Made by a program: the position numbers and the translations under genes. The notes beneath the pieces are model-generated. The model was given only the letters and a program-made list of their open reading frames with translations, made no database searches and was not told the origin of the DNA. Shown here piece after piece: positions 1 to 64,000 of a stretch of 64,000 nt of DNA. Position 1 is the stretch's first letter, and every line of letters starts with the position of its first letter. This DNA comes from an uncultured Candidatus Saccharibacteria bacterium. GTDB lineage: Bacteria; Patescibacteriota; Minisyncoccia; Phycocordibacterales; UBA2100. Where the stretch lies: contig CAZYLZ010000001.1 of the NCBI GenBank assembly GCA_964648335.1, forward strand, positions 93,449 through 157,448, in the 5' to 3' direction.

Positions 1-3000
1 GGTACTTCACGAGTGAACTCGAAGAAGTCGGTGCGTGGAGGGATCTCTCTGATGTCCGCGTAGTAGTCGAATACGACCGCGGAACCAACAACACCGCCCC
101 TGCCGAGATCTATCTCGACAGTGCCTGGGTGAGTGTCAGTTACAAAGATCGCGTCCAAGGACTTGTCCCGAAAGATGCGGAGGATGTATCGAGCGACGCG
201 CCGGCAAATGTCGCGTTCGAACTGACAGAACCGGAAGACAAGTCGAGCCAGATGCTCTCGCCGGACGGCAAGGACATCCTGTTCCCGTTCGTCGATTCGC
301 TTGACGATACCGGACTCGTGATCCGCGCCGACAAGGATACCTACGATGTTGGGGATGGCGTCGATTCGGTAGCCTACGTAAGTATCACGAACACAAAGAG
401 CGATACAGATTTGTTCGATCTGTATACGGCATTTGCCGAGAACGGTGGCAGTGTGAAGGAAATCGCGCAGTTCTTGCGCAACGTCCCAGAAGTCACCGAA
501 GTCCCGCTCTACGATGATGTAACCTACTTTTGCGAAGGCGGGTGGACGAAAGGATCAGGCGGGATCACCTACGACTGTGCGACCAGTTCCGACTCCAAGC
601 AGTGTTCATGGCTCAGCGAGACGCGAGAGAACTGCCAGGTAAACAACGTCGTCGTCTCGTCGGAGAAGACCACTGATTACAAGAACGCGTGGGTTCCTAT
701 CGAGCTAACTCGCGACGAAACGGCGACGAACAGGTTCTCCACAGGTGCCGGCGCTTTCAAGGCACAGACCGTGACGAAGAGCCTGGTCGAGATCCTCCCT
801 GGGCAAACGGTCTATTTCCGTGTGTCGCTCTCGGGTACCGATGACGGCAAGCACCCTTTCAAGCTCGTGGCGCAAGGCGTATCGGGCTACGGAGACCTCG
901 ACATGACTATGCTCAAGGCAGAATCTTCTCTTGAAGGTGCGCAGGCAACAGGGGTAGCTGCACTGCAGTCCCATGTAAACGAGCAACTTTCGGGACGTAA
1001 GACGTTTGACGGAGACGAGCTGCCCGAGTTCAAGTTCAAGTTCACGTCACAGCGAAATTTCTTCATGCGCTCGATACTCACCTTGGCCCGACGCAATACG
1101 TTCAAAGCAACGGCACAGGTGCGACACGAAAGTGGAGAGATCGAAGATGTCCCTGCAGAAATCCAGTATGGCAAAGATGGCGAATGGACATTGTCGCTCA
1201 CTGAGCATCCGCGCGCCTTCCGTCCGGGAAAGTATTCGATCGAGATTGCAATCAAGGAGGGGTCGCAGACCTACACCGATACGGCGGATTTCTACTGGGG
1301 CGTGCTCGCGATCAATACTGACAAGTCCGCATACCAACCTGGCGACCAGGTGAATCTCATGATGGCAGCACTCGACGATCGTGGTGACACCATCTGCGAT
1401 GCTGATCTTGTCCTGTCTGTGCTCGCGCCGGATGGAGCCTTGAGCGATATACCGGTGCAACGATCAGGGCTCTGTGCGAAGAATAACGTCGTCGACGTCG
1501 CCGACTACCTCGCGACGACGACCGTTGCCCAGACCGGCGTGTATGGAATCGATCTGGCCGAATACGATGCAGACGGCACCGTCGTTCATCGCACGACCGA
1601 TTCGTTTAAGGTAGAAGAGAAATCCCCGTTCGTGATCTCGCGCAAGGGCGCAACGCGTATCTATCCAGTCTCGAGCTATTCGATGGACATAAACGTCACG
1701 GTCGCGATGGACTTTGAAGGAGAGTTCATCGAATCTGTACCATCCGACTTCGAAGTGCTCGACCGTGATGGTGCCGAGATTCGCATGTACGGCTCGGCGA
1801 AGAATCTTGCGTGGCCTTTGAAACTCAAGGAAGGCGAGACGGCGCATTTCCGGTATATCTACGATGCACCTGACATTTCACCGTATCTGTATGCGGTGGG
1901 ACCTGCCGAGATCCGCGCTTCCGCGGGAATCCCGTTTTCCGAAGGAAAACAGTGGAAGCTCGCTTCCGATGCTACCGGCAATATGCTCTTGTACTGGGAT
2001 CAGCCGTACATCCCGACGGGCTGGACGTGCGTATCGTGTTTTGTGACCGATTCGTTTTACCAACGATTCGTCATGGGTTCGTCAACCGCAGGTACTAACG
2101 GCGGTGCTGCGACACATACGCCGACGGCAACCGGCGCTGTCATCGCATCGGCTGGATCGCAGGGGGTAGACACAAACAATCAGGCAACGCCGGTAGTAGC
2201 ACACACGCATACGTACACGCCGACCATTGCCGCTGCAAGCAACCTTCCGGTCTATCGCCAGCTCGCCATAATCCAATCGAATACAGTCGGCGAGCCAACT
2301 TCCATACCAGCGGGTGCGATCGCGATGTTTGACGCAGCTGTTCCAAGCGGGTGGACCCGTTACGCGGCACAGGACGGGGCGTTCGTCCGATCGGAAAGCA
2401 CCAGCACGGCAGGGGTCGCGGCCGGCTCAAATACACATACACACGCGATCAGCGGCAACACGGGCGCAGCTGCAACGACGGCCAACATACGTAACCCAGG
2501 AACCAGCGTTACAGTAGCAGCTGCCGCCCATACGCACTCCGTGAGCACAACCACGGTGAGTATCAGCAACACCCCTCCGTACGTCGAGACTATTTTTGGA
2601 AAGATCACAGCAACGTCGTCTCCGACGAACGCGATGATCGCCATGTGGAGCGGCGACCCTTCGGCAGGATGGACGACGGTCTCGAGTTCTTCGGAAACGT
2701 ATGCCAACAAGTTTCCACTCGCATCGACAACGTATGGTGCAACTGGCGGCGCAAGTACGCATACGCACACTAACATCACCGGGATCACATCGGGTGCGCC
2801 AAGCGCTACCATCGCGCGAGACTCTACTCCTGCGACGACGAACGTAGCGACGGCCGCACATACACACGCCGTGAACGTCACGTTCACGTCGGTCGATTCG
2901 AATCTTCCGCCGTATCGTACAGCGGTCTTCGCCAAGCGCGTGGGCGGTGCAGCGCCAAATGGTCCGACATTGCACGACGTCCTGTTCGATAGCGAAAAGA

Positions 3001-6000
3001 CCGGTACCTCTACACCAACCTTCACGTTCACTGCAAGCGATCCAGACGGCAGCGATACGCTCGTCTATCAGTTCCAGTGGGACGATGATTCCGATCTGAA
3101 TACGTCGCCTCTTGGTGACCGGACATCGGACGTCGAGACCGGCTGCTCGCCGAACTGCTTCTCAAACACCGTCACACCTTCCAATACCTCGCCCTTCAAC
3201 GAGGCCGAAAAGATACAATTCGCGATACAGACGCCGCTCGTTTCCGGCACTACGTACTATTGGCGCGTGCGTGCCAAAGAGAGCGGCGGCGGGGGTACCT
3301 GGGGATCGTGGGCGACGACGACGAGCTTCACCTATGTCGCCAATACTGCACCGTCGCAGTGGTATCAGACCGAAGATGGACAGTTCGATTCTGATACGAA
3401 ATCGAGTGTTGAAACATTCGGTTCCAATAGCGCTCGGCTCGCACTCAATGCGCCGACAGAGGCGCTTATCGCCTACGGCGAGGGTACCGTCCAGACGCCG
3501 CGATATCGCCTTTGGAACGGAACATCGTGGGGAAGTGAACTTTCGGCACAGAGCGTCGGCGGAACTATACGATGGGTGGTGACCAAGGCCGCTCCGACGC
3601 GCAACGAATATGTGCTTGCGACGCTCGATGACGTCAACGACATCAACGTGCAGGTGTATGACGGTGGTGCCGGTACTTGGGGTAACCTTTGGGAAGTAAC
3701 GACGGGTGCTTCGAACTCTCTCCGGAGAGGCGTCGATGTGGCATACGAGTCGCAATCGGGCGACGCCATTGCCGTCTATTGCGATGGCGACGCCGACCCG
3801 GCCTATTACGTCTGGAACGGCACATCATGGACGTTCGGGGGTACTATCGATATCACAAGTGCGAACAATTGCGAATATATTCAGCTTGCATCCGACCCTA
3901 TCTCCGATGAGATCATGCTCATCGAACGCGATACCGGCGCGGCATATGAGGCCCAAGTGTGGAACGGATCCTCGTGGGGGAACTCGAAGGTGATGGGATC
4001 GATGACGGACGTCATTCACGAAGGTATCGCGATACAGTACGAGGAGTCGGGAAATCAGGCGATGGTGCTCACATCCAACGGCAACACCTCGGGATTCCTG
4101 TGGAATACCTGGGACGGTTCGTCGTGGGGCGTGAACACGACCAAAGCACTCGGCGACGACTTCGAGTGGGGTCGGCTCCGTGCTGATGTCGGCAGCGACA
4201 AGCTGTCGCTCTGCTATATCGATAACGATTCCGATACCGGAGTTGTTGAGTGGGATGGTAACGCATGGGGTGCCTTTGCAGCCGCTACCAACGAACGCGA
4301 GACTGCAAGTAATGGCTTCGACGGACGCCCCGAAGACTGCGCCTACGAGACGACCGCGGGGCGTGATGGGTATCTCATGCTTTCGTATTCTGATACTACC
4401 AATGGCCGCTACCAATACTATGATGGCGCGAGCTGGACCGCAGAGGCGAGCCTCAGTACCGCGCAAGACTCCTGGACGGTGGGGAGTGTGCGCACGGGTG
4501 ACGGGATCATACTCTCGATGTTCCAGAACGACGCCGATGGACGCTATGACGTTTCGTCATGGAACGGTGCTTCGTGGTCGGCGCTCCAGACGGTCGAGAC
4601 GGTCCAATCGGTGACCGTCACACCGTTCTTGCAACCGATCGACATGGCGGCGAAGATATATCGCGCAGGATCGGGCTCGATCACGAGCGGTACCATCGAT
4701 TTTGACTCGGTGCCGGGGCGCTCGTCGTGGGGCGACGTCATCTGGCACACGACCGAACCGTCCGGAACCGACGTGAAGATGCAGGTGATGTACGAATCGG
4801 CCGGCACTTGTTCTACCTTAGTGCCTGACGGCACTTTGCCGGGAAACAGTACTGGATTCGATGTAAGCTCGAGTCCCTTGAATCTCTCGGGTCTCTCGAC
4901 CTCGACCTATAACCGCATCTGTCTCAAGTCGACCTTGAGCACCGGAAACCTATCGCAGCCGGCGCTCGATGACTGGACCGTAACCTGGGAGCGACAACCA
5001 TACCTGACCCAGACGCACTTCCGTTGGTACGTAAACGCGACAACCACCTATAACCCGAGCGATCCGTGGCCGGCAGGAACGACGACTGATGCCGTCGAAG
5101 ACGCATCGATCAGCGGGTTGTCGTCGCCGATACCCAACGACATCTTGCGCCTGCGTGTGGGGATATCTGCAGCAAACGTCGCGCTCGGTACAAGCGATCA
5201 GCTCTTCAGATTGCAGTATGCGCAAAGCTCGACGTGCTCGAGCGCGACGAGTTGGATGGATGTAGGCGCGATTGGATCGACGACGGCGAAATGGCGCGGT
5301 GTCGACAACACGTCACTTACAGACGGAACCACACTTACAACGCCTCTGTTGCTTACCGCAGACGTAGGAGAGTCGTACGAGGAAGAGAACGATACGGTGT
5401 TGAATCCGAACTCGATTTCCGTCGGGAATGAAGGTGAATGGGATTGGGTGCTACAGCACAACGCATCAAGCTCCGAGGCCTACTGTTTCCGCATGATTAC
5501 GTCGGGAGGCGAAGTGCTCGATCAGTACGACAACTACCCGACCCTGATCACTAATAATTCTCCTGCGGCACCTTTGCAGGACGTACCGTTCGATAACCAG
5601 GTGGCGTCCTCTACGACACCATGGTTCGACTTTGCAGCCGAGGACCCCGAGTCGGATGACATTACCTATCAGGTACAGATCGACGACGATTCCGCGTTCG
5701 GGTCTATTAACCTCGATCGCAACTCGCAATCGAACCTCAACGATTTCAATAACATAGTCACGCCAGCCGACAAGGACCCGTTCAACTCGGGCCAGATGAT
5801 ACGGTTCATCCCAGCCACTGCACTCACCGACGGCGTCACCTATTACTGGCGCGTGCGCGCGAAGGATCGAAATAAATCAAACGAATGGAGCGCGTGGTCA
5901 GACGTGCGCTCGCTGACTATCGATACTTCGATCATCATCACAACCTGGAAAGAGACAACGCTCTATCAGTTTGCTAACGACACACTCGAAGATTCCGAAG

Positions 6001-9000
6001 CAACCTCTACCAACGACGTCGTCATTACGCCGCCCTTGGTAAACGCTACGACGACGGGCACGCTCATCGACTACGACTGGAAGAATATGGGCAACGCTTG
6101 GGGCGAGCTTTCGTGGACCGACGACGAGAGTGTCGGCGACATCAAATACCATATCGAGTACTTTGACGGGACTTCATGGGCGCTCATCCCCGACTCGGAT
6201 CTCGCGGGCAACGCCTCTGGTTACGACACCTCACCGGTTTCACTCTTGGGCGTGAGTCCGACGGCGTACAACCAGATCCGCGTGAGAGCCGACATGACGA
6301 ACGTCGGCGGCACGCCGCGCTTGCAGGACTGGACCATCAAGTGGGGTATTGGAGTACCGCAACCGACGTTGACCGCGCCGTTCGATAACGAGAAGGTCTC
6401 GACCACGACGCCCTACTTCAAATTCTCGTCGACTGATCCGGAGAATAATGACCTTATCTATCAATTCTCATATTCGTCGAGCCCCTTGTTCACGTCGTCG
6501 ACCACGCGCTCGTCGGACATCGATACCGGTTTCGAGAATTTCGCATCCTCTTCCGATATATCGCCGTTTGCAAGCGGGAGTACCACAAAATACACCCTGC
6601 CATTCGCGAGTCCCTTGACGAACGGAAACACCTACTGGTGGCGTGCCCGTGCACGTGACCCGTCGGGAGGAAACGCGTGGTCGCCGTGGTCAGACGCATA
6701 TAGCCTCACCGTTGACACTGCCGTCATCGTTTCGACATGGTTCCAGAGCACGACCGAGCAGTTTGACACCGATACCTTGAACGACACTGAAGCAAACAGC
6801 GGTACGGCACGAATCGCTGCGACGAACCGAGAAGCGATGGTGGCGTATGCTGAGACGACGGTGCAGACACCTCGTTTCAAGTTTTGGAACGGTATCTCGT
6901 GGGGCTCTAAGCTCAGCGGTGTCTCGGTGGGTGACACGATCCGTTTCGTAGAAGCAGCAGCAGCACCGACTCGTGACGAGTATGCGATAGCGACTCAAGG
7001 AGCGACCGGCGGCGTGAACGTGCAGATCGTCAATGGAACTACCGATGCAGCTGGAAACAAGGTGAATATGGTTCCCGCTGTCACAGGACTCACGCAGCGC
7101 GGTGTGGATGTCACCTACGAAACGATCTCGGGCGACGCAATGGTAGTGTCGTGCAGCGGTACGCAAGCGGTGTACCGTACTTGGAACGGATCCGCGTGGA
7201 GTGCCACCTCGAGTATCACGCTTGCCATCGCAACAAACTGCCAGTGGGTCAAGCTCGCTGCAGACCCGATTTCGGACGAGATAATCTTGGTCGTGCGCGA
7301 CCAGACGACTGGGACGGTCGACTACGAAGCGCTAGTCTGGAATGGCTCATCGTGGGGTAACCCGCGATTCATCGGATCGCAGGTGACCGTGAACGACGAA
7401 GGTATCGCTGTCGAATACGAAGAATCGGGAGACCAAGCTGTCGTTGCAGTCTCGGACGGTGTCAACAACGACTTTGCATGGACCACATGGAACGGGAGTG
7501 CATGGTCGGCTACTTCGACGCGCGCGATCGGGAACGACTTTGCCGGAGGACGCATCAAGCGCGATACCGGATCTGACAACATGGTCATGTGCTACATCGA
7601 CATCGATAGCGATATCGGCATATCACGATGGGACGGCTCCACCTTTCTTGCATTCCAGGAGTTCGAGACCTTAGGCAACAGCTTGAACGGCCGTCCCCAG
7701 TCGTGCGAATTCGAGACGACGGCGGGTCGGGACGGATACATCATAGGACCATACACAAACACAACTATTGGTAACTATGTGGTCTGGGACGGCGCGTCAC
7801 TTACTGGACCGTTTGCTCTGTCGACCTTGCCGGACTCATGGGAAGTCAGATCGGTGAGAACTGATGATGGCAACATCCTTGTGGCCGCATACAACGACGC
7901 CGATACCGAATACGACTTCTCATATTGGAACGGGACGACATGGTCGGCACTGGAGGTCCTGGACGCCAACTCGATAACTACCGTCGTACCTGCAACGATA
8001 CCGATCGACATTGTCGCTCGTAAGTATCCCGAAGTGGTTTCTGGAAATGTGGCATCCACGCCGATCGTTTTCACGAGTGGTCTCGGTCCGAAGTGGGGAT
8101 CGATCTCGTACAGCAAATCGACACCCGGATTGAGTACCTTCAATCTGCAAGTCGAATACCTTACCTCGACCTCGTCGTGGGCGCTTATTCCTGATGCCGA
8201 CCTTTCGGGAAACTCTACCGGTACCACGACTTCGCCCGTCGATATCTCGAACCTCAATTACACGACGTACGGCACACTGCGACTCAAGGCTAACCTCGCC
8301 TGCGCCGGTGTGAACTGTCCTACCCTGAATGATTGGACCTTGGCGTGGTCGGAGGGTGTGCACGTGACCGGTACTGCCAAGCAGTTCGACCAGACGACAA
8401 ACGTCACGAGCGGCACTGCGCAGGTCGCGGTCAATGGCGCGATCCAAGCAGGGAAGACGGCGACGATCTCGGGAGGCACGTTCGATATACCGAACGTCAC
8501 GGCTTTCACTGGGGATATCATCACCGTATTCATTAACGGCGCCAACGATGCCAACGAGGCCGTCGCGATCACGAAGTATGACGGTGTCGGCGACATGACC
8601 GGCCTCAAGCTTTACGAACGGCATCTGACGCTCGGATCGGCCGATAACCCGACACTTACCAACACAGATATCGGTATCTTCGACAACACGGTTTCTGGCG
8701 ACGAAGATATCTTCTACGACGTAGATGCCGGAAACGACCTGAACCTCTGCTCCATAACCGGCTGCTTCAACTCTCGGCTCCTCGTGCAGTCGGGAACCAC
8801 ATACCGGCCGGACAGTTCTTCGAGTGGAAACGTGACGGCCCGCAACCTGCAGATCGACGGAACGCTCGTCGCCGACGGCAACTCGTTCTTCATTTCGGGC
8901 TCCTGGAAGAACAACTCGATATTCACGGCCAACACTTCGACGGTAGTCTTTACCGCGACGAGCACCTCGGAAACGGTTGATTCGATCTCGGCCGCGACGA

Positions 9001-12000
9001 GTACTTTCTACGCCGTCACCTTCGGGCAGACGTCGGGAACCGCTACCTGGACCTTGTCGAGCGACCTGCTCGCATCGAGCACCGTTTCGGTGAACTTTGG
9101 AACACTTGCGCAGAGTAACCGTGCGATCATGCTCTCGAGCAATCTCTCGTTCGGCGCAAGTGGTGCCTTTACGAAGGGGACTGGTACGACCACCTTCATG
9201 GGCTCTGGGTCGAACACCTGGACCGATAATACGGTCGCGAAGCAGGACTTAGGTGAAGTTATGATCGACGGGTCCGCAAAGACGATCGCGCTCGGCTCAG
9301 GCGTAAGGGCCACGAACATCACAATAGGATCCGACGATATTTTGACGGCTGGAACGAGCTTCTCAATAGACGTGGTCGGCAATTGGATAAACAACAATAT
9401 CTTTACGGCACAGACGGGAACGGTCAACTTCGTGTCGACCACGGCGGGACGGACGATCACGCAGGGCTCGTCGAACTTCTACAACCTCACATTTAACGGC
9501 GTCGCAGGAAACTGGGCGTTTACCGGCGCGAATCTTGGCGTCGACAACAACTTCACCATCTCGACCGGAACGGTGGCGATGCCGACCGGCACAACGACCG
9601 TTGCCGGCAGCTTCGATACCAACGGCGGCACATTCATGCACAACAACGGCGTAGTCCTCCTGACTGCTTCGGGAGCGAAAACGGTGCGTCCGGGTGCCTC
9701 GAGCTTCTACGATCTCACCTTTAACGGATCGGGATCGTGGACGTTCGTCGATGCCAACGCAACGACGTCGCGCAACACCTTCCTCCTTGCGGGTACACTG
9801 ACAGCGCCATCGGGAACTTTGGCTATCGGGGGGTCGTTTGCGAGAAATGGCGGTACCTTCACACACAACAGCGGCACGCTCAAATTTACGGCAGCAAGTT
9901 CAAAGACGATACGACTCAACGGTCAGAATGCCTCGAACATCACCTTCGATGGTGTCGGGGGCGCGTGGTCTTTCGTCGATACGTTCGCGACCACGACCGG
10001 ATCGGTCACAATACTGAACGGATATCCATCACTCGCTTCGAGCACGCTCGCCGTCGGCGGTTCTTTCGACTCTGCCGCCGGCACGTTTAATCACGCATCC
10101 GGTACGGTCCGCTTCTTCGCGACCGCTGCAGGCAAGACGATTGCGCCGGGTACCTCATCATTCGCGAACCTGGTGTTTGACAGTACAAGCGGCGGATGGA
10201 CCATTACCGGGAATGCAACTACGACGGCATCGACGACGATCACGAACGCATCGTCCTTGACTCTCTCGTCGGGCAGATCGCTCGAGGTGAAAGGAGGATT
10301 CACCAACGCGGTCGGCGGCGCCAATACCACCTGGACCGGGTCGACACTCTACCTCAATTCGGGTACGAGCTACTCTCTAAATACAAAAACGACCGGCGGA
10401 GACGTATATGGCACCCTCTTGGTGGGCACCAACACTAATATCCGTTCATGGAATTCGGATGCAGGCACGACGACGACGCTTACCGGCGCCTCGGTCTACT
10501 CGCAGGACAACAACGCAGTCGATGGTTCACTGTCGATCTATGGTACCTACGTACGTTCGAGCGGGACGGACTATTGGAGCTATGCGACGGATTTCGACGG
10601 AGTCGCGCTCGGAGGGTCGTCACGCCAGGTTACGGTACGTGTTGCGACAAGTTCCACGATGACCTTCTCGGGAGGTGCACTCAATATAGTGGGAGCTGCG
10701 GGAGCGACCACGACGGTCCGTACAAGCGGCTCTACAGGAACCTACGGCTTTGCAGTCTCTGGTGGAAGCTTGAATGCGAGTTTCTACCGCGTGCAAAACA
10801 CGGATGCAAGCGGTCTCTCCCTGTCGGGCACGCCGACAGTGACTTCGCTTGCCGATGGCGACTTCGAGCTCTCGACTAACAGCGGTTCTTTGATCACGGT
10901 GGCAAGCACTGTCATCGACGCTAATCCGCTCGCGGAATTCCAGAGAGTCCGATTCGCGACCACAACCGGAATCACGGCGGGCTTCAACGTGACCGAAACA
11001 GGAACGCCGTCGTCGTATTGGTGGTTCCGCAGCCACTACGGCAACTTTGCCGGGGAGAGCTACGACAATGATCCAGGAGGGGACCCTGGTCACATACACT
11101 GGGACGACTCGGGCTTCACGATATCGGTGGCAGGTACCGTCTATACGGACGAAGGCGTCACTCATGCGACGAATCCGCTGTGCGACGGATCGACACCAGT
11201 GGTGAAGCTTGTCGTAAGCGGTGCTGCAAGCTACACGGCAAGCTGTGCTTCTGGATCAGGGGCGTACTTGATGCCTGCGGTGCAGTTTAGCGGGGATGCG
11301 GTATTCACGGTATTTCTCGATACCAATGGCGGCACGCGTGCCGCGACCGTAACGCGGACTCCAAGCATCAATCTTACCGGCCTCGACCTCTATCAGAATG
11401 CCCTCGTCGTCCGACACGAAGGATCCTCTGCGCTTACCATTGCGAATCTTGCGCTCTACGATTCGAGCGACGACTCCGACATTGCCTACACTGCTACGAC
11501 AGGATCGCCGGACGCTCTGGTGCTCGAGCCCGACAATGAGCTCTATGTCCTCACCGGAAAGACCTTCGCACCGGGCGGCAATGTCACCTTGACGAGCGGC
11601 GGATCAGGAACGAACCGCGATGCGCGCCTCTTCGTCGCGACGAGCTCCGTGTATGCTGCATCCACGACCGAATCACATTCGATCGGCGGTAACCTGGTCG
11701 TCTCGGGAAGCTCGACGTTCACTACCGCCTCAACCACTTTCACATTTACCGCGACAACCACCGGAAAGTCGATCTATACCGCACAGCCGATTACGTTCCA
11801 TGATGCGACATTCAACGGGTCGGGCGCCAACTGGAACTTCGTAAGCGCGACGACATCGACCACGACCATATCGCACGCACTTACGATAACTGCTGGAACG
11901 ATCTCGGGTACGAGCGACATCAAGGTCTCGACGGGAGGCATCTCGGGCTCGGGCACCGTCGCCATGACCGGGGGCACGGTCCGGCTCGAAGGAACGGGCA

Positions 12001-15000
12001 GTTTCGGCAATGGAACAGCCTGGCAGTTCTTCAACCTGATAGCTGGCAACGGGTCCGGATCGGGCACGATAACTAAAAGCGGTGCCGGTACGACTACCAT
12101 AAGTAATGTACTCACCGTCGCGACAAACGAAGCGCTCCAAGCAGGATCATCGGACTGGGTACTTAGTAAGGGCGGGACGCCGTTCATAGTCAACGGTCTG
12201 TTCACCGTGCAGACCGCGCCGTTCTACTACACGGCGACCACCTCGACTTCGGTGAAGGCGACGACCTATGCGGCATTGACGCTTGCTCCTGCTGCCGCAG
12301 GCACGCCAACCTTCACACTCTTGGGCGGAACGCTCTCCGCCACCAACTTGACGATCGGCGGGGCCAATCCGGTGACAGTGACTGCCGACACGAACGATCC
12401 ATCGCTTTCGATCACCGGAGACGTTACTATCGGTTCGAGCTCTACACTCATCGCATCGAATGTCGGCGCCTTCGATGTCGGTGGCAGCTGGACGAACTCG
12501 GGTGTTTTCACGCACTCGAGCAACACGGTTCGCTTCAATGGAAGTGCGGTAGGCAAGACCATCACACCAGGATCGTCCTCGTTCTACAATCTGACCATCG
12601 ATGGTCCATCCGGAGGCTGGACGATAAACGGCAACGCGACTTCGACCAACAACACAACTCTCACCAACGCCACCAGCTTTACCGTTTCGCCGAATGTATC
12701 CTTGGCGGTCTTGGGTACGTTCACGAATTCCGTGGGAGGCTCGAGCACGACCTGGGCGACCTCGACGCTCTTCCTCAACTCGGGCACGAGCTACTCTCTG
12801 AATACTAAGACGGCCGCGACCGAGGTGTACGGCACACTAGTAGTAGGTGCCAATACCGATATCCGCATGTGGAACTCGTCGGCTGCAACGACCAGCGTCA
12901 ACGCGACCGGCTCTCTTTACTCGCAAGACCACGCTGCGGTCGACGGAAGCCTCTATATCTGGGGCGAGTACATACGTAGTTCGGGATCGGACTACTGGAG
13001 CTATGCCACCGACTTCGATGGAACATCGCTCGGCGGCTCATCGCGCCAGGTGAACGTGCGCGTGGCCACGAGCTCTTCGATATCGATGACGGCGGGCGTG
13101 CTCGACATCATCGGTGCCCCCACTGCTTCGACGACCATCCAAGTACAAAGCACAGGCAATTACTCGTTCGGTGTCTCAGGAGGCACCTTGAATGCGAGTT
13201 ACTACGTCTTGAGAGACACCGATGCTAATGGCCTCAACCTCACTGGTTCTCCCACTATCACCTCTTTGTCGCGCGGAGACTTCTTGCTCGGGGTCAATGG
13301 CGGCACGACGATGACAGTCGCCGGAAGCGTCATAACGACGAACCCGCTCAAGATTATGCTCGGAAACAAATTCGCGACCTCGACAGGAATCACCTCGGGA
13401 TCGAACGTGAAGGTGACTGGCACAACCGGATCGTTCTGGAAGTTCAACCTGCACTACGGCGCCCTCGGCGGAGAGTCGTATGACGACGATCCGGGAGGGA
13501 ATCCGGGCTATGTGCGCTGGGACGACAGTGACGGCAACATCGTCATCGCAGGTACCGTTTATTCAGACGAAGGGTCGACAGTAAGTACTGTATGCGACAA
13601 CTCGACGCAGGTAGTGCATCTCATGGTCGAGGCCGCAGGCAGCTATACCGGATCGTGCAATAGCTTGACAGGCGCCTACACGATTTCGAATGTGTCGTAT
13701 AACCCGGGTGACAACCTTACTGTGTACCTCGATACGAACGGCGGACGTCGCGGTGCCAATATCAGTACCGATCCGAGCGTTAGTATCTCAGGCATGGACA
13801 TCTATGAGAATCGCGTCATCGTCCGCCACGAAGATACTGCGCCGCTTACCATCGCTGACATGGCCATATTCGACCACGACAGCGACTCGGACATACCATT
13901 TAACGCGACCGATGCCGGATCGGACACACTGGTAGTCGAACCGGATACCAAACTCATCGTCTGGACGGGTAAGACATTCGCACCGGCAGGCGACATCACC
14001 CTGCAATCCGGCGGATCCGGAAATGTCTGGGACGGATCGCTCCAGCTATTCAATAACGCGGTCTTCTCTTCTTCGGGAACGCAGTCGCACACGATTGGCG
14101 GAAATCTGACGGTAGGTACTGGTGCAAGTCTCCAAGCGGCAAGTACGACCTTTACCTTTACTGCTACGACTACCGGCAAGACAATCACGCCGAACGGCTC
14201 GAGCTTCTACAACCTCGTGTTCAACGGCTCGGGTGGAAACTGGGCGTTCTCGAACTCGACCGCGACCACGTCGAACGACTTCACAATCACGACCGGTACC
14301 GTCACCTTGCCGACGGCGACCACAACCGTAGGCGGTTCGTTCCAGAACAACGGCGGAACCTTCATGCATAACAATGGCGCGGTCGTCATGAGCTCGACGG
14401 CCTCTGGAAAGACCGTCAAAGCAGGAACAAACAATCCGTTCTACACCCTTGCCTTCAATGGCGTCGGGGGCGCATGGACCATGACCGACACGAACGCGAC
14501 GTCTTCGAACAATTTCACGATAACCAACGGAAGCGTCACCGCGCCGACAGGGGTCCTGGCAGTGGGCGGCTCGTTCCAAAATGCTGGCACGTATACCAAC
14601 AGCAGCGGAACACTCAAGCTCACTGCCGTAGCGGTCGGTAAGATCCTGCAGACCGGATCGTCGAATCTCTACAACCTCGTCGTAAACGGATCGGGCGGTG
14701 CTTGGACATGGAGCGACACGAACGCGACGACAACGAACACCGTAACTATCTCAAGCGGTACACTCACACTTCCTGCGGGAACGCTCGCAGTCTTAGGTTC
14801 GTACGATTCGACCGGCGGGGCATTCACGCCAGGAACCGGAACGGTCCGATTTGCGGCGACCGCGACTGGAAAGACCGTCACGCCGAGCTCCTCTTCGTTC
14901 TACAACCTCGTATTCGACTCTGCGACCGGAGGATGGACCATCACGGGAAATGCGACCTCGACCAATAACACATCCATACTCAATGCATCCAACTTCACAC

Positions 15001-18000
15001 TCTCACCAGGCGTGTCGCTCGGAGTGTCCGGTGCCTTCACGAATTCGGTAGGCGGAGCGAATACCACATTCACGAACTCGACCCTCTACTTGAATTCGGC
15101 TTCGACCTATTCAATAAATACGAAAACGGCTCCAGCTGAGGTATACGGCACGCTATTAATAGGTGGGAACACCGACGTTCGCATGTGGAATTCGTCTGCT
15201 GCAACGACCAGCGTCAACTCGACCGGCTCTCTCTACTCGCAAGACCACGCTGCGGTCGACGGTAGTTTGGCAATCTATGGAGAGTATGTCCGGACGTCAG
15301 GTACCGAATACTGGACGTATGCTACCGACTTCGACGGCACCGCGCTTGGTGGTTCTTCTCGTGCTGTCACCGTAAACGTCGCTACCAGCTCTACCCTGGC
15401 CTTCTCGGGCGGAACCCTCAACATGACCGGAGCGGTTGGAGCGACGACGACGGTCCGCACGACCGGATCTACTGGTACCTACAGCTTTGCGGTTTCTGGC
15501 GGCACCATCGACGCTAGCTACTATAGAATCCAAAATACCGACACGAACGGCCTTTCTATCTCGGGATCTCCGGCAATCACCTCGCTCTCCAACGGCGATT
15601 ACGAGCTCTACACCAATGGAGGCACCATGATGACGATCGCCGCAGCGGCAATCGACGCAAATGCGAGCCTCTCCGTAAGTAATGTCCGTTTCGCCACCTC
15701 GACCGGAATCGCCAGCGGTTACAACGTGACGCGAACCGGCACGCCGATAAACGCATGGACATTTACCGGTCACTACGGAAACTACGCGGGCGAGAATTAT
15801 GACAACGACGGCGGAGATGCCTGTGGAAAAATCCGGTGGGACGACAGTACCTGTCTTCTCGTAAGCCAGGATCACTACCGCTGGCGAGCTGACGACGGCG
15901 GAGAAGGAGCTCCGAATTCGGACTGGTACGATCTTACGTTCTCCAAACGCCAGAAGATTGGCATCACCAACAACGTAGCGACCGCATACACGAACCTACC
16001 GGTCAAGCTCATCGTTAACTACGACGGCGATATGCAGAGCGATTTCGACGACCTGCGGTTCACCGATTCAAGCGGCACGACGACCTTGCGCTATTGGATC
16101 GAGTCATCGACTGCATCGGCGTCTTCAACTCTCTGGGTCAAGGTCCCGTCACTGCCGGCATCGGGCTCCGCTGTCGTGTATATGTACTACGGCAACAACT
16201 CGACGACTACCGCGTCGAGTGGCACGAATACGTTCAAGTTCTTCGACGACTTCGAAGACAACAACATCACTGAGTACTCAGGCAATACGACCATGTTCAC
16301 GACGAGCACGAGCTTCAATCATGACGGTACCTACGGACTCGATGCAGGATCAAACTTCGACCAGAGAACTACCGGCGGTATCTATCGGACGGGATCCTTG
16401 TCGGCACGCGGCGATACTGTGAGCTTCTATCAGTATGTCGACAACGCGATTCCCGACGAGCCATGTACACTCTTTGGTGTCCAAGGATCCGGGTCGAACT
16501 ATGCGGTTTGTCTCGATCAGGACCCATCTGACAAGGTGTCGATCTCGAAAAACGTCACATCGAACGACGAAGGTGGTACAGTGCTCGCTTCGACGACCCT
16601 GAGCTGGGCGACCGGCTGGTATCAGGTGAAGGTCGATTGGCTCACCACTAACGCGATAAACGTAAACGTCTATAACAGCTCTGGTGCGCTCTTCGCGACC
16701 GCCACGGCAAGCGACTCAACGTGGTCGAGCGGCGGTGTCGGCTTCAGCTATTGGTTCATGTACGGCGGATGGGACACGTATACCGTCAAGCAGTACGTCG
16801 CTACGGATCCGAGCTATAAGTTCGGCGTCGAACAGACGTATGGCGGCGCTACCTGGTATGCTGCGGAGGACACGGCGTACACCACCCGCAGCTACGGAAA
16901 TAACCTACGCCTTCGTTTCTCGATTCAGAACACCGCGAGCGCTGTCTTCGGTCGCCTCTTCCGACTGCAATACGCACCGAAAGCCTCGGCGCTTAACTGC
17001 GAATCGGTCCCGTATGTAAACTACAACGACGTACCTACGCACGCCGGCGGGTGTGGATCGTCCGCCGCGTGCATGGCATCGACCACCAATTATGCAAGCG
17101 GCGATGTGACCGCGGGTCTCCTTACGTATCCCGCATCAGCTACCTTCAATGCCGGGTCGGTGATTGAAGAGCCGTCAAACCAGACCGCAAGCTCCACGGT
17201 CTCGGCAGCAGGTGCTACCGAAGTTGAGTACAACTTCCAGATGACAGCAAATGCCACGGACAATACCTACTGCTTCAGGGCGTCCAATGGCGGCAGCGAC
17301 CTTGATAACTACACGCACGTCGCAGAACTCGACATGATCTACGTTCCGATCATCTCGAACCATAAGCTCAATAACGATGCGGATATCGCCCTCACCGAAG
17401 GAGCATCGACCACCATCGCGGTCACCGCGACCGTGACCGATCAGAACGGCTACGCCGACCTGAGTCTCGCTTCCTCGACTGTCTATCGTTCGGGCGTCGG
17501 ATCGATCTGCAGCGCCGACGCAAACTCGTGCTACCGTCTCGGTACATCATCCTGCTCGTATTCTGGCTGCTCTGGAGCTTCGTGCACGCTTACGTGCAAT
17601 GCGAACGTTCAGTACATCGCCGATCCAACCGACGTAGGCAGCTCCTATTCTGCAGAGAGCTGGCTCTCGGAATTGTGGATTACCGACCTCGAGGGCAATA
17701 CGGCGACTTCGTCATCGGTATCGGTCGATCTCCTGACCCTTTACGGCCTTACCGTGAATACGGCGAATATCGACTTCGGCTCTCTCTCGGTCGGATCGAC
17801 GACGGAGAATGTGAATGCGACGACGACTATCCAGAACACAGGTAACACGAACATCAACATCTCGGTCGCCGGAACCGATCTGGCCGGAACGCAGGGAACC
17901 ATCGCAGTGGGTGAGATCAAGTATGCGACTACGACGTTCGCGTACGGAAGCTGCGCGGTCTGCCAGTTCCTGACTGGCGGCGCAACACCGGTCGTCGTCG

Positions 18001-18128
18001 ATCTTCCGAAGCCGACGTCGACTTCGACGCCTATCACAGACGATCTGTACTGGGGTCTTAACATCCCGAACGGCACGAGCGCCGAGCTTCATAGCGGTAC
18101 TAATACGTTCTTAGCAACATCGCCATAA
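1..18128 (+). CDS. giant multidomain cell-surface adhesin-like protein (5' partial, at least 6000 aa): phage-tail-fibre-like HxH repeats, FN3-like modules, WNGxSW propeller-like modules, long beta-helix-like repeat array, DUF2341-like plus LamG-like module, and a C-terminal domain shared with CDS 23410..25293
   Basis: One uninterrupted frame from nt 3 (no in-frame stop upstream of the first GTG at 129) to the stop at 18126-18128. Motifs read from the translation: TYYWRVRAK(D/E) three times; paired HTHT/HTHA/HTHS motifs three times; (V/Y)WNG(S/T)SW about 12 times; repeated GTF(M/T/N)HN.G...KT units; DWYDLTFSKRQKI..LRFTDSSG..LRYWIE..LWVKVP..YMYYGNN (DUF2341-like) followed by a jelly-roll-like segment. 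Confidence 0.9.
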   Translation, partial: YFTSELEEVGAWRDLSDVRVVVEYDRGTNNTAPAEIYLDSAWVSVSYKDRVQGLVPKDAEDVSSDAPANVAFELTEPEDKSSQMLSPDGKDILFPFVDSLDDTGLVIRADKDTYDVGDGVDSVAYVSITNTKSDTDLFDLYTAFAENGGSVKEIAQFLRNVPEVTEVPLYDDVTYFCEGGWTKGSGGITYDCATSSDSKQCSWLSETRENCQVNNVVVSSEKTTDYKNAWVPIELTRDETATNRFSTGAGAFKAQTVTKSLVEILPGQTVYFRVSLSGTDDGKHPFKLVAQGVSGYGDLDMTMLKAESSLEGAQATGVAALQSHVNEQLSGRKTFDGDELPEFKFKFTSQRNFFMRSILTLARRNTFKATAQVRHESGEIEDVPAEIQYGKDGEWTLSLTEHPRAFRPGKYSIEIAIKEGSQTYTDTADFYWGVLAINTDKSAYQPGDQVNLMMAALDDRGDTICDADLVLSVLAPDGALSDIPVQRSGLCAKNNVVDVADYLATTTVAQTGVYGIDLAEYDADGTVVHRTTDSFKVEEKSPFVISRKGATRIYPVSSYSMDINVTVAMDFEGEFIESVPSDFEVLDRDGAEIRMYGSAKNLAWPLKLKEGETAHFRYIYDAPDISPYLYAVGPAEIRASAGIPFSEGKQWKLASDATGNMLLYWDQPYIPTGWTCVSCFVTDSFYQRFVMGSSTAGTNGGAATHTPTATGAVIASAGSQGVDTNNQATPVVAHTHTYTPTIAAASNLPVYRQLAIIQSNTVGEPTSIPAGAIAMFDAAVPSGWTRYAAQDGAFVRSESTSTAGVAAGSNTHTHAISGNTGAAATTANIRNPGTSVTVAAAAHTHSVSTTTVSISNTPPYVETIFGKITATSSPTNAMIAMWSGDPSAGWTTVSSSSETYANKFPLASTTYGATGGASTHTHTNITGITSGAPSATIARDSTPATTNVATAAHTHAVNVTFTSVDSNLPPYRTAVFAKRVGGAAPNGPTLHDVLFDSEKTGTSTPTFTFTASDPDGSDTLVYQFQWDDDSDLNTSPLGDRTSDVETGCSPNCFSNTVTPSNTSPFNEAEKIQFAIQTPLVSGTTYYWRVRAKESGGGGTWGSWATTTSFTYVANTAPSQWYQTEDGQFDSDTKSSVETFGSNSARLALNAPTEALIAYGEGTVQTPRYRLWNGTSWGSELSAQSVGGTIRWVVTKAAPTRNEYVLATLDDVNDINVQVYDGGAGTWGNLWEVTTGASNSLRRGVDVAYESQSGDAIAVYCDGDADPAYYVWNGTSWTFGGTIDITSANNCEYIQLASDPISDEIMLIERDTGAAYEAQVWNGSSWGNSKVMGSMTDVIHEGIAIQYEESGNQAMVLTSNGNTSGFLWNTWDGSSWGVNTTKALGDDFEWGRLRADVGSDKLSLCYIDNDSDTGVVEWDGNAWGAFAAATNERETASNGFDGRPEDCAYETTAGRDGYLMLSYSDTTNGRYQYYDGASWTAEASLSTAQDSWTVGSVRTGDGIILSMFQNDADGRYDVSSWNGASWSALQTVETVQSVTVTPFLQPIDMAAKIYRAGSGSITSGTIDFDSVPGRSSWGDVIWHTTEPSGTDVKMQVMYESAGTCSTLVPDGTLPGNSTGFDVSSSPLNLSGLSTSTYNRICLKSTLSTGNLSQPALDDWTVTWERQPYLTQTHFRWYVNATTTYNPSDPWPAGTTTDAVEDASISGLSSPIPNDILRLRVGISAANVALGTSDQLFRLQYAQSSTCSSATSWMDVGAIGSTTAKWRGVDNTSLTDGTTLTTPLLLTADVGESYEEENDTVLNPNSISVGNEGEWDWVLQHNASSSEAYCFRMITSGGEVLDQYDNYPTLITNNSPAAPLQDVPFDNQVASSTTPWFDFAAEDPESDDITYQVQIDDDSAFGSINLDRNSQSNLNDFNNIVTPADKDPFNSGQMIRFIPATALTDGVTYYWRVRAKDRNKSNEWSAWSDVRSLTIDTSIIITTWKETTLYQFANDTLEDSEATSTNDVVITPPLVNATTTGTLIDYDWKNMGNAWGELSWTDDESVGDIKYHIEYFDGTSWALIPDSDLAGNASGYDTSPVSLLGVSPTAYNQIRVRADMTNVGGTPRLQDWTIKWGIGVPQPTLTAPFDNEKVSTTTPYFKFSSTDPENNDLIYQFSYSSSPLFTSSTTRSSDIDTGFENFASSSDISPFASGSTTKYTLPFASPLTNGNTYWWRARARDPSGGNAWSPWSDAYSLTVDTAVIVSTWFQSTTEQFDTDTLNDTEANSGTARIAATNREAMVAYAETTVQTPRFKFWNGISWGSKLSGVSVGDTIRFVEAAAAPTRDEYAIATQGATGGVNVQIVNGTTDAAGNKVNMVPAVTGLTQRGVDVTYETISGDAMVVSCSGTQAVYRTWNGSAWSATSSITLAIATNCQWVKLAADPISDEIILVVRDQTTGTVDYEALVWNGSSWGNPRFIGSQVTVNDEGIAVEYEESGDQAVVAVSDGVNNDFAWTTWNGSAWSATSTRAIGNDFAGGRIKRDTGSDNMVMCYIDIDSDIGISRWDGSTFLAFQEFETLGNSLNGRPQSCEFETTAGRDGYIIGPYTNTTIGNYVVWDGASLTGPFALSTLPDSWEVRSVRTDDGNILVAAYNDADTEYDFSYWNGTTWSALEVLDANSITTVVPATIPIDIVARKYPEVVSGNVASTPIVFTSGLGPKWGSISYSKSTPGLSTFNLQVEYLTSTSSWALIPDADLSGNSTGTTTSPVDISNLNYTTYGTLRLKANLACAGVNCPTLNDWTLAWSEGVHVTGTAKQFDQTTNVTSGTAQVAVNGAIQAGKTATISGGTFDIPNVTAFTGDIITVFINGANDANEAVAITKYDGVGDMTGLKLYERHLTLGSADNPTLTNTDIGIFDNTVSGDEDIFYDVDAGNDLNLCSITGCFNSRLLVQSGTTYRPDSSSSGNVTARNLQIDGTLVADGNSFFISGSWKNNSIFTANTSTVVFTATSTSETVDSISAATSTFYAVTFGQTSGTATWTLSSDLLASSTVSVNFGTLAQSNRAIMLSSNLSFGASGAFTKGTGTTTFMGSGSNTWTDNTVAKQDLGEVMIDGSAKTIALGSGVRATNITIGSDDILTAGTSFSIDVVGNWINNNIFTAQTGTVNFVSTTAGRTITQGSSNFYNLTFNGVAGNWAFTGANLGVDNNFTISTGTVAMPTGTTTVAGSFDTNGGTFMHNNGVVLLTASGAKTVRPGASSFYDLTFNGSGSWTFVDANATTSRNTFLLAGTLTAPSGTLAIGGSFARNGGTFTHNSGTLKFTAASSKTIRLNGQNASNITFDGVGGAWSFVDTFATTTGSVTILNGYPSLASSTLAVGGSFDSAAGTFNHASGTVRFFATAAGKTIAPGTSSFANLVFDSTSGGWTITGNATTTASTTITNASSLTLSSGRSLEVKGGFTNAVGGANTTWTGSTLYLNSGTSYSLNTKTTGGDVYGTLLVGTNTNIRSWNSDAGTTTTLTGASVYSQDNNAVDGSLSIYGTYVRSSGTDYWSYATDFDGVALGGSSRQVTVRVATSSTMTFSGGALNIVGAAGATTTVRTSGSTGTYGFAVSGGSLNASFYRVQNTDASGLSLSGTPTVTSLADGDFELSTNSGSLITVASTVIDANPLAEFQRVRFATTTGITAGFNVTETGTPSSYWWFRSHYGNFAGESYDNDPGGDPGHIHWDDSGFTISVAGTVYTDEGVTHATNPLCDGSTPVVKLVVSGAASYTASCASGSGAYLMPAVQFSGDAVFTVFLDTNGGTRAATVTRTPSINLTGLDLYQNALVVRHEGSSALTIANLALYDSSDDSDIAYTATTGSPDALVLEPDNELYVLTGKTFAPGGNVTLTSGGSGTNRDARLFVATSSVYAASTTESHSIGGNLVVSGSSTFTTASTTFTFTATTTGKSIYTAQPITFHDATFNGSGANWNFVSATTSTTTISHALTITAGTISGTSDIKVSTGGISGSGTVAMTGGTVRLEGTGSFGNGTAWQFFNLIAGNGSGSGTITKSGAGTTTISNVLTVATNEALQAGSSDWVLSKGGTPFIVNGLFTVQTAPFYYTATTSTSVKATTYAALTLAPAAAGTPTFTLLGGTLSATNLTIGGANPVTVTADTNDPSLSITGDVTIGSSSTLIASNVGAFDVGGSWTNSGVFTHSSNTVRFNGSAVGKTITPGSSSFYNLTIDGPSGGWTINGNATSTNNTTLTNATSFTVSPNVSLAVLGTFTNSVGGSSTTWATSTLFLNSGTSYSLNTKTAATEVYGTLVVGANTDIRMWNSSAATTSVNATGSLYSQDHAAVDGSLYIWGEYIRSSGSDYWSYATDFDGTSLGGSSRQVNVRVATSSSISMTAGVLDIIGAPTASTTIQVQSTGNYSFGVSGGTLNASYYVLRDTDANGLNLTGSPTITSLSRGDFLLGVNGGTTMTVAGSVITTNPLKIMLGNKFATSTGITSGSNVKVTGTTGSFWKFNLHYGALGGESYDDDPGGNPGYVRWDDSDGNIVIAGTVYSDEGSTVSTVCDNSTQVVHLMVEAAGSYTGSCNSLTGAYTISNVSYNPGDNLTVYLDTNGGRRGANISTDPSVSISGMDIYENRVIVRHEDTAPLTIADMAIFDHDSDSDIPFNATDAGSDTLVVEPDTKLIVWTGKTFAPAGDITLQSGGSGNVWDGSLQLFNNAVFSSSGTQSHTIGGNLTVGTGASLQAASTTFTFTATTTGKTITPNGSSFYNLVFNGSGGNWAFSNSTATTSNDFTITTGTVTLPTATTTVGGSFQNNGGTFMHNNGAVVMSSTASGKTVKAGTNNPFYTLAFNGVGGAWTMTDTNATSSNNFTITNGSVTAPTGVLAVGGSFQNAGTYTNSSGTLKLTAVAVGKILQTGSSNLYNLVVNGSGGAWTWSDTNATTTNTVTISSGTLTLPAGTLAVLGSYDSTGGAFTPGTGTVRFAATATGKTVTPSSSSFYNLVFDSATGGWTITGNATSTNNTSILNASNFTLSPGVSLGVSGAFTNSVGGANTTFTNSTLYLNSASTYSINTKTAPAEVYGTLLIGGNTDVRMWNSSAATTSVNSTGSLYSQDHAAVDGSLAIYGEYVRTSGTEYWTYATDFDGTALGGSSRAVTVNVATSSTLAFSGGTLNMTGAVGATTTVRTTGSTGTYSFAVSGGTIDASYYRIQNTDTNGLSISGSPAITSLSNGDYELYTNGGTMMTIAAAAIDANASLSVSNVRFATSTGIASGYNVTRTGTPINAWTFTGHYGNYAGENYDNDGGDACGKIRWDDSTCLLVSQDHYRWRADDGGEGAPNSDWYDLTFSKRQKIGITNNVATAYTNLPVKLIVNYDGDMQSDFDDLRFTDSSGTTTLRYWIESSTASASSTLWVKVPSLPASGSAVVYMYYGNNSTTTASSGTNTFKFFDDFEDNNITEYSGNTTMFTTSTSFNHDGTYGLDAGSNFDQRTTGGIYRTGSLSARGDTVSFYQYVDNAIPDEPCTLFGVQGSGSNYAVCLDQDPSDKVSISKNVTSNDEGGTVLASTTLSWATGWYQVKVDWLTTNAINVNVYNSSGALFATATASDSTWSSGGVGFSYWFMYGGWDTYTVKQYVATDPSYKFGVEQTYGGATWYAAEDTAYTTRSYGNNLRLRFSIQNTASAVFGRLFRLQYAPKASALNCESVPYVNYNDVPTHAGGCGSSAACMASTTNYASGDVTAGLLTYPASATFNAGSVIEEPSNQTASSTVSAAGATEVEYNFQMTANATDNTYCFRASNGGSDLDNYTHVAELDMIYVPIISNHKLNNDADIALTEGASTTIAVTATVTDQNGYADLSLASSTVYRSGVGSICSADANSCYRLGTSSCSYSGCSGASCTLTCNANVQYIADPTDVGSSYSAESWLSELWITDLEGNTATSSSVSVDLLTLYGLTVNTANIDFGSLSVGSTTENVNATTTIQNTGNTNINISVAGTDLAGTQGTIAVGEIKYATTTFAYGSCAVCQFLTGGATPVVVDLPKPTSTSTPITDDLYWGLNIPNGTSAELHSGTNTFLATSP
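2080..2960 (+). repeat. three tandem modules of about 320 nt, each encoding paired H-T-H-(T/A/S) motifs and ending in NLP(V/P)Y, within the giant CDS
   Basis: Translation shows AATHTPT..AHTHTYTP..NLPVY / SNTHTHAIS..AHTHSVS..NTPPY / ASTHTHTNI..AHTHAVN..NLPPY. Confidence 0.7.
3470..4720 (+). repeat. first copy of a WNGxSW repeat module of about 1.2 kb (about 6 blades, propeller-like) within the giant CDS
   Basis: LWNGTSWG, VWNGTSW, VWNGSSWG, TWDGSSWG, EWDGNAWG, YYDGASW, SWNGASW spaced about 55-70 aa apart. Confidence 0.7.
6830..7990 (+). repeat. second copy of the WNGxSW repeat module within the giant CDS
   Basis: Collinear paralogue of 3470..4720: FWNGISWG, TWNGSAW, VWNGSSWG, TWNGSAW, RWDGSTF, VWDGASL, YWNGTTW; the intervening motifs are the same (VQTPR(Y/F)(R/K), PTR(N/D)EY, ETTAGRDGY). 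Confidence 0.7.
9470..15850 (+). repeat. array of short beta-helix-like units organised into a triplicated super-repeat of about 2.3-2.4 kb inside the giant CDS. Conserved cores lie at about 10290-11640, 12720-14040 and 15040-15850
   Basis: Equivalent nucleotide landmarks at 10293, 12720 and 15037 (GGFTN(A/S)VGG..T(W/F)T.STL(Y/F)LNS..TKT). Copies 2 and 3 share stretches of more than 90% nt identity (e.g. 12860-12960 vs 15180-15275). Confidence 0.8.
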
Positions 18129-18132
18129 CCAT

Positions 18133-18819
18133 ATGAACCAACAAACACAACCACAGTCACGTGTCTCATCAGTAGCACGACTCGTGACCATGCCTGCGAT
18201 CCTACTTCTCATTGCGGCTGCTGTGCTCGCGTACTTGTTTCTCCGTTCGAATACCGAGCTTTCGAACGTATATGCCGACTACGACCGATCGGGGAAGACA
18301 TATTCGGATGCGGCGTTTCTGGTCGGTTCTAACAGCAATCCGCTCCGTATCGAGCTCAATCAGGTGCTTGCCGAAGTTCTTGGCAAGGCCATGACTCCGG
18401 ACGAGCGGATGGAAAAAGTACGGCGCGGCAGGGAATTACTCGTCGAATCAGCACGACAGATTGATGCTATCGGAGACAGCGGTGACGTATCGTCGAGTTC
18501 AATCAAGCTTCTCGACTCGACGTCGCGCGGATTGGGGAACCTCTATGCTCGACCTGGAGCGGCGAAAGTGGTCGAACTCTCACGAACGAAGAGCAACATG
18601 ATTGCGGACATCCGCGGGCTCTCGTACAAGACCAACTACTACATCTCGCAGATCTTCGACCGTATCGAGCGGGATGGAGGAGCGCTGACTCAGGATCATA
18701 TTAAGGAGCTCAACGCGAGGATCCCCGAACTGGAGGCTGAATTTGACCGCCGAGCGAACCTGTACACTGATCTCGAGAGCATCAACTATAAGATACAGAA
18801 CGAGATGGCTGGCAGATGA
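18133..18819 (+). CDS. hypothetical membrane-anchored protein (one N-terminal TM helix, then a probable coiled-coil)
   Basis: ORF begins 5 nt after the giant gene stop; TM helix LVTMPAILLLIAAAVLAYLFL; no recognisable catalytic motif. Confidence 0.6.
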   Translation: MNQQTQPQSRVSSVARLVTMPAILLLIAAAVLAYLFLRSNTELSNVYADYDRSGKTYSDAAFLVGSNSNPLRIELNQVLAEVLGKAMTPDERMEKVRRGRELLVESARQIDAIGDSGDVSSSSIKLLDSTSRGLGNLYARPGAAKVVELSRTKSNMIADIRGLSYKTNYYISQIFDRIERDGGALTQDHIKELNARIPELEAEFDRRANLYTDLESINYKIQNEMAGR

Positions 18820-18870
18820 CCTCTATGAAGCGTGGATTGCAGGGCGGACGTTGTGGTAAACTTATCCGAT

Positions 18871-19218
18871 ATGGATGAACAGATACCGCCAGTACCACCG
18901 GTGCCGCGCCGAACGCGCCCAGGCCTTTTCTCCCGCATTTGGCACACCGCCGTGGTCGCCTTCGATAATCTCTTGGATTCTTCGGTCAGGAATGTGGCTA
19001 TCATGTGGCGTGAGTTCGACCTCTTCTTTGGTGCACTCGCGTTCTTCGTTGGACTCCTCGGTTTCGACGCCGGTAAGTTCTGCGACGGCAACACAGCCGA
19101 CTACCTCTCATGCACACGGCCTACCGCCTACTACTATTTCGATTCGATCGACATCGCACTCGTCGTCCTCGGTGCTTTCTTTATCATGTTGTGGACTCTG
19201 AAGCGCGCTCGGCGATAG
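18871..19218 (+). CDS. small hypothetical membrane protein (two predicted TM helices); an alternative GTG start lies at 18832
   Basis: ATG at 18871; hydrophobic helices FFGALAFFVGLLGF and IALVVLGAFFIMLWTL; start codon is ambiguous. Confidence 0.4.
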   Translation: MDEQIPPVPPVPRRTRPGLFSRIWHTAVVAFDNLLDSSVRNVAIMWREFDLFFGALAFFVGLLGFDAGKFCDGNTADYLSCTRPTAYYYFDSIDIALVVLGAFFIMLWTLKRARR

Positions 19219-19303
19219 ATTGTTTCTAGTACTGGATATCTGGGTAACGGGGGATGATACAATTCCACTATGTGTTTTAGTGTTTTAACACGCGGCTAAC
19301 CGT

Positions 19304-20743
19304 ATGAGCGTGCATTCCTTCCGATATCCGCTCTCTATATTCGCGTTCTCTATGGCGTTCGCCGCAGCGTTCCAGACTTCTGTCGCGCTCGCCGCCGAAA
19401 TCTCAGATGTGAAGATAACCGGCGTTGATGACGGATCGGCGACCATAAATTGGAACACCGATATTTCGACCGATGCGACCGTTAATTTCGGCATAGATCC
19501 GCGCGTGGGCATTGAGCGTGATCCACTCTTTGACAAGAAAGAGCATTCCATAGTGGTCGACAGGCTCGACCCCGCTACAACGTATTATTTTCGCGTCATT
19601 TCCACTGACGCGCAGGGTAATAAGAGTGCGACGGCAGGGTATCAGTTTACGACCAAGAGTAACGACAAGAAAACGGCAAAGAAGGCGGTGACCGAGATAG
19701 AAAAGATCAAGGATCCCGAGGCGCTCAAAGAAGTGATCGAAGAGGTGCAGAAGGTCGCGAGCGATGTCATCAGGCCACCGTCGATTCAGGGTGAGCCGAA
19801 GGTGATAGCCGCCAACGACCATGCGGACATTATTTGGACGACCGACCGCAACGCGAGCTCTATGGTGTATTTTGCCAAGGATGCGGAGTTTGATCCGGCT
19901 GCCGCGAACCCGTACCCGACAGCACAAGGCGACCCGAACGACTCGACCATGAAGCACACAATTACCCTCGTGGGGTTGAGCCCGTCAACCTTGTATCATT
20001 ACAAGGTTTCATCGGAAGACTCTGCGGGAATGACCGGAGAGTCCGAAGACAACACTTTTAAGACCAATGCGACCTTGCCGCAGATCATCAACCCGACCAT
20101 AAGCCGGATCCAAGAGACCGCGGCGACCGTGAGCTGGGCCACTGGCGGCGTACTTTCGAAGGGTGTGGTCGAGTATACGAACCTACGTTCCAAAGTCACC
20201 AAATCTGCAGGTAATCCGGTGTTTTTGACGAACCATAGCATTCAGTTATCGGGACTCGATTTTGGAACTCGCTATTCAGTAGTCATTACCTCGACCAACG
20301 AGGCGGGAAACGAAGTCGCGAGCAAGCCGCTGACGTTTCTCACCGTACGCGATATCGTCCCGCCGGCCATCGCTAAGGTCAACAACGAATCGACGCTCTT
20401 TCCGAGCGAAGACGTAAAGATACAGACGATCATTTCGTGGGAGACAGACGAGCCCTCCTTCTGTCAGGTTCATTACACGCAGGGACTCGTGCTTGCTGCG
20501 GGAGAGCAGGGCGACGTCTTGCCGCTCGAATCAAACCCGCTTACCTCGCATACACAGGTTATCGTCGGATTTGCTCCTGCAACCGTGTATAAGTTTTGGA
20601 TGCTCTGTCATGACGAAGCAGATAACGAGGCGCGATCCGAAGATTACGTGCTTATCACTCCGGTGAAAGAGAAGAGCATCATCGATATCATCCTCGAAAA
20701 CTTCCAAGGAACATTCGGCTGGCTCAAGAACATCAAAGGATAA
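19304..20743 (+). CDS. secreted protein with four FN3-like (purple-acid-phosphatase-N-terminal-like) domains
   Basis: Signal peptide ..AFAAAFQTSVALAA; four repeats each ending in an FN3 hallmark: ATTYYFRVISTDAQGN, TLYHYKVSSEDSAGM, TRYSVVITSTNEAGNE, TVYKFWMLCHDEADNE. Confidence 0.8.
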   Translation: MSVHSFRYPLSIFAFSMAFAAAFQTSVALAAEISDVKITGVDDGSATINWNTDISTDATVNFGIDPRVGIERDPLFDKKEHSIVVDRLDPATTYYFRVISTDAQGNKSATAGYQFTTKSNDKKTAKKAVTEIEKIKDPEALKEVIEEVQKVASDVIRPPSIQGEPKVIAANDHADIIWTTDRNASSMVYFAKDAEFDPAAANPYPTAQGDPNDSTMKHTITLVGLSPSTLYHYKVSSEDSAGMTGESEDNTFKTNATLPQIINPTISRIQETAATVSWATGGVLSKGVVEYTNLRSKVTKSAGNPVFLTNHSIQLSGLDFGTRYSVVITSTNEAGNEVASKPLTFLTVRDIVPPAIAKVNNESTLFPSEDVKIQTIISWETDEPSFCQVHYTQGLVLAAGEQGDVLPLESNPLTSHTQVIVGFAPATVYKFWMLCHDEADNEARSEDYVLITPVKEKSIIDIILENFQGTFGWLKNIKG

Positions 20744-20744
20744 T

Positions 20745-22091
20745 ATGGCAAAAACAGCAGTACAAGCGGCAGGGATGATCATCACTTACAACAAAGGTAA
20801 GGCGAATGAATTCAACGCGCTCAATAACGTCAATGCCGAGATTTATCCGCGCGAATACATCATCCTCTTCGGTCCGTCGGGTTGCGGCAAGTCGACCTTG
20901 CTCTATACGATGCTCGGGGGCATCCCACCCGAAAAGGGGCATATGTACGTGAAAGGCGAAGACATCTACGCCTACACTCCCGCCGAGATGAATGAATATC
21001 AGCAGTCGACCATCGGGATCGTGTACCAGCAGTTCAACCTCATCTCTTCGATATCGGTGCTCGATAATGTCGCTTTGCCGATGATTTTCCTCGGAAAGTC
21101 GGTCGCTGAGCGTAATGCGCGCGCGTCCGAGCTTTTGCGTCGTTTCGGCATCCCGGAACGTCTCGAGGACAAGCTTCCGACGAATATGTCCGGTGGACAG
21201 CAGCAGCGTGTGGCGGTTGCGCGCGCATTGGTGAACGATCCGGAAATCCTTCTCGCCGATGAGCCGGTCGGTAACCTCGACTCCATCTCTGCAGAGCACG
21301 TCATGGACTCGTTCAAGGAGATCAACGAGAAAGACCGCAAGACCGTGGTGCTTGTCACACACGACGCGAAGTACCTTCCGTACGCGCACCGGGTATTTTA
21401 TATGCGCGATGGAGCGCTCCGACGCATCGTCGTGAATCCAGAGAAGGATCAGATATTGCACATGAAGCCGGGCGAGACGATCGTGACCGAGATCGAGCTC
21501 TTGAACCGACTCTACCCATATGCCGAGCCGATCGAACTCAAGGTGAAGAGCCTGGTTAATTACGCGACGCAGACCATTGGATTCGCACAGCTCGAACGGT
21601 TGGAAAAGGGGATATTGCAGGTGCTCCGCGGCGCTTTCGATGAAGCTATGTTTAACGAATACCTCCAGAAGGGCATGCGCGAGGGCGGCGTCGGTATCGT
21701 GAGCGAAGAGAGTAGAGATATCACGAAAAAGGTGTTTGCTATCGTGAGACAGTCGAAAGACGTGCACCAGTATCGCGAAGAGGTAAAAAATGACACCATG
21801 TTCTTGCACCAGCGCAAGTTCATTGACCGGATCCTTACCTATATTCTCGAGGAGACAGGAACGGTTTCGACGCCGCAGCAGCTCAAGATCCTCCATGATG
21901 CGGTTGCCGACCGCGTCGGGGGCATCACCAACGGAAGCGAATTCGAAGAGATACTCGCGCTCCCGTTCGAGCTCGGTGGAGCCAATTACCCAGAACTTGT
22001 TGCACACCGCACTGCACGGTATCTCGAGAAGCTGATCGCGCAAGGTGGGTATATCATTCTTGCTAACGAGCTCCTCGGAGCGCACACCTAA
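20745..22091 (+). CDS. ABC transporter ATP-binding protein (MacB/LolD-like NBD) with a C-terminal extension of about 220 aa of unknown function
   Basis: Walker A GPSGCGKST, Q-loop, signature LSGGQQQRVAVARAL, Walker B ILLADEPVGNLD, H-loop VTHD. The start is 1 nt after the stop of the upstream FN3 gene. Confidence 0.95.
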   Translation: MAKTAVQAAGMIITYNKGKANEFNALNNVNAEIYPREYIILFGPSGCGKSTLLYTMLGGIPPEKGHMYVKGEDIYAYTPAEMNEYQQSTIGIVYQQFNLISSISVLDNVALPMIFLGKSVAERNARASELLRRFGIPERLEDKLPTNMSGGQQQRVAVARALVNDPEILLADEPVGNLDSISAEHVMDSFKEINEKDRKTVVLVTHDAKYLPYAHRVFYMRDGALRRIVVNPEKDQILHMKPGETIVTEIELLNRLYPYAEPIELKVKSLVNYATQTIGFAQLERLEKGILQVLRGAFDEAMFNEYLQKGMREGGVGIVSEESRDITKKVFAIVRQSKDVHQYREEVKNDTMFLHQRKFIDRILTYILEETGTVSTPQQLKILHDAVADRVGGITNGSEFEEILALPFELGGANYPELVAHRTARYLEKLIAQGGYIILANELLGAHT

Positions 22092-22095
22092 ACGT

Positions 22096-23304
22096 ATGAA
22101 AGCAAAAGACATCGCAATGCTCTCGACTCGTATGTTCAAGACGAACCCGTCTCGAACGTGGCTCACTATCCTCGGCATGGGTGTCGGAACCGGTGCTGTC
22201 GTGGCTCTTGTGGGTCTTGGCTTCGGACTTCAGAGCATCATTCTCGAGCGCATCGTCTTCGGTGAGACTCTCTTGAGCTTGAACGTGGCTAATCCGCCAT
22301 CATTGGTGGTGAAGCTCGACCAGAAGACTATCGATGACTTTGCTACAGACCCGTTGGTTAAAGATGTCTCGCCTATGGCGAGCTTCCCTACCTTGGTGAC
22401 CTACGAAGGCCTTACCGGTAATGCATTCTTGCAGGGTATGAAGCCCTCGTACTTCCTGTATACCGGAGGCAAGGCTGAGGCAGGAGAGCTCTTTTCCGAT
22501 GCGACCGCGATCGACGATCGCGATAATGTCATCATCTCGTCGGCCATGCTCAAGCTGTTCGGTGTCGAGAAGCCCGAACAGGCCCTCGGCAAGAAGATCA
22601 GCTTCCGAGTATTCGTCCCGATCGAAGGTACCGAAGAATCGACGGAGATAAACCTTACGAAACAATACACGATAAAAGGTGTGAGCGGCGACGTATCGTC
22701 CTTGGTGGCCATCATGACAATGGACGAGTTCCAGTCTCATTTCAAAATTCCTCACTACGAGCGTACCCAAGTGCGCGTCCTAAAGAGTGATAACCTTGCC
22801 GAGGTACAGAACGCAATCCTTGCGAAAGGATTTACCGTGACGGCTCTTTCGAAGACGGTCGAGCAGGCGAACAAGATCTTCCAGGGAATCCAGTTCGTCC
22901 TGGCTGTGTTCGGGGGTATCGCACTGACGGTTTCTGCAATCGGTATGTTCAACACGATGACGGTTACGCTCCTCGAACGCACTGCGGAAATCGGCGTCAT
23001 GCGAACTATCGGCGCATCCTCGACCGATATCGTGATTCTGTTCGTCGCCGAGTCGATCATCGTAGGGTTTTTGGGAGGGGTCGTAGGAATACTCATCGGG
23101 GTGGGGATAGGGTTCGGATTAAATGGAGTCGTCAGTGTTGCGGCAAGTAAATTCGGCGGAGAGTCGGTGCGCATCTTTGCATACCCGATGCCGTTTCTAG
23201 TGTTCATCGCGTCGTTCTCGGCTGCCGTCGGTTTCTTGACGGGACTGTTTCCAGCACGTCGTGCGGCGAAGATCAACCCGCTCGACGCTATCAGGTACAA
23301 ATAA
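22096..23304 (+). CDS. ABC transporter permease of the FtsX/MacB type (4 TM helices, large extracytoplasmic loop)
   Basis: First TM LTILGMGVGTGAVVALVGLG, extracellular domain of about 220 aa, then three C-terminal TM helices (FVLAVFGGIALTVSAIG, VAESIIVGFLGGVVGILIGVGIGF, FLVFIASFSAAVGFLTGLF). The start is chosen at ATG 22096, just after the NBD stop at 22091. Confidence 0.85.
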   Translation: MKAKDIAMLSTRMFKTNPSRTWLTILGMGVGTGAVVALVGLGFGLQSIILERIVFGETLLSLNVANPPSLVVKLDQKTIDDFATDPLVKDVSPMASFPTLVTYEGLTGNAFLQGMKPSYFLYTGGKAEAGELFSDATAIDDRDNVIISSAMLKLFGVEKPEQALGKKISFRVFVPIEGTEESTEINLTKQYTIKGVSGDVSSLVAIMTMDEFQSHFKIPHYERTQVRVLKSDNLAEVQNAILAKGFTVTALSKTVEQANKIFQGIQFVLAVFGGIALTVSAIGMFNTMTVTLLERTAEIGVMRTIGASSTDIVILFVAESIIVGFLGGVVGILIGVGIGFGLNGVVSVAASKFGGESVRIFAYPMPFLVFIASFSAAVGFLTGLFPARRAAKINPLDAIRYK

Positions 23305-23372
23305 TCGTGGTGTGGTCATATCCGGGAGCCATTTTGCTGGAAACTTATCCACCTTATCCACAATTTTAGACT

Positions 23373-23379
23373 GAGGAGG
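23373..23379 (+). promoter_or_regulatory. strong Shine-Dalgarno GAGGAGG serving a 6-codon mini-ORF (23388..23408, MLLFPY) whose stop lies 1 nt before the ATG of the 23410 gene
   Basis: GAGGAGG, 8-nt spacer, ATG at 23388; TAG at 23406-23408; main ATG at 23410. Confidence 0.45.
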
Positions 23380-23409
23380 TCCTAAAAATGCTACTATTTC
23401 CTTACTAGT

Positions 23410-25293
23410 ATGTCGAAAGCATCGCACGCGTTTTACCTTTGCAAAGACTATGTCAGACGCACGTTCGGGCTGCCCGATAATCCTACTGCGGGCAAGGTGA
23501 CGCTTTTTACAGTTGTAGGAGCGACTATCGCTGTTTTCATCGGGTCATTCGCCTTCTTTGACGTGAATGTCTCGACCGTTAGCGCCGACGACGTCACAAC
23601 TTCTGTCACGGTACTAAACACGCCGCCAGTCTGGACTGTCGATGCCGAGGAAAGCACTGAGTCTTCAACAACGACTCCAACAAACTCGGGTTCAGTACTG
23701 AGCTTCGTGGGAACCGCGACAGACTCGAACAACGATAACTACTTCCTGCTCATCTGTAAGACCTCAGGGACTCCGACGGCGTCTTCCAATGCTCCTCCGG
23801 CATGCAACGGCGGCATTTCAAATCAATGGGCGCGATCGGCGACGACCACCAGCGGTGCGCAAGCGACGGCGTCTACCTCGACTAAAGAGACCTTCCCCTT
23901 CAATGCCGAGGCAAACCATTGGTATGCATGGGTCTGCGATGCAAACGCGTCCTTGGCGCGCTGCAATGCGACATTCAAGCAGGGAAGCGGCGCTACGGCC
24001 TCGCCGTTTGTCATAAACCATCCCCCAACCTTCATCTCGGTAAGCAATAACGGACCGGTCTTGCCAGGCATCCCTATAACATGGACGACGGTGGCCTCGG
24101 ACACTGACGCTATCCGCGGCGCCGACACGCTCGCGCTATTCGTATGCAAGGCAGCAGACTTTACTGGCTCTGACTGCGGGGCTGGCGGTTCATGGGCCTC
24201 GACTACTTACTATGCGTTGAACAATCCCCAAGCCTCGACCACTATCGCGATTCCCACGCAAGACAAGCAGTATTCTGCGTTCGTGTACGTTATAGACTTT
24301 AAGGGCCGTACTGCGACCTCTTCGCAGCAGGGATTCAACTCGGCCTACTACGTATCGAACGCGACGCCAGCGGTGACGGCTGCGACGATCAGTCTCGTGG
24401 ATACCGATAACTCAGGTAACCTGACCCTGCTCACACCACACGCATCGACGACCGGATTCAAAGTCCAGTTCGAGGTGACCGACAACAATAGCTGCCTGAA
24501 CGCATCGAGTACGCGCGAGATCGGCACAACCACGATAAACGTCTATCGCTCGAGCGTGACGCAGGCTGCCTGCATGGTTTCTGGTGACTATAATTCCAAC
24601 AGTTGCTATACGGCTCAATCTTCGCTGTTTCCGATAAGCTGCACCCAAGATGTCGCATCGTGTAGCGGGGCATCGGACGTGAGCGCAACATGGACATGTA
24701 CCCACACCCTTTGGTATAACGCAGACCCGACTGACGCATCGACCCAATACACGGCAGATAACTGGCTCGCTTCAGTCCAGGCCTACGACAATAACTACGC
24801 AACAAGTACGCTTACGGAGTCGACGACCGGCAACGAGCTTTCGAGCTTCCTGGCGTTCGATGTCTCTTCGACCTCGATCAGCTTCGGGGCATTGGAGCCG
24901 GGTCAGCAGAATGACCCGCTCGCCACGACGACCGACCTTCTCGCATACGGCAACGTCGGACTGGACGAAGATCTCTACGGAGACACCATGTGTACCACCT
25001 GGACGACGGCAGACTCATGTGACATCGGCGGAGTTAATGCGGCAACGAAGATTCCGGTCAGTAATCAGAAGTTCGCGACATCCTCTGTCGCGTATGCGGC
25101 AGGAAACACCCTTACGGGCTCAACATCGCCGTCGCTCCTCCTCATAAATGTTCCTAAGACCATTGCTACGAGCTCACCACAGACCAGGAACACTTGGTGG
25201 GGTATCAACATCCCGAGTGCCATAACGTTGGCAGGTAACTATTCGGGTCAAAACACCATCACTGCGATAAAGAGCGATCCTGCCAACTGGTAG
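23410..25293 (+). CDS. Cys- and Thr/Ser-rich surface protein with an N-terminal TM or signal anchor; its C-terminal domain of about 250 aa is paralogous to the C-terminus of the giant protein
   Basis: TM VTLFTVVGATIAVFIGSFAFF. C-terminal ..CSGASDVSATWTCTHTLWYNADPTD..NTWWGINIPSAITLAGNYSG.. aligns with ..CSGASCTLTCNANVQYIADPTD..LYWGLNIPNGTSAELHSG.. at nt 17500-18125. Confidence 0.8.
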   Translation: MSKASHAFYLCKDYVRRTFGLPDNPTAGKVTLFTVVGATIAVFIGSFAFFDVNVSTVSADDVTTSVTVLNTPPVWTVDAEESTESSTTTPTNSGSVLSFVGTATDSNNDNYFLLICKTSGTPTASSNAPPACNGGISNQWARSATTTSGAQATASTSTKETFPFNAEANHWYAWVCDANASLARCNATFKQGSGATASPFVINHPPTFISVSNNGPVLPGIPITWTTVASDTDAIRGADTLALFVCKAADFTGSDCGAGGSWASTTYYALNNPQASTTIAIPTQDKQYSAFVYVIDFKGRTATSSQQGFNSAYYVSNATPAVTAATISLVDTDNSGNLTLLTPHASTTGFKVQFEVTDNNSCLNASSTREIGTTTINVYRSSVTQAACMVSGDYNSNSCYTAQSSLFPISCTQDVASCSGASDVSATWTCTHTLWYNADPTDASTQYTADNWLASVQAYDNNYATSTLTESTTGNELSSFLAFDVSSTSISFGALEPGQQNDPLATTTDLLAYGNVGLDEDLYGDTMCTTWTTADSCDIGGVNAATKIPVSNQKFATSSVAYAAGNTLTGSTSPSLLLINVPKTIATSSPQTRNTWWGINIPSAITLAGNYSGQNTITAIKSDPANW

Positions 25294-25477
25294 AGATGCT
25301 TTTGGAGCATGCATTGCGGTGAAAACGTTCGCAGTACATGCATTCTTTTACCTACAAACAGCCCACCGCCTTTCATTCATCGGGTGAGGTATCCCGACGG
25401 TACTCGGGCCATTGCGCAAGATACGCAGTGTTTGCGTGCTCAAACGGCAAAAAACGAGGGTCTCACGTGCTAGAATT

Positions 25478-26476
25478 ATGGTCATGAAGTCGGCCATGCA
25501 ACGGCTCGGTATTTTGCGTTACGCGCCTGTTTTGGCGATCGTTGCTGTCGTGGTGTCGCTATTCCCGGGACATGCGTACGCCGGTTTCGGTATCACACCT
25601 CCCTATGTCAATAATGATCGACTCACTCGCGGAACTCAGTATAAACAGGAGATAACGCTGGTGCGCTCAGACCCGAACGAGGACCTGAAGGCGATCATCA
25701 CTTTGAACATTCCGGGCGCCGAGAGCTGGATTTCGATTGACAAGGGTAAGGAATTCACGCTGCCGAAAGGAGAGAGACAAGTGCCGATCGTCGTGACGGT
25801 TACGGTTCCTAAGGATGCGGAGTACAAGCAATACAAAGGTGCCATCAGAATCAGAACCTCTGCTGCGGATAACGCACCAGCAGGTGGCGGAGTCTCTATC
25901 GCGCTGGGAGCGCAGATTGACGTCGATATGAAGGTCGTGGACAAGATCTATGATTTCGAAGTCAGGCGCATCCGCCTCGTCGATCTCGAAGAGGGCCATA
26001 CTCGCTTCGGACTGTTCTTCCCGGCGAAGATTAGGTTTTTCATGACCATCGAGAACACAGGTAACACCGAGTACGGTCCAACGAAGGTCAAGTTCGACAT
26101 CTTTGATGCTGAGCAGGAGACGCTGTTGGAATCGACCGAAAACACCAATAGGATCGAGCGGATAGCACCGTTCGGCATAAAGGAAATCGTGGCCGAGCTG
26201 CCTACTCGATTACCAGCCGGGCGCTACGCGGCGAAATACACCATTTTCAATGGCGAGAAGGTCGCGCAGCAAAACGTCGCGAATATTTCGATCGCGGTGT
26301 TCGGCGCAGTTCCAGGATACGAAGGTTACGGATTCGAAGGGCTCTCGATCGCCGACAAGCTCAAGGTATTGGTCGTGCTCGGAGTGCCATTCGCACTTCT
26401 CGTAGGTCTCATAATTGCGGTCATCATCCGTCGAAAGAATCGCCGACGCCCGCGAACGACGCATGCTTTCCGATAA
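25478..26476 (+). CDS. CscA-like surface protein (DUF916/DUF3324-like architecture: signal peptide, two beta-sandwich-like halves, C-terminal TM helix and basic tail); fourth paralog of the 46.7-52.0 kb family
   Basis: Signal peptide ..LFPGHAYA; TM VLVVLGVPFALLVGLIIAVII followed by RRKNRRRPR; core similar to CDS 46670, 48025 and 50866 (ITLNIPGAESWISIDKG..FTLPKGERQVPIVVTVTVP). Confidence 0.55.
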   Translation: MVMKSAMQRLGILRYAPVLAIVAVVVSLFPGHAYAGFGITPPYVNNDRLTRGTQYKQEITLVRSDPNEDLKAIITLNIPGAESWISIDKGKEFTLPKGERQVPIVVTVTVPKDAEYKQYKGAIRIRTSAADNAPAGGGVSIALGAQIDVDMKVVDKIYDFEVRRIRLVDLEEGHTRFGLFFPAKIRFFMTIENTGNTEYGPTKVKFDIFDAEQETLLESTENTNRIERIAPFGIKEIVAELPTRLPAGRYAAKYTIFNGEKVAQQNVANISIAVFGAVPGYEGYGFEGLSIADKLKVLVVLGVPFALLVGLIIAVIIRRKNRRRPRTTHAFR

Positions 26477-27647
26477 CCGTCATTTCCGCGAGCTCCTTCA
26501 CGAGACGCGCCTCAATGCGACACTTGTGCTGCTTGTCGGTCTTATGATCGCGGCTGCCGTGCTCATGTGGGGTGTGTCTCTGACACAGGCAAATGACGTT
26601 CCCACATCTGCCATCATCACAATCTGCGGCGATGGTCTCGTCGGTGTCGGAGAAGTCTGCGATGCCGGACGGCCGTTCAATATCGGGGGCTACGCTTCGT
26701 CAACGACTTTGCGTACGTGCGAACCGGGGTGCGAGACGTTCGGACCCTATTGCGGAGATCACACACTCCAGGTTCGCTTCGGGGAACAGTGCGATGACGG
26801 CAATAACACTTCGGGAGACCTTTGTGATGCGACCTGCGCGACAGAACCGCCACCGCCACCTACGGGTGGAGCCGGAGGCTCGCCGTCGGTCGGGAGTACG
26901 CCGTTCGTACCTGGGGCATCTCCCGGTTCCATCCCGTCGGAGCGGCAGACCAAGGTAGTGCTGCGGGGGAAGGCATACGCAAACAGTACCGTGAACATTC
27001 TCCTTGACGGCAAGGCGGTAGGTACGGTTACTGCAGACTCGAATGCAGATTTCCTGTTCACGACGACCGCGATAACTCCGGGGACTGCTACCTTCAGTTT
27101 CTGGTCGCGCGATGCTGCCGGGGTCGATTCAATAACCACATCAATGGTATTCGAAGTCGTGCAAAGCGCCGTCACCACACTCGCGAACATTTATCTGCCA
27201 CCGACTATCGCGGCGAGTAGCAAGCAGATCAAGCCCGGTGGGCTCGTTACTCTCTCGGGCTACACAGTGCCTTCGGCCAAGGTCTCCTCTCCGATAATCC
27301 CCGGCGACAAGAGTGCTCTCTCATCGACCGCCGATGGTAGCGGCAAGTGGGCGCTCCAGGTAGACACAGCATCGCTGTCCAACGGATTCCACAGCGTCAA
27401 ATCCATGTTTCAGCTCCCAGACGGCAGCAAGAGCGGGTACGGACGTTCGCTAAGTTTCTTCGTCGGTGAAGGGGAGCCTCCTGCGGGCAAATCACCTGAC
27501 TTGAACCTCGACGGCAAGGTCAACCTCATCGACTTCTCTATATTCCTGACCTCATGGGGGACCGACAACGATCGCAGTGACTTCAATAGCGACACCAAGG
27601 TGAATCTTGCCGACTTCAGTATCATGCTCTTCGCTTGGACCGGCTAA
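26463..27647 (+). CDS. secreted dockerin-tailed protein with a Myxococcus-type cysteine-rich repeat and Ig-like (Big-like) domains
   Basis: CGDG..GEVCDAG.. and CGDHTLQVRFGEQCDDGNNTSGDLCDATC (C-GDG-x-GE-CDDGN-x-GD-C-x-C pattern); poly-Pro/Gly linker; C-terminal DLNLDGKVNLIDFSIFLTSWG...FNSDTKVNLADFSIMLFAWTG, i.e. two dockerin-type calcium-binding loops. Confidence 0.7.
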   Translation: MLSDNRHFRELLHETRLNATLVLLVGLMIAAAVLMWGVSLTQANDVPTSAIITICGDGLVGVGEVCDAGRPFNIGGYASSTTLRTCEPGCETFGPYCGDHTLQVRFGEQCDDGNNTSGDLCDATCATEPPPPPTGGAGGSPSVGSTPFVPGASPGSIPSERQTKVVLRGKAYANSTVNILLDGKAVGTVTADSNADFLFTTTAITPGTATFSFWSRDAAGVDSITTSMVFEVVQSAVTTLANIYLPPTIAASSKQIKPGGLVTLSGYTVPSAKVSSPIIPGDKSALSSTADGSGKWALQVDTASLSNGFHSVKSMFQLPDGSKSGYGRSLSFFVGEGEPPAGKSPDLNLDGKVNLIDFSIFLTSWGTDNDRSDFNSDTKVNLADFSIMLFAWTG

Positions 27648-27670
27648 CAGGTCTGAGTACGCGGTATACT

Positions 27671-28618
27671 ATGCTTACGACTATGCGAAATGTATTCATC
27701 GTCTCTACTTTGTTGAGCACGCTCATGCCACTCTCTGTGAGCGCAGCCTCATTCGTGCTTGATCCAGTTGAGGGATCATACGGAACCGGCGATACGTTCA
27801 TCGTGGCAGTCCGCGTCGATGCAGGTGGCGAATGCCTCAACGCGGCACAGGTCACACTCGACTATCCGAAAGAGACGCTCCGGGCAGTCGACTTCAGTAA
27901 GGGCGACTCGATTTTCAGCCTGTGGATCGATGAACCGGTACTTGATGCCGATTCCGGTAAGGTCATTTTCGCTGGCGGGATACCAGGCGGCTATTGCGGA
28001 AGGATCACCGGCGACCCGGCCCCTACCGACATTCTCGGGAAGGTCGTATTTAGCGTGATCGGCACCAAAGCTAAAACGGTATCCATAGCGACGGGGCCTG
28101 AGTCGGAAGCGTATCTCAACGATGGACTCGGGACGAAGATCTTGCCGAAATCCGGCCAAGCAACATTCTCGATCGGCACCTCGCGGGTGCAGCCGTCGAG
28201 CGAGTGGACCGATTTGGTAGCCGAGGATAAAACTCCGCCGGACCCATTCATCATCCAGGTACAATCCGAAAAAGGAGTCCTCGGTGGGAAGCGCTTTGCC
28301 GTGTTCTCGACGATAGATAAACAGAGCGGGCTCGACCACTATGATATCTACGAAGACGGCGGCTGGAGCCGCATAGAGAGTCCGTATGTGCTGAAAGGGC
28401 CAGCATCTCAATCGCTCAGGATCCGGGCCGTGGATAAGGCGGGGAACGAGCGCATTGCTGAGTATGTGCCAAACGACGCCCTTTCGACCCCTATGACGGC
28501 CGATATTGCACCGAGCCTACTCTCGCTCATAGTCCTGTTCGTCATCTTTGGCATTCTCGCCATGACACATCTGTATATCGAGCGGAAGAAGGAAGAAGAG
28601 GCCGCGGCATCGCTATGA
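27671..28618 (+). CDS. cohesin-like domain protein anchored by a C-terminal TM helix (candidate anchoring scaffoldin)
   Basis: Signal peptide; SFVLDPVEGSYGTGDTFIVAVRVDAGGECLNAAQVTLDYPKETLRAVDFSKGD matches the cohesin N-terminal strand pattern; C-terminal TM LLSLIVLFVIFGILAMTHLYI followed by ERKKEEE. Confidence 0.6.
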   Translation: MLTTMRNVFIVSTLLSTLMPLSVSAASFVLDPVEGSYGTGDTFIVAVRVDAGGECLNAAQVTLDYPKETLRAVDFSKGDSIFSLWIDEPVLDADSGKVIFAGGIPGGYCGRITGDPAPTDILGKVVFSVIGTKAKTVSIATGPESEAYLNDGLGTKILPKSGQATFSIGTSRVQPSSEWTDLVAEDKTPPDPFIIQVQSEKGVLGGKRFAVFSTIDKQSGLDHYDIYEDGGWSRIESPYVLKGPASQSLRIRAVDKAGNERIAEYVPNDALSTPMTADIAPSLLSLIVLFVIFGILAMTHLYIERKKEEEAAASL

Positions 28619-29610
28619 GCAACGGCCGTCACTGGCTCGCCATATACCTGCTGCTTGCCTGCGTCGTTATGGGACCGACGCCTCTGTTTGCAGTCGGAGC
28701 ATCGCTCAAGATAGTCCCCGAGACTGTGCGCAGTGTGGTCGGAGAATCTGTCACATTCGATATTCTGGCGGACACTGGCGGACAGCCGTCGTTTGCCGCG
28801 GAGGCCGAGATTTCTTTCGATCCGAGTCAAGTATACGTCGAGAGCATTTCCACAGAGGGTTCCGTGCTCGGATCTTGGGCGACGAATCCGGAATTCTCGA
28901 ACGATCTCGGCGTGGTCAGATTCTCAGGACTTGCTCCTAACCGTTTTGATGGCGCTGCTCAAAAGTTGCTTTCCATAACGCTGGTACCTAAGACCGCCGG
29001 CAGCGGGGCGCTCCGCATCATTTCTGGGGCTCTTCTGGCGTCAGATGCCCGTGGGTCGAATATCCTCGCGGAGCTGATACCGGCCTCCTACGTTTCCGAG
29101 GCTGCTATCGCGCCGATAGCAGCGCGTCCAGTCGTGGCTGCGCCGATACCTGAGGCGCCAAGTACCTTAGGAGCCACTCCTTCGGTACTTGGCGCATCGA
29201 CAGTTGTAGCGCCCTCAATCTGGGACTACCCGGTGGCACCTATCTTAGGCGAGCGGCTTATCGTCAAAGGCACCGCGATGCCGGACAGTAAGGTCCTCGT
29301 CGTATACGTCCGCAACTTGGAGCCTGAGGTCATCGGCGAGACACGCGCCGCATCAGACGGTTCGTTTGTCTATGCTTCGGACGAGCGCATGCAAGAGGGC
29401 ACGTATCGCCTGTGGGCCGAGATAGAAAACGATACCGGAGAGAGAGGCGAGCATTCGATGGAAGTATCGTTTAGCATCATATCGAATCAGGTCGCCGCAA
29501 GCGCAATCGCGCTCGGAAATGTCGGAACGGGCGCAGGCCTAGTCATGGCGGGTCTTGTTTTTGTGGGACTTGTTGCTATCGCCGTCTTGCGACGCTCACG
29601 ATTCGTGTAG
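28615..29610 (+). CDS. second cohesin-like domain protein with an Ig-like domain and a C-terminal TM anchor
   Basis: ATGA start/stop overlap with the upstream gene; signal peptide; SLKIVPETVRSVVGESVTFDILADTGG..AEAEISFDPSQVYVESI..VVRFSG; Ig-like unit with ASDGSF; TM GAGLVMAGLVFVGLVAIAVL followed by RRSRFV. Confidence 0.6.
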   Translation: MSNGRHWLAIYLLLACVVMGPTPLFAVGASLKIVPETVRSVVGESVTFDILADTGGQPSFAAEAEISFDPSQVYVESISTEGSVLGSWATNPEFSNDLGVVRFSGLAPNRFDGAAQKLLSITLVPKTAGSGALRIISGALLASDARGSNILAELIPASYVSEAAIAPIAARPVVAAPIPEAPSTLGATPSVLGASTVVAPSIWDYPVAPILGERLIVKGTAMPDSKVLVVYVRNLEPEVIGETRAASDGSFVYASDERMQEGTYRLWAEIENDTGERGEHSMEVSFSIISNQVAASAIALGNVGTGAGLVMAGLVFVGLVAIAVLRRSRFV

Positions 29611-29618
29611 CGTCAGCG

Positions 29619-30386
29619 TTATTCTCGTTTCGTGAACAGGATAGAGAGATCCGAGAGGCCGAGCTTGCCGTTACCGTCGAGATCGTAGCGGATATCATAC
29701 GGTCCGAGCATCTTGAATGCGAGAATCGAAATGTCGACGAGGGTGACCTTGCCGTCGAGATTGAGATCGGGGTTCCCGGTTGTTGCTATTGCGCTACTGC
29801 CGCCGGCGGTCTCTTGTGGTCGCGTCTCGACCACAAGCGGCTCTTCGTCGTGTTCCATCGAGATGCCTGATCCGTCATTCGGATAGACGAGTACGTCGCT
29901 TAAGACTAATGCGCCACGGCCAGGGTTGATTGCCTTTATTTTGATAGTCAGAGCCGTCTCTTCGCCTTCAACTCCGCCGGGGCGGGTCGATCCGCCACTA
30001 AAGCGTACCGCATGCGCTTTCTCATCTATCTCAGTATCCTCGGTCCACAGATCGAGAAATGATTTTTCTTTACTGATTCCAATGACCTCAATGATATCTG
30101 AAGGGAAGAGTATTCGAGCGCCGAAGGCGTTGATAGGAACTTTCGCTGTGACGCGAAGGTCGACGTTCATCGTGTCGCCCACGAGGAGCTGACGCGGGCT
30201 TTCGGGTACAAAATAGACCCGCGCAGGGGCTTCGAGAGTGGACGACGCGCTCGAAGCCAAAAGCCCTATGATATCCGTCTGTGAAAGCGTTATTGTGAAA
30301 ACAGCCGCGAGAAGAAGAACGGAGATGATGCCGATGTGCCACTTTTGTCGGCCTGCCGGGTTGCTCGGCTTAGGAGCCTGTATCAT
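29619..30386 (-). CDS. cohesin-like plus dockerin protein (adaptor-scaffoldin-like) with an N-terminal signal anchor
   Basis: TM IGIISVLLLAAVFTITL; ARVYFVPESPRQLLVGDTMNVDLRVTAKV..AVRFSGG (cohesin-like); C-terminal DLNLDGKVTLVDISILAFK...DLDGNGKLGLSDLSILFTK (dockerin repeats). Confidence 0.6.
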   Translation of the reverse strand: MIQAPKPSNPAGRQKWHIGIISVLLLAAVFTITLSQTDIIGLLASSASSTLEAPARVYFVPESPRQLLVGDTMNVDLRVTAKVPINAFGARILFPSDIIEVIGISKEKSFLDLWTEDTEIDEKAHAVRFSGGSTRPGGVEGEETALTIKIKAINPGRGALVLSDVLVYPNDGSGISMEHDEEPLVVETRPQETAGGSSAIATTGNPDLNLDGKVTLVDISILAFKMLGPYDIRYDLDGNGKLGLSDLSILFTKRE

Positions 30387-30395
30387 TGGTCAATC

Positions 30396-31184
30396 TTACC
30401 ATCCAATGCTCTTGATCGGTGCTTCTATAAACAAGGGTGTCGCAGTGTTAGAGATCGTCGTAGTCGAATTGTATGTATCGTTAGAAAAATGTAAGAGGAT
30501 CGGCATCCCGTCCGTACTCGACCAGGCTTCGACGGATCCACCGGGGCCGATCCGGGAGATGAGTGCACGCAAGGTGCCGGCATCATGAGGTGGGGACTCG
30601 CCTGAGAGTTTGAATACAAAGTGATGGGTTGCCGTTGAGCTTGCGCTCGCGGGGAGGGCTTCTGAAGTGACCAAAGTGAGGAATCTTCCATTGTTTGAGA
30701 ACAAAAGCAGGTTATCCAAAAGAGGTCCTGGTATAGCTATATTCTTGAATGCGACCGGTATTGTATCTGCTGTAAAGTGACGCCATTCGTCGCTGCTCGG
30801 TATCGTATTTACGAGGACCGGACTTCGAGTATAGATGCGATTATACACATCCTTGCCAATGGCAATATTGCCGAGCGTAAAGTCGTGGGGGACAGGCGCC
30901 CCACTGTCTGGTAAGACGATCGTGGTCGTCGAAAAGGTAGAATAGCGCTCTGTTCTGCGGTCTACCAGGTATTGTCCTTTGACTTTCAAATGTCGGTCTG
31001 GAAAGACCATGTCTGTTTCTACATGCTGGCTGTACGAATCAATCTGAGTAATTTTGGCTAGAAACAAGGCTAAATCGGGATCTTCGTCCCTGGAGTGCGA
31101 TTGGTACCACATCAGTCCCCAGCCAAGAACCAGAACCAAGATGACGGCGACGAGAGCAATGGTTCGTTTACGCTTGGTGATCAT
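30396..31184 (-). CDS. hypothetical membrane-anchored protein (N-terminal TM), co-directional with and 9 nt upstream of the cohesin-dockerin gene
   Basis: TM IALVAVILVLVLGWGLMW; no recognisable domain. Confidence 0.6.
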   Translation of the reverse strand: MITKRKRTIALVAVILVLVLGWGLMWYQSHSRDEDPDLALFLAKITQIDSYSQHVETDMVFPDRHLKVKGQYLVDRRTERYSTFSTTTIVLPDSGAPVPHDFTLGNIAIGKDVYNRIYTRSPVLVNTIPSSDEWRHFTADTIPVAFKNIAIPGPLLDNLLLFSNNGRFLTLVTSEALPASASSTATHHFVFKLSGESPPHDAGTLRALISRIGPGGSVEAWSSTDGMPILLHFSNDTYNSTTTISNTATPLFIEAPIKSIGW

Positions 31185-31259
31185 GTAGGTCTGGTGGTCT
31201 TCGACATGGATTGGCGCGTTGGGTTTTGCTTACAATAAAGTATACACCGCTGTGTTTGT

Positions 31260-31292
31260 TGTCCACATCCAGTAAAAACCGTCCTGTGGACA
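31260..31292. promoter_or_regulatory. inverted repeat TGTCCACA-N17-TGTGGACA in the divergent promoter region, immediately upstream of a TATAAT-like hexamer (31298-31303)
   Basis: Perfect 8-bp arms read directly from the sequence; candidate operator. Confidence 0.4.
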
Positions 31293-31311
31293 GAATATAT
31301 AATAAATACAA

Positions 31312-31351
31312 CAAATCTCGGGGGTCGAGATTAAAAAAATGACAAATCTCG
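31312..31351. promoter_or_regulatory. palindrome AATCTCG-GGGGT-CGAGATT overlapping the ribosome-binding region of the HTH gene, plus a direct repeat of CAAATCTCG (31312-31320 and 31343-31351)
   Basis: 7-bp arms with a G-rich spacer; the second copy of the half-site lies in codons 2-4 of the HTH gene. Confidence 0.4.
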
Positions 31352-31755
31352 ACCATCAAGAAAAAGGCATGATCAAGGAAAATCCAAACCTCATAACGCT
31401 CAAAGAAGCGGCAGAAATGTCTGGCTATAGTTCGGACTACATTGGGCAACTGATTCGCAGTGGAAAGTTACCCGGGCAGCAGGTATTCGCCAATGTTGCA
31501 TGGATGACGACGCGCGAGGCAGTCCTCGAATACACACAGAAGGGACGGAGGTCTTCTGTCGGGTCCACGGGCAGCCTGTTCGAAAAGATGTTTTCGATTG
31601 AGCGATTGGTCGCGATCTTCGGGGTTTTCACCAAGGCGGTTATCGGTCTTATGGCGGTGTTCTTGCTTTTTCTGGGCTACGTACTGTCGGTCAGCATCGA
31701 TCACCACATCGAGAAGCAGTACCAGGAGAAACTAGAGCATGCACAGAGCATCTAA
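31339..31755 (+). CDS. small membrane-tethered DNA-binding protein with an excisionase/MerR-type HTH (HTH_17-like) and a C-terminal TM helix
   Basis: ITLKEAAEMSGYSSDYIGQLIRSGKLPGQQVFANVAWMTTREAVLEY fits the Xis-family HTH pattern; TM AVIGLMAVFLLFLGYVLSV; its 3' end overlaps the giant gene 2 start by 17 nt. Confidence 0.65.
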   Translation: MTNLDHQEKGMIKENPNLITLKEAAEMSGYSSDYIGQLIRSGKLPGQQVFANVAWMTTREAVLEYTQKGRRSSVGSTGSLFEKMFSIERLVAIFGVFTKAVIGLMAVFLLFLGYVLSVSIDHHIEKQYQEKLEHAQSI

Positions 31756-34700
31756 ACCCTCACGTGCGATTTTTCGCGCCCTCTTGCGGTGGCAGGATCT
31801 TTTTGCCGTACTCGCACTATCTTCGACGCTCCTCTCGCCGGTACTCGTCCTCCCGCTCCCGGCATACGCTGCAGTCGGAGTGCCACGCATCATCAACAAT
31901 CAGGGACGTCTCATGGATGCTAACGGTAGCCTCCTTGGCGGTGCGGGTACCGATTACTGTTTCAAATTCTCGCTGTTCGATGACGCTTCCGTGGGTTCCG
32001 GTTCGCAAGTCTGGCCGTCGGTCGCTCCGTCGATCATGACAGTTCCTGTGAAGCAAGGTATCTACTCGGTCGGTGTCGGAGACACGGATCAGGGTGGCGA
32101 CGTGCTCGACTACAATTTCCAGGACAACGACGCTGTGTACTTGAATGTCGAGGTTGCTGCAAAGGTTGGTGCTACGTGTGCTGTCGGCGATGGTGCTGAG
32201 ACATTCGAGAACCTCTCGCCACGTCAGCGTATTTTCGCATCCGGCTATGCCGTTAATGCCGCGACGGTCGGAGGCTTTACACCGGCGCAGCAGGCTACGG
32301 GAAATCAGATCCCGGTTTTGAGCGCCGGAAATCTCATCCTCGCTGCATCTAACCCGTTCATCAATGCGACCTCGACGAACGCACTTACCCTGCAGGGAGG
32401 TGGCAGCGTATCAGGAGACATTCGGTTTTTCAATGCCGGCAACAAGCTGACATCGGCTGGCAATCTCACACTCACAGGTTCGGTTACCGCATCGGGTCTT
32501 TCGAGCTTTACGAATCTGTTGATCGGCGGCCTCTCGACTACGACCATCCAGGGTACGACCTCCGGCACGTCGACCATCCAAGGATTCTTGAATGTACTTG
32601 GGACCAACTCGACGTCTACGTTCTCCGGATCTATCGCAACTCCGTTTCTTAACCTGACGGGAGCAGGTGCTACCTCGACTGCAGCGAGCGGCTTCGATAT
32701 CGCCGCAGGCTGTTTCTCGATTGGCGGCGTCTGTGTTGGCGGGGTCAACTCAATCACGGCCAATGCGGACAACACACTTGTCGTTGACCCGACAGGCGGT
32801 AATGCCATTGTCGGACTCAATCTTTCTAACGCAAATATCTGGACTGGTTTGCAGCAATTTGCAAACGCGTCGTCGAGCATCTTTTCTGCAGGAAAGGCAT
32901 TCTTCGGAGCGACGGCAACCACCACTATCGATTCGGCCGGCAACGTCGACGTCGCGGGTACACTTGATGTTTCTGGCAACACCACGCTCGCCAAGGCGAC
33001 GTCGACATCGTTTGCGATAACGTCGGTAACCAACACGCTGTTGAAGACGGATGCCAACGGTTCGGTCGTTCCTGCGGTTCCAGGATCCGACTATCTTGTC
33101 TCGGCGGTTACATCACTCGGTGCTGCCGGACAAGCACAGACCGGAGCGACGCAGACCTTTGCAACATCCACGACCGTGACAAACGGCTTGACCGCTGCTA
33201 TCACAATCACTTCAAGTGGGAATGTGCATACGTTCACGCCGTCGGTAACGGGTACTCTCTCGGCGCTCGGCGGAGGTACCGGAATCGCTAATCCTTCGGC
33301 TGGGGGAATCCTCATCGGCTCGTACGTGGGCGGTGCGTACCAGCAGATTGCGACGTCGTCCTTGGGTATCCGTACCACCGATGTCCAGGAGGGATCTAAC
33401 CTGTACTACCAGGACGCAAGAGTTAATTCGTTCATCGATGCATCGACGACGATTCCGAAGACATTTTCTGCGAACGTCTTCTCGGGCCTCACTACGCTCA
33501 ATGGAGGTCTTACGGTTGGTTCATTGAACGGTCCCTTGCAGGCAAACAACGGCGTCGTGTCAGCTACCTCATCCATTGGTGTGGCATACGGAGGTACGGG
33601 AGTCTCTACTGCGCCGGCGTACGGACAGCTGCTTGTTGGCAACGCAGCATCAGGATATTCGCTCGTTGCGACATCGACCCTCGCTATCGCACTCACTGAC
33701 ACGACTGGGACGCTTGCAGTGAATCGCGGCGGCACCGGCATCACTTCACCGACAGCAGGTGCTATCGTACTTGGTGATTACTCGGGTACCGGGTACATGC
33801 AGATCGCGACATCGTCCTTGGGTCTGCTCACCACGAACGTCGCCGAAGGCTCGAATCTGTATTATCAGAACGCCCGCGTGCTCACGTACCTCGACTCGTT
33901 CGACAAAGGTTATTTCTATTCGACGACCTCGGCTGATTTCTGGAAATCACAGAATGATTTCTATTCGACGACCTCCGCCGACTACTGGAAGTCCCAGAGT
34001 AACTTCTTCTCTACTTCGTCCGTTGACTTCTGGAAGTCGCAGACCAACTTCTACTCCACGACCTCGGCGGATTATTGGAAGTCACAGAACAGCTTCTTTT
34101 CGACGACCTCATCAGACTACTTCCTCTCGCAAAACCGGGGTAGCGCGTTCTCGACGACCTCGGCCACGTACTTTGCCGATGCGTCCTCGACTATTGCCAA
34201 GACCTACTCGAACAATACGTTCACCGGAGTGAACGTATTCAATGGCGATACGACGCTCACGAACGCAACGACTGCATCATTGGCTGTAACAGGCGTGACA
34301 TCTTCTCTTCTTAAGACGAACGCAGATGGTTCTGTCGTGCCAGCGGTTGCCGGTGTCGACTACGCGGCTGCAAATGCATCGACATTCGGCAAGACCTTCG
34401 AGATCGACGCATCAGGCTACCTCGCTCCGACCACCTCGGTCACCGTGCGCCTTCCATCGGGATTCGTGTCGCAGGCATCGTCGACGGTTGATGGAAATCT
34501 CACGGTGACGGGGAATCTCACGGCAGGGAATGCCACTGTAACTCATGCGACTTCGACTTCATTCTTTGCTTCCGTTGCATCTTCAACAAACGCCTTCTTT
34601 ACCCGATTCGTCACTGGTAACGCCACGGCCACTGGTGCATTCGCTGCAGCAAATCTCGCTGTGACGGGTTCTACCACGCTTCAGAATGTCACCGCACAGA

Positions 34701-37700
34701 ATGCGACGACCACTAACGCCACTTCGACGTCGTTCTTTGCGGGCGTCTTGGCAGCGACCTCCGGCACTATTGCCAACATCTTTGGCACCAACGCCACCAT
34801 CACCGCAGCAACTACGACAAACCTTTTCGCGACCACCGCATCGACGACTAATCTCTTCGCCTCGAACCTCACTTTCGCCGGGGGGCAGGGAACGACAAGT
34901 GCCCTTGCCATCACCGGCATCACAAATGGCCTCTTGGGCACCAATGCAAACGGATCAATCAGCGCGACGTCCTTCTCGGGGCCGCTCTCGTTCTTCGGCA
35001 ACACCCTCACCATCACCCAGGCTAATGGCGCTACGAGCGGCTTCCTCGCATCTTCCGACTGGAACGTGTTCAACGACAAGGTGTCATCTACTTCCTTGGA
35101 TACCTCGGCAAAACTTGCCGCGCTCATCACCGACGAGACAGGATCCGGCTCTCTTGTCTTCGGCACTGCACCATCAATCACTGACGGGCGCTTCGCTTCG
35201 ACCACCTTATCTGGAAATGTGCTCATCACCGGCAATGCGACAGGTACGAATGCAACCACCACCACCTTTTATTCCACAACTGCATCAAGTACGAATTTGT
35301 TCACCTCGAATCTCTCCATCGGAAACCTAAATGGCCTTCTCAAGTCGACGAATGGACTGGTTGCCACCGCTATTGCGGGTACCGACTACATATCGAGCGT
35401 CTTCAAGGATTGGAATGTTGTAAACGGCGTTCTCGTACCTACTACCACGATCGGCGTTATCGTATCTGCGTCTTCGACGTTCGCCGGGGGCATCACAACA
35501 AGCAATGCTACGGCGACAAACGCTACGACAACCTCTTTGTTCGCATCTATCGCGTCTTCAACGAGTGCTTTTGCAACTAAGCTCTTTATCGGAAACGGAA
35601 CTTCTACCGGCGTATTTGCATCGAACGGTCTCATTGTCTCGGGATCGACAACGCTCCAAGATTTTGCAGGAGCCAACGCTACAATGACGAATGCGACATC
35701 CTCGTCGTTTTTCTCTTCAATCCTTTATGCCTTCAACGGCAGAATTGGCGATCTCATAGCTTCTACCAGTGCGACGCTAGCATCTACCACCGCCTACGGA
35801 CGGTTTATTACTGGAACTGTGGTCGCGACTTCATCTACCGGCACGTCGACTTTCTCTGGAGCAGTTGGAGTGGGTACTACAAACCCTTCGTATAAGGTTT
35901 CGATAGTTGGGTCTACGACGGCTGCAACATCGGCTACCGGTACCGCAGTCCTCTCCGTCACGAACACCAACAACACCTTGAGCTCGGGAACGAACGTCTT
36001 GCGTCTCAACATCCGCACGCCGTTCGGGACGGCATGCACTTCGGGCACGACATGCCCCCGCTTCATCGAGTATGTCTCGGGTATGGCAAATGGATCAGAT
36101 ACCGGAGGAGCGGGTGTCGGAAGCTTACGCCTCTCTACTGCTGGCACCGGTATCACGCAAACATCGGGCGCCGCAGACTTCGCTGAGTACATGCAGCTCA
36201 ATTCGTCGGCCGATGTCGGAGACCTTGTTTCGCTCAACTCGAGCGGACAGTACCAGAAGGCGGTAGCTGGTCAGTCGCTCATCGGCGTTATCTCTGACAA
36301 TCCGGCATTCGTTGGCAATGCAAACCTCGAAGGTCAGCCAAACGCATACGTCGTTGGGTTTGCCGGCGTCATCCAGACCACCGTGAGCGCAGAGAACGGT
36401 TCTATTAACGCCGGAGACCTCATCGCTGCGACGACGACTCCAGGCTTGGGTGTAAAACTTACTAAGTCGGGATACGCGCTGGGCCAGGCGCTCGAGTCGT
36501 ACTCGGGCCCGGGTAACGGAACCATCAAGGTCCTCGTGATGCCGAAGTACGTCGATGCGGCGATCGTACTCGATAGCTACGGCGGAACGACTGGCGGGAC
36601 ATCGGGCTACTGGAGCCTTGCAACATCGACCGGGGAAGTGAGCCTCGCCTCGAGTACGTATTCGCTCCTAATCTCAGGAAAACTCTCTGCTGCCAACGCA
36701 TCCACCACGAACATCTCATCGACCTATGCGTCTTCGACCCGCGCATTCGTCGGTGCGCTCTCGGTCGGTAACTTGAATGGAGTCTTAAAGGCCACTGGCG
36801 GTCTCGTATCGACGGCGCTCGTCAATCTTACGAGCGAAGTGACGGGCACCTTGCCGGTGTTAAACGGAGGTACCAATATATCGACCCCGACTGCAGCAGG
36901 TGTACTGGTAGGCAACTACGCTGGAGACGGCTATATGCAGGTAGCGACATCGTCTTTGGGATTGACGACGACGAATATCACCGAAGGCACAAACCTCTAC
37001 TACCAGAACGCACGCGTGCTCTCGTACCTCAACACCCTCGACAAGGGCTACTTCTTTGCTAGTACCTCTGCCGATTATTGGAAGACTCAGAACAACTTCT
37101 TCTCGACTACGTCTGTCGATGCCTGGAAACTGGTCAATAACTTCTTCTCGACGACTTCGACCGACTACTGGAAAACCCAGAACAATTTCTTCTCTACGAC
37201 CTCGGCCATGTACTTTGCCGACGCATCATCGACTATCGCCAAGACCTACTCGAACAACACCTTCACCGGAGCGAATGTGTTCAATGGCGATACTACCTTG
37301 GGTAAGGCAACATCATCGTCATTCGCTGTCACCGGCATCAGCTCTGCGCTCGTCAAAGCCAATGCCAATGGTTCGTTCGTGCCGGCGATCCCGGGAGTTG
37401 ATTATGCTGCGGCGAACGCATCGACCTTCGGGCAGACATTCGAGATTGGAGCCGACGGGTTCCTGGCCCCGACGTCGTCCATTGTTGTTCGACTCCCGAA
37501 TGGATTCGTCTCGCAGGCATCGTCGACGGTCGATGGAAATCTCACTGTCACGGGATCGCTTGCTGCTGGAAACGCGACCATGACTAACGCGACGACAACG
37601 AGCCTTTTTGCATCCGTCGCATCTTCGACCAACGCCTTCTTCACCCGCCTCATCACTGGCAACGCCACCTCGACCGGCCAGTTCGCTGCAGCCAACCTCT

Positions 37701-40700
37701 CGGTAAGCGGCTCCACGACGCTCCAGAACGTTTCGGCAGTGAACGCAACCACGACGAATGCGACCACCACCGGCAGCGCCTACATCGCGAATCTCTCGCT
37801 CGGCTCGGCACTCACCGCTTCAAACGGCGGTACTGGCATCTCGGCTCCTGCAGCAGCTGGCATCCTCCTGGGCAACTACGCAGGCGGCGGCTACCAGCAG
37901 CTCGCAACATCCTCGCTCGGCCTCTCTACTACCGACATCACCGAAGGCACAAACCTCTACTACCAGAACGCCCGTGTCTTGACCTACCTCGACACGTTCA
38001 ACAAGGGCTACTTCTACTCAACAACGTCAACTGACTACTGGAAGACCCAAAACAATTTCTTCTCAACCACCTCGGCAGATGCCTGGAAGCTCGTGAGTAA
38101 CTTCTTCTCTACCACCTCCTCACAGTACTTCTTGTCGCAGAACCAGGGAGCCGCGTTCTCGACCACGTCGGCCATGTACTTTGCCGACGCATCATCGACT
38201 ATCGCCAAGACCTACTCGAACAACACCTTCACCGGAGCGAATGTGTTCAATGGCAACACGACCTTGGGCAAGGCGACCACCACATCCTTTGCCATCACCT
38301 CGGTGCCTGCCGCCATCCTCAAGACCGATGCAAACGGCTCCGTCATCCCGGCGATCGCCGGCGTCGACTACCTCACGGGCAGCCTCTACGGCAAGTCATT
38401 CGAGATCGACGCATCGGGCTACCTCGCACCGACCACCTCGGTCACGGTGCGTCTCCCGAGCGGCTTTGTCTCCCAAGCATCGTCGACGGTCGATGGAAAT
38501 CTCACCGTGACCGGTAACGTGACTGCCGCAAACGCCACTGTAACTAATGCGACCTCGACATCGTTGTTCGCCTCGATTGCTTCGTCGACGAGCGCTTTTG
38601 CCACGCGTTTGTTCGTCGGGAATGCGACGGCGACTGGGGTGTTTGCAGCCAACGGCCTCATCGTATCCGGCTCGACGACGTTGCAGAATTTTTCGGGTAA
38701 CAATGCGACCACTACGAACCTGTATGCCGTAACGGCATCTACGACAAATCTCTTCGTATCGAACGGCACTATCGTTCGCTCGACTACCACAAACGCGACA
38801 ACAACGACCAGTTTCGCAACTACTGCTTCGTCGACTAATCTTTTCGCTTCGAACTTCTCACTTGGCAACCTCACGGGAATACTCAAGGCAACTGCGGGTA
38901 CGGTGTCGACCGCGCTCGTGAATCTGGCGACCGATGTCACGGGCATCTTGCAGGTGGCAAACGGAGGCACCGGCTGGGCAGCGGTGCAGGCGGGATCGCT
39001 CTTGTATGGAAATGGATCGGGTAGCTTGGCTACTACGACACAGGGCAGCGCAGGCCAGATGCTCGCGTTCTTGAACGGCGTGCCGACGTGGGTCGCGACG
39101 ACCACGTTCTCGAACGGCCTTACCTATGCCAATGGAAATGTCACGCTCTCTTCGCAAGTCGCGCTCACTAACGCGTCTTCTACTGCGGTATCTGCCAATG
39201 ACTATCTTTCGGTTGGTCGAACAGCGACGACCACAATCCGTGGCGAAACGAACGCAACATCTACCTTTGCTGGTGGTATCCAGGCAACCGCACTCAACCT
39301 TACGGGTGCTGCGACATCTTCTGCCTCGGGTGGATTCAATCTCACAGCCGGGTGTTTTGCAGTGAACGGGACCTGTCTCGGAAACGCGCAACCAGGAACT
39401 AATGTTGTATTGACTGCGGTGCGCAATTACACGACAACGCAACAGTGGACGGTCCCGTCAAACCTCGTGTATGCAGTGGTCGAAGTGTGGGGTGGTGGTG
39501 GAGGAGGAGGAGACGGAGACGGTACCGGAGACGGTACCGGCGGCGGCGGCGCAGGCGGTTATGCATCAAAGACGTACACGGCGACCACGTTGGTCGGAAC
39601 TACTTCGATCCAGGCGCTTGTTGGTGCCGGCGGTGCAACGACAACGAGCGCGACCGGCAGTACTGGCGGTACCTCAAACTTCGGTGGATACGCCACCTCG
39701 ACTGGCGGTGCAGGCGGCGTCCGTGCAAATGGTGGCGAAGGCGCGGGAGGAGCCGGCGGGGTCGGCTCTGGAGGCGATATTAACCTGGCAGGAGAACCGG
39801 GTGGTCTGGGCGATACGACGATGGCAAACCAACAAGGTAACGGTGGTTCCGCGCCTCGCGGCGGTAACGGCGGCCTTGGAGGAAATCAGACCACGGGTAA
39901 TGGCGCAGTGGGTGGTACCTGCGGTGGCGGTGGCGGTGGCGCCGGTGGTGCGGCAGGAGGCGGCGGTACTGGTTGCATAGTCATCTATGAATACACGGCC
40001 ACTAACGTTGCACTCGGAAACGGCAGCGTAAATTCCGGATCGACCGGTCAGGTTGCTTACTATAACGCTGCTGGGCAGGCGGTCACGGGCTCGTCGATAC
40101 TATATATAGACAGTGTAAACGGTCGCGTGGGAGTCGGTTCGACCACTCCGGCCGCCGCCTTGGGTGTCTCGGGCGACGCATTCATAAACGGACGGGTGAC
40201 AGCGTCGCACCTGACTGCAACAGGTACCTTGTCGGTCACTGGGTCCACGACACTCCAAAACTTTACAGCGGGAAATTCGACCACATCTAATGCAACCTCG
40301 ACCAATACGTTTGCCACGACGGCATCGTCGACAAACCTTTTTACATCAAACTTTACCTTGGGTGGTCTTACCGGGATCCTCAAAGCAACTGCGGGTCTCG
40401 TCTCTGCATCTTTAGTAGACCTCACCACCGACATCACCGGCATCCTCCAGGTAGCAAACGGCGGAACCGGATGGGACAACCTTGTCGCCGGAACACTCCT
40501 TACCGGCAATGGCTCGGGCAAGGTGGCTACCACCACGATCGGATCCTCGCTCCAGATCTCGGGCTCGTCTCTTGGTCTCAATCTCTCGAATCCGAACATC
40601 TGGACCGGTCTCCAGACTTTCACCAACGCGTCGACCACCTTTGTCTCCGTCCTTACTAAGGCGTCGTTCGGATCGACCGCCACCACCACCATCGACTCGG

Positions 40701-43387
40701 CAGGTAACGTGGCGGTGGCGGGGAACTTGAACGTCGCCGGTATCACGCTTCTCGGACAGGCAACTACCACGAACCTTCTGGTAACCGCATCGACTACTTT
40801 GCAGAACTTCACTGGACAGAACTCGACCACGACCAACGCCACTTCGACGACGTTGTTCGCCAACACCGCATCGACCACAAATCTCTTTGCATCCAACGGC
40901 ACTATCACGCGATCGACCACCACGAATGCAACTACCACTTCCTTGTTTGCGAACACGGCGTCTACGACTGATCTCTATTCGTCCAACAGCATCATCACCC
41001 GTGCAACCACGACAAACGCGACTACCACATCGCTCTTCGCGACCGTGGCGTCCTCTACAAATTTATTTGCTTCTAACTTCTCGCTCGGTAATCTTTCGGG
41101 CATCCTCAAAGCGACCGCAGGCGCCGTATCGACGTCGTTGGCAGACCTCACCACCGACATCACCGGCATCCTCCAGGTAGCAAACGGCGGAACCGGATGG
41201 GACAACCTTGTCGCCGGAACACTCCTTACCGGCAATGGCTCGGGCAAGGTGGCTACCACCACGATCGGATCCTCGCTCCAGATCTCGGGCTCGTCTCTTG
41301 GTCTCAATCTCTCGAATCCGAACATCTGGACCGGTCTCCAGACTTTCACCAACGCGTCGACCACCTTTGTCTCCGTCCTTACTAAGGCGTCGTTCGGATC
41401 GACCGCCACCACCACCATCGACTCGGCAGGTAACGTGGCGGTGGCGGGGACACTCGCCGTAACTGGGAACACGACATTGGCTGCGGCAACGACCTCGAAT
41501 TTACTCGTAACCGGATCAACAACTCTCCAAAACTTTACTGCTCGAAACGCGACGACAACGCAGGCCACGACTACGACACTCTATATCTCTTCTGCGCTAC
41601 GAGGGGCAGGGCTCAGTGCCTGTGCAAATGCTACCGATAAGCTTTTGTGGGATACAGCGACAGCGCAGTTTAGCTGTGGAACAGACGCGGGTGCCGGTAC
41701 TGGAATCGCAAACTTGGGTGCTGCAGGACAATTGCAGAACGGCGCATCTCAGACGTTTGCGACCTCGACAGACACCAATATTGGTCTCACGATCACGTCG
41801 CTCGCTAACGTGCATACGTTCACCACCATCTGGAACGGCATATTATCGGTGGCGCGTGGCGGCACTGGTTGGGCCACTATTCAGGCTGGTACCTTGCTCA
41901 CCGGTAACGGAAGCGGCGCGGTGGCGACGACCACTATAGGATCGTCCCTCCAAATCTCGGGATCTACGCTTGCACTCAACCTCACTAATGCGAATGTCTG
42001 GACGGGATTGCAGACCTTTGCAAATGCATCAACAACTTTGTTCGAATCCGTGACGCAATTTGCGCAGACCATACAGTCGACTTCGACAAACGCGCTAGTC
42101 ATCAAATCAAATCTTAGTTCGACTGCCGGCCTTACCTTGGGCGGCACCACCACACCGCAGATACTCGGCATTGATACGCTGAATACCCGCGTCAAGATCG
42201 GTACCGGCGGTGCTACGCCCGTTTTGTTCGTGCTCGACACCAAGAATACGGCAGGAGATCCGACAGGAGTCGATGGTGCGCAGTATTACAACTCGAATAC
42301 GAGCGATTATCGCTGCTTTAGCGGAACGACCTGGAGGAGCTGCGGCGGCTTGGCAGCGAGCTCGACAGGAGACGTGCAGTTCAAGAACGTCGATGGATCG
42401 TTTACCGCGTCTTCGAACTTTAACTGGAGCATGGCCAACAACGGCCTCACTATCACTGCATCATCGTCATCGCAGACGACCGATCTCTTTACTATCGCGT
42501 CGAGTACCGGAGCGCCAATGTTCGCTGTCAGCAGCAAAGGTGTTCTAGAGTTGGCCACGACTACTGACCCGGCGGCGCCTGCTGCGGGACAGCTCAATAT
42601 ATATGCGAAAAATATTGCCGGACGCATCATGCCCAAATGGATCGGCCCAAGCGGAGTCGATACTCCATTTCAGGCGAACCTCGGATTCAATCGCGTTTCT
42701 ATGATGATGCCGGCAGGAGGCACAACTGCGACTACATTCGTCGGCGGATTAGGCTCTACCTTTACCAACGTTGTGACAACCGCAGCAAACCCAACGCCTA
42801 CCACCGCAAGCTTACTGACATCGACACGTCGCGCAACATTCAGCACAGGTACGACCCTCAATACCATAACCTCACACCGCCAGAGCACGTTGCAGGTTAC
42901 GCGCGGGAATTCTTCGAATATCGGCGGCTTCTTCTATACGATACGATTTGGCACTTCGGTAACTCCGGCAGGTAATCGCGTGTTCGTCGGTCTTTCGGAT
43001 TCGGTGGCAGCACCTGCCAACCTCGATCCTTTGGTCACCGGCACTGGAATAGGTCGTGTGGGCATGGCAATTAATGCCAACACAGGCAACTGGAGTTTTG
43101 TGCACAACGTGTCCGGTACTGCGCCGACAGTCTATAACCTTGGTGCTAGTTTTCCCGTTGATAACACCAGTCTCTATGAGCTTATTCTTTTCTCTAAACC
43201 AAATGACACTGTCATAAGTTATCGCGTGAAGAACCTTGCGACGGGTGCAGAGTTAGCCAGTACGACGCTTTCAACCAACATTCCGGCCAATACAACTTAT
43301 TTAGCACCACAGTTCTGGATGGTAAACGTAGCTGCTGCCATCGCCACCTTCGATTTCGGTGGCTGGTACCTCGAGAGCGACCAATAA
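31739..43387 (+). CDS. giant secreted repeat protein (3882 aa): signal peptide, many nested tandem modules, a glycine-rich low-complexity segment, and a C-terminal jelly-roll-like domain
   Basis: Uninterrupted ORF; signal peptide ..LPLPAYAAVGV. Repeated GA(I/V)(L/V)LG.Y.G.GY(M/Q)Q(I/L)ATSSLGL.TT(N/D)(V/I).EG(S/T)NLYYQNARV(L)(T/S)YLD four times; STTS(A/T)DYWK(S/T)QNNFF about 10 times; VANGGTGW..L.AG(T/S)LL(T/Y)GNGSG..ATTT four times. Confidence 0.9.
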   Translation: MHRASKPSRAIFRALLRWQDLFAVLALSSTLLSPVLVLPLPAYAAVGVPRIINNQGRLMDANGSLLGGAGTDYCFKFSLFDDASVGSGSQVWPSVAPSIMTVPVKQGIYSVGVGDTDQGGDVLDYNFQDNDAVYLNVEVAAKVGATCAVGDGAETFENLSPRQRIFASGYAVNAATVGGFTPAQQATGNQIPVLSAGNLILAASNPFINATSTNALTLQGGGSVSGDIRFFNAGNKLTSAGNLTLTGSVTASGLSSFTNLLIGGLSTTTIQGTTSGTSTIQGFLNVLGTNSTSTFSGSIATPFLNLTGAGATSTAASGFDIAAGCFSIGGVCVGGVNSITANADNTLVVDPTGGNAIVGLNLSNANIWTGLQQFANASSSIFSAGKAFFGATATTTIDSAGNVDVAGTLDVSGNTTLAKATSTSFAITSVTNTLLKTDANGSVVPAVPGSDYLVSAVTSLGAAGQAQTGATQTFATSTTVTNGLTAAITITSSGNVHTFTPSVTGTLSALGGGTGIANPSAGGILIGSYVGGAYQQIATSSLGIRTTDVQEGSNLYYQDARVNSFIDASTTIPKTFSANVFSGLTTLNGGLTVGSLNGPLQANNGVVSATSSIGVAYGGTGVSTAPAYGQLLVGNAASGYSLVATSTLAIALTDTTGTLAVNRGGTGITSPTAGAIVLGDYSGTGYMQIATSSLGLLTTNVAEGSNLYYQNARVLTYLDSFDKGYFYSTTSADFWKSQNDFYSTTSADYWKSQSNFFSTSSVDFWKSQTNFYSTTSADYWKSQNSFFSTTSSDYFLSQNRGSAFSTTSATYFADASSTIAKTYSNNTFTGVNVFNGDTTLTNATTASLAVTGVTSSLLKTNADGSVVPAVAGVDYAAANASTFGKTFEIDASGYLAPTTSVTVRLPSGFVSQASSTVDGNLTVTGNLTAGNATVTHATSTSFFASVASSTNAFFTRFVTGNATATGAFAAANLAVTGSTTLQNVTAQNATTTNATSTSFFAGVLAATSGTIANIFGTNATITAATTTNLFATTASTTNLFASNLTFAGGQGTTSALAITGITNGLLGTNANGSISATSFSGPLSFFGNTLTITQANGATSGFLASSDWNVFNDKVSSTSLDTSAKLAALITDETGSGSLVFGTAPSITDGRFASTTLSGNVLITGNATGTNATTTTFYSTTASSTNLFTSNLSIGNLNGLLKSTNGLVATAIAGTDYISSVFKDWNVVNGVLVPTTTIGVIVSASSTFAGGITTSNATATNATTTSLFASIASSTSAFATKLFIGNGTSTGVFASNGLIVSGSTTLQDFAGANATMTNATSSSFFSSILYAFNGRIGDLIASTSATLASTTAYGRFITGTVVATSSTGTSTFSGAVGVGTTNPSYKVSIVGSTTAATSATGTAVLSVTNTNNTLSSGTNVLRLNIRTPFGTACTSGTTCPRFIEYVSGMANGSDTGGAGVGSLRLSTAGTGITQTSGAADFAEYMQLNSSADVGDLVSLNSSGQYQKAVAGQSLIGVISDNPAFVGNANLEGQPNAYVVGFAGVIQTTVSAENGSINAGDLIAATTTPGLGVKLTKSGYALGQALESYSGPGNGTIKVLVMPKYVDAAIVLDSYGGTTGGTSGYWSLATSTGEVSLASSTYSLLISGKLSAANASTTNISSTYASSTRAFVGALSVGNLNGVLKATGGLVSTALVNLTSEVTGTLPVLNGGTNISTPTAAGVLVGNYAGDGYMQVATSSLGLTTTNITEGTNLYYQNARVLSYLNTLDKGYFFASTSADYWKTQNNFFSTTSVDAWKLVNNFFSTTSTDYWKTQNNFFSTTSAMYFADASSTIAKTYSNNTFTGANVFNGDTTLGKATSSSFAVTGISSALVKANANGSFVPAIPGVDYAAANASTFGQTFEIGADGFLAPTSSIVVRLPNGFVSQASSTVDGNLTVTGSLAAGNATMTNATTTSLFASVASSTNAFFTRLITGNATSTGQFAAANLSVSGSTTLQNVSAVNATTTNATTTGSAYIANLSLGSALTASNGGTGISAPAAAGILLGNYAGGGYQQLATSSLGLSTTDITEGTNLYYQNARVLTYLDTFNKGYFYSTTSTDYWKTQNNFFSTTSADAWKLVSNFFSTTSSQYFLSQNQGAAFSTTSAMYFADASSTIAKTYSNNTFTGANVFNGNTTLGKATTTSFAITSVPAAILKTDANGSVIPAIAGVDYLTGSLYGKSFEIDASGYLAPTTSVTVRLPSGFVSQASSTVDGNLTVTGNVTAANATVTNATSTSLFASIASSTSAFATRLFVGNATATGVFAANGLIVSGSTTLQNFSGNNATTTNLYAVTASTTNLFVSNGTIVRSTTTNATTTTSFATTASSTNLFASNFSLGNLTGILKATAGTVSTALVNLATDVTGILQVANGGTGWAAVQAGSLLYGNGSGSLATTTQGSAGQMLAFLNGVPTWVATTTFSNGLTYANGNVTLSSQVALTNASSTAVSANDYLSVGRTATTTIRGETNATSTFAGGIQATALNLTGAATSSASGGFNLTAGCFAVNGTCLGNAQPGTNVVLTAVRNYTTTQQWTVPSNLVYAVVEVWGGGGGGGDGDGTGDGTGGGGAGGYASKTYTATTLVGTTSIQALVGAGGATTTSATGSTGGTSNFGGYATSTGGAGGVRANGGEGAGGAGGVGSGGDINLAGEPGGLGDTTMANQQGNGGSAPRGGNGGLGGNQTTGNGAVGGTCGGGGGGAGGAAGGGGTGCIVIYEYTATNVALGNGSVNSGSTGQVAYYNAAGQAVTGSSILYIDSVNGRVGVGSTTPAAALGVSGDAFINGRVTASHLTATGTLSVTGSTTLQNFTAGNSTTSNATSTNTFATTASSTNLFTSNFTLGGLTGILKATAGLVSASLVDLTTDITGILQVANGGTGWDNLVAGTLLTGNGSGKVATTTIGSSLQISGSSLGLNLSNPNIWTGLQTFTNASTTFVSVLTKASFGSTATTTIDSAGNVAVAGNLNVAGITLLGQATTTNLLVTASTTLQNFTGQNSTTTNATSTTLFANTASTTNLFASNGTITRSTTTNATTTSLFANTASTTDLYSSNSIITRATTTNATTTSLFATVASSTNLFASNFSLGNLSGILKATAGAVSTSLADLTTDITGILQVANGGTGWDNLVAGTLLTGNGSGKVATTTIGSSLQISGSSLGLNLSNPNIWTGLQTFTNASTTFVSVLTKASFGSTATTTIDSAGNVAVAGTLAVTGNTTLAAATTSNLLVTGSTTLQNFTARNATTTQATTTTLYISSALRGAGLSACANATDKLLWDTATAQFSCGTDAGAGTGIANLGAAGQLQNGASQTFATSTDTNIGLTITSLANVHTFTTIWNGILSVARGGTGWATIQAGTLLTGNGSGAVATTTIGSSLQISGSTLALNLTNANVWTGLQTFANASTTLFESVTQFAQTIQSTSTNALVIKSNLSSTAGLTLGGTTTPQILGIDTLNTRVKIGTGGATPVLFVLDTKNTAGDPTGVDGAQYYNSNTSDYRCFSGTTWRSCGGLAASSTGDVQFKNVDGSFTASSNFNWSMANNGLTITASSSSQTTDLFTIASSTGAPMFAVSSKGVLELATTTDPAAPAAGQLNIYAKNIAGRIMPKWIGPSGVDTPFQANLGFNRVSMMMPAGGTTATTFVGGLGSTFTNVVTTAANPTPTTASLLTSTRRATFSTGTTLNTITSHRQSTLQVTRGNSSNIGGFFYTIRFGTSVTPAGNRVFVGLSDSVAAPANLDPLVTGTGIGRVGMAINANTGNWSFVHNVSGTAPTVYNLGASFPVDNTSLYELILFSKPNDTVISYRVKNLATGAELASTTLSTNIPANTTYLAPQFWMVNVAAAIATFDFGGWYLESDQ
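39485..39990 (+). repeat. glycine-rich low-complexity coding segment (GGGGGGDGDGTGDGTGGGGAGG ... GGGGGGAGGAAGGGGTGC) within giant gene 2
   Basis: ggtggtggtggaggaggaggagacggagacggtaccggagacggtaccggcggcggcggc and following; G-rich but with no G-X-Y periodicity. Confidence 0.8.
40417..40724 (+). repeat. copy 1 of a 308-nt perfectly identical direct repeat inside giant gene 2 (726-bp period)
   Basis: Base-for-base identical to 41143..41450 on manual comparison; flanks diverge. Confidence 0.9.
41143..41450 (+). repeat. copy 2 of the 308-nt perfectly identical direct repeat
   Basis: Identical to 40417..40724; encodes DLTTDITGILQVANGGTGWDNLVAGTLLTGNGSGKVATTTIGSSLQISGSSLGLNLSNPNIWTGLQTFTNASTTFVSVLTKASFGSTATTTIDSAGNVAVAG in both copies. 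Confidence 0.9.
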
Positions 43388-43420
43388 AAAATGGTATTCT
43401 TTAGCAATAATTCGCACCGT

Positions 43421-44398
43421 ATGAAAAAGTTTATCGCTCGCATAGTCACACTCTCGGTCATCCTATCAATGGGGTCGTTTCAGACGGCGTTCGCGCAAGC
43501 GGTGCCTGATGCTGTAGCCGCCGAGATTCCTGCGGCAGTACCAGTCGTACCGGTGCCTGTCGAACCGGCTCCAACGCCCCCGATCGAGACGCCACCGGCA
43601 GATCCTGCTGGCGATGTGCAAAGTGTTCCTATAGAGCCAGGCACTGTTGCTGAGGCAACCACCGAAACCGTCCAAGAGACGTTTAATGTCCAAGACGGTA
43701 CCTCGGGGGTAACGCTTGAGACTACGACCAACCCCGAGACTGCGACCTCGACGGAGTCTGACGCAACGATTGTGCCAATCGTTGATGCGACATCTACGGA
43801 GGCGACAACAACGCCGGTGGTAGTCGTCGAGGCGACCACCACCGAACCCTCAATACCAGTACCCGACGCCGTGTTGGATGTGGTGACGCCGGACATCCAG
43901 TCGGTGCCGGTTGTCGAGGAGACCGTTGCCGATCCAGTGCCGGTGCCCGAGCCTGTTCCCGAACCTATCGTCCTCGATACCGAAGAACTCACTCCTTCGC
44001 CCGACTTTGCCTTCGCTCTCACGGGCCGGCAGATCCCTACGAAGCGCAAAGTAGAGAACGCCGAAGGGAAAGTGATCCGCGAAGAAGCGGTGTCGGCGCC
44101 GCTTTCGTCGACGGTAGACAACGCAAACGGAGTCATGCATGTGTCTGGCTCGTGCAGCGATGCCTACTTCGTCGTACTCCTCTTCAAGAACCAGAACGAC
44201 TATGCAGACGACCCAAGCTCGTACATCGTAAATCGCGCATACCCGTGTGTCGCCGGCGCGTACTCGTACTCGATTTCCGAGTTGCCGTTCGGTCTCAAAG
44301 ACGGCACGTACTACCTGCTCATCGGCCAGCAAGGAGAGCGCGGTGCATGGACGCCTATCACCGGACTTACCGAGATATCCATTAACAATAATCAGTAA
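43421..44398 (+). CDS. secreted Pro/Thr/Val-rich low-complexity protein with a Cys-containing C-terminal globular part
   Basis: ATG at 43421 gives MKKFIARIVTLSVILSMGSFQTAFAQA (signal peptide); PVPVEPAPTPPIETPPADPAGD tracts; the longer ORF call starts at 43391. Confidence 0.65.
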   Translation: MKKFIARIVTLSVILSMGSFQTAFAQAVPDAVAAEIPAAVPVVPVPVEPAPTPPIETPPADPAGDVQSVPIEPGTVAEATTETVQETFNVQDGTSGVTLETTTNPETATSTESDATIVPIVDATSTEATTTPVVVVEATTTEPSIPVPDAVLDVVTPDIQSVPVVEETVADPVPVPEPVPEPIVLDTEELTPSPDFAFALTGRQIPTKRKVENAEGKVIREEAVSAPLSSTVDNANGVMHVSGSCSDAYFVVLLFKNQNDYADDPSSYIVNRAYPCVAGAYSYSISELPFGLKDGTYYLLIGQQGERGAWTPITGLTEISINNNQ

Positions 44399-44404
44399 CG
44401 CATC

Positions 44405-44821
44405 ATGATCGACTTTATTCTAGAAAACGGATTCAAGAGCCTGATCTTCTGGGTCGTGGGCGTGCTCGCGGGAGGAGTCTTTGTGCTCGCAACAGGCATC
44501 GACTTTGGATCGGCGTTTCCTACACCTCCCGCGAACAAGTTTCAGGCAGTCTTCCTCTCTAACAACCAGGTCTACTTCGGACGGCTCCAAGATCTCGATG
44601 CCAACTATGTGACCCTGTCCGATGTGTACTACCTTCGTACGGCCTCCGATCTCGAGAATCAGAAGGACTCGGGCACAGGCCTCAATCTTATAAAGCTCGG
44701 CGGAGAGCTCCACGGGCCAGAGGACACAATCTACATACCGAAGTCGAGCATCCTCTTCTGGGAGAACCTCAAGGATTCGTCCCGGGTAGTGCAGTCGATT
44801 ATAGGATCAAAGACCAATTAA
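44405..44821 (+). CDS. small hypothetical membrane protein (one N-terminal TM)
   Basis: TM LIFWVVGVLAGGVFVLATGI; no recognisable motif. Confidence 0.55.
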   Translation: MIDFILENGFKSLIFWVVGVLAGGVFVLATGIDFGSAFPTPPANKFQAVFLSNNQVYFGRLQDLDANYVTLSDVYYLRTASDLENQKDSGTGLNLIKLGGELHGPEDTIYIPKSSILFWENLKDSSRVVQSIIGSKTN

Positions 44822-44841
44822 GAATTTAGAAACACTACCGT

Positions 44842-45306
44842 ATGCAACGCGAATCAATGGTCATTCATCTCAAGAACTCACAGGACGAAGCGCCCGACCA
44901 CGGACGCATACTCGAGCGCCCTGCAGCACCGCAACCTCCGCGAAAGAAGCGCAAGCCGCCGTACCTGCTTGTCGCGCTCTCGCTCATAACGATTGTGGCC
45001 GTCATCGGTGGCATCTTCTGGTTTACTCGTCCGTCGGCCTTCAAGCAGGGAACCGCCGAGATAAGCGCGGCCGAGATCACTTCGCTCGTCGACAAGGTGG
45101 GTGAACTCATGCTCTTGCCGACCGAAGAGAAGCCTACTGTCGCAACCGTCTCAGACCTCAATCCTCTCAAGGACCAGCTATTCTTCAAGAATGCCCATGT
45201 CGGCGACATGGTGCTCATGTACCCTAAAGCTCGTCGCGCGATCCTCTACAGCCCCTCAGAAAATAAGATCATCGAGGTAGCGCCTATCACCCTCGACGCA
45301 CAGTAA
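44842..45306 (+). CDS. small hypothetical membrane protein (basic N-terminus, one TM)
   Basis: KKRKPPYLLVALSLITIVAVIGGIFWF. Confidence 0.55.
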   Translation: MQRESMVIHLKNSQDEAPDHGRILERPAAPQPPRKKRKPPYLLVALSLITIVAVIGGIFWFTRPSAFKQGTAEISAAEITSLVDKVGELMLLPTEEKPTVATVSDLNPLKDQLFFKNAHVGDMVLMYPKARRAILYSPSENKIIEVAPITLDAQ

Positions 45307-45311
45307 GATGC

Positions 45312-46640
45312 ATGCGTGCGACCTCCAACACACAGAAGGTTCTCAGCGTCTTTCTGATGCTCGTATGGGTTATGTCGCCCGTATCTGCCGTCTTTGCCGA
45401 CAGCTTTTCGAGTACTAATTTCAAGGCAAAGGATCCCGTAACGAACAATTTTGGCGGGTCAGCCTCGTCGACCAGCTTCTCGTCGGTCCAGAGCGGAGGG
45501 CAGTCGGTGACGGGCGAATCTACGAGCACGAGTTACGCCATAACGATGGGCTATGCCTATTTCGAGACTTTTACGCCGCGATCGGGTAACTGGCAGTGGT
45601 TTTCTGACGAGACGAACGAGACACCAACCGCCGCGCTTGCGTCAGAAAACGTCGCGCCGAGCGATATGGGCGAGCAGGACGTTACCAAGCTGCGCATCAC
45701 GGTGCACGAGATTGCCGATATCGGTTCGAGCGGACAAAAGTTCCGCCTCCAGTATTCGACATCGTCTGATTTTTCTTCGGGCGGAATCTTCGTGTCCGAG
45801 CAGACGGTCTGTAACGGCTCCTCACAATGGTGCTATGCAGACGGTGCCGGAGTCGACAACGCGATCGTCACTACCTCTGTCCTTACCGATCCTGATTCGT
45901 GCGTAGCGAGCGTCGGCGACGGTTGTGGCACGCATAACGAATACGGCACCTCGACATCGCTCTACACGCACAAGAAGAGCGCATCGAGCGAATACGAGTT
46001 TACGATCACCCAGTCCGGCGCTGCTATCAATACTGTGTATTTTTTTAGGCTTTTCGATGTCGCCGCGAGCTCATCGGTGGCGGCGTCATCGACGTATCCG
46101 AGTCTCTCGACGGGCGGATCGTCACTCACATTTACCGTCGACGGTCTCGATTCGGGAACGGTGACCGAGGGACAGACGACCGGTGTCACCACGACTCCGA
46201 CGTCGATCCCGTTCGGTACCTTGCCGTTCGGCTCGCCGACAGCTGCTGCGCAGCGGCTGACCGTAACGACGAACGCGAATCAGGGATACCAGGTCTATGC
46301 TCTTGCCGATCAGGGGCTCATCGATCAGACCGGAGCCGAGATTGCTCCGGTGACGGGTACCGATAGTACGCCCTTGGGATGGTCGACCGCGTGCGACACG
46401 AACGCCGCCGGGTGTTACGGCTATCATACGGGCGAAGACGTGCTCTCGGGCGGGTCGACGCGATTCTCCGCCGACGATACATTCGCGAGTTTCTCGAACA
46501 CACCGCAAGAGATCGGATTCAGCGCGGTGCCAGCGGTCTCGAAGCAGACCGATGTCGTGGTCCGTGTACTCGCACGTACGAGCCAAGATGCCGGCGCTTA
46601 TGCGAGCAGCATCATGTACATCATCGTTCCTGTCTTCTAG
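45312..46640 (+). CDS. secreted protein with a C-terminal WxL-like domain (candidate CscB/C-like surface protein)
   Basis: Signal peptide ..MSPVSAVFA; C-terminal module TSIPFGTLPFG..AAQRLTVTTNANQGYQVYAL..GAEI..PLGWSTA.. ends ..YASSIMYIIVPVF; paralogous to the C-terminus of CDS 49651. Confidence 0.5.
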   Translation: MRATSNTQKVLSVFLMLVWVMSPVSAVFADSFSSTNFKAKDPVTNNFGGSASSTSFSSVQSGGQSVTGESTSTSYAITMGYAYFETFTPRSGNWQWFSDETNETPTAALASENVAPSDMGEQDVTKLRITVHEIADIGSSGQKFRLQYSTSSDFSSGGIFVSEQTVCNGSSQWCYADGAGVDNAIVTTSVLTDPDSCVASVGDGCGTHNEYGTSTSLYTHKKSASSEYEFTITQSGAAINTVYFFRLFDVAASSSVAASSTYPSLSTGGSSLTFTVDGLDSGTVTEGQTTGVTTTPTSIPFGTLPFGSPTAAAQRLTVTTNANQGYQVYALADQGLIDQTGAEIAPVTGTDSTPLGWSTACDTNAAGCYGYHTGEDVLSGGSTRFSADDTFASFSNTPQEIGFSAVPAVSKQTDVVVRVLARTSQDAGAYASSIMYIIVPVF

Positions 46641-46669
46641 TGTGCATAAGTGCTTAACCGATTACCTGT

Positions 46670-48028
46670 ATGCCCCGTAAAATACAACCTATGTTCGCGC
46701 GACTCGTGGCCCCGTTCTTTTTGGCAGTGATGGTCTTCTCTCATGCACCGCTGCCGGCGTACGCCGCGACCGACATGACTGCCACACCGGCGGTCATGGA
46801 CGAGAAGGCTAAGGCGCGAGACATCCTTAAGAAGGAGATCACGATCAAGAACACGAGCAGCCGCAAGCTGACCGTGTATCCGATCGTCAAGGATGTCGTA
46901 TCAGAGACGGGGGCGACGGGATTCGTACAGGCACAAGATAGCACTGAGCGATCTGCATCGCTTGCCAACTGGATCGAGCTTTCCCGAGGCGTAATCGAGC
47001 TCGGTCCCGGCGAAGAGAAAGTCGTCCCCTTCGTGATCCGAGCCAACCTCAATGCGACGCCGGACATGTATCATGCGTATATAACCTTCGGTGAGGGCAA
47101 TACGCGCGAAGTCGCAGAAGCGAAGCCACCCCTGGCGACTGTCACGGTCAATCTCGAGCTTCAGGCCGACCTCAAAGAGCTTTTGCAGTTGAATAAGTTC
47201 ACGACCGAGAATGTTTATTTTGCCGGAGATGACGTACGTCTGAGCTACCAGTTCGAGAACATTGGTAATCAGACGCTCGCTCCTGCAGGAGAGATTGTCA
47301 TTTACGACCGCAAAGGGTCAGAAGTAGCGACCCTGGAGATAAATAAGGAAGGGAAGTCGGTGTCGCCCGCACAGATGACACAATTCGCGTCGGTCTGGAC
47401 TGCGGCTAAAGGGTATGGAAAGTTCAAGGCGCTTTTGAGTGTGCGCTACGGATCTGACGAGAAAGGGACGCTCCAAGACACAGTGTTCTTCTGGATAATA
47501 CCGTGGAAACAGATTCTTGCGGCGTTCATCATCGGCATCATTCTCATAACGATTTTCGTATTCTATTTCCACGGCAAGATATCGCTCCGCAGGCGTCCAG
47601 GCCTCGTCGAGGCAGCACCGCTTGCAGCTGCGGTGCCGCGGATGTCTGCCGACATAGCACGGCCTGTCTCTGCCGTTTCAGATGCTCCTGTCGACGCTCC
47701 ACGCGAGGGCCTCGTCAAACGAGGGGTCATGTCGGTACTCCGTGGTGTCTTGTGGCCGTTTACCTTTGTTATGTCCTTGTTTAAGCGAAAAGCGCGCAAT
47801 CCCGAAGCGGCACGCATTCAGACTGAAGATACGTCAGTCCGCGCCGAGATTCCTGCATCGGCAGAGCGCGGCGGCTCTCCTGCTGCTGGTGATGCCGCGC
47901 CGCGCCGCGCGTCCTTCGATGAAGCGAATCAGGGCACGGTGATCGATCTTAAGAAGATTCGCAGCATGGACCGCTCGAAAGACATCGAACCGACCGACGG
48001 ACACGTGATAAATCTAAAGCGGCGATGA
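46670..48028 (+). CDS. CscA-like (DUF916/DUF3324-like) surface protein with a C-terminal TM anchor and a cytoplasmic tail of about 150 aa
   Basis: Signal peptide ..HAPLPAYAA; WIELSRGVIELGPGEEKVVPFVIRANLNATPDMYHAYITF; TM ILAAFIIGIILITIFVFYF. Confidence 0.55.
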   Translation: MPRKIQPMFARLVAPFFLAVMVFSHAPLPAYAATDMTATPAVMDEKAKARDILKKEITIKNTSSRKLTVYPIVKDVVSETGATGFVQAQDSTERSASLANWIELSRGVIELGPGEEKVVPFVIRANLNATPDMYHAYITFGEGNTREVAEAKPPLATVTVNLELQADLKELLQLNKFTTENVYFAGDDVRLSYQFENIGNQTLAPAGEIVIYDRKGSEVATLEINKEGKSVSPAQMTQFASVWTAAKGYGKFKALLSVRYGSDEKGTLQDTVFFWIIPWKQILAAFIIGIILITIFVFYFHGKISLRRRPGLVEAAPLAAAVPRMSADIARPVSAVSDAPVDAPREGLVKRGVMSVLRGVLWPFTFVMSLFKRKARNPEAARIQTEDTSVRAEIPASAERGGSPAAGDAAPRRASFDEANQGTVIDLKKIRSMDRSKDIEPTDGHVINLKRR

Positions 48029-49422
48029 GCCCGAATACTATGACGAGAGTGCCCTCCAGACTAGTTGCAGTAGCACTTCTTTCCACACTGGTGTTTCTGT
48101 CGCCACATGGTGCGGGAGCACAGACCGAGACAGCTCTTTCGGTTTCGGTGACACCGCCACTATTCCAGTTGACGATCGGTCCTGGAGAGTTCTGGGCGAG
48201 TTCGATAAAGATAGTCAATAGCAATCCGTACGATGTCACCTACTACACGACACTGGCGGACTTCGAAGCCCGCGGCGAAGGGGGGCAATCGAAATTCATC
48301 CCGCTTCTCAATGAAGTAAACGATCCTACGAGACAGACATTTTCGCTCGCGAGCTGGCTTACCCTTTCGCCCGAGCCCGTCTTCGTGAAGGCTGGGCAGA
48401 GTGGCACGGTCCCGTTCTCGATTCGTATCCCTGAAAACGCTGAGCCGGGCGGACACTACGCAGCGATACTTGTCGGTACAGAGCCCCCGCCGGATACTGA
48501 GAAGGGCGCACAAGTGAAGGTCTCGAGCTTTGTCTCGTCACTCCTTTTCGTAAAGGTAAAAGGTGAGATTAACGAGAGTGGTCGGATCCGCGAGTTCAGA
48601 ACGGAGCAACAGCTCTATGATTCTCCGAAAGCCGATTTTATGCTGCGCTTCGAGAATACGGGCAACACCCACCTCAAACCGCAGGGAAATATCGTGATCT
48701 ACAACATGTGGGGCAAGCCGCGCGGCATGGTCGAGATTAACCAGAACAACAATTTCGGAAACGTTCTGCCCAAAAGCATCCGCAAGTTCGAGTTCTCATG
48801 GGACGGCGAGGCTAATCCTTTTGAAATCGGCCGCTATAGCGCTGTTGTGACGCTCGCTTTTGGCGAAGATAATAAGCAAAACATATCCGCCACGAACTAC
48901 TTCTGGGTCATTCCGGTCGTACCGGTGTCTATTGCGCTTGGTCTCGTAGTCATCTTCGTCATACTGATTCTCTTGTTCGTACGACGCTATATCCGCCGTG
49001 CGCTTGCTATCGAGCAGGCCATGAGCCTGCAACGAGGGCCGGTACGCGAGTCACGTCCGTCTCCACGCGTCATAGAAACGCTCATGGAACCGATCAGAGA
49101 GGGAATCATAGACCTTCGTAAGGTCGGTATTCGCGAGGAGCAGCGGCATCCGCGACCGGTTTCGGTGGCGCTACTTAAAAGTGCAAAGACCGACGTGCGA
49201 GTGCCTCGCTACGTCGAAGAAGCCCCCGAAGAGACCGAGACGATGACCCTCTTGGAATTCATAGTCGAATACAAGGCCTTCGTAGGATTCGTAGTCCTCT
49301 TGATGGTCGCATCACTCGTCGTCTGGGGCTATTTCCATCGCGTGCTTACGCCGAACCGCACCTACCAGATAACCGGAGTAGTCACTCACGATGAGGATCC
49401 AGATGTGGATTCACGCAAATGA
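48025..49422 (+). CDS. CscA-like (DUF916/DUF3324-like) surface protein with C-terminal TM anchor(s)
   Basis: ATGA overlap with the upstream gene; signal peptide ..PHGAGAQTE; SWLTLSPEPVFVKAGQSGTVPFSIRIPENAEPGGHYAAILVG; TM VSIALGLVVIFVILILLFV followed by RRYIRR. Confidence 0.55.
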   Translation: MSPNTMTRVPSRLVAVALLSTLVFLSPHGAGAQTETALSVSVTPPLFQLTIGPGEFWASSIKIVNSNPYDVTYYTTLADFEARGEGGQSKFIPLLNEVNDPTRQTFSLASWLTLSPEPVFVKAGQSGTVPFSIRIPENAEPGGHYAAILVGTEPPPDTEKGAQVKVSSFVSSLLFVKVKGEINESGRIREFRTEQQLYDSPKADFMLRFENTGNTHLKPQGNIVIYNMWGKPRGMVEINQNNNFGNVLPKSIRKFEFSWDGEANPFEIGRYSAVVTLAFGEDNKQNISATNYFWVIPVVPVSIALGLVVIFVILILLFVRRYIRRALAIEQAMSLQRGPVRESRPSPRVIETLMEPIREGIIDLRKVGIREEQRHPRPVSVALLKSAKTDVRVPRYVEEAPEETETMTLLEFIVEYKAFVGFVVLLMVASLVVWGYFHRVLTPNRTYQITGVVTHDEDPDVDSRK

Positions 49423-49650
49423 TGAATAGGGAGTGAAGTAGTGCGTATGTGTATAAAACCAAGGGAATCAAAGATAAAATACGCCGTTATCCACACCGGT
49501 CAGAGTGATTTTCACCATACTCTACTATACTTGTCTTGTAAGGAGTGATGTGCGTCCCTCCTCATTAGTGGCACTAGCGATTGATAGATACCAACATATT
49601 CCAACGTAGTCATTTAGAAGAAAGTTAATCAACGTTATTCACGACCACTT

Positions 49651-50793
49651 ATGAATCTTGCAATGAGCCGCACCTCTTTCCTCGCCGGAGTCCCAGCGAA
49701 GATCTCGGCACTTCTCGTCCTGACTACGCTCATGTGGGCAACGGGATTCCCTTCGCTCATTCCATTCGCACGAGCAGCCGCGATAACGTCTTTCAGTGAC
49801 ACCATCACGAACTCCGATTTGGGAGTTGCCACCGACCACTACTTCAGATTCACGACGACGGCGTCACTCGATGCCGACGACACCATAGAAATCGATTTCG
49901 ATCCAACCGGAGCGCTGTTCACGATAGCAGGACTCGTGGCTGCTGATTTTACGAACGAATCGGGTATCGATATCGTCGCAGCATGTGGCGGAGGTGGTAA
50001 TGAAGCTACTGTCTCGGCAACCGGCGACAAGATCACTCTTACCGTCTGTACGGGTGACGCTGTTACAGCCGGCGCCATAACGTTCAAGATCAATAACACG
50101 CGCATCACGAGCCCGGGAGTAGCATCGTCTTACGTCATCCGACTCGTCACGACGAACGACGGATCTGCTATTCGTGACCGAGGCGACACGCGCATCGCCA
50201 TCCTCGACAACGTCGTCGTTACCGCATCGGTGGACACCATCTTCACCTTCACGGTATCGAGCGTCGCAGAAAACCTGGCCGTCAACGGCGATGCAACCAA
50301 TACCGCGACCACGACCACCGCTACATCGATCCCATTCGGTACACTCTTGCCGGGAGTTCCTAAGGTAGCCGCACAAACTCTCTCGGTGGCGACAAACGCA
50401 CGCAACGGCTTTACTGTGACCGTCGTCGAAGATCAAAACCTTACATCGCAAACCGGTGCAGACATCGACCTCTTCATCGACGGTGCTACCACATCCGTGC
50501 CAGTGGCATGGCAGTCACCGGCCAGTACGCTCGATTCGGAAAATACATACGGTCACATCGGCGTCACTACCGAAGATGCGACACTGAGCGATGGAGACTC
50601 CTTCGGAGTCGCGCTCTATGCCGGTAATATCGATGCGCCACGCGAGGTCTTCTATCATACGGGTCCTGCCGATGGGACGACAGCCAACAAAGGACGGACA
50701 CGAGTTGCTTACAAAGTCGAGATCGGATCCTTGCAGGAAGCAGGTAACGACTACACCAACACCCTAACCTACGTTGCGACACCGATATTCTAG
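49651..50793 (+). CDS. secreted protein with a C-terminal WxL-like domain (candidate CscB/C-like)
   Basis: Signal peptide ..IPFARAAA; TSIPFGTLLPG..AAQTLSVATNARNGFTVTVV..GADI..VPVAWQSPAS.. ends ..YTNTLTYVATPIF (compare the WxL terminal motif Y.G.LTW.L..AP). Confidence 0.5.
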   Translation: MNLAMSRTSFLAGVPAKISALLVLTTLMWATGFPSLIPFARAAAITSFSDTITNSDLGVATDHYFRFTTTASLDADDTIEIDFDPTGALFTIAGLVAADFTNESGIDIVAACGGGGNEATVSATGDKITLTVCTGDAVTAGAITFKINNTRITSPGVASSYVIRLVTTNDGSAIRDRGDTRIAILDNVVVTASVDTIFTFTVSSVAENLAVNGDATNTATTTTATSIPFGTLLPGVPKVAAQTLSVATNARNGFTVTVVEDQNLTSQTGADIDLFIDGATTSVPVAWQSPASTLDSENTYGHIGVTTEDATLSDGDSFGVALYAGNIDAPREVFYHTGPADGTTANKGRTRVAYKVEIGSLQEAGNDYTNTLTYVATPIF

Positions 50794-50808
50794 TGGCCTA
50801 GTCAAGCA

Positions 50809-50837
50809 AAAGCCGTCCACTGGACGGCTTTTGTCTT
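50809..50837 (+). terminator. rho-independent terminator after the WxL-like gene
   Basis: aagccgtcca/tggacggctt perfect inverted repeat followed by TTGTCTT. Confidence 0.7.
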
Positions 50838-50865
50838 AATGCCGAGAGCCCCTAGGTATGCTAGT

Positions 50866-51972
50866 ATGAAGAGACATTTTATAGACAAAAGCACTATGCA
50901 ACATCGCTTCACTTCAGCCGTTTTTGGCGCACTGTTCTTGGCGAGCGGACTGTTCCTGATCCCATTGATTGCAAGTGCACAGGCTACTGAGGGCGTCCAG
51001 ATCAAGCCGGCAATAGTCGAGGATAAGGCGAAGCCCGGAGATACCTTTCAATTTACTCTCACGGTCACAAATATCGCACCCGTCGCTAAGACGTTCTACC
51101 TGAGCGCCCAAGACATCAAGAGTGTCGATGAGCAGGGGATACCGGTATTCTCGAGCGACGACCAGGTGACGCAATATTCGCTGAGTACCTGGATAGCACT
51201 GCCGCAATCTTCGATACAGCTCGCTGCTGGGGAAGCGAAGACTATTCCGTTTACGGTCCATGTGCCGGCGGGTGCCGGGCCCGGATCTCACTACGGCGGC
51301 GTGTTTCTTGATGCACGCCCTCCAAAAGAACAAGCAACCGGCGCTGCTGTGGGTATGAAAGTCGGATCGATCGTAAGTATCAGGATTGCCGGTGACATCG
51401 CGGAGGAAGCGCGACTGCGGGAATTCTCTACCGACAAACTTATTTATGGAGAGCCTACTGTTGCGTTCCATTCTAAGGTAGAAAACCTCGGAAACGTATT
51501 GGTTCGACCCCTCGGACTCATCGAAGTGACGAATATGTTCGGCAAAAAGATCGCAACGATGCGCGTTAACGACAGTGGCGCTTCGGTCTTTCCGACGCAG
51601 GAGCGGGTCTACACCAATGACTGGGCATACGAGGACTTCGCCTTCGGCCGTTATCAGGCGGTCGTGAGTCTGGTATACGGTGACGAGGCGCGCAAGACCA
51701 TATCGGGAACGACGTCATTCTGGGTGCTGCCATTCAAGCCAATTATGATAATCCTCGGTTCGGTCTTGGGTGTCGCACTCGTGTTGTTCTTCCTCATTCG
51801 TTCGTACATCATGCGTAAGCTTCGGCAGATGGGCGTGTCTCCTAAGAATCAGGCCGTAGGCTCGTACAATAAGGGGTATCAGCGGTCGGCGTCGCGGCTC
51901 CTCTTTACTATCGTCGGGATCGTATTCTTTACGGCACTCTTCATCTTCGTGCTCTTCCTCATGTTCGCTTAG
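50866..51972 (+). CDS. CscA-like (DUF916/DUF3324-like) surface protein with C-terminal TM anchor(s)
   Basis: Start taken at MKRHF (50866; the longer call is 50839); signal peptide ..LIPLIASAQA; TWIALPQSSIQLAAGEAKTIPFTVHVPAGAGPGSHYGGVFLD; TM IMIILGSVLGVALVLFFLI followed by RSYIMRK. Confidence 0.55.
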   Translation: MKRHFIDKSTMQHRFTSAVFGALFLASGLFLIPLIASAQATEGVQIKPAIVEDKAKPGDTFQFTLTVTNIAPVAKTFYLSAQDIKSVDEQGIPVFSSDDQVTQYSLSTWIALPQSSIQLAAGEAKTIPFTVHVPAGAGPGSHYGGVFLDARPPKEQATGAAVGMKVGSIVSIRIAGDIAEEARLREFSTDKLIYGEPTVAFHSKVENLGNVLVRPLGLIEVTNMFGKKIATMRVNDSGASVFPTQERVYTNDWAYEDFAFGRYQAVVSLVYGDEARKTISGTTSFWVLPFKPIMIILGSVLGVALVLFFLIRSYIMRKLRQMGVSPKNQAVGSYNKGYQRSASRLLFTIVGIVFFTALFIFVLFLMFA

Positions 51973-51990
51973 AGGTACATTGGCAACGGT

Positions 51991-52413
51991 ATGAACAGCG
52001 GTACTATCAGGTCGACAGTGAGCAAAGGCGCCCTGATAGTGGCCGTGACTTTGCTTGCGTACGCTCTTTATTCGACACCGCTCGACAGGTTAAGTTCGCT
52101 CGCCTTGGAGACTGTTGCAAGCGCGACAGTCTCGATGAGTGCTGGCGTCCCTCCTAATCCGTACAACACTGCGGCCGAGCAGCTGAGCGCGAAAGAGGCA
52201 GAGCTTGTCGCTCGCGAGAACCGACTCACGATGCGCGGGTCGATGCCATCGAACCCGGCTGGCCACGATACATTTGCGGTCTACAGCCTTCTGGTCAGTA
52301 TCGCCCTTTTTATACTCGTCGCGATCAACTTCTTTTTTGACTGGAAGAGGGGGAGACAAGGGGTCCCAGCGTCTGCACCGTATCTTTCGCTCGATTTGCG
52401 CCGACGACAGTAA
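51991..52413 (+). CDS. hypothetical membrane protein (two TM helices)
   Basis: LIVAVTLLAYALY and YSLLVSIALFILVAINFFF. Confidence 0.5.
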   Translation: MNSGTIRSTVSKGALIVAVTLLAYALYSTPLDRLSSLALETVASATVSMSAGVPPNPYNTAAEQLSAKEAELVARENRLTMRGSMPSNPAGHDTFAVYSLLVSIALFILVAINFFFDWKRGRQGVPASAPYLSLDLRRRQ

Positions 52414-52457
52414 TGCCAGAGCCAGCACGTACTATATAATTATGATCGACGACGCGT

Positions 52458-54182
52458 ATGCGTCCGGTAATCATGCATAAGTTCGCAGTACTCTTCTCGT
52501 TTCTTTTTTTTCTCATGCCTGCTGTCGTGCAAGGCGGTACCCTTACATTCGTTACCGATCTCATATCGACCTCGATGCCGTCGGCAACGACCACAACGCA
52601 CACCATTCGCTTCACTGCGACGCATGCGATACCGGCTTCTGGCACTATCGTCATCACTCCCCAGGCGGGCGGGTTCACTATTCCGGCGGATTTCGATGTA
52701 AACGATGTCGATTTCCTCGTAAACTCGACGGGCTCGTACGTGGACCGTACTATCGATACGGTCGCCGATGTCACCACCGACGGAGTCACTATCGTCTCGG
52801 GTACCTCCGGTTCTATCAATATAAAGCTCTCGTCTGGAGCCGGCATACAACAAGGTGACAGAATCATGATCCTTCTGGGTACCAACGCGGTCTCACAAGC
52901 ACAGGGAATCCATTCGATAACGAATCCGTCGACACCTGCATCCTACCGAATACGCATCGATACCCTCGATCAGAGCGATGCTCCGATGGACAGTGCGAGC
53001 GCCATGGTAGCGATTGTGCGCCAAGTCACGATCCTTATCCGTCCCGAGGCTGTCGCTCCGCTTCGCTTTGCAGGGCTTCCATCTGGATCTATCCCATCGC
53101 GCTCGAGTAGTATCGAGATATCTCTCCAGACAGATCAGCGCGCTACCTGCCGGTATTCGACCACGCCCAACACGATCTATTCCGCGATGACGGGAACGTT
53201 CAATGCCATGTCGGGTAACTTGTCTTTTTACAAAGTGATCACCGGACACCAAGACGGTACCTCGTACACATACTACGTCCGTTGCTTCAGTCTCCAAGGT
53301 GCAGAAAACACCGACGACTACGAGATTACATTTAACTTGCGACCGACCGAGACTATTCCGACACCGGGCGTGGAAGGCAGCACCGCTCCCATAGGATCGT
53401 CGGGACATGGCGGCGTGGGGCCGTTTCCTGACGGAAGCGATCTTTTGTATCGCTCGACCGTCACGGTATCGGGCTGGGCGCCGCCTCTGAGCACCGTTTA
53501 CGTACTTATGGATAGCAAGCAGATCAAAGAGACACAGGCGCAATCCGACGGAAGCTTTAGCGCTAAGGCCGACAGCCTCGAGCGCGGCACGTATACGTTT
53601 ACTGCATATGCGATGGACCCGCAGGGCAGGAAGACCGCGCCACATTCAGAAACGCTCGATGTCTCTGCAGCGACGAACAACTACATCTCAGATATCGTGC
53701 TCTCCCCGACGATCTCGCTCCTCGACGACACGATAAACCCTGGCGAGGACGCCCGTCTTGCGGGCGAGGCGGTACCGGGGAGTACCATCGAGATCATGCT
53801 CATCGCTAAGAGTAAATCGAACGAGATACCAGTGACCAAGACCTATGTCGCGAGCACGACACGCCCCTCGTCCGGGTCGTGGACCTTCACCATACCTGCG
53901 CTGGACACGCAGCGGGGGACCTATTTCATAAAGGCTCGCGCCACGCATGTGAATGACAGCGAAAGCGAATACAGCAAACCGATATCGCTCGGAGTCGGAG
54001 AGCAGGCAAGCGGAGATCTCTCGAACCGTTCTGACATCAATAAAGATGGCAAGGTCAATCTCGTCGACTTCTCGATACTGCTCTCGGCATGGGGAGAGAC
54101 CGAGGGGGACGCCGACATCAACGAAGATGGGCGGATAAACCTGGCCGACGTGAGTATCCTTCTCTTTAACTGGACGGGTTAG
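52458..54182 (+). CDS. secreted dockerin-tailed protein with Ig-like domains
   Basis: Signal peptide ..FLMPAVVQG; Ig-like unit with SDGSFSAKADSLERGTYTFTAYAMD; C-terminal DINKDGKVNLVDFSILLSAWGE..DINEDGRINLADVSILLFNWTG (dockerin repeats). Confidence 0.7.
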   Translation: MRPVIMHKFAVLFSFLFFLMPAVVQGGTLTFVTDLISTSMPSATTTTHTIRFTATHAIPASGTIVITPQAGGFTIPADFDVNDVDFLVNSTGSYVDRTIDTVADVTTDGVTIVSGTSGSINIKLSSGAGIQQGDRIMILLGTNAVSQAQGIHSITNPSTPASYRIRIDTLDQSDAPMDSASAMVAIVRQVTILIRPEAVAPLRFAGLPSGSIPSRSSSIEISLQTDQRATCRYSTTPNTIYSAMTGTFNAMSGNLSFYKVITGHQDGTSYTYYVRCFSLQGAENTDDYEITFNLRPTETIPTPGVEGSTAPIGSSGHGGVGPFPDGSDLLYRSTVTVSGWAPPLSTVYVLMDSKQIKETQAQSDGSFSAKADSLERGTYTFTAYAMDPQGRKTAPHSETLDVSAATNNYISDIVLSPTISLLDDTINPGEDARLAGEAVPGSTIEIMLIAKSKSNEIPVTKTYVASTTRPSSGSWTFTIPALDTQRGTYFIKARATHVNDSESEYSKPISLGVGEQASGDLSNRSDINKDGKVNLVDFSILLSAWGETEGDADINEDGRINLADVSILLFNWTG

Positions 54183-54200
54183 CCGTGTCATACTACCCAT

Positions 54201-54728
54201 ATGCCCAACCAGAAGATGTTGTATATCGGTGTCGCCGCCATGGCAGGTATCTTGGTAGTAGCGACGTGTGTCGTGCTTTTCGTAAACCGAAACAAGAAAC
54301 CGGTCGAGACCATCAAGAAGGAATATGCCCTGGTATTTCAGGATTACGCAGGCAACGACGTGCGCTTCGCCGACTTCAAGAAGAAACCCTTGGTGGTGTT
54401 CATGTGGGCCTCGTGGTGTCCGTACTGCTCGGACGAGATAGCGAACCTGGCCAAGCTCAAGAGTATCTTTGGCGAGGACGTGAATACGGTCGCGGTCAAT
54501 CGAGGAGAGCCTGGACCGGTAGCACAAGAATTCTCCAGAAAGATCGCAGGAACGGACGGTATAGTATTCTTGCTCGATCCGGAGGATGCTTTGTATAAGA
54601 GTATCGGCGGATACGCGATGCCCGAGACCATCTTCATCGATCCGGGAGGAGAAGTAGTCTACCATCAGCGGGGCCCGCTTCCTTTGAAAGAAGCCAGTCA
54701 GAAGCTCAATGAGCTCCTCGGTCGCTAA
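54201..54728 (+). CDS. membrane-anchored thiol-disulfide oxidoreductase of the TlpA/ResA type (thioredoxin fold, WCPYC)
   Basis: N-terminal TM; FMWASWCPYCSDEIANL with a CxxC active site. Confidence 0.85.
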   Translation: MPNQKMLYIGVAAMAGILVVATCVVLFVNRNKKPVETIKKEYALVFQDYAGNDVRFADFKKKPLVVFMWASWCPYCSDEIANLAKLKSIFGEDVNTVAVNRGEPGPVAQEFSRKIAGTDGIVFLLDPEDALYKSIGGYAMPETIFIDPGGEVVYHQRGPLPLKEASQKLNELLGR

Positions 54729-54781
54729 AACATTGTAAGCGGCGGCCAATTGAGTATAGTTACATTCTAACCCACCTATTT

Positions 54782-55669
54782 ATGGCAACCCTTTATACTC
54801 TCCAATCGACGAATGTCCGCAAGACGTGGGCTCTGATGAGCGCATTCCTGGCTATCGTGATCGCTGTCGGCTACGCGGTCAGTAGTTACTATGGCAATCC
54901 GGGTATCCTGTACATCGCGATTGCCCTTTCGCTTGGGACCAATATCTTTGCATACTGGAACTCGGACAAGGTAGCTATAGCGTCGGCAGGGGCCAAGGCA
55001 ACAACACGTGACGAGTATCCCGAACTCTATCGCATCGTCGAGAATCTCTCGATTACCGCAGGGCTGCCGATGCCGCGTGTCTATGTGATAGAGGATCCTG
55101 CGCCGAACGCGTTTGCTACGGGACGCGACAAAGAACACGCAGCCCTGGCTGTTACCACAGGACTCTTGGGAATGCTCACCAAGCCCGAGCTCGAAGGTGT
55201 TATAGCGCACGAGCTCGCGCACGTTGGGAACCGGGACATTCTGGTGATGACGGTAGCAGTGGTGCTCGTCGGGTTCATTGCTGCTTTGTCAGATGTCTTT
55301 ATGCGCATGTCGTTTTTTGGGGGTCGCGATAGCGACAACAAGAATCCGCTTGCATTGGTGGGGGTCATTGTCGCTGTTATCGTAGCTCCAATCGCAGCGC
55401 AACTTATGCAGCTCGCTATCTCGCGACGACGCGAATTCTTGGCTGATACTTCGGGTGCGCTTTTGACACGCTATCCGGACGGACTTGCCATGGCGCTCGC
55501 CAAGATCGGCTCGTACGGGGCACCTATGCAGCGAGCCAGTTCCGCGACGGCGCATCTCTTCATATCAAATCCTTTCGGGGCACATCCGGCCGGCCGATTT
55601 GTCGCGCGGCTCTTTTCCACGCACCCTCCGATTGAAGATCGCATAGCAGCGCTTCATGCGATGCGTTAG
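54782..55669 (+). CDS. htpX: HtpX-type M48 zinc metalloprotease
   Basis: Two N-terminal TM helices, HELAHVGNRD (HExxH), two further TM helices, C-terminal ..FSTHPPIEDRI. Confidence 0.85.
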   Translation: MATLYTLQSTNVRKTWALMSAFLAIVIAVGYAVSSYYGNPGILYIAIALSLGTNIFAYWNSDKVAIASAGAKATTRDEYPELYRIVENLSITAGLPMPRVYVIEDPAPNAFATGRDKEHAALAVTTGLLGMLTKPELEGVIAHELAHVGNRDILVMTVAVVLVGFIAALSDVFMRMSFFGGRDSDNKNPLALVGVIVAVIVAPIAAQLMQLAISRRREFLADTSGALLTRYPDGLAMALAKIGSYGAPMQRASSATAHLFISNPFGAHPAGRFVARLFSTHPPIEDRIAALHAMR

Positions 55670-55672
55670 ACC

Positions 55673-56428
55673 ATGCCTGCCTACGAGATTGTGGCACTTA
55701 CCCTCGCAGCGCTTTTGGCGCTATTTCTGGTGCTGCGACGCCCGTCAAACATGCGCGCATGGTCGCGCGACCAGGTATTGTTGCCAAGCGCCGACTTTGC
55801 CGAGGGAGAAACCGTACGTATCAAGAATGTCCGTAACATCGCGTATCGCACCGGAGAGGACTACGACCTGCGATATTACGATACAGCGTTCGTACTCGAC
55901 GACATCGAGTCGGTGAGTTTTATGGTTGCACCCTTCGGTCCGCCCGGCGCTGCGCACACGTTCTTGCTCTTCAACTTCAAGCACGATCGCGCAATCGCCC
56001 TTTCGATCGAGATACGCAAGAAGGCTCGGCAGCACTTTAGGCCAATTTTTGCGCTTTTGCCGCGGTATTACGAGATCATGTACGTCTGGGCAGACGAGCG
56101 CGACGTCGTGAATCTGCGCACGCACATATGGAAGTACAAGACCTACAAGATAAAGCTCCTTGTCTCGCACGAGTCACTCAAAAAGCTCTTTGTCGGAGCA
56201 CTGAGGCGCACCAACACGATGGCGAGCCAGCCCGAGTTTTACAATCTGTTCACAAACAACTGTACCAACAACCTTGTTAACCACATGCGTGAGGCAGGAG
56301 TAACTTTGCCACGCTTTAGCTGGCGCTATGTCTTTCCGGCAGCTATCGAGCGTGTCTTGGCTCGCAAAGGCCTCGTGCTCAAGAGCGAGACTTCGACCAC
56401 CCTCGAGGAACCTTTTGCGACTCGTTGA
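55673..56428 (+). CDS. DUF4105-like membrane-anchored protein
   Basis: N-terminal TM; the FYNLFTNNCTNN motif is recalled as typical of the DUF4105 family; not verified by search. Confidence 0.5.
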   Translation: MPAYEIVALTLAALLALFLVLRRPSNMRAWSRDQVLLPSADFAEGETVRIKNVRNIAYRTGEDYDLRYYDTAFVLDDIESVSFMVAPFGPPGAAHTFLLFNFKHDRAIALSIEIRKKARQHFRPIFALLPRYYEIMYVWADERDVVNLRTHIWKYKTYKIKLLVSHESLKKLFVGALRRTNTMASQPEFYNLFTNNCTNNLVNHMREAGVTLPRFSWRYVFPAAIERVLARKGLVLKSETSTTLEEPFATR

Positions 56429-56468
56429 CAATCAACTTAGACTATTGCATTGTTGGTCTCGGTTAGCA

Positions 56469-56474
56469 AAGGAG
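56469..56474 (+). promoter_or_regulatory. Shine-Dalgarno AAGGAG 6 nt upstream of the HD gene ATG
   Basis: aaggag tgacgc ATG. Confidence 0.6.
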
Positions 56475-56480
56475 TGACGC

Positions 56481-57155
56481 ATGACCGTACTCACCAAGAC
56501 GCGCGGAGGCATCCCTGCCTTAGTGCGCAATGACGAGCAACTCTATAGCGGAAACCTTGTCGAGTATTTTCGGGCGCTGTTTTACGACGCGAAGAATCTC
56601 GACCTTCCGTATCACAACTTCCGGCACATGCTGCATGTGACGTGGCTGTGCCACGAAGCCTGCCGGTTCTACCAGCACGAGCTGAGTATGAGAAAGCGCC
56701 GCGATCTTCTAATAGCTGCGCTCTTTCACGACTTTGATCACTCGGGCATGTCGGGGAACGATGCTCTCAACATCCGGCGTGCGATAGAAGGCTTTAGGGC
56801 GCATGTGCAGCCTGAAGACCGCCATAGGATGGCATATATCGTGCGTCTTATCGGTGCGACGGAGTATCCGCACACGGTGCCGTCGCACGAGCTCGATCTC
56901 TCGTCCTTGATCATCCGCGACGCAGACCTGAGCCAGTCTATGAGCGTGGCGTGGATCCAGCATGTCATCTTTGGCCTGGCCCGAGAGTGGGGCAAGAAGC
57001 CCATCGAGGTATTGCGCGGGCAAGAAGCCTTCATGTCGAAGCTCGAGTTCCATACCGAGTGGGCACAGAAGATGTTTCCGCCGGCCGAACTGAGAGCCAA
57101 GATCGAAGAGACCCGCGAGCTCTTGGAGCTCCTCGAAAAGCGCGAGAGACAGTAG
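56481..57155 (+). CDS. HD-domain metal-dependent phosphohydrolase
   Basis: H..H...HD signature: YHNFRHMLHV ... ALFHDFDHSG ... IIRDADL. Confidence 0.85.
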   Translation: MTVLTKTRGGIPALVRNDEQLYSGNLVEYFRALFYDAKNLDLPYHNFRHMLHVTWLCHEACRFYQHELSMRKRRDLLIAALFHDFDHSGMSGNDALNIRRAIEGFRAHVQPEDRHRMAYIVRLIGATEYPHTVPSHELDLSSLIIRDADLSQSMSVAWIQHVIFGLAREWGKKPIEVLRGQEAFMSKLEFHTEWAQKMFPPAELRAKIEETRELLELLEKRERQ

Positions 57156-57166
57156 CACGAACAATA

Positions 57167-57201
57167 CCCACCGAGGCCAAGCCTTGGTGGGTATTTTTTT
57201 T
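57167..57201 (+). terminator. rho-independent terminator after the HD gene
   Basis: cccaccgaggc-caa-gccttggtggg (11-bp stem with one G-U pair) followed by TATTTTTTTT. Confidence 0.8.
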
Positions 57202-57268
57202 GCCTTGCTGTTTTTGCCTAGATTGGGTACTCTCTCGGGGGACTCACAACGAATCTAACCATCTGTAC

Positions 57269-57273
57269 AGGAG
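57269..57273 (+). promoter_or_regulatory. Shine-Dalgarno AGGAG 6 nt upstream of the ATG at 57280
   Basis: caggag actcga ATG. Confidence 0.55.
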
Positions 57274-57279
57274 ACTCGA

Positions 57280-57849
57280 ATGGATACGCCCAGTAACGAC
57301 GAGCGTCAAAAGCGCGTGGCCGAAAGTGCTCGCAAGCAGCTTGCCGACGGCACGTGGCCAGAAGTACTAGCGGTATTTGGCTACCAAAACCCTAAAGCAC
57401 CGCTAACCAAGGACGAAGAGTTTGCCCGGCTGAAGGCTTGGTACGAACAGGCGGCGTGCCCCAACATGGCGCAGTTCGTCGATCTGCTCCGGTTTGCCGA
57501 AAAGGAGAACGGCACCGCGATGTCGTACAACTTTAGTATGCGCAAGCGGTTAGGTGCGCAGCGTGATCAAGACCCCGACTCTTTCAACTCGGTTCTTGCA
57601 GCGCTATGCCCCGACGTCTTGGTTGGGACGCGTCGGGGTGTAGACGGAGCCGCAATATGGCTCGCTACGTTCTCGCAGGTGGTACCGACTCTTGCGCCAG
57701 AGACGGTGCAGGTGATGGACAAGGTCTTTGGCGAGGCACTCGTTTTTTTGAGAGGCACGACCCAATCTGTAACGTTGGAAGAATTGTTGAAAGCCGGCCT
57801 AACTGGCGAAGGCAAGCTCTTTGACCCACCTGCTGTGTCTAAGCACTAA
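57280..57849 (+). CDS. hypothetical cytoplasmic protein
   Basis: ORF with good SD; no recognisable motif. Confidence 0.6.
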   Translation: MDTPSNDERQKRVAESARKQLADGTWPEVLAVFGYQNPKAPLTKDEEFARLKAWYEQAACPNMAQFVDLLRFAEKENGTAMSYNFSMRKRLGAQRDQDPDSFNSVLAALCPDVLVGTRRGVDGAAIWLATFSQVVPTLAPETVQVMDKVFGEALVFLRGTTQSVTLEELLKAGLTGEGKLFDPPAVSKH

Positions 57850-57855
57850 TGCAAC

Positions 57856-57888
57856 ACCGCCGATTCTGATGAATCGGCGGTATTTTTA
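57856..57888 (+). terminator. rho-independent terminator
   Basis: accgccgattc-tgat-gaatcggcggt perfect 11-bp stem followed by ATTTTTAAT. Confidence 0.8.
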
Positions 57889-58106
57889 ATCGTCGTAACC
57901 ACCACCTGGAGCCCCATCCGTATCTTTTCTCGGGCTTCGCCCTCTTCGCAGCGGCATTCTCGTGGTGCGGCTTTTATGCGATGATGGGGAAGAGTACATG
58001 CCCGGTGAGCTAATAGTTTAGTTCTAGCGAGTGAGGGTCGTTAAAACGGTACCTGAAACCATTACTCCCATGAAAGGGATAGTGACAATAAACCAAAAAG
58101 TATAAT

Positions 58107-60035
58107 TTAAAGAGGAGTATTTGTCTGAGCCGCCGGAGTGTGAGGGGCCATTTCCGCAATGAAACGAGTCGACTGCAAATACGCAGTTCCGCCTACTGTT
58201 TGAGATGGTGTAATTTGGCTGCCGTACGCCTCAACGGCGGGCATGGTACGCGCATGTGTGAGTGCCAAGTAGCCAACCCTACCAGCCGGCGGATCGGCTT
58301 TGACTCGAGTGATACCCACATAAAACAAGCGTCGGTCCTCTTCAAGCTTTGCTGCCTGTTCATCGTTGGTTAAATCGGGATTGGCCGTTGCAGGAAAGAG
58401 ACCCTCAACGCATCCGACGATGAACACAAACGGTGCGCTCAACCCCTTACTTTTATGCAAACTCATGATTCTCACTTCTGAGACAGCCGATGGCACCTCT
58501 GGATGGGTAATAGCTTCGTACAAGGCCTCATAAAGTTCTTGAGGCGTTTCCAGACTTTCTTTGGTTTGAGCGACCGCTTCACCGAGAAGCGCGGTCTGCG
58601 GGTTTTCGGGCAGCCATTGAGAAATGAATTGACCTAGGTCGGCCGCGGCCCGCAGAGAATCTATTTCTGTTTTAATTACATTGAACCGGGTCACGAGCGC
58701 TCCGGCATACGGAATGTTAAGAGTGCCTGTCGCCATGGCACTTAGAGCCTGCCATGGCGACGTGTGATTTGCCCTTACATGATTCATAAGCCGTCGATAC
58801 GCATTCGTCCTCCAGTCCGTCGCTCCGTAGCCAAGCAGCCAACGCAAAGCAATTCTATCCTCATTGTCCAATAGCAGCTTCAGGCTCGCGAAGCGTTCCT
58901 GTGCCGCGAGCGTGTCGAGGCTCGACTCAGCGTAATAAGACTTCGTAGGGATATTTAGACCTCTTAAATGATTGAAGATGGGCGTTGCAAACGCTTCACG
59001 TTGCGTGAGTACGATGATATCACTAGGTGCGACACCGCTCGCTACCAACGCCGATATTTTTTCGGCAACTGCCTCCGTTTCTTCTGTGGCGCTTCTATAT
59101 TGTCGTATCACAACTTCACCAGCGCCATTTTCTGCCCTCTCTGTCATGAGACGACCCGCAATTCGATCAGTATTGCGCGCAATGAGAGCATTCGCCATTC
59201 GCACGACAGTGGTCGGACATCTTCGACACTCTTCGATCGCATGGTCGTCCGCAGTATGTACAGTACTCCAATCACGAATACCTCCGGGATGCGCGTGCTT
59301 GAAGCTATAAATAGATTGATCGTCGTCGCCAATAACGCAGAGCGAGCCATTCTCGCCAAGAAAATGCAGAGCGTCCTGCTCGGCACGGTTCAGGTCTTGG
59401 TATTCATCCACCAGTAGGTGGCTAAATTCGTTTCTTTCCGGAGCGTCGGGATTATCTCGCAAGTACTGGTAAAGATGCGGTATTAACTCATCGACGAGCA
59501 TCGCTTTATGAAAACGAAGCCAGGTTACCAGGTCGTCCACAAACGACTGCTCGGCCGGAGAGCGAGTGTACCCGGGTTCTTGAGTTTGCAAACGCGCCCA
59601 CGCCGCAGCATACGCTTTTATGAGACGTTTGCGTTCGCGTTTATTGCCATGCGTAATACTTAAATCTGCCAACAGTGGCTCCATCTCGTATTTGTTGAGT
59701 GGTCTCGGTACGCGGCCCAACGCAGTGAGGACATGGTTACGCATGAGTATAGACATCGCCAGGCTATGGAGCGTCTTCGCTTTCAAGCGATCGGCACCAG
59801 CCACCCCTAGAGATAGAAGTTCACGCTGGATATCTTCAGCAGCAACTCGAGTGAAGGTTACGGCTAAAACACGTGCAGGATTGATACCCTCAACCTCAAG
59901 TATGCGCGCGACGCGACGCTTCATTGCGAAGGATTTGCCAGTACCGGGGCCAGCCAAGACTCGAATGCGCCTGTGAGTTGACCCTGCAATGCTATGCGCT
60001 GATGTTCCTGTGTTTAAGCCGTCGTCCCACGCCAT
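58107..60035 (-). CDS. UvrD/Rep-family superfamily 1 DNA helicase
   Basis: Motif I LAGPGTGKSF, motif II LLVDEYQDLN, motif III VIGDDDQSIY, motif V SLHKSKGL, motif VI YVGITR. Confidence 0.9.
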   Translation of the reverse strand: MAWDDGLNTGTSAHSIAGSTHRRIRVLAGPGTGKSFAMKRRVARILEVEGINPARVLAVTFTRVAAEDIQRELLSLGVAGADRLKAKTLHSLAMSILMRNHVLTALGRVPRPLNKYEMEPLLADLSITHGNKRERKRLIKAYAAAWARLQTQEPGYTRSPAEQSFVDDLVTWLRFHKAMLVDELIPHLYQYLRDNPDAPERNEFSHLLVDEYQDLNRAEQDALHFLGENGSLCVIGDDDQSIYSFKHAHPGGIRDWSTVHTADDHAIEECRRCPTTVVRMANALIARNTDRIAGRLMTERAENGAGEVVIRQYRSATEETEAVAEKISALVASGVAPSDIIVLTQREAFATPIFNHLRGLNIPTKSYYAESSLDTLAAQERFASLKLLLDNEDRIALRWLLGYGATDWRTNAYRRLMNHVRANHTSPWQALSAMATGTLNIPYAGALVTRFNVIKTEIDSLRAAADLGQFISQWLPENPQTALLGEAVAQTKESLETPQELYEALYEAITHPEVPSAVSEVRIMSLHKSKGLSAPFVFIVGCVEGLFPATANPDLTNDEQAAKLEEDRRLFYVGITRVKADPPAGRVGYLALTHARTMPAVEAYGSQITPSQTVGGTAYLQSTRFIAEMAPHTPAAQTNTPL

Positions 60036-60121
60036 AGTCTTTCACATTACTACTACTCAGCAGTATAGCCAACCTAGCCACATACAGCCTATCGTGAGGG
60101 GGGTAGACCCGTGCACACTCC

Positions 60122-61009
60122 TTACCCCGGTTTTGTACGTAGCTGACTAGTCACGTCGTCAGTTCTGTCACTACCAATCAGTGGTAACCCCCTCAGTGAA
60201 TCGAAGTTCTTTTGTAGTCGCGGCTCGCTTAACTTATGCCATTTCATTAAGAGCCAGCCCCGCCACAAGTAGATTTTGCTACGGATGGGATCGTTGAACG
60301 AGTGGTGTTCTAGGGAAAGGTCGAAATAAGTCTCTACGACATATGCGTACGCCACTTCGCGCCGAAACAGCCCAATGGCTTGATGCAGAGATTTGAGACA
60401 GTCTTTCCTAACCTTCCGTAAATGCGTGCGAGACTTCTTGGTCATAATGAATAGGTCATCCATACCGAGCCATCGAGAAAGCCGGAGGTTGCCGCTGCGG
60501 GCACGCCATGGACGACCCGGCACAAAGTAATGCAGCTTTAACTGTAAATAATACTGACCGTAGATTTCGCCCGCTGTGCGGTGGCAGTAGGCCACAGCGC
60601 CCACGTACGGTTTCTTGTTGATGAGCTTGTAACCCATATCAATGATGGCCTGTGTATTGCGCCATGTTGTCTGGAGCTTTGTATCAAGTTCCTTGTGCCG
60701 CTTCATCTCTGTCTCAAGACCAAATTCAAACCAGTCGATAGCCATCGTTATGTTCTTCATTTCCCCGATGTGCATCCCGGCTTCCGCAATCTCCGCCTTA
60801 GCTCGCATGAGACAAAACTGCGCAGCCATCTCAGGTCGGCCTGCTTTATCCGCAATAACTGCTCCGACTTCTGTCGCATGTCGAATCTCTGCTCCGTGAC
60901 GCAGCGAGTTAAGTCCAGAAATAAGTTCGTTCATGGCGTTAACCTTCTCATCCGGTGACATGCCGGAATCAGTGATGCTTTTTACGGTGTTTTTGAAGTT
61001 ATCGTCCAT
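60122..61009 (-). CDS. hypothetical protein; the longest ORF extends to 61075 and would overlap the upstream gene by 77 nt, so an internal start (MDDNFKN at 61009) is more likely
   Basis: ORF between the DUF4238-like gene and the helicase on the same strand; no recognisable motif. Confidence 0.5.
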   Translation of the reverse strand: MDDNFKNTVKSITDSGMSPDEKVNAMNELISGLNSLRHGAEIRHATEVGAVIADKAGRPEMAAQFCLMRAKAEIAEAGMHIGEMKNITMAIDWFEFGLETEMKRHKELDTKLQTTWRNTQAIIDMGYKLINKKPYVGAVAYCHRTAGEIYGQYYLQLKLHYFVPGRPWRARSGNLRLSRWLGMDDLFIMTKKSRTHLRKVRKDCLKSLHQAIGLFRREVAYAYVVETYFDLSLEHHSFNDPIRSKIYLWRGWLLMKWHKLSEPRLQKNFDSLRGLPLIGSDRTDDVTSQLRTKPG

Positions 61010-61964
61010 ACATTTTTCGATATCGCCACCAGTCGCGGAGCTTATACGCAAAAATCCGGGTCTCGTTTTTGACAATTTTCCATAGGAAAAGTGGGTCGAG
61101 GGGCACTCGACTAAACCATATCCATTTTTTCTCCGGATGCGGCGAAATGAACTCTTTGGTTGCGTGAGAACGCGTCATGCGATTGAGCATGCTCTCGACA
61201 TTGCCATTGCTCACGTATGAGTACCCGCGAAAGTTGGCCCACGTAAACATAACGGTAATTTCCGGACTAAGAGCGAGTGTCAACTGCACATTTTGCTGCC
61301 CAAAGCCAGGGCCGTAGAACCTCTGCCACTGCAGATCGGGGTTGAAAAAAACGCACGGGTCATCGGAGGTAATGAACCAATGTTTGTTTGGGTCTTTAAT
61401 GCACAGGAACGCTACGCTCATCTGCATTAGGATGTTGGCGATATACGGAATACTATCCACCATTTGGATTTTGTGCGCGTCTTTTTTGTATTCGATCCAT
61501 TGACGCACCTGCGGTGAGTCGTCGACGCCGCGCGTGCGCGCCATCTGTGTGCCGTGGTCGATGAGTTGCTGGATGAAGTTCTCCTGATTTTGCTTAAATC
61601 GCGGAGTGCGCACCATCTGCGCCGCAACGAACGCACAGAGATAGGCATGCTCCATTTCAGTAAGCGGCTTTTTTTGCTTGATCTTGTGTCTAAAGACGTA
61701 CGCATATTTTGATTCGATAGTGGAGAGGCTTCGCTCGATAGTGAAGTCTTTCTCTCCATTGAACTCGAACGTGTAGAGATGCGTTTCGGTAAAAATGTTT
61801 TTAGGTGCTCGCTTGTGAGAGTTTTTGCCGTCCTTATCGAATACCCACAAGTACGGCTCTTGGCCAGCCGGGGTACTAGGGTCGGTGAATTCCGACAAGT
61901 AGCAACGCGGCACAAAGTGCTGATCGCGCGGGCCTTTATTTTTCTTTTTGTTCTTCCTAGCCAC
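60999..61964 (-). CDS. DUF4238-like protein
   Basis: N-terminal QHFVPRCYLSEF matches the HxVPxxYLxxF opening motif recalled for DUF4238; not verified by search. Confidence 0.5.
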   Translation of the reverse strand: MARKNKKKNKGPRDQHFVPRCYLSEFTDPSTPAGQEPYLWVFDKDGKNSHKRAPKNIFTETHLYTFEFNGEKDFTIERSLSTIESKYAYVFRHKIKQKKPLTEMEHAYLCAFVAAQMVRTPRFKQNQENFIQQLIDHGTQMARTRGVDDSPQVRQWIEYKKDAHKIQMVDSIPYIANILMQMSVAFLCIKDPNKHWFITSDDPCVFFNPDLQWQRFYGPGFGQQNVQLTLALSPEITVMFTWANFRGYSYVSNGNVESMLNRMTRSHATKEFISPHPEKKWIWFSRVPLDPLFLWKIVKNETRIFAYKLRDWWRYRKMYGR

Positions 61965-62262
61965 GAGGTGATTATAGTGCTCGAGAGGCTATTAATTCAA
62001 CATCAGGCCACTACAGCGCTCTAAGAGGTATGCTTTCGCACACCTCCGGTGCTCTTTTTTTGGCGGTGCATTCGGGTTAAGTGCCCGTGCCTACCAATCA
62101 TTGTAAGGGTTTTTGAGGAACTTTAACACTAGCGGATTTGAGGCATGTGGGTCGGTCTCAATAGACACGATAGACACTATAAAAAGGATTGAGAAAGTGT
62201 CTTGTGTGACCGTGGAGGTATTTACACCTTTGACCACCTAGATACTTTTCTATATATGCAGA

Positions 62263-62643
62263 TTAAAAAGGAATATCTCTCTCCTCTTCGTCACTCACCT
62301 CAACCTCGACATCAGTAAGCTCTTCATTTTTAACATCGGCAGAGTATTTTACAATCGCGTCTTTATATAAACTATCAACTTCGGTTTTGAATTGACTTTT
62401 ATCACTCAAAAATTGAGTGAATTTTGAATGTATGTTCTCGTAAATTACTTGATGAGCCTTATTGCCCACAAGACTTTCGTCGTAAGCGTCCAACTCAAAA
62501 TCTTCTGTTTCTGCCGCATTTAATAACGCGAGTAGACCATCTTTGTTGATTTTATCTATCTCTTGGTACGTATTTCCGTCCCAGTAAAAACCCTTATTGT
62601 TTTCAATCTTTAAGTATTTCATATCATTTCTTAAAACTTTCAT
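62263..62643 (-). CDS. small acidic hypothetical protein, 20-nt overlap with the upstream ATPase gene; low-GC
   Basis: 126 aa, C-terminal VEVEVSDEEERDIPF; about 40% GC against about 60% elsewhere in the window. Confidence 0.55.
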   Translation of the reverse strand: MKVLRNDMKYLKIENNKGFYWDGNTYQEIDKINKDGLLALLNAAETEDFELDAYDESLVGNKAHQVIYENIHSKFTQFLSDKSQFKTEVDSLYKDAIVKYSADVKNEELTDVEVEVSDEEERDIPF

Positions 62644-64000
62644 ATAGACCCTTTCTGGTTTTGTAGGCCTCTTGACCGGCCTCCAATGTATCCAATAGAG
62701 TATCGTAACTACCTATCGATTCACTACCGTCTGCTGTTTTGAATTCTTTATCTCCTGGCGACCCAGAAAAAACTCTGTATTCGTCTTTTCCATTAATAAT
62801 TTGTCTTTGCGTGTATAACACATAATCAGGCTCCATAAGCATACCTACCGTATTGTTATGCGTTACAACAATGACTGGCATTTCTTTTGAAATGTCCTTT
62901 ATTTCCTTATTGACGTTTTTCTTTAGAAATAAGTTGTCAAAAGAAGATTCTGGCTCATCTACTAACAACATGTCGTATTGACGCGCATCCTGCAAAACTC
63001 TAAGTAAATTAAATTCAGCCATCTCTCCACCAGATACCTTTTTATCGTACTCGTTCAATACCTGATAAGTAACTTTACAAAAGTATCTATACAATTCACT
63101 TTTCTCAAGACCTTCCATATTTTTTAACTCTTCAAGGAAAAGAATGGGAGAGGCATACTTACTGAATGCAGCGGTAAAAGACACCTGCTTCCCAGATTCA
63201 TCGTGCAGACCTTGTGCCCCTGTGTATGGACTAGCAACTGCTCGGATTTTGAATTTGCCAAATACTTCTGTCTCTCTAATCTCAGATTCCTGTTTTATCG
63301 CATTCGCAATAGCATTAAATCTTCTCGTGCGCTCTCGCTCTAACTTTACTTGGTAAAAATCTATATCGCCATCATCAATTTTGGGACTGGAAGTCTTGTT
63401 CTCAAGTTGTTTTCTTGTTTCACTGACCAACTCATTTATCCACTCTTTCTTTAGGCGTACCTCCAATATTTGTTTATATTGTTTTGTTAGATCATCAAAT
63501 AGATTTTGTAGCTCCTCAGATGTAACATATTTATTGACTGTGTTTTTGTATGTGACACTTTTTAATATCAACCAGACCGCCTTGAGTAAGCGTTCTAATT
63601 CTTTCTCTTGATTGTGCCTGATCTGGTATTTGGTTTCTTTAAATAGAACTGCTCTAGAAAATTCATCTTGGAGTTTCTCGCTTGATGCATAATCTAACAA
63701 TGTCTCAATATATTTTCCTAATTTGTGACTAGTTGCTCTTCGATCTATTTCGATTATATCGTCCACGACGCTACGAAACTCTTTTAGATACTCTTCTCGG
63801 ACTGCACTTTTGTCCTTCTCCACACGCTTATTGAATTTCTTCTCGTCGTCTCTTATCAAATCAAACTGCTCAATATATTTAATAGATTTTTCCTCGGTAT
63901 CAAAAATATCCCTCAATTTATTCAAAAGATACGTTTTACCAGAAGACCTGCCACCAACAATAATGTTCAGGCCACTTGATAATACTTGACCATTATTGAA
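62624..64000 (-). CDS. ABC-like AAA_21/OLD-family-type ATPase (5' partial; the N-terminus continues beyond the window end)
   Basis: Manual translation of the reverse complement of 64000..63926 is in frame and open: FNNGQVLSSGLNIIVGGRSSGKTYLLNKLR, i.e. Walker A GGRSSGKT at 63932-63955. Downstream: signature-like SGGEMAEF, Walker B MLLVDEPESSFD (about 62950-62980) and VIVVTHN; the TTG at 63925 in the ORF track is internal. Confidence 0.8.
   Translation of the reverse strand, partial: FNNGQVLSSGLNIIVGGRSSGKTYLLNKLRDIFDTEEKSIKYIEQFDLIRDDEKKFNKRVEKDKSAVREEYLKEFRSVVDDIIEIDRRATSHKLGKYIETLLDYASSEKLQDEFSRAVLFKETKYQIRHNQEKELERLLKAVWLILKSVTYKNTVNKYVTSEELQNLFDDLTKQYKQILEVRLKKEWINELVSETRKQLENKTSSPKIDDGDIDFYQVKLERERTRRFNAIANAIKQESEIRETEVFGKFKIRAVASPYTGAQGLHDESGKQVSFTAAFSKYASPILFLEELKNMEGLEKSELYRYFCKVTYQVLNEYDKKVSGGEMAEFNLLRVLQDARQYDMLLVDEPESSFDNLFLKKNVNKEIKDISKEMPVIVVTHNNTVGMLMEPDYVLYTQRQIINGKDEYRVFSGSPGDKEFKTADGSESIGSYDTLLDTLEAGQEAYKTRKGLYESFKK

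What the first reader, a model, noticed from the sequence alone, without database searches (positions are those of the whole stretch)
45312..51972. Csc-like cell-surface-complex cluster: WxL-like plus DUF916/DUF3324-like genes, with a distant fourth paralog at 25478
The gene order is WxL-like (45312), CscA-like (46670), CscA-like (48025, ATGA-coupled), WxL-like (49651), terminator, CscA-like (50866). The two secreted WxL-like proteins share a C-terminal module (TSIPFGTL.(F/P)G..AAQ.L(T/S)V.TNA..G(Y/F).V) with a W-x-(S/Q) site and the endings YTNTLTYVATPIF and YASSIMYIIVPVF. These resemble the terminal Y.G.LTW.L..AP motif of Firmicute WxL domains, but with the Trp replaced by Tyr. The four paralogs (a fourth copy lies at 25478..26476) have a signal peptide, two beta-rich halves, a G.HY(G/A)(G/A) segment in two of the four, a C-terminal TM helix and a basic tail, which is the CscA (DUF916 plus DUF3324) architecture. 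If genuine, this is a diverged WxL/Csc system in what appears to be a non-Lactobacillales genome, with an aromatic substitution at the key WxL position.
Basis: partly seen in the sequence, partly recalled or inferred. Interest (0 to 1): 0.8.

Follow-up and report, generated by a model that had tools for sequence, protein, structure and literature searches.

The report
Divergent Pam-type pilus operon, DUF916 chaperones

Summary
The genes, the shared C-terminal module (35% identity over 157 aa), the ATGA overlap, the terminator and four membrane-anchored paralogs are all present.

The membrane-anchored paralogs are true relatives of CscA/WxLIP:
- 45/48 orthologs hit Pfam DUF916.
- hhalign against real WxLIPs gives 97.9% probability.
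- The best solved-structure match is E. faecium WxLIP, followed by PapD/FimC/Caf1M-type pilus chaperones.

The secreted proteins are not WxL members. None of 93 family members hits Pfam WxL, and the solved WxL domain does not appear in the fold searches. Their C-terminal domains instead align end-to-end with NCBIfam CPR_Pam_pilin_C (43/45 orthologs of the first protein, best E 8e-11, below the curated cut-off). The predicted fold is sandwich, linker strand, then C-terminal domain, as in PamA/PamB.

The closest known system is therefore the CPR Pam pilus (2026 preprint): donor-strand assembly by membrane-anchored chaperones without an usher. This is a divergent version with three chaperones, two pilins, a pilin-NTD/dockerin protein and a thiol oxidoreductase, conserved in many Parcubacteria-labelled genomes. 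The same module also ends giant proteins of up to 5,226 aa. The DUF916 link between Pam-type and WxL clusters appears unreported.

The parts
45312..46640 (+). P1: secreted pilin-like protein (442 aa). It has a signal peptide, a PamT-like N-terminal segment, a Cys-rich beta domain with 6 invariant Cys, a conserved linker strand (LTFTV) and a Pam-type C-terminal acceptor domain.
   Evidence: 43/45 orthologs hit NF058581 CPR_Pam_pilin_C end-to-end (positions 2-148 of 148), at 19-42 bits, best E 8.4e-11. About half also hit NF058579 PamT positions 6-78 with their N-terminus. The window copy itself gave no hit at E<=1. 302 relatives.
46670..48028 (+). C1: membrane-anchored two-Ig-domain chaperone-like protein (DUF916/WxLIP-like paralog).
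   Evidence: HMM of the 50839 family E 9e-49. TM segment at residues 282-300. P1-C-C order conserved in 69/79 related loci.
48025..49422 (+). C2: second chaperone-like paralog, translationally coupled to C1 by an ATGA overlap.
   Evidence: HMM E 1e-75. ATGA seen. PF06030 at 12.3 bits. TM at 301-319 and a second hydrophobic segment at 419-437.
49651..50793 (+). P2: secreted pilin-like protein (380 aa) and likely shaft subunit. Predicted N-terminal beta-sandwich (46-184), linker strand (198-204, DTIFTFTV) and C-terminal domain (238-378).
   Evidence: AF2 model pLDDT 90.5. NF058581 positions 2-148/148 at 17.3 bits, E 0.004, and 10/48 orthologs hit it. The most conserved blocks are residues 181-200 and 361-380. 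927+ relatives.
50808..50837 (+). Intrinsic-terminator-like hairpin plus U-tract directly after P2.
   Evidence: Perfect 11-bp stem, dG -26.4 kcal/mol, z -5.0.
50866..51972 (+). C3: third chaperone-like paralog. The ORF opens at 50839, but that ATG abuts the terminator. Orthologs start at the equivalent of 50896.
   Evidence: PF06030 at 26.3 bits, E 8e-6. 45/48 orthologs hit PF06030. The AF2 model (pLDDT 85) shows two beta-sandwiches plus TM helices. Foldseek top hits are 9i25_C/9i1y WxLIP, then CfaA, Caf1M, FimC, CsuC and PapD.
51991..52413 (+). Small membrane protein (140 aa, two hydrophobic segments) of unknown role, conserved at this position.
   Evidence: 130-135 aa genes occupy the same position in L001 and L003. 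Hydrophobic segments. No family hit.
52458..54182 (+). D: secreted protein with a P2-type N-terminal domain but no acceptor domain, followed by Ig-like (Big_13/Big_6) domains and a C-terminal dockerin. Candidate terminal or anchoring subunit.
   Evidence: P2 NTD HMM E 3.4e-12 over the whole NTD. Dockerin_1 31.9 bits and Big_13 31.7 bits. Same position in L001/L003 and in 16+ loci.
54201..54728 (+). Membrane-anchored ResA/DsbE-like thiol-disulfide oxidoreductase. Candidate oxidase for the pilin disulfides.
   Evidence: Redoxin 67.6 bits and AhpC-TSA 57 bits. ResA 50 bits. Conserved after the dockerin gene in L001 and L003.
31739..45306 (+). Conserved upstream genes: a giant secreted protein (3882 aa, 31739-43387), a 335-aa secreted protein and two small single-TM proteins (138 and 154 aa).
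   Evidence: The same order (giant protein, about 313 aa, about 130 aa, about 155 aa, then P1) occurs in L001. None has a pilin C-terminal domain. No informative family hits.
25478..26476 (+). C4: distant fourth chaperone-like paralog, with a single TM helix and a basic tail, in a second locus beside a Cys-rich secreted protein and another dockerin protein.
   Evidence: hhalign against the C3 family gives 96.5%, E 9e-10 over 261 columns. HMM E 2e-7. TM at 299-317.

Best explanation
The cluster encodes a usher-less, donor-strand-based surface fibre of the Pam type in a monoderm CPR (Parcubacteria-like) bacterium.

Proposed mechanism. Everything in this list is inferred; the points marked at the end are what was shown directly.
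- P1 and P2 are exported by Sec.
- Each ends in an incomplete Ig-like C-terminal domain.
- That domain is first completed by a strand from one of three membrane-anchored, two-domain PapD-like chaperones (C1-C3). These belong to the DUF916/WxLIP family.
- The domain is then completed by the conserved linker strand ((L/F)TFT(V/I)xG) of the next subunit, which yields a linear filament.
- P2 is the likely shaft. It is the larger family and is followed by a terminator.
- P1 is the likely distal or adhesin-carrying subunit. It has a PamT-like N-terminus and a Cys-rich domain, and in other genomes the same unit ends giant proteins.
- The dockerin protein carries the P2 N-terminal domain but no acceptor domain, so it could cap or anchor the fibre.
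- The ResA-like oxidoreductase would form the pilin disulfides.
- The fibre presumably mediates contact with hosts or surfaces.

Shown directly: the homologies, the predicted folds and the conserved synteny.
For: Pilin side:
- P1 orthologs match the curated Pam pilin C-domain model end-to-end, 43/45 with E down to 8e-11. Their N-termini match PamT.
- P2 matches the same model weakly.
- The P2 model (pLDDT 90.5) has the PamA/B layout of beta-sandwich, single linker strand and C-terminal domain (compared with the preprint 10.64898/2026.03.03.709456 read).
- The linker and the last strand are the most conserved parts of P2, as the preprint reports for Pam pilins.

Chaperone side:
- The predicted structure has two beta-sandwiches plus a TM helix.
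- Structural matches are WxLIP, then CfaA, Caf1M, FimC, CsuC and PapD. This is the description given for PamC/PamD.

Context:
- No usher, sortase or LPXTG is present.
- Gene order is conserved: P1-C-C in 69/79 loci, and the full order in L001 and L003.
- There are 2,098 representative proteins with this linker plus C-domain module. 49 of the best 150 are proteins of at least 1,000 aa that end in a P1-type unit.
- WxLIP is predicted to complete the WxL sandwich with one of its strands (PMC10599100).
Against: - All Pam-model scores are below the curated cut-off (17-42 bits against 55). The window's own P1 gave no hit at E<=1.
- I could not obtain PamA-E, PamT or PamC/D sequences or structures, so homology to them rests on NCBIfam models only.
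- Fold searches of P2 gave only generic Ig-like matches.
- No multimer prediction was possible, so strand exchange is not modelled.
- 26 loci with at least 4 kb downstream have P1-C-C without an adjacent P2. The core may therefore display proteins rather than polymerise.
- No PamR-like anchor was recognised.
- The chaperones have long tails and extra hydrophobic segments that are not described for PamC/D.
Confidence: 0.65

Rival explanations
1. A WxL/Csc-type cell-surface complex rather than a filament. Proteins with the C-terminal module (P1, P2, and giant proteins elsewhere) would be held non-covalently at the cell surface by the DUF916-type membrane proteins, which complete their C-terminal sandwich. 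This is what is proposed for WxL and WxLIP in Lactobacillales. No polymerisation would occur.
For: - The membrane proteins are WxLIP homologs.
- The logic of small module-only proteins plus large proteins with the module at the C-terminus mirrors short and long WxL proteins (PMC10599100).
- P1-C-C occurs without P2 in 26 loci.
- The motifs are collinear (FG, G-aromatic-x-V/L, Y..TLT-aromatic). One hhalign run gave 24%, with a score of 29 against column shuffles of 12 +/- 2.2.
Against: - No Pfam WxL hit in 93 family members.
- Real WxL proteins do not hit the Pam models.
- The hhalign signal collapses to 1.5% with a larger alignment.
- The solved WxL domain is absent from the fold-search tops.
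- There is no LPXTG partner.
- The conserved linker strand and the Pam-model matches point to polymerising subunits.
Confidence: 0.2
2. Unrelated beta-rich adhesins or envelope proteins that merely sit next to Ig-like membrane proteins. The similarities to Pam, WxLIP and PapD-like chaperones would reflect the ubiquity of Ig-like folds, with no strand complementation.
For: - Fold searches of P2 return many generic Ig-like adhesins and cohesins.
- Pfam also gives weak fn3_5, FixG_C and DUF11 hits on the membrane proteins.
- All Pam-model hits are sub-threshold.
Against: - Profile-profile probability to WxLIP is 97.9% over 296 columns. Unrelated beta domains score 9-21 in the same test.
- The Pam C-domain model is matched end-to-end by 43/45 P1 orthologs and is the only recurrent family.
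- Pilin-chaperone gene coupling is strict across 69/79 loci.
Confidence: 0.1
3. A classical chaperone-usher pilus or a sortase-assembled Gram-positive pilus.
For: Structural matches to CU chaperones and to Gram-positive pilins.
Against: - No usher-like or sortase family hit in any cluster ORF.
- No LPXTG motifs.
- The chaperones are membrane-anchored, and CPR bacteria lack an outer membrane (the last point is established knowledge).
Confidence: 0.03

Closest known systems
Pam pilus of CPR bacteria (PamA/B/E pilins, PamT tip, PamC/PamD membrane-anchored chaperones; Troman et al., bioRxiv 10.64898/2026.03.03.709456; NCBIfam NF058581, NF058579)
   Same: [quoted passage not shown]
- A PamT-like N-terminus in P1.
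- Conserved cysteine pairs.
- Two-Ig-domain chaperones carrying a C-terminal TM helix.
- No usher.
- A very large surface protein encoded next door.
- A CPR host.
   Different: - Scores lie below the curated cut-offs (17-42 bits against 55).
- Lineage-labelled relatives are Parcubacteria groups. [quoted passage not shown]
- There are three chaperones with long tails and a second hydrophobic segment.
- No PamR-like anchor is recognised.
- There is an extra pilin-NTD/Ig/dockerin protein and a ResA-like oxidoreductase.
- No ATP synthase neighbourhood was noticed.
- The same unit is fused to giant proteins elsewhere.
WxL / Csc cell-surface clusters of Lactobacillales (CscA = WxLIP: DUF916 + DUF3324 + TM; CscB/C = WxL proteins; CscD = LPXTG). 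Siezen 2006 PMC1534035; Hassan 2023 PMC10599100; PDB 9i1y, 9i25
   Same: - The membrane-anchored proteins are homologous to WxLIP (DUF916 domain, two Ig-like domains, TM helix).
- They sit in clusters with secreted proteins that share a roughly 160-aa C-terminal beta module.
- Both small proteins and very large proteins carry the module at the C-terminus.
- The membrane protein is predicted to complete the partner's sandwich with one of its strands.
   Different: - The secreted proteins are not detectable WxL domains, by sequence or by fold search.
- The Trp-x-Leu motifs are replaced by G(F/Y)xV and TLTY.
- DUF3324 is not detected.
- There is no LPXTG protein.
- An extra N-terminal domain and a linker strand are present.
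- The host is a CPR bacterium, not a Firmicute.
Chaperone-usher pili of Gram-negative bacteria (PapD/FimC/Caf1M/CfaA/CsuC chaperones)
   Same: The two-domain Ig-like chaperone fold is recovered by Foldseek (E 1e-9 to 1e-7). Assembly is inferred to use donor-strand complementation and exchange.
   Different: - No usher and no outer membrane.
- The chaperones are membrane-tethered.
- The pilins have two domains, and the donor strand is an internal linker rather than an N-terminal extension.

Membership tests
DUF916 / WxLIP_PGBD (Pfam PF06030) | Match to the Pfam model at or near the gathering score | tested here: met
   45/48 orthologs of the 50839 ORF match, best E 2.6e-9. Many carry a precomputed PF06030 hit and one is named 'DUF916 domain-containing protein'. 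The window copy scores 26.3 bits against a cut-off of 27.3. Domain-1 hhalign against real WxLIPs gives 97%.
WxLIP / CscA (DUF916 + DUF3324 + TM) | Second domain is DUF3324 / WxLIP_HBD (PF11797) | tested here: not met
   0/48 members hit PF11797. Domain-2 against WxLIP domain-2 by hhalign gives 1%.
WxLIP / CscA (DUF916 + DUF3324 + TM) | Overall architecture: signal peptide, two Ig-like domains, C-terminal TM helix | tested here: met
   AF2 model. Full-length hhalign 97.9% over 296 columns. Foldseek top hits are 9i25_C and 9i1y, aligned over about 259 columns. TM segments. The clustered copies have extra tails.
WxL domain (Pfam PF13731) | Match to the WxL model | tested here: not met
   0/48 P2-family and 0/45 P1-family members hit at E<=1 and E<=10 respectively, and neither window protein hits at E<=1.
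WxL domain (Pfam PF13731) | Two Trp-x-Leu motifs | tested here: not met
   The positions that line up by eye carry G(F/Y)xV and TLT(Y)/IMY.
WxL domain (Pfam PF13731) | Profile or fold similarity to real WxL domains | tested here: inconclusive
Csc cluster (Siezen 2006) | Small LPXTG-anchored CscD component in the cluster | tested here: not met
   No LPXTG-type C-terminal sorting signal in any ORF of either locus.
Pam pilus (CPR) | Pilin C-terminal domain matches NF058581 CPR_Pam_pilin_C at the curated cut-off (55 bits) | tested here: not met
   17.3 bits for P2 and 19-42 bits for P1 orthologs. The matches are end-to-end, significant (E to 8e-11) and recurrent (43/45 and 10/48). The relation is supported, but membership at the cut-off is not.
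Pam pilus (CPR) | [quoted passage not shown] | tested here: met
   AF2 model of P2: 46-184, 198-204 and 238-378, pLDDT 90.5. This is a prediction only. Groove occupancy could not be inspected.
Pam pilus (CPR) | PapD/FimC-like chaperones with a C-terminal TM helix encoded beside the pilins | tested here: met
Pam pilus (CPR) | PamT tip pilin and PamR membrane anchor | tested here: inconclusive
   Only the N-terminal 6-78 of the PamT model is matched, by P1 orthologs. No separate PamT gene and no PamR-like gene are recognised in the window.
Pam pilus (CPR) | Filament assembled by donor-strand exchange | not testable with these tools
   No multimer prediction or experiment is available.
Chaperone-usher pili | Outer-membrane usher | tested here: not met
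   No usher family hit in any cluster ORF.

The most novel reading that the evidence does not exclude
The WxL/WxLIP (Csc) clusters of Firmicutes and the Pam-type pili of CPR bacteria would be two branches of one ancient, usher-less strand-complementation system of monoderm bacteria. In it, DUF916-type membrane-anchored chaperones hand over or hold subunits with an incomplete C-terminal sandwich. The window's system would be a link between the two branches, and its pilin C-domain would be a WxL homolog in which the tryptophans became Phe/Tyr. That would imply that WxL proteins may also be assembled, or even polymerised, by donor-strand exchange.
Probability: 0.3. Interest if true: 0.8.

Novelty: new variant of a known kind. 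Interest (0 to 1): 0.6.

Why it matters
- Pam pili were described only in 2026, from one cultured Saccharimonadia parasite. This cluster indicates that a divergent version is conserved across many Parcubacteria-labelled genomes. That version has its own gene set: three chaperones, two pilins, a dockerin-bearing pilin-like protein and an oxidoreductase. Current curated models miss it, because its scores fall below the cut-offs.
- The search found 2,098 representative proteins with the linker plus C-domain module. Many are giant proteins that end in a pilin unit. The module may therefore be a general way for these cells to mount very large adhesins on fibres.
- The membrane-anchored chaperones are bona fide DUF916/WxLIP relatives. 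This ties a CPR pilus system to the long-enigmatic WxL/Csc clusters of lactic acid bacteria and enterococci.
- It also gives a testable mechanistic hypothesis for those clusters: chaperone-like strand complementation.

Tried and rejected
- **PDB sequence searches for PamA/PamB.** Single sequences and profiles of P1 and P2 found nothing. The Pam structures cited in the preprint supplement are evidently not in the copy.
- **hhalign of the pilin C-domain against real WxL domains.** The result looked promising once (24%, above shuffles) but fell to 1.5% with a larger alignment. I do not claim homology.
- **Cross-scans.** Real WxL proteins against the Pam models, and P1/P2 families against Pfam WxL, all gave no hits.
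- **The 627-aa protein at 23410-25293 as a third pilin.** I suspected this because of its ISFGALEPG motif. Only a 19-column, non-significant match resulted.
- **27635-28618 and 28615-29610 as membrane-anchored cohesins** that could receive the dockerins. Pfam, NCBIfam and PDB sequence searches gave no cohesin hit.
- **A pilin C-domain at the end of the two giant ORFs of the window.** None was found.
- **Pam protein sequences from the preprint supplement.** It holds none, so PamC/PamD could not be tested for DUF916.
- **tRNA and Rfam scans of the window.** Both found nothing.

Full report
**Observation**

- 45312-46640 (P1, 442 aa)
- 46670-48028 (C1)
- 48025-49422 (C2)
- 49651-50793 (P2, 380 aa)
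- 50839/50866-51972 (C3)

Further checks:
- The C1 stop and C2 start overlap as ATGA.
- The fourth paralog lies at 25412/25478-26476 (C4).
- An HMM of the C3 family finds C2 (1e-75), C1 (9e-49) and C4 (2e-7). C4 reaches hhalign 96.5% over 261 columns.
- P2 is followed by a perfect 11-bp hairpin and U-tract at 50808-50837 (dG -26.4 kcal/mol, z -5.0).
- One detail differs. Only C4 has a simple TM helix plus basic tail. C1-C3 have a TM helix, a long tail and a second hydrophobic segment that is weak in C1.

**The membrane-anchored paralogs**

- The C3 ORF scores 26.3 bits on PF06030 (DUF916, now WxLIP_PGBD), against a cut-off of 27.3.
- Of 48 aligned orthologs, 45 hit PF06030 (best E 2.6e-9). None hits PF11797 (DUF3324).
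- A profile of the family finds E. faecium WxLIP1 (9i25_C, 9i1y) as the best solved sequence (E 1.6e-4).
- I fetched six real WxL clusters from Lactobacillales plasmids.
  - The family profile aligns with their WxLIPs at 97.9%, E 4e-13, over 296 columns covering both domains and the TM helix.
  - Taken separately, domain 1 gives 97% and domain 2 only 1%. Unrelated beta domains score 9-21 in the same test.
- The AlphaFold model (pLDDT 85) has two beta-sandwiches followed by TM helices.
- Its best Foldseek matches are WxLIP bound to long WxL (9i25_C, E 4e-13) and free WxLIP. Next come the pilus chaperones CfaA, Caf1M, FimC, CsuC, FaeE and PapD, and then RbmA.
- The CscA-like call is therefore right for the family and the architecture, but DUF3324 is not shown.

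**The secreted proteins**

Evidence against WxL:
- Neither window protein, nor any of the 48 P2-family or 45 P1-family members, hits Pfam WxL.
- Real WxL proteins hit no Pam model.
- hhalign of the C-terminal domain against real WxL domains gave 0.7% with P2 only.
- It gave 24% with P1 plus P2. The score was 29, against 12 +/- 2.2 (max 20.5) in 200 column shuffles.
- It gave 1.5% after 105 more sequences were added.
- The motifs line up in order by eye, but homology is not demonstrated.

Evidence for Pam:
- P2 matches NCBIfam NF058581, 'Pam pilus system pilin subunit', over the whole model (2-148/148) at 17.3 bits. 10/48 orthologs match it.
- 43/45 P1 orthologs match it end-to-end at 19-42 bits, best E 8.4e-11. 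The cut-off is 55 bits.
- About half of the P1 orthologs also match the first 78 positions of the PamT model with their N-termini.
- The window's own P1 gave no hit at E<=1.
- The P2 model (pLDDT 90.5) is a beta-sandwich (46-184), one linker strand (198-204) and a C-terminal domain (238-378).
- The most conserved stretches of P2 are the linker region and the last strand.

**The known system**

The preprint 10.64898/2026.03.03.709456 describes Pam pili of Ca. Mycosynbacter amalyticus.
- Its pilins have a beta-sandwich, a linker strand that is donated to the neighbour, and a truncated Ig-like C-domain.
- PamC/PamD are PapD/FimC-like chaperones that carry a C-terminal TM helix.
- The system also has a PamT tip and a PamR anchor, and no usher.
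- Prevalence is reported as highest in Saccharimonadia and Microgenomatia.
- The window's cluster fits this plan.
- The preprint text never mentions WxL, DUF916 or Parcubacteria.
- The WxLIP paper (PMC10599100) predicts that a WxLIP strand completes the WxL sandwich. It does not use the word chaperone.
- No paper in the library links WxL with donor strands, beyond one review that mentions both terms in passing.

**Context and distribution**

- Gene order is conserved in long contigs (L001 in full; L003 partly). The order is: giant protein, three small genes, P1, C, C, P2, C, a ~130-aa membrane protein, sometimes an FGE-sulfatase gene, a ~570-aa Big_13/dockerin protein, and a redoxin.
- In the window, the dockerin protein (52458-54182) carries a full P2-type N-terminal domain (E 3.4e-12) but no acceptor domain.
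- The redoxin is a membrane-anchored ResA/DsbE-like protein.
- P1 has six invariant cysteines.
- A scan of species-representative genomes found 112 relatives. In the 79 loci kept, P1-C-C occurs in 69. In 26 of those there is no adjacent P2 despite at least 4 kb downstream.
- Lineage-labelled relatives are Kaiser-, Adler-, Nomura-, Harrison-, Sung-, Yanofsky-, Jorgensen- and Azambacteria, Paceibacterota and Minisyncoccia.
- 30 loci carry the label 'uncultured Candidatus Saccharibacteria' on third-party assemblies. I could not verify that label.
- An exhaustive search with the linker plus C-domain profile found 2,098 representative proteins, 1,240 of them at E<=1e-10.
- 49 of the best 150 are at least 1,000 aa long, up to 5,226 aa, and end in a P1-type unit. 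A few ~250-aa proteins look PamT-like.

**Mechanism**

I commit to a Pam-type, usher-less donor-strand fibre (confidence 0.65).
- Membrane-tethered DUF916-type chaperones cap the open C-domain of exported P1 and P2.
- The conserved linker strand of the next subunit replaces the chaperone strand.
- P2 is the likely shaft.
- P1 is the likely distal or adhesin-bearing subunit.
- The dockerin protein may cap or anchor the fibre.
- The homologies, the predicted folds and the synteny are shown. Strand insertion, polymerisation, subunit order and function are inferred.
- The main rival (0.2) is a WxL-like, non-polymeric display complex. The P1-C-C-only loci and the giant fusions are compatible with it.

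**Verdict**

The finding is a divergent variant of the recently described Pam system. The added point, apparently unreported, is that its chaperones belong to the DUF916/WxLIP family.

Noticed in passing
window 3-18125 (+), runs off the window start: Open reading frame of at least 6,041 aa, presumably a giant surface protein. One segment (about residues 1711-1832) weakly resembles the Cys-rich N-terminal domain of P1 (E 1e-4).
   Followed up: partly
window 31739-43387 (+): 3,882-aa secreted protein directly upstream of the cluster. It has repeated 'YFYSTTSADYWKSQNNFFSTTS'-type segments and a Gly-rich stretch. Its counterpart in L001 has Gly_rich_2 and a faint Peptidase_G2 hit. The Pam preprint mentions a conserved 'tail fibre-like' neighbour. 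It has no pilin C-domain.
   Followed up: partly
window 23410-29610 (+): Second locus with a parallel layout: a Cys-rich 627-aa secreted protein (15 Cys), the chaperone-like C4, a 410-aa protein with myxo-type Cys repeats, Big_6 and a dockerin, and two proteins with C-terminal TM helices. The N-termini of the last two look cohesin-like by eye, but Pfam, NCBIfam and PDB sequence searches gave no cohesin hit.
   Followed up: partly
proteins P0367-P0513 (representative library): The P1-type unit (Cys-rich domain, linker, C-domain) forms the C-terminus of many giant proteins (49 of the best 150 are 1,000-5,226 aa). Some ~250-aa proteins (P0489, P0496) have only the PamT-like N-terminal motif plus the C-domain.
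   Followed up: partly
window 52458-54182 and 26415-27647: Both chaperone-containing loci end with a dockerin-bearing secreted protein. No cohesin partner could be identified.
   Followed up: partly
window 60001-64000: GC drops to 0.434 from about 0.55 elsewhere. The minus-strand ORFs here (317, 321 and 433 aa) were not identified with any search. This may be foreign DNA.
   Followed up: no
window 1-64000: No tRNA, tmRNA or Rfam family was found at gathering score in 64 kb.
   Followed up: yes
L001 12855-13700; L003 12703-13542: Related operons carry an FGE-sulfatase-family gene between the small membrane protein and the dockerin protein. The window lacks it.
   Followed up: no

Follow-up and report, generated by a model that had tools for sequence, protein, structure and literature searches.

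A coupled DUF4238 gene pair beside an independent UvrD-like helicase in a Saccharibacteria genome

Three neighbouring genes in a Candidatus Saccharibacteria genome encode a UvrD-like helicase, a 295-aa helical protein and a DUF4238 protein. We found that the last two genes are translationally coupled and make up an obligate unit, and that the helicase is an independent mobile module. The most probable explanation, in our view, is that two independently mobile modules were recently joined here, within a small island of defence type to which PDC-M49 also belongs, and that the function of the pair is anti-phage. The features of this part of the window (the whole 64,000-nucleotide stretch of DNA that was analysed) are as follows:

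57856-58106, no strand: junction of island and host flank; the place of the serine recombinase in related loci
58107-60035, minus strand: helicase of 642 aa, SF1A UvrD-like, without a nuclease domain
60036-60121, minus strand: spacer of 86 nt between pair and helicase, marking the junction of the two modules
60122-61009, minus strand: partner protein of 295 aa from ATG, all-helical, TPR/14-3-3-like
60999-61964, minus strand: DUF4238 protein of 321 aa, with a GTG start and a lysine-rich N-terminus
61965-62075, minus strand: conserved leader of the pair with its promoter; what remains of the left end of the ancestral islet
62263-62643, minus strand: PDC-M49B, 126 aa (PADLOC PDLC04682, 1.2e-32)
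62624-64000, minus strand: PDC-M49A, an ABC/SMC-like ATPase with its C-terminal 459 codons in the window (PADLOC PDLC04680, 3.5e-137)

Gene content and the neighbouring ATPase

The initial annotation described three co-directional minus-strand genes, and we found all three to be present and intact. Homologues align over the full length of each of the three open reading frames, which are therefore not chance ORFs. The stop of the DUF4238 gene and the ATG of the 295-aa gene lie in an 11-nt overlap, and the 86 nt that separate the helicase from the pair contained neither a terminator nor a strong promoter consensus. The GC content of these genes had been placed in the mid-50s; we measured 0.49-0.52 (0.509 overall) for the three genes, with 0.555 in the rest of the window and 0.34-0.37 in the adjacent island. 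At the passage from host flank into island (57856-58106), GC drops from 0.55-0.57 to 0.50, and a convergent host gene of 189 aa has its terminator at 57856-57881. Our analysis supports the earlier view that this stretch is horizontally acquired, defence-island-like DNA.

A neighbouring ATPase, reported to lie 1.7 kb away, had been likened to the partner of the helicase in a Gabija-like pairing. The distance from the end of its gene is in fact 0.66 kb to the start of the DUF4238 gene and 2.6 kb to that of the helicase. Its reading frame is intact and open to the window end, with a Walker A motif (GGRSSGKT) at 63.9 kb, and covers positions 250-673 of the 674 in the PADLOC profile for PDC-M49A; in another locus (L022) the same gene runs on for 551 aa. 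It overlaps by 20 nt with a gene for PDC-M49B (GC 0.344), the two genes being in the expected order and both matches strong. These two genes are thus PDC-M49, a two-gene phage-defence candidate of PADLOC. They are a candidate system separate from the three genes and form a block of their own (GC 0.35 versus 0.51).

Gabija comprises GajA, an OLD-type ATPase-TOPRIM nuclease, and GajB, a UvrD-like helicase. The likeness here is that an SF1 UvrD-like helicase, whose best PADLOC matches are GajB models (to 3e-47), has an ATPase gene nearby. Yet this is generic SF1 similarity, and the PADLOC models for RTasHel and NERD+UvrD likewise match the helicase. Its closest solved structures are UvrD and PcrA (~1e-38), and no GajB chain was among its solved-structure matches at E ≤ 1e-10; it is closer in sequence to the former than to any GajB chain. 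The ATPase has its own partner in PDC-M49B, showed no match to GajA at E ≤ 0.1 and, as had been observed earlier, has no TOPRIM domain (Pfam). We rejected membership of Gabija, since no GajA is adjacent and three genes stand between the ATPase and the helicase. A UvrD-like helicase beside defence genes should have its partners checked before it is called Gabija-like.

The DUF4238 protein and its helical partner

The DUF4238 protein matched PF14022 at 2.9e-35 (122.5 bits versus a cut-off of 27; residues 15-270), and the same family was matched by all 42 of the aligned relatives. Its AF2 model (pLDDT 86) had no fold match in the PDB, the best E being 0.4. In BFVD, the model matched a protein of the P2-like phage Smp131 (E 3e-9, TM 0.56-0.60, 10% identity). 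The protein also had a weak, partial match to phrog_29785 (1.4e-9). One DUF4238 gene taken from a P2 hotspot confers T7 protection on E. coli (Rousset et al. 2022, PMC9122126), and the tested system, Rst_DUF4238, is described as a single protein (PMC9122126). The protein studied here resembles that system, which is from a P2 prophage hotspot and appears in PADLOC as DUF4238-Pers, in its PF14022 domain, in the match of its predicted fold to a P2-like phage protein and in its place on a mobile element beside other defence genes. The kinship is only remote, however: the match to DUF4238-Pers is weak and partial (3.3e-11, 41 bits), its best-scoring stretch being confined to residues 169-262. The weakness of this subfamily match speaks against a defence reading. 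Rst_DUF4238 further differs in having no translationally coupled helical partner of ~295 aa, which is always present here, and its carriers are P2-like prophages, whereas those found here are tRNA-Ser/serine-recombinase islets in Patescibacteria. Nor is the single-gene organisation shared, since every relative down to 46% identity has an overlapping partner gene.

The product of 60122-61009 had been reported to have no recognisable motif. This was borne out by searches of Pfam, NCBIfam, PADLOC and PHROG, none of which gave a match, and all 31 of the 31 family members were likewise free of any Pfam family. Only 33 homologues were found among 5.8 billion proteins, and a profile search returned 101 cluster representatives among 1.84 billion proteins. 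The partner is a previously undescribed, rare protein family. Its AF2 model (pLDDT 86) contains 13 helices, and the best folds in the PDB were those of LGN TPR and 14-3-3 (E 2e-3 to 3e-2, TM up to 0.45).

We found the two genes adjacent in all of the ~14 independent lineages examined, with the DUF4238 gene always directly upstream of the partner gene (loci L001-L015, L104, L105-107, L108, L112-116 and L119). The linkage holds even with the DUF4238 protein at 46-47% and the partner at ~20% identity (profile E 2e-14, 3e-13 and 1.5e-19). Twelve of 13 loci have the two frames overlapping, and the pairwise identities of the two proteins co-vary (Spearman 0.87, 78 locus pairs). The DUF4238 protein and its partner are thus encoded by an obligate two-gene unit.

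The helicase is not part of this unit. The initial annotation had treated the three genes as one candidate module and had named, beforehand, a failure of their orthologues to co-occur as evidence against it; only the DUF4238 and 295-aa genes co-occur. The helicase lies 3′ of the pair in 2 of the ~14 pair lineages, and the pair lies 5′ of the helicase in ~2 of more than 80 helicase loci. These contexts come mostly from metagenome-assembled contigs, and neighbour genes in metagenome loci were called with a crude ORF finder. The nearest relatives of the window pair have no helicase (L112, L115 and L009, with DUF4238/partner identities of 83/76%, 84/66% and 87/67%), and the nearest relatives of the window helicase have no pair (L117 at 75%; L016, L020 and L024 at 70%). 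Co-inheritance of pair and helicase is thus not supported. One defence system of all three genes, possibly with the ATPase as in Gabija, would account for their common direction, for gaps of −11 and 86 nt with no terminator between, for the GajB models being the best PADLOC matches of the helicase and for an identical gene order in a Nomurabacteria MAG (L014). However, the helicase is missing from ~12 of the 14 pair lineages and the pair from almost all helicase loci, and the ATPase belongs to PDC-M49 and matches neither GajA nor TOPRIM. The phylogenies are also incongruent, since the L014 helicase is 69% identical to that of the window whereas no pair in the close family is more distant than that of L014 (56% and 38%). 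Co-occurrence largely refutes a three-gene system, which we regard as very improbable. The window and L014 are two distant lineages in which pair and helicase stand together, a pattern that would fit a facultative functional link.

Islets at tRNA-Ser genes

In Patescibacteria, the pair is usually the sole cargo of a ~3.3-kb islet that lies at a tRNA-Ser 3′ end and is bounded on the other side by the gene for a large serine recombinase in convergent orientation. At eight loci the tRNA-Ser gene (tRNA-Gln in L011) lies ~70-320 nt upstream of the DUF4238 gene, and in most of these the left-end motif TTTAGTATCGG, or a variant of it, follows the tRNA gene. In L112, L115, L105 and L009-L011 the recombinase gene, for a protein of 440-450 aa, is convergent with the pair and either overlaps it or lies 0-2 nt away, and the right end of the islet is conserved (GGAGTCCAGAGCGTCC..GTTGGTAAC). 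Recombinase domains in the relatives are Resolvase, Recombinase and Zn_ribbon_recom. The gene, or a vestige of it, is found in 12 of ~15 related lineages: in L012 and L013 only the last 55-57 aa remain, and the L116 copy is frameshifted. Fossil copies therefore exist outside the window too.

The window pair is itself a fossil islet copy: its leader is still there, whereas tRNA, recombinase and end motifs are gone. The leader aligns with that of L009 3′ of tRNA-Ser, including CACTATAATCAC just before the GTG start, and contains a promoter-like TTGAAT-18-TATAAT at 62000-61971 (score 10/12) that ends 7 nt before the GTG. No serine recombinase homologue was found anywhere in the window (tblastn, E ≤ 1e-2), nor was any tRNA, or any tRNA relic above shuffled controls. 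The islet end motifs are absent from the window copy, TTTAGTATCGG even when one mismatch is allowed. Flanked by the 3′ end of tRNA-Ser and a convergent recombinase, relatives of both the pair and the helicase resemble in their position the genomic islands and prophages that target tRNA genes and are moved by large serine recombinases (phiC31/Bxb1-type integrases, SCCmec ccr). Unlike those elements, the islet is extremely small, with two cargo genes and a putative mobility, and the window copy has been stripped of recombinase, tRNA and ends.

The pair might serve to maintain the islet rather than to act against phages, either as an addiction (toxin-antitoxin-like) pair or as a recombination directionality factor or regulator acting on the recombinase. 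At least eight loci have the pair as the sole cargo of a 3.3-kb islet in which the recombinase is the only other gene, and tight coupling of two genes is typical of addiction modules. Directionality factors of serine integrases are large and mutually unrelated, and their size and unrelatedness also fit such a role. However, the pair has stayed intact at loci with a lost or truncated recombinase (the window, L012 and L013) and where none is seen nearby (L104). DUF4238 proteins are, moreover, often encoded on plasmids and in P2 hotspots where no serine recombinase is present, and the tested DUF4238 gene blocks T7. We consider a maintenance role unlikely.

We infer instead that the pair functions in defence, because of the T7-blocking DUF4238 gene, the fold match to a P2-like phage protein and the neighbours of the pair, which are PDC-M49 in the window, a Bub-like ubiquitin module (Multi_ubiq, ThiF and BubE domains) in L104 and a type I RM system in L116. 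Such anti-phage defence would be of the abortive-infection type. The DUF4238 protein may be the effector, and the TPR/14-3-3-like partner may bind it as a sensor or regulator; these roles are guesses, because no catalytic fold or motif could be recognised in either protein.

The helicase and the proposed roles of the two modules

The helicase matched the Pfam families UvrD-helicase and UvrD_C (PF00580 and PF13361; 6e-39 and 3e-27), and its motifs are intact (Walker A GPGTGKS, DEYQD, GDDDQSIY and VGITR). In agreement with the earlier proposal that it is not a housekeeping enzyme, it scored 155-176 bits for UvrD, PcrA and Rep versus NCBIfam equivalog cut-offs of 911-1168. The family is conserved in length (~641 aa) and variable in its neighbours, with singletons making up 125 of the 184 proteins that neighbour helicase relatives. 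Relatives at 60-75% identity come from Gemmatimonadota, Bradyrhizobium and Patescibacteria, where their neighbours are recombinases and defence systems. Given this cross-phylum spread and the varied neighbours, we rejected vertical inheritance in a stable chromosomal context. The helicase is an independent mobile module: one locus (L025) reads tRNA-Ser, helicase and convergent recombinase with the pair absent, and the closest distinct relative (L117) likewise has a recombinase and no pair.

What precedes the helicase varies widely. Relatives at 50-71% identity follow SNF2 and a methyltransferase, SIR2 and a short pAgo, a type III CBASS, a pAgo with Aga-REase, an ABC ATPase or a type IIG REase. 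Loci that differ in their upstream cargo share no conserved sequence ahead of the helicase start. Relatives at 41-44% lie inside type I RM operons, where the two complete loci (L096 and L097) have them in the hsdS/hsdR interval, and inside Hma operons, flanked by HmaA and HmaB; unlike these embedded family members, the window helicase is outside any such operon.

These arrangements also bear on whether the helicase is a defence gene at all. It could be a backbone gene of serine-recombinase elements, acting for example in replication or processing of the excised circle, and mark the site of cargo insertion. Consistent with this, a convergent large serine recombinase lies downstream, within −6 to +54 nt (~1 kb in L020), of six of the nine helicases that have at least 64% identity and known downstream sequence. 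These recombinases are of two subfamilies (~440 aa and ~530 aa) sharing only 30-38% identity, and the upstream cargo varies while the helicase remains 65-75% identical. However, most DUF4238-pair islets have a recombinase and no helicase, so mobility does not depend on the helicase. No recombinase was seen with relatives at 61% identity or below, which are found in type I RM/Hma operons or beside pAgo systems, and the 3.5-kb L025 element contains neither a relaxase nor a Rep gene. A backbone role therefore seems to us somewhat doubtful. The helicase very often lies immediately before the recombinase, and could serve the mobile element rather than the host.

In the reading that we prefer, the helicase would be a stand-alone module that travels with the same serine-recombinase subfamily as the pair and with a second one. 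It would land beside or inside many complete defence systems and act independently of the pair. A bolder version, which we put forward tentatively and at somewhat short of even chances, takes the pair to be a new two-component system against phages, its effector being of unassigned fold and its sensor helical. The pair would be the entire cargo of an islet of ~3.3 kb, possibly among the smallest self-contained integrative islets known, that is found mainly in Patescibacteria and would pass between phyla, with protein identities of up to 87%. By a still bolder extension, the helicase may be a portable add-on that marks or services a cargo slot beside serine recombinases; this would explain the many different defence systems observed just upstream of it.

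DUF4238 is a validated yet mechanistically blank defence gene. An obligate partner, together with confident models of both proteins, offers a handle on how it acts, through complex formation and a candidate sensor. The mobile elements and immunity of Patescibacteria are poorly known, and the 3.3-kb islets give a simple, experimentally tractable picture of how defence genes may move in these bacteria.

The DUF4238 gene and its partner

We found three intact minus-strand ORFs within 58107–61964, exactly where the initial annotation had placed a candidate three-gene defence module.

Genes discussed in the text (window coordinates)
61964–60999, minus strand: DUF4238 protein, 321 aa (PF14022 at 2.9e-35); GTG start; first in transcription order
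61009–60122, minus strand: partner protein, 295 aa; ATG start; second in transcription order
60035–58107, minus strand: SF1A helicase, 642 aa; all UvrD-type motifs intact
62263–62643, minus strand: PDC-M49B, 126 aa (PADLOC, 1.2e-32); complete
62624–64000+, minus strand: PDC-M49A ATPase (PADLOC, 3.5e-137; profile positions 250–673 of 674)

The DUF4238 stop and the ATG of the 295-aa ORF overlap by 11 nt, and an 86-nt spacer separates the 295-aa gene from the helicase gene. The GC content first given for these genes, in the mid-50s, was slightly high (they measure 0.49–0.52); the rest of the window is at 0.555, and the block past 62.2 kb falls to 0.34–0.37. No near-identical DNA to the stretch was found among E. 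coli genomes or plasmids. Close homologues of the DUF4238 protein share its lysine-rich N-terminus. The 295-aa protein gave zero matches in Pfam, NCBIfam, PADLOC and PHROGs. A search of 5.8 billion sequences turned up only 33 homologues of it; when 1.84 billion representatives were searched in full with an HMMER profile, 101 partner clusters emerged, nearly all of about 300 aa.

Eight GTDB genomes (five labelled Patescibacteria or Paceibacterota MAGs and three labelled only 'bacterium') encode the partner, and in each of them DUF4238 lies immediately upstream of it. The same adjacency was seen in contigs L105–L107 and L112–L116, which belong to a comparison set of related loci (L numbers) made up almost entirely of metagenome contigs or MAGs. 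Adjacency holds down to 46–47% identity for DUF4238 and about 20% for the partner, which the family profile still detects. Distant partners were found in L104, from Terriglobia (profile E 2e-14), L108, a metagenome contig with no taxon given (3e-13), and L119, an IMG/VR contig (1.5e-19). The two reading frames overlap in 12 of 13 loci, and the identities of the two proteins co-vary (Spearman 0.87 over 78 non-independent locus pairs, a descriptive figure), with DUF4238 consistently the better conserved member (87% against L009, versus 67% for the partner). Plasmid DUF4238 genes at 25–32% identity have other neighbours or partners, or none, and the pair rule therefore defines a subfamily. These data make it very probable that DUF4238 and the 295-aa protein constitute a two-gene unit. 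The two genes form an obligate operon that purifying selection maintains, on mobile DNA beside other defence genes.

The DUF4238 protein had no match in GenBank phages, and viral contigs contain no close partner-family member and one distant DUF4238 pair. We found no paper on the partner family, on the pair or on the tRNA-Ser islets considered below. In the Terriglobia locus (L104, 1–12900) the distant pair shares its island with a type IV coupling protein, a PD-(D/E)XK protein, a large methyltransferase, an HTH-M78 regulator and a Bub-like ubiquitin module (Multi_ubiq, ThiF, BubE). Elsewhere in the window, a 5999-aa ORF (129–18128, plus strand) has Pfam matches limited to an Ig_Rha78A_N-like domain and DUF2341, and a 3882-aa ORF (31739–43387, plus strand) has none; both are probably huge surface proteins, and many ORFs of 330–630 aa around them are also orphans. 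The giant ORFs and the many orphans, together with the taxonomy of the related loci, hint indirectly at a patescibacterial host.

tRNA-Ser islets in relatives and the window copy

In related loci the pair often sits in a compact islet. A tRNA-Ser gene lies about 70–320 nt upstream of the DUF4238 start in L006, L009, L010, L012, L013, L105, L115 and L116; the anticodons vary among islets, and L011 has tRNA-Gln at that place. Most of these loci carry the conserved left-end motif TTTAGTATCGG, or a variant, after the tRNA. The partner gene is followed at once by a convergent gene, often abutting or overlapping it, for a large serine recombinase of 440–450 aa (domains Resolvase, Recombinase and Zn_ribbon_recom). 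A conserved GGAGTCCAGAGCGTCC...GTTGGTAAC, with GTTGGTAAC as the right-end motif, lies upstream of the recombinase start, beyond which the loci diverge. The tRNA end, two cargo genes and recombinase together span about 3.3 kb. From this arrangement we infer that the islets are small integrative elements, with tRNA-Ser as their putative attachment site.

Islets of the L112 and L115 type are intact. Several others are degraded. Only the last 55–57 codons of the recombinase remain in L012 and L013; in L116, DUF4238 carries a frameshift and the recombinase is split. The decaying L116 islet (786–3940) lies beside a type I RM locus, with DUF4238 in three frames, the recombinase in two pieces and the partner gene still intact. 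In L013 (6508–7009) and L105 (1854–2055), two or three tandem tRNA-Ser genes stand just upstream of the DUF4238 islet, and the copy closest to it has an unusual ACT anticodon; this tRNA may be element-borne, or a hybrid made by integration. The Patescibacteria MAG L006 (8898–9605) has a 235-aa orphan gene without a PADLOC match between pair and recombinase, in the place that a helicase occupies in the Nomurabacteria locus L014.

The window retains part of this arrangement. Its 110-nt leader (61965–62075) aligns with that of L009 down to the CACTATAATCAC before the GTG start. A promoter-like TTGAAT-18-TATAAT in the leader ends 7 nt before the DUF4238 start codon, and the CACTATAATCAC-N4-GTG arrangement recurs in L009 (window 61964–62000, minus strand); this spacing and its recurrence suggest that the transcript may be leaderless or near-leaderless. 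We found no tRNA in the window, no relic of one that exceeded shuffled controls, no recombinase homologue or remnant above chance, and neither the left nor the right islet end motif. At the end where a recombinase would be expected, the helicase borders directly on the terminator of a convergent host gene, and GC rises at this point; HtpX in the host flank is only 48% identical to that of one related locus. The other flank of the pair is the PDC-M49 block. The window copy is thus a fossil of such an islet. The PDC-M49 block (62263–64000, minus strand) occupies the exact tRNA-Ser position of related islets, and this position suggests that it was a later insertion at that junction.

In the main competing reading, the pair would keep the islet stable or regulate it, acting as an addiction module or directionality factor. 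We disfavour this because the pair stays intact in loci that have lost the recombinase (the window, L012 and L013) or show none nearby (L104), and because DUF4238 also occurs widely with no serine recombinase at all.

The helicase and the PDC-M49 ATPase

The helicase is not a housekeeping UvrD/PcrA, an identity that would have spoken against the initial annotation. Against the equivalog models for UvrD, PcrA and Rep it scores 155–176 bits, far under their cut-offs of 911–1168, and we rejected the housekeeping reading. Its PADLOC matches, to GajB (best, 3e-47), RTasHel and NERD+UvrD, reflect generic SF1 similarity and not a specific GajB relationship; among solved structures, UvrD and PcrA come closest (about 1e-38). 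The proposed Gabija-like pairing of this helicase with the nearby ATPase is unsupported, because the ATPase is PDC-M49A and already has its own partner, PDC-M49B. Pfam and PADLOC scans detected no GajA or TOPRIM signal in the ATPase; these family scans reject the Gabija reading. PDC-M49 is already catalogued as a PADLOC candidate system. The ATPase ORF is cut by the window end and still open there, and its continuation was seen in a metagenome contig.

The helicase family is large and conserved in length (about 641 aa). Its members in Gemmatimonadaceae, Bradyrhizobium, Mesorhizobium and Patescibacteria are 60–75% identical to the window protein, a distribution that indicates horizontal spread; viral contigs contain only two moderately close helicases. 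Directly 5' of the helicase we found an SNF2 protein with a large methyltransferase (L016), SIR2 with short pAgo (L018), type III CBASS (L020), class II pAgo with its Aga nuclease (L061), an ABC ATPase (L024) and a type IIG enzyme (L034). Helicases at 41–44% identity lie inside type I RM operons, with the order hsdS-helicase-hsdR where the locus is complete (L096 and L097), and also sit between HmaA and HmaB. A convergent large serine recombinase follows the helicase in six of the nine loci with at least 64% identity and readable downstream sequence; these recombinases form two subfamilies with a mutual identity of only 30–38%. The helicase thus resides in defence islands and is also often found beside serine recombinases, and its role may be in defence or instead in service to the recombinase element. 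Neighbour clustering revealed no conserved partner (125 of 184 neighbouring proteins were singletons; in the metagenome scan the gene calls for neighbours came from a simple ORF finder), nor did we find a conserved 5' leader across loci that could mark a cargo junction.

Short or class II pAgo systems adjoin the helicase in three independent lineages (L018, 2782–5954; L035/L036; L061, 387–3895), as SIR2 plus pAgo or as pAgo plus Aga helical-REase; recombinases and RM excepted, pAgo is its most recurrent neighbour family. The helicases embedded between HmaA and HmaB have overlapping reading frames in L086 (4396–7983), L092 (5119–11195) and L096/L097 (about 4100–13100), and a PDC-S02 gene adjoins the helicase in L096.

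The suggestion that helicase and pair form one three-gene module was not borne out. The closest relatives of the pair lack the helicase, and the closest relatives of the helicase lack the pair (L117 at 75%; L016, L020 and L024 at about 70%).

Closest relatives of the pair (identity to the window proteins)
L009: DUF4238 87%, partner 67%; no helicase
L115: DUF4238 84%, partner 66%; no helicase
L112: DUF4238 83%, partner 76%; no helicase

The order pair-helicase-recombinase is repeated only in L014, in which the helicase is 69% identical to that of the window and DUF4238 and partner are 56% and 38% identical, the most distant pair in the close family. The two histories are incongruent, so the modules came together recently and on more than one occasion. 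L025 carries the helicase as its only cargo, with the same tRNA-Ser/TTTAGTATCGG end on one side and the recombinase on the other; each module can therefore stand by itself as cargo.

Predicted folds and a possible role in defence

The AlphaFold model of the partner has 13 helices (pLDDT 86, pTM 0.81). Its best PDB fold matches by Foldseek were LGN TPR and 14-3-3 (E 2e-3 to 3e-2, TM at most 0.45), which are generic scaffolds; a PDB sequence profile search gave nothing meaningful. The model points to a helical-repeat scaffold without an enzyme-like match. Consistent with this fold, we obtained a weak TPR_10 match on the L108 partner and weak TPR_12 matches on 3 of 31 family members. The DUF4238 model (pLDDT 86) had no fold analogue (best E 0.4) or sequence relative in the PDB, and lenient Pfam scans of 42 DUF4238 and 31 partner family members revealed no further domain. 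Invariant residues are E77, E84, R119, H164, S200/D201 and N261/R262 in DUF4238, and W93, W116, C142, D184, R194 and the E234/S237 LEHHSF motif in the partner. Across the Pfam scans and the PDB fold and sequence searches, neither protein showed a catalytic fold or motif. The DUF4238 model did match an uncharacterised Smp131 protein from a P2-like Stenotrophomonas phage (E 3e-9, TM 0.56–0.60). This predicted similarity links it, at the level of structure, with the DUF4238 gene of a P2 hotspot, the protein product of which alone protects E. coli against T7 (PMC9122126).

Considering these observations, we lean slightly towards a defence role for the pair. Much more speculatively, DUF4238 could be the effector and the partner its sensor or regulator. 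The helical partner would bind DUF4238, and would either sense a phage product or restrain DUF4238 until infection; the outcome would be of the abortive-infection type. The window pair shares the DUF4238 domain, and probably the predicted fold, with Rst_DUF4238, but the latter is a single gene whereas the window system has two, and the match of the window DUF4238 to the model of the tested Rst_DUF4238 protein is weak. The pair is probably a remote two-gene variant of single-gene Rst_DUF4238, in a region that functions like a defence island but is not Gabija.

Follow-up and report, generated by a model that had tools for sequence, protein, structure and literature searches.

A low-GC two-gene cassette of the candidate defence system PDC-M49, with a predicted PHP domain fused to an SMC-type ATPase

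We have analyzed the low-GC end of a 64-kb window, meaning the whole stretch of DNA presented above at its full length of 64,000 nucleotides. The last 2-kb bin of the window has a GC content of 0.374, and 400-nt windows between 62200 and 64000 range from 0.34 to 0.39. The remaining 31 bins of 2 kb have a mean of 0.551 (sd 0.022, range 0.49-0.585), placing the last bin at z = -8.1. A preliminary description of this DNA had correctly recorded the low GC content of the last 2 kb, but overstated that of the remainder at about 60%. The composition supports a foreign origin for the island. It is a horizontally acquired cassette of two genes, here called A and B, belonging to the candidate system PDC-M49. 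The features of the cassette, and of two genes at lower coordinates, are as follows.

58107..60035, minus strand: UvrD/GajB-like superfamily-1 helicase, 642 aa (UvrD-helicase E = 5.8e-39; GajB model E = 3e-47)
60999..61964, minus strand: DUF4238 protein, 321 aa, 49% GC, lying outside the cassette (PF14022 E = 2.9e-35)
62061..62262, minus strand: conserved non-coding 3′ flank of ~200 nt, the right end of the mobile cassette
62134-62155, minus strand: 22-nt core CCGACCCACATGCCTCAAATCC within the 3′ flank, followed by a -10-like TACAAT box and then by GGGCACTTAACCCGAATGCACCGCCA
62263..62643, minus strand: gene B (PDC-M49B), 126 aa (ATG at 62643) or 119 aa (family-conserved ATG at 62622)
62266..62277, minus strand: DIPF tip of the B tail, the same tip as that of the SSB C-terminus
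62266..62334, minus strand: disordered acidic tail of B, residues 104-126 (pLDDT < 50 for residues 104-117)
62624..64000, minus strand: 3′ part of gene A (PDC-M49A), codons 230-687 of 687 aa, with the frame open to the window edge
62858..62860, minus strand: H-loop histidine H610 within VTHN, from the translation of A
62948..62971, minus strand: Walker B and start of the D-loop, MLLVDEPE, residues 573-580, followed by SSFD, from the translation of A
63023..63034, minus strand: ABC signature SGGE, residues 552-555, from the translation of A
63932..63955, minus strand: Walker A GGRSSGKT, residues 245-252, from the translation of A

Translation of the minus strand over 64000..62624 gives 458 open codons and a stop. 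Since the frame is open to position 64000 with no stop upstream, gene A is cut by the window edge, as had been noted earlier. Completion of the gene beyond 64000, which the preliminary description had proposed, gave a protein of 687 aa (P0001) with an N-terminal PHP domain. P0001 is 100% identical to the fragment across the part lying in the window, and sits on a contig of 168,164 bp that also bears the host genes of the window.

The ATPase motifs read previously, i.e., Walker A, the SGGE signature, Walker B and VTHN, are all present in A. We aligned 63 homologues of 45-84% identity. Residues G245, R247, S248, G250 and K251 of the Walker A motif are invariant in this alignment, as are Q274, the SGGE signature (which aligns with the LSGGQ region of ABC proteins), the run D577, E578, P579, E580, S581, S582, F583 and D584, and T609, H610 and N611 around the H-loop. 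The protein ends ~75 residues beyond the H-loop. Two proteins, P0377 and P0447, are apparent relatives of A that carry a different N-terminal domain. We considered them as effector swaps and rejected the idea, as they look like gene-call fusions with ParA or membrane genes.

The structure of A was modeled with a pLDDT of 87. In a Foldseek search the head matched those of RecN, MukB, JetC, Smc and Rad50 (E = 1e-6 to 1e-4, probability 0.96-1.0), with E = 1.4e-6 for RecN (4ad8). Judged from the model, the ATPase is an SMC/RecN/JetC/Rad50-like ABC head; the SMC_N family of Pfam scores 27 bits on A, under its cut-off of 40. A helical insert of ~180 aa (about residues 282-465) lies between the lobes carrying Walker A and the signature/Walker B. 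None of its helices exceeds 41 residues, a CxxC hook is not seen in it, and a long antiparallel coiled coil with hinge or zinc hook is absent.

The PHP phosphoesterase domain occupies residues 1-225 of A, just past the window edge, and the earlier statement that no nuclease domain is visible within the window is thus accurate. Foldseek matched the N-terminus of A with the PHP domains of PolC, Pol III alpha and RNase AM (E = 8e-5 to 4e-4, probability 1.0). Residues D7, H9, H11, H46, E71, H128 and D175 of the PHP motifs are invariant in the 63 homologues, and H78 is conserved in at least 90% of them. Of the canonical series of metal-ligand motifs (HxH, H, E, H, H, DxH), the final DxH is replaced by D-A-R, in which R177 is invariant; because of this exchange the chemistry of the domain may differ in A. 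The Pfam PHP model does not match A at E = 0.1, and relatives at 43-46% identity carry PF02811. For the assignment of the domain we therefore rely on its predicted fold, on conservation of the motif residues and on the presence of PF02811 in those relatives. The invariant motif residues argue for catalytic competence of both the ATPase and the PHP domain. A nuclease-like PHP domain, predicted to be fused N-terminally to the ATPase, could thus be the nuclease that appeared to be missing, and it is the probable effector of the module.

Full-length A matches PDC-M49A (PDLC04680) with E = 1.8e-236, over residues 3-686 of the protein and positions 1-673 of 674 in the profile. The fragment within the window matches with E = 6.7e-150. 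B matches PDC-M49B (PDLC04682) with E = 1.2e-32; the best-matching model has 97 positions and covers the conserved core alone. A PADLOC search, suggested as a check in the preliminary description, thus identifies both proteins. By these profile matches the pair is the candidate defence system PDC-M49, already catalogued in PADLOC; its gene order, adjacency and overlap are as in the window copy, and nothing structural differs. PDC-M49 is a PADLOC-DB v2 candidate predicted by "guilt-by-embedding", from cassettes embedded in BREX, DISARM or type I restriction-modification (R-M) systems (Payne et al., bioRxiv 10.1101/2024.01.29.577857). In the literature searched we found no experiment on PDC-M49, on anti-phage activity or otherwise. 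PDC-M49 is accordingly a candidate for a role in defence on the basis of genomic association, and the family matches support the assignment of the pair to a defence-type module.

Gene B encodes an acidic protein (pI 4.42), and its 126-aa reading overlaps the stop codon of A by 20 nt, in agreement with the original observation. The N-terminal sequence MKYLKI that is conserved in the family begins at Met8 (ATG 62622-62620), 1 nt past the stop of A (TGAtATG). Either start, with an overlap of 20 nt or a gap of 1 nt, implies translational coupling of A and B. In 80 of 80 loci, drawn from many phyla, the gene immediately following A is a homologue of B, supporting an obligate pair. There is no conserved third gene in these loci, where the upstream and downstream neighbors vary. 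A gene of the HTH_17 family lies upstream of A in L087, but is absent from L007, in which a Res gene reaches the start of A.

The model of B (pLDDT 80) comprises a three-strand meander and two helices, followed by the disordered tail. It has no fold match in the PDB and no catalytic motif, and no DNA-binding family or fold was detected. The DIPF tip of the tail corresponds to the end of the SSB C-terminus, DFDDDIPF or DDDIPF (PMC10143822, PMC5872125). Long-form B proteins end in PF in 77 of 84 cases and in IPF in 67 of 84, compared with none of 39 short forms. The window copy belongs to the long-tailed sub-clade, whose closest named relatives are Patescibacteria MAGs. We found no description of the SSB-like DIPF ending of B in this clade in the papers searched. 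The short-form B proteins of most phyla lack the motif, and the core mechanism therefore cannot depend on it. B itself is unlikely to be the effector, contrary to the role first proposed for the small protein.

The junction between the low-GC cassette and the DUF4238 gene is the same in the independent assemblies L001-L003, which excludes an assembly chimera. All other contigs with this copy of the cassette break within gene A. A copy of 88% identity in another genome is likewise a low-GC island, and the right end of the cassette is identical in three genomic contexts. In a GTDB scan the best locus was 82% identical and lay in a Giovannonibacteria MAG. More widely, the module comprises ~280 clusters at 50% identity with E = 1e-30 or better, and the pair is distributed sporadically over many phyla and on Enterococcus plasmids, with conjugative and mobilizable plasmids among its carriers. 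No full-length homologue of A was found in phage genomes; two Listeria phage records gave a match to the PHP region alone (38% coverage, 24.5% identity).

The 3′ flank is more conserved than either gene. On comparison with L087 it is 94.1% identical, against 87.8% for A and 86.3% for B. The homology stops at GCACCGC(C)A in three different contexts. Four unrelated low-GC contigs contain further copies of the core and of the motifs downstream of it, L091 having two, and the core recurs after other defence-type cassettes. Neither this conserved flank nor its recurrence after other cassettes was found in the papers searched, and a search with nhmmer gave no copies near other PDC-M49 loci. The flank has no Rfam match at a meaningful score and no match in viral contigs. 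Folding gave no significant secondary structure (z = -0.6 and -0.5) and a consensus stem of just four pairs. We therefore rejected a structured RNA or Rfam family, and also an integron attC site, in which R''/L''-L'/R' inverted repeats fold as a hairpin; no integron integrase was seen.

The DUF4238 neighbor also matches the PADLOC model DUF4238-Pers (E = 3.3e-11). Its family is associated with defence, and protection of E. coli against T7 has been shown for one member (Rousset et al. preprint). The helicase is itself mobile: copies in the same 90%-identity cluster lie beside a large serine recombinase in L096 and L097 and in another neighborhood in L095. In L007 a type III Mod-Res lies directly upstream of A. 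Elsewhere the neighbors of relatives include type I S subunits, Res helicases, MADS, SoFic and AriA-like genes, and on plasmid pTEF2 of E. faecalis the pair, WP_002367824/WP_002367825, is located between recombinases, adjoining Abi and RelE/ParE genes. Neighbors such as DUF5652 and LemA in related contigs hint at a Patescibacteria-like host. The neighborhoods are heterogeneous, and many of the flanking genes are not defence genes.

The reading that we favor, and regard as reasonably probable, is that of a PDC-M49 defence cassette in which A, with its fused PHP and SMC-type domains, acts with B as its partner. By analogy, a complex of A and B might resemble a single-chain Mre11-Rad50 or a miniature Lamassu. 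Two heads of A would engage around ATP on meeting a hallmark of phage or plasmid DNA that is invading or replicating, for instance DNA ends or replication or recombination intermediates, and the engaged heads would license the fused PHP domain to cut nucleic acid, leading to destruction of the invader or arrest of the infected cell. B would serve as a regulator or adaptor of A, holding it inactive or directing it to its target. Within this clade the DIPF-bearing tail might plug into the network of SSB-interacting proteins or mimic SSB or DNA, as part of sensing or of auto-inhibition. The binding of A to B, the DNA or RNA substrate, the trigger and the outcome, abortive or otherwise, are all elements of the mechanism that we infer.

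Kinship with a validated system speaks for this reading. Ppl (Gao et al. 2020 system) is a single-gene anti-phage system comprising an ATPase and PHP domain, which impairs plaquing by T7 and is countered by Bas63 gp130. Ppl/TrlF (NCBIfam NF045780) has ATPase and PHP in one chain, as in A, and the PHP end is N-terminal in the TrlF-family protein that we compared. This protein of 879 aa matches both PADLOC Ppl (E = 3.2e-35) and PDC-M49A (E = 4.8e-17), suggesting kinship of A with Ppl, and tblastn with A recovers both of its ends. Its gene is embedded in a type I R-M operon, and the next gene encodes a 387-aa 'RNA-binding domain' protein. However, A is ~200 aa shorter than Ppl/TrlF, and whereas Ppl works as a single gene, A is always accompanied by its small partner. 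Full-length A has no match to PADLOC Ppl at E = 0.01 or below, and scores 35.4 bits with the TrlF model, for which the cut-off is 350.

Other likenesses are architectural. A shares with Mre11-Rad50/SbcCD and RecN an SMC-type ABC head with a helical insert between its N- and C-lobes, and RecN and Rad50 are among its best fold matches. As in Mre11-Rad50/SbcCD, the head is predicted to be coupled to a metal-dependent phosphoesterase nuclease, but this would be a fused PHP domain in A as opposed to a separate calcineurin-like protein. Unlike Mre11-Rad50 and RecN, A has an insert that lacks the long coiled coil, zinc hook or hinge and is far shorter than the coiled coil of an SMC or Rad50 protein, and the A-B pair is a sporadic, mobile module and not a housekeeping one. 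An SMC-like ATPase is likewise combined with a nuclease effector and small accessory subunits in Lamassu (LmuA/LmuB/LmuC) and Wadjet (JetABCD); JetC ranks among the top fold matches of A, and the LmuB model weakly matches the TrlF-family protein. In A, by contrast, the effector is fused to the ATPase and there is one small partner, which matches neither a kleisin nor a KITE fold. Among the PADLOC matches of the window at E = 0.1 or below there is no Lamassu or Wadjet model.

The pair could alternatively be a toxin-antitoxin or addiction module that stabilizes mobile elements, with A as a toxic nuclease, B as a labile acidic antitoxin and any anti-phage effect secondary. The tight coupling of two genes with a small acidic partner, the occurrence on conjugative and mobilizable plasmids, in one case adjoining a RelE/ParE pair, and the patchy distribution and cassette-like mobility are all consistent with this. 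The antitoxin of a classical type II system is usually encoded ahead of the toxin and binds DNA. B, however, lies downstream of A and has no detected DNA-binding family or fold, an ATPase-nuclease of 687 aa in two domains is atypical as a toxin, and adjacency to or embedding in R-M systems is better suited to defence. We consider this unlikely, while noting that addiction and defence are not mutually exclusive roles.

A further possibility, which we hold to be distinctly unlikely, is that B is an SSB decoy that switches A, and that the cassette moves by means of a shared 3′ junction element. Recombinases, helicases, SSB-targeting factors or other proteins of phages or plasmids whose normal partner is host SSB would bind the B tail, with its tip [DE][DE]IPF; or else the tail would fill the DNA site of A until the real substrate arrives. 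Capture or release of the tail would then switch on the PHP nuclease and ATPase. The junction element, shared with R-M cassettes in genomes related to Patescibacteria, would serve movement of the cassette. Guard-type sensing through an SSB decoy was not found described for bacterial immunity in the literature searched.

It is very doubtful that the pair is an accessory of DNA repair or recombination, processing ends in the manner of SbcCD or RecN with its PHP nuclease, recruited by B to SSB-coated DNA and carried by mobile elements for their own maintenance. The best folds are indeed the heads of RecN, Rad50 and SMC proteins together with polymerase-type PHP domains, and an SSB-Ct-like tail would suit genome maintenance. 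Yet the tip of SSB-Ct is bound by SSB-interacting proteins, and a protein that bears this tip is a competitor of SSB, not a protein that SSB recruits (PMC10143822). Moreover, the pair is sporadic and horizontally transferred (GC z = -8, several contexts, plasmids), and has no link to repair or replication operons while repeatedly adjoining R-M and Abi genes.

The preliminary description had assigned A as an OLD/AAA_21-type ATPase in a Gabija-, PARIS- or Septu-like module with the small protein as effector, which now appears highly improbable. The defence character is upheld by the PDC-M49A/B matches, the adjacency of relatives to R-M genes and the DUF4238 gene next to the pair in the window, but the pair is not OLD, Gabija, PARIS or Septu. 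OLD-family systems (GajA, AriA, the retron-Eco8 effector) do combine an ABC-type ATPase with a nuclease in defence, and A has weak P-loop and Walker B similarity to them. The GajA, AriA and PtuA families share the ABC-type ATPase fold, and their models match A in the P-loop/Walker B regions with E = 5e-7 to 3e-2: the GajA models at 6e-6 to 3e-4 in the N-terminal part alone, AriA at 4.9e-7 over 63 residues around Walker B alone, and PtuA at 0.026. The PDC-M49A/B models are better by ~150 to 230 orders of magnitude. The ATPase subfamily differs, AAA_21 and AAA_15 are not among the Pfam families found in A, and no Toprim, DUF4435 or HNH domain was detected in A or B, the Toprim result for full-length A coming from Pfam, PADLOC and fold searches. 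B is neither a UvrD helicase like GajB nor a DUF4435 protein like AriB, matching neither an AriB model nor DUF4435, and no HNH domain occurs in B or among conserved neighbors. B lacks any catalytic motif or fold match, and the nuclease-like domain is that fused to A.

That A is the nucleotide-binding subunit of an ordinary ABC transporter, as a JGI annotation ('ABC-type dipeptide/oligopeptide... ATPase') and weak matches to transporter nucleotide-binding domains over the signature/Walker B region (the only ones found with solved structures by sequence) might suggest, has a negligible probability, given that ABC_tran scores 22.9 bits, below the Pfam cut-off of 25, that Walker A and the signature are ~300 residues apart, with the helical insert between them, that A carries the PHP fusion, that no permease or binding-protein gene is conserved nearby, and that SMC-type head folds outrank transporters. 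The completed gene is thus neither a transporter subunit nor a housekeeping SMC-like ATPase lacking a defence context.

Taken by itself, the window yields a routine annotation of a candidate defence island. For PDC-M49 as a family it supplies a domain-level model, in which a PHP nuclease is predicted to be fused to an SMC-type head, together with evidence for an obligate pair that is mobile as a cassette. It also draws a link to the validated Ppl system, and the SSB-tip-like tail of B provides a concrete handle for experiments. Should the module be confirmed, the SMC-like immune systems (Wadjet, Lamassu, Rad50-like) would gain a branch with a PHP effector, and the module might reveal how systems of this type are tied to the SSB interaction hub, which several other defences monitor.

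In base composition the last 2 kb of the window stands apart as an island. The final 2-kb bin has a GC content of 0.374, against a mean of 0.551 (s.d. 0.022) for the other 31 bins (z = −8.1), and in 400-nt windows GC lies between 0.34 and 0.39 from 62200 to 64000. This bears out the low-GC end reported in a preliminary description of the DNA, but the value of about 60% given there for the rest was too high; the 2-kb bins range from 0.49 to 0.585. The island carries an ATPase gene (A) and a gene for a small acidic partner (B).

Features of the cassette and its surroundings, with GC content
1-58000: remainder of the window, GC 0.555
58107-60035, minus strand: UvrD/GajB-like helicase, GC 0.52
60122-61075, minus strand: 317-aa ORF (295-309 aa according to gene callers), overlapping the 3′ end of the DUF4238 gene
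DUF4238 gene: GC 0.49
62061-62262, minus strand: conserved non-coding 3′ flank, 202 nt after B, GC 0.436
62263..62643, minus strand: gene B, 126 aa, pI 4.42, 20-nt overlap with the A stop, GC 0.344
64000..62624, minus strand: gene A, open from the window edge down to a TGA, GC 0.365

Nearly half of the window is filled by two giant ORFs, of 5999 aa (129-18128, plus strand) and 3882 aa (31739-43387, plus strand).

As had been noted, gene A is cut by the window edge, its frame being open up to 64000; all the ATPase motifs quoted for it are present, and the acidic ORF with its 20-nt overlap was found as described. The N terminus conserved in the B family (MKYLKI...) starts at Met8, whose ATG lies 1 nt past the A stop (TGAtATG). 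Whichever B start holds, the arrangement indicates translational coupling of A and B. Independent Logan and JGI assemblies (L001-L003) show the same sequence where the island meets the next gene, and an assembly chimera is therefore ruled out. The retrievable contigs with the exact cassette all end inside A (L001, L002, L004, P0121-P0124), with partial products of 433, 502, 551, 569 and 622 aa. For those samples this points to a drop in coverage, to mixed strains, or to a repeat within A or immediately upstream.

The ATPase fragment matches the PDC-M49A model of the PADLOC collection with E = 6.7e-150 (profile positions 223-673 of 674), and the small protein matches PDC-M49B with E = 1.2e-32. 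The full-length product, which extends beyond 64000, is a protein of 687 aa (P0001), 100% identical to the window fragment, from a 168,164-bp NCBI contig that also encodes the other proteins of the window. Its match to PDC-M49A covers the whole length (E = 1.8e-236). Judged by these matches, the cassette is a new member of PDC-M49, an already catalogued, predicted defence system. Phage defence candidates (PDC) are cassettes embedded in BREX, DISARM or type I restriction-modification loci, which entered PADLOC without experimental tests (Payne et al., bioRxiv 10.1101/2024.01.29.577857); in the literature searched we found no report of an experimental test of PDC-M49.

The earlier view of a defence-type ATPase module is thus upheld by the PDC-M49A and PDC-M49B matches, but the family and the effector that it named were both wrong. 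The GajA, AriA and PtuA models match the ATPase weakly (E = 5e-7 to 3e-2), in P-loop or Walker B stretches only, whereas the PDC-M49 models are specific. OLD or Gabija identity was rejected as no Toprim domain was detected, PARIS as there is no AriB, and Septu as there is no HNH. A transporter subunit was also rejected: ABC_tran falls under its cut-off, an insert interrupts the ATPase, and a permease partner is missing.

The 229 residues of A beyond the window edge start with MRMKKIDFHIHT. Across 63 aligned homologues (45-84% identity) D7, H9, H11, H46, E71, H128 and D175 never vary and H78 hardly does, a set that appears to fit the PHP phosphoesterase motif pattern save that the last DxH is DxR (R177 invariant). 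Pfam PHP is below significance on the A protein (E = 0.1 was not reached); PF02811 is carried by A homologues at 43-46% identity. From this alignment an AlphaFold model was built, with a mean pLDDT of 87.3. Searched against the PDB with Foldseek, its N-terminal ~200 residues match the PHP domain of PolC (E = 7.8e-5, rmsd 5.1 over 195 columns), as well as those of Pol III alpha and RNase AM (7ug9, E = 3.6e-4). The fold and the conserved motif residues together argue that a predicted PHP nuclease domain is fused to the N terminus of A, just beyond the window edge. The preliminary description was therefore correct that no nuclease domain is visible inside the window, and the predicted one, immediately outside, sits on A instead of on the small protein to which the effector role had been given.

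The C-terminal 450 residues of A match the heads of RecN (E = 1.4e-6), MukB, Wadjet JetC, Smc, cohesin and Rad50. Walker A, Q274, SGGE, Walker B D577/E578, the D-loop and H610 are invariant in the 63 homologues. In the model a helical insert of ~180 residues (282-465), much shorter than the coiled coil of SMC proteins, separates Walker A from the signature motif.

The nearest validated relative of PDC-M49A is Ppl (Gao 2020), a single gene encoding an ATPase and a PHP domain, of unknown mechanism, that hampers plaque formation by T7 and is counteracted by Bas63 gp130 (PMC11482910). A reached no match to the PADLOC Ppl model, and scored 35 bits against a cut-off of 350 for NCBIfam TrlF. An 879-aa TrlF-family PHP-ATPase encoded in a type I restriction-modification operon, between hsdR and hsdS, on a Klebsiella pneumoniae IncC plasmid (NZ_CP099747.1, 148288-152072) matches both Ppl (E = 3.2e-35) and PDC-M49A (E = 4.8e-17), and A picks up both its PHP and ATPase ends in tblastn. 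PDC-M49A is thus a sister family of Ppl/TrlF, shorter and with its own obligate small partner, in contrast to the single-gene Ppl. The Klebsiella gene is paired with one for a 387-aa 'RNA-binding domain' protein, with weak matches to pAgo and Aga N-terminal-domain models.

With one genome scanned per GTDB species, at least 392 A loci were obtained, and an exhaustive profile search produced 279 clusters at 50% identity that reach E = 1e-30 or better, almost all of them 665-700 aa in length. The best 80 of these loci are spread over Patescibacteria, Bacteroidota, Pseudomonadota, Planctomycetota, Bacillota and others, and in every one of the 80 A is immediately followed by a B homologue (one frameshifted, two cut by contig ends). 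Among the neighbourhoods compared there is no conserved third gene.

A word-indexed search yielded ~120 B homologues. No Pfam domain was found in B; its model (pLDDT 80) consists of a three-strand meander, then one short and one 40-residue helix, and from residue 104 on a disordered tail, with no match in the PDB (best E-value 2.9). The family takes two forms. Short forms (95-112 aa) end soon past the long helix; long forms (115-140 aa), including that of the window, whose named relatives are mostly Patescibacteria MAGs, add a variable, strongly acidic tail. This tail terminates in PF in 77 of 84 long-form proteins (IPF in 67), most commonly as PEDIPF, PDDIPF or SDDIPF and in the window as ERDIPF, but in none of 39 short forms. 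The tip of bacterial SSB is DFDDDIPF, and ExoI, RecO and DnaG are among the proteins binding its IPF (PMC10143822; PMC5872125). Long-form B thus resembles SSB in having a variable acidic linker and a fixed [DE][DE][IVL]PF carboxy-terminus; the literature searched held no report of such a tip on a defence protein.

The A protein of another MAG (L087, GCA_964596955.1) is 91% identical to that of the window. There the cassette forms an island of 35-37% GC in a genome of 46-53%, among entirely different neighbours. DNA homology between the two (88%) spans the window edge to 62061, and breaks off at ...GCACCGC(C)A in all three contexts: the window, L087 and L004. The shared end point indicates that the cassette has a defined right end ~200 nt past B. 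Upstream of A in L087 (1093-1896) are genes for a 67-aa excisionase-like protein of HTH_17/MerR type (E = 3.2e-11) and for a 180-aa protein with a sub-threshold VRR-NUC match.

Identity between the window and L087 is 94.1% in the 3′ flank, 87.8% in A and 86.3% in B. Within the flank a 22-nt core, CCGACCCACATGCCTCAAATCC, is exact in four otherwise unrelated low-GC metagenome contigs, where it comes after other cassettes; at a constant distance from it, each of these has CAAAAAAGC..TAnAAT and, further on, GGGYACTTAACYCGAATG..CCG.

Copies of the 3′ element in other contigs
L087: 4361-4567
L091: 12988-13103 and 13749-13833, ~730 nt apart
L092: 120-234
L093: 1417-1531
L094: 3185-3299

The L094 copy begins within a few nt of the end of a gene pair, a methyltransferase and a 228-aa protein; on visual inspection, the former resembles an Eco57I-type methyltransferase and the two together a putative type II restriction-modification module. 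The element has no Rfam match and no significant RNA fold, and no viral copy was found. In layout it resembles an outward-facing promoter or a protein-binding junction common to defence-type cassettes, and it may be such a promoter or a recombination junction.

What makes the cassette of interest is its domain model, which links it to Ppl, together with the SSB-like tip and the conserved end. Beside the observed domain identities, motif conservation, obligate pairing, mobility and context, our proposals for A-B binding, substrate, trigger and outcome draw on analogy with Rad50-Mre11/SbcCD, RecN, Lamassu and Wadjet. On balance we favor a nuclease-ATPase system directed against phage or other mobile elements. 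Two A heads would sandwich ATP once bound to some feature of foreign DNA that is invading or replicating, and the conformational change of the heads would license the fused PHP domain for phosphodiester hydrolysis. B would be a regulatory or adaptor subunit, whose tail could be a decoy capturing proteins that normally dock on SSB, an auto-inhibitory mimic of DNA or SSB on A, or a hook recruiting a host SSB-interacting enzyme. That the pair is primarily an addictive toxin-antitoxin is improbable, and an accessory role in repair or recombination is more doubtful still.

Many neighbors of A-B are ordinary genes. In a Giovannonibacteria locus (L007, 82% identical) type III Mod and Res genes abut A directly, and other loci have type I S subunits, Res-type helicases, YgjP-like genes, MADS components, SoFic, Fic, RadC or DUF932 nearby. 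By tblastn, full-length pairs at 37% identity occur on 53 plasmids, mostly of E. faecalis. On pTEF2 (NZ_CP046110.1, 27573-29898) the pair, annotated 'histidinol-phosphatase' and 'hypothetical protein', lies between recombinase/resolvase and Mu-type transposase genes, and adjoins an 'abortive infection family' gene, a RelE/ParE pair and DUF4062. This well-studied enterococcal plasmid offers a convenient experimental model for PDC-M49.

In the window the next genes on the same strand encode a DUF4238 protein, the 317-aa protein and the GajB-like UvrD helicase. One DUF4238-family member protects E. coli from T7 (Rousset et al., preprint). The 317-aa ORF has no match in Pfam, PADLOC or NCBIfam; it accompanies DUF4238 in five other contigs (L001-L003, L089, L090), and so may be its partner. 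Copies of the helicase in the same 90%-identity cluster occur in quite different contexts (L095, L096, L097), each followed by a 388-395-aa protein free of Pfam hits, a partner that the window copy lacks; a large serine recombinase lies beside the helicase in L096 and L097. The helicase appears to be mobile in its own right and is possibly defence-related. With DUF4238, the helicase and the cassette, the stretch from 58.1 to 64 kb looks like a mosaic of mobile, defence-associated genes.
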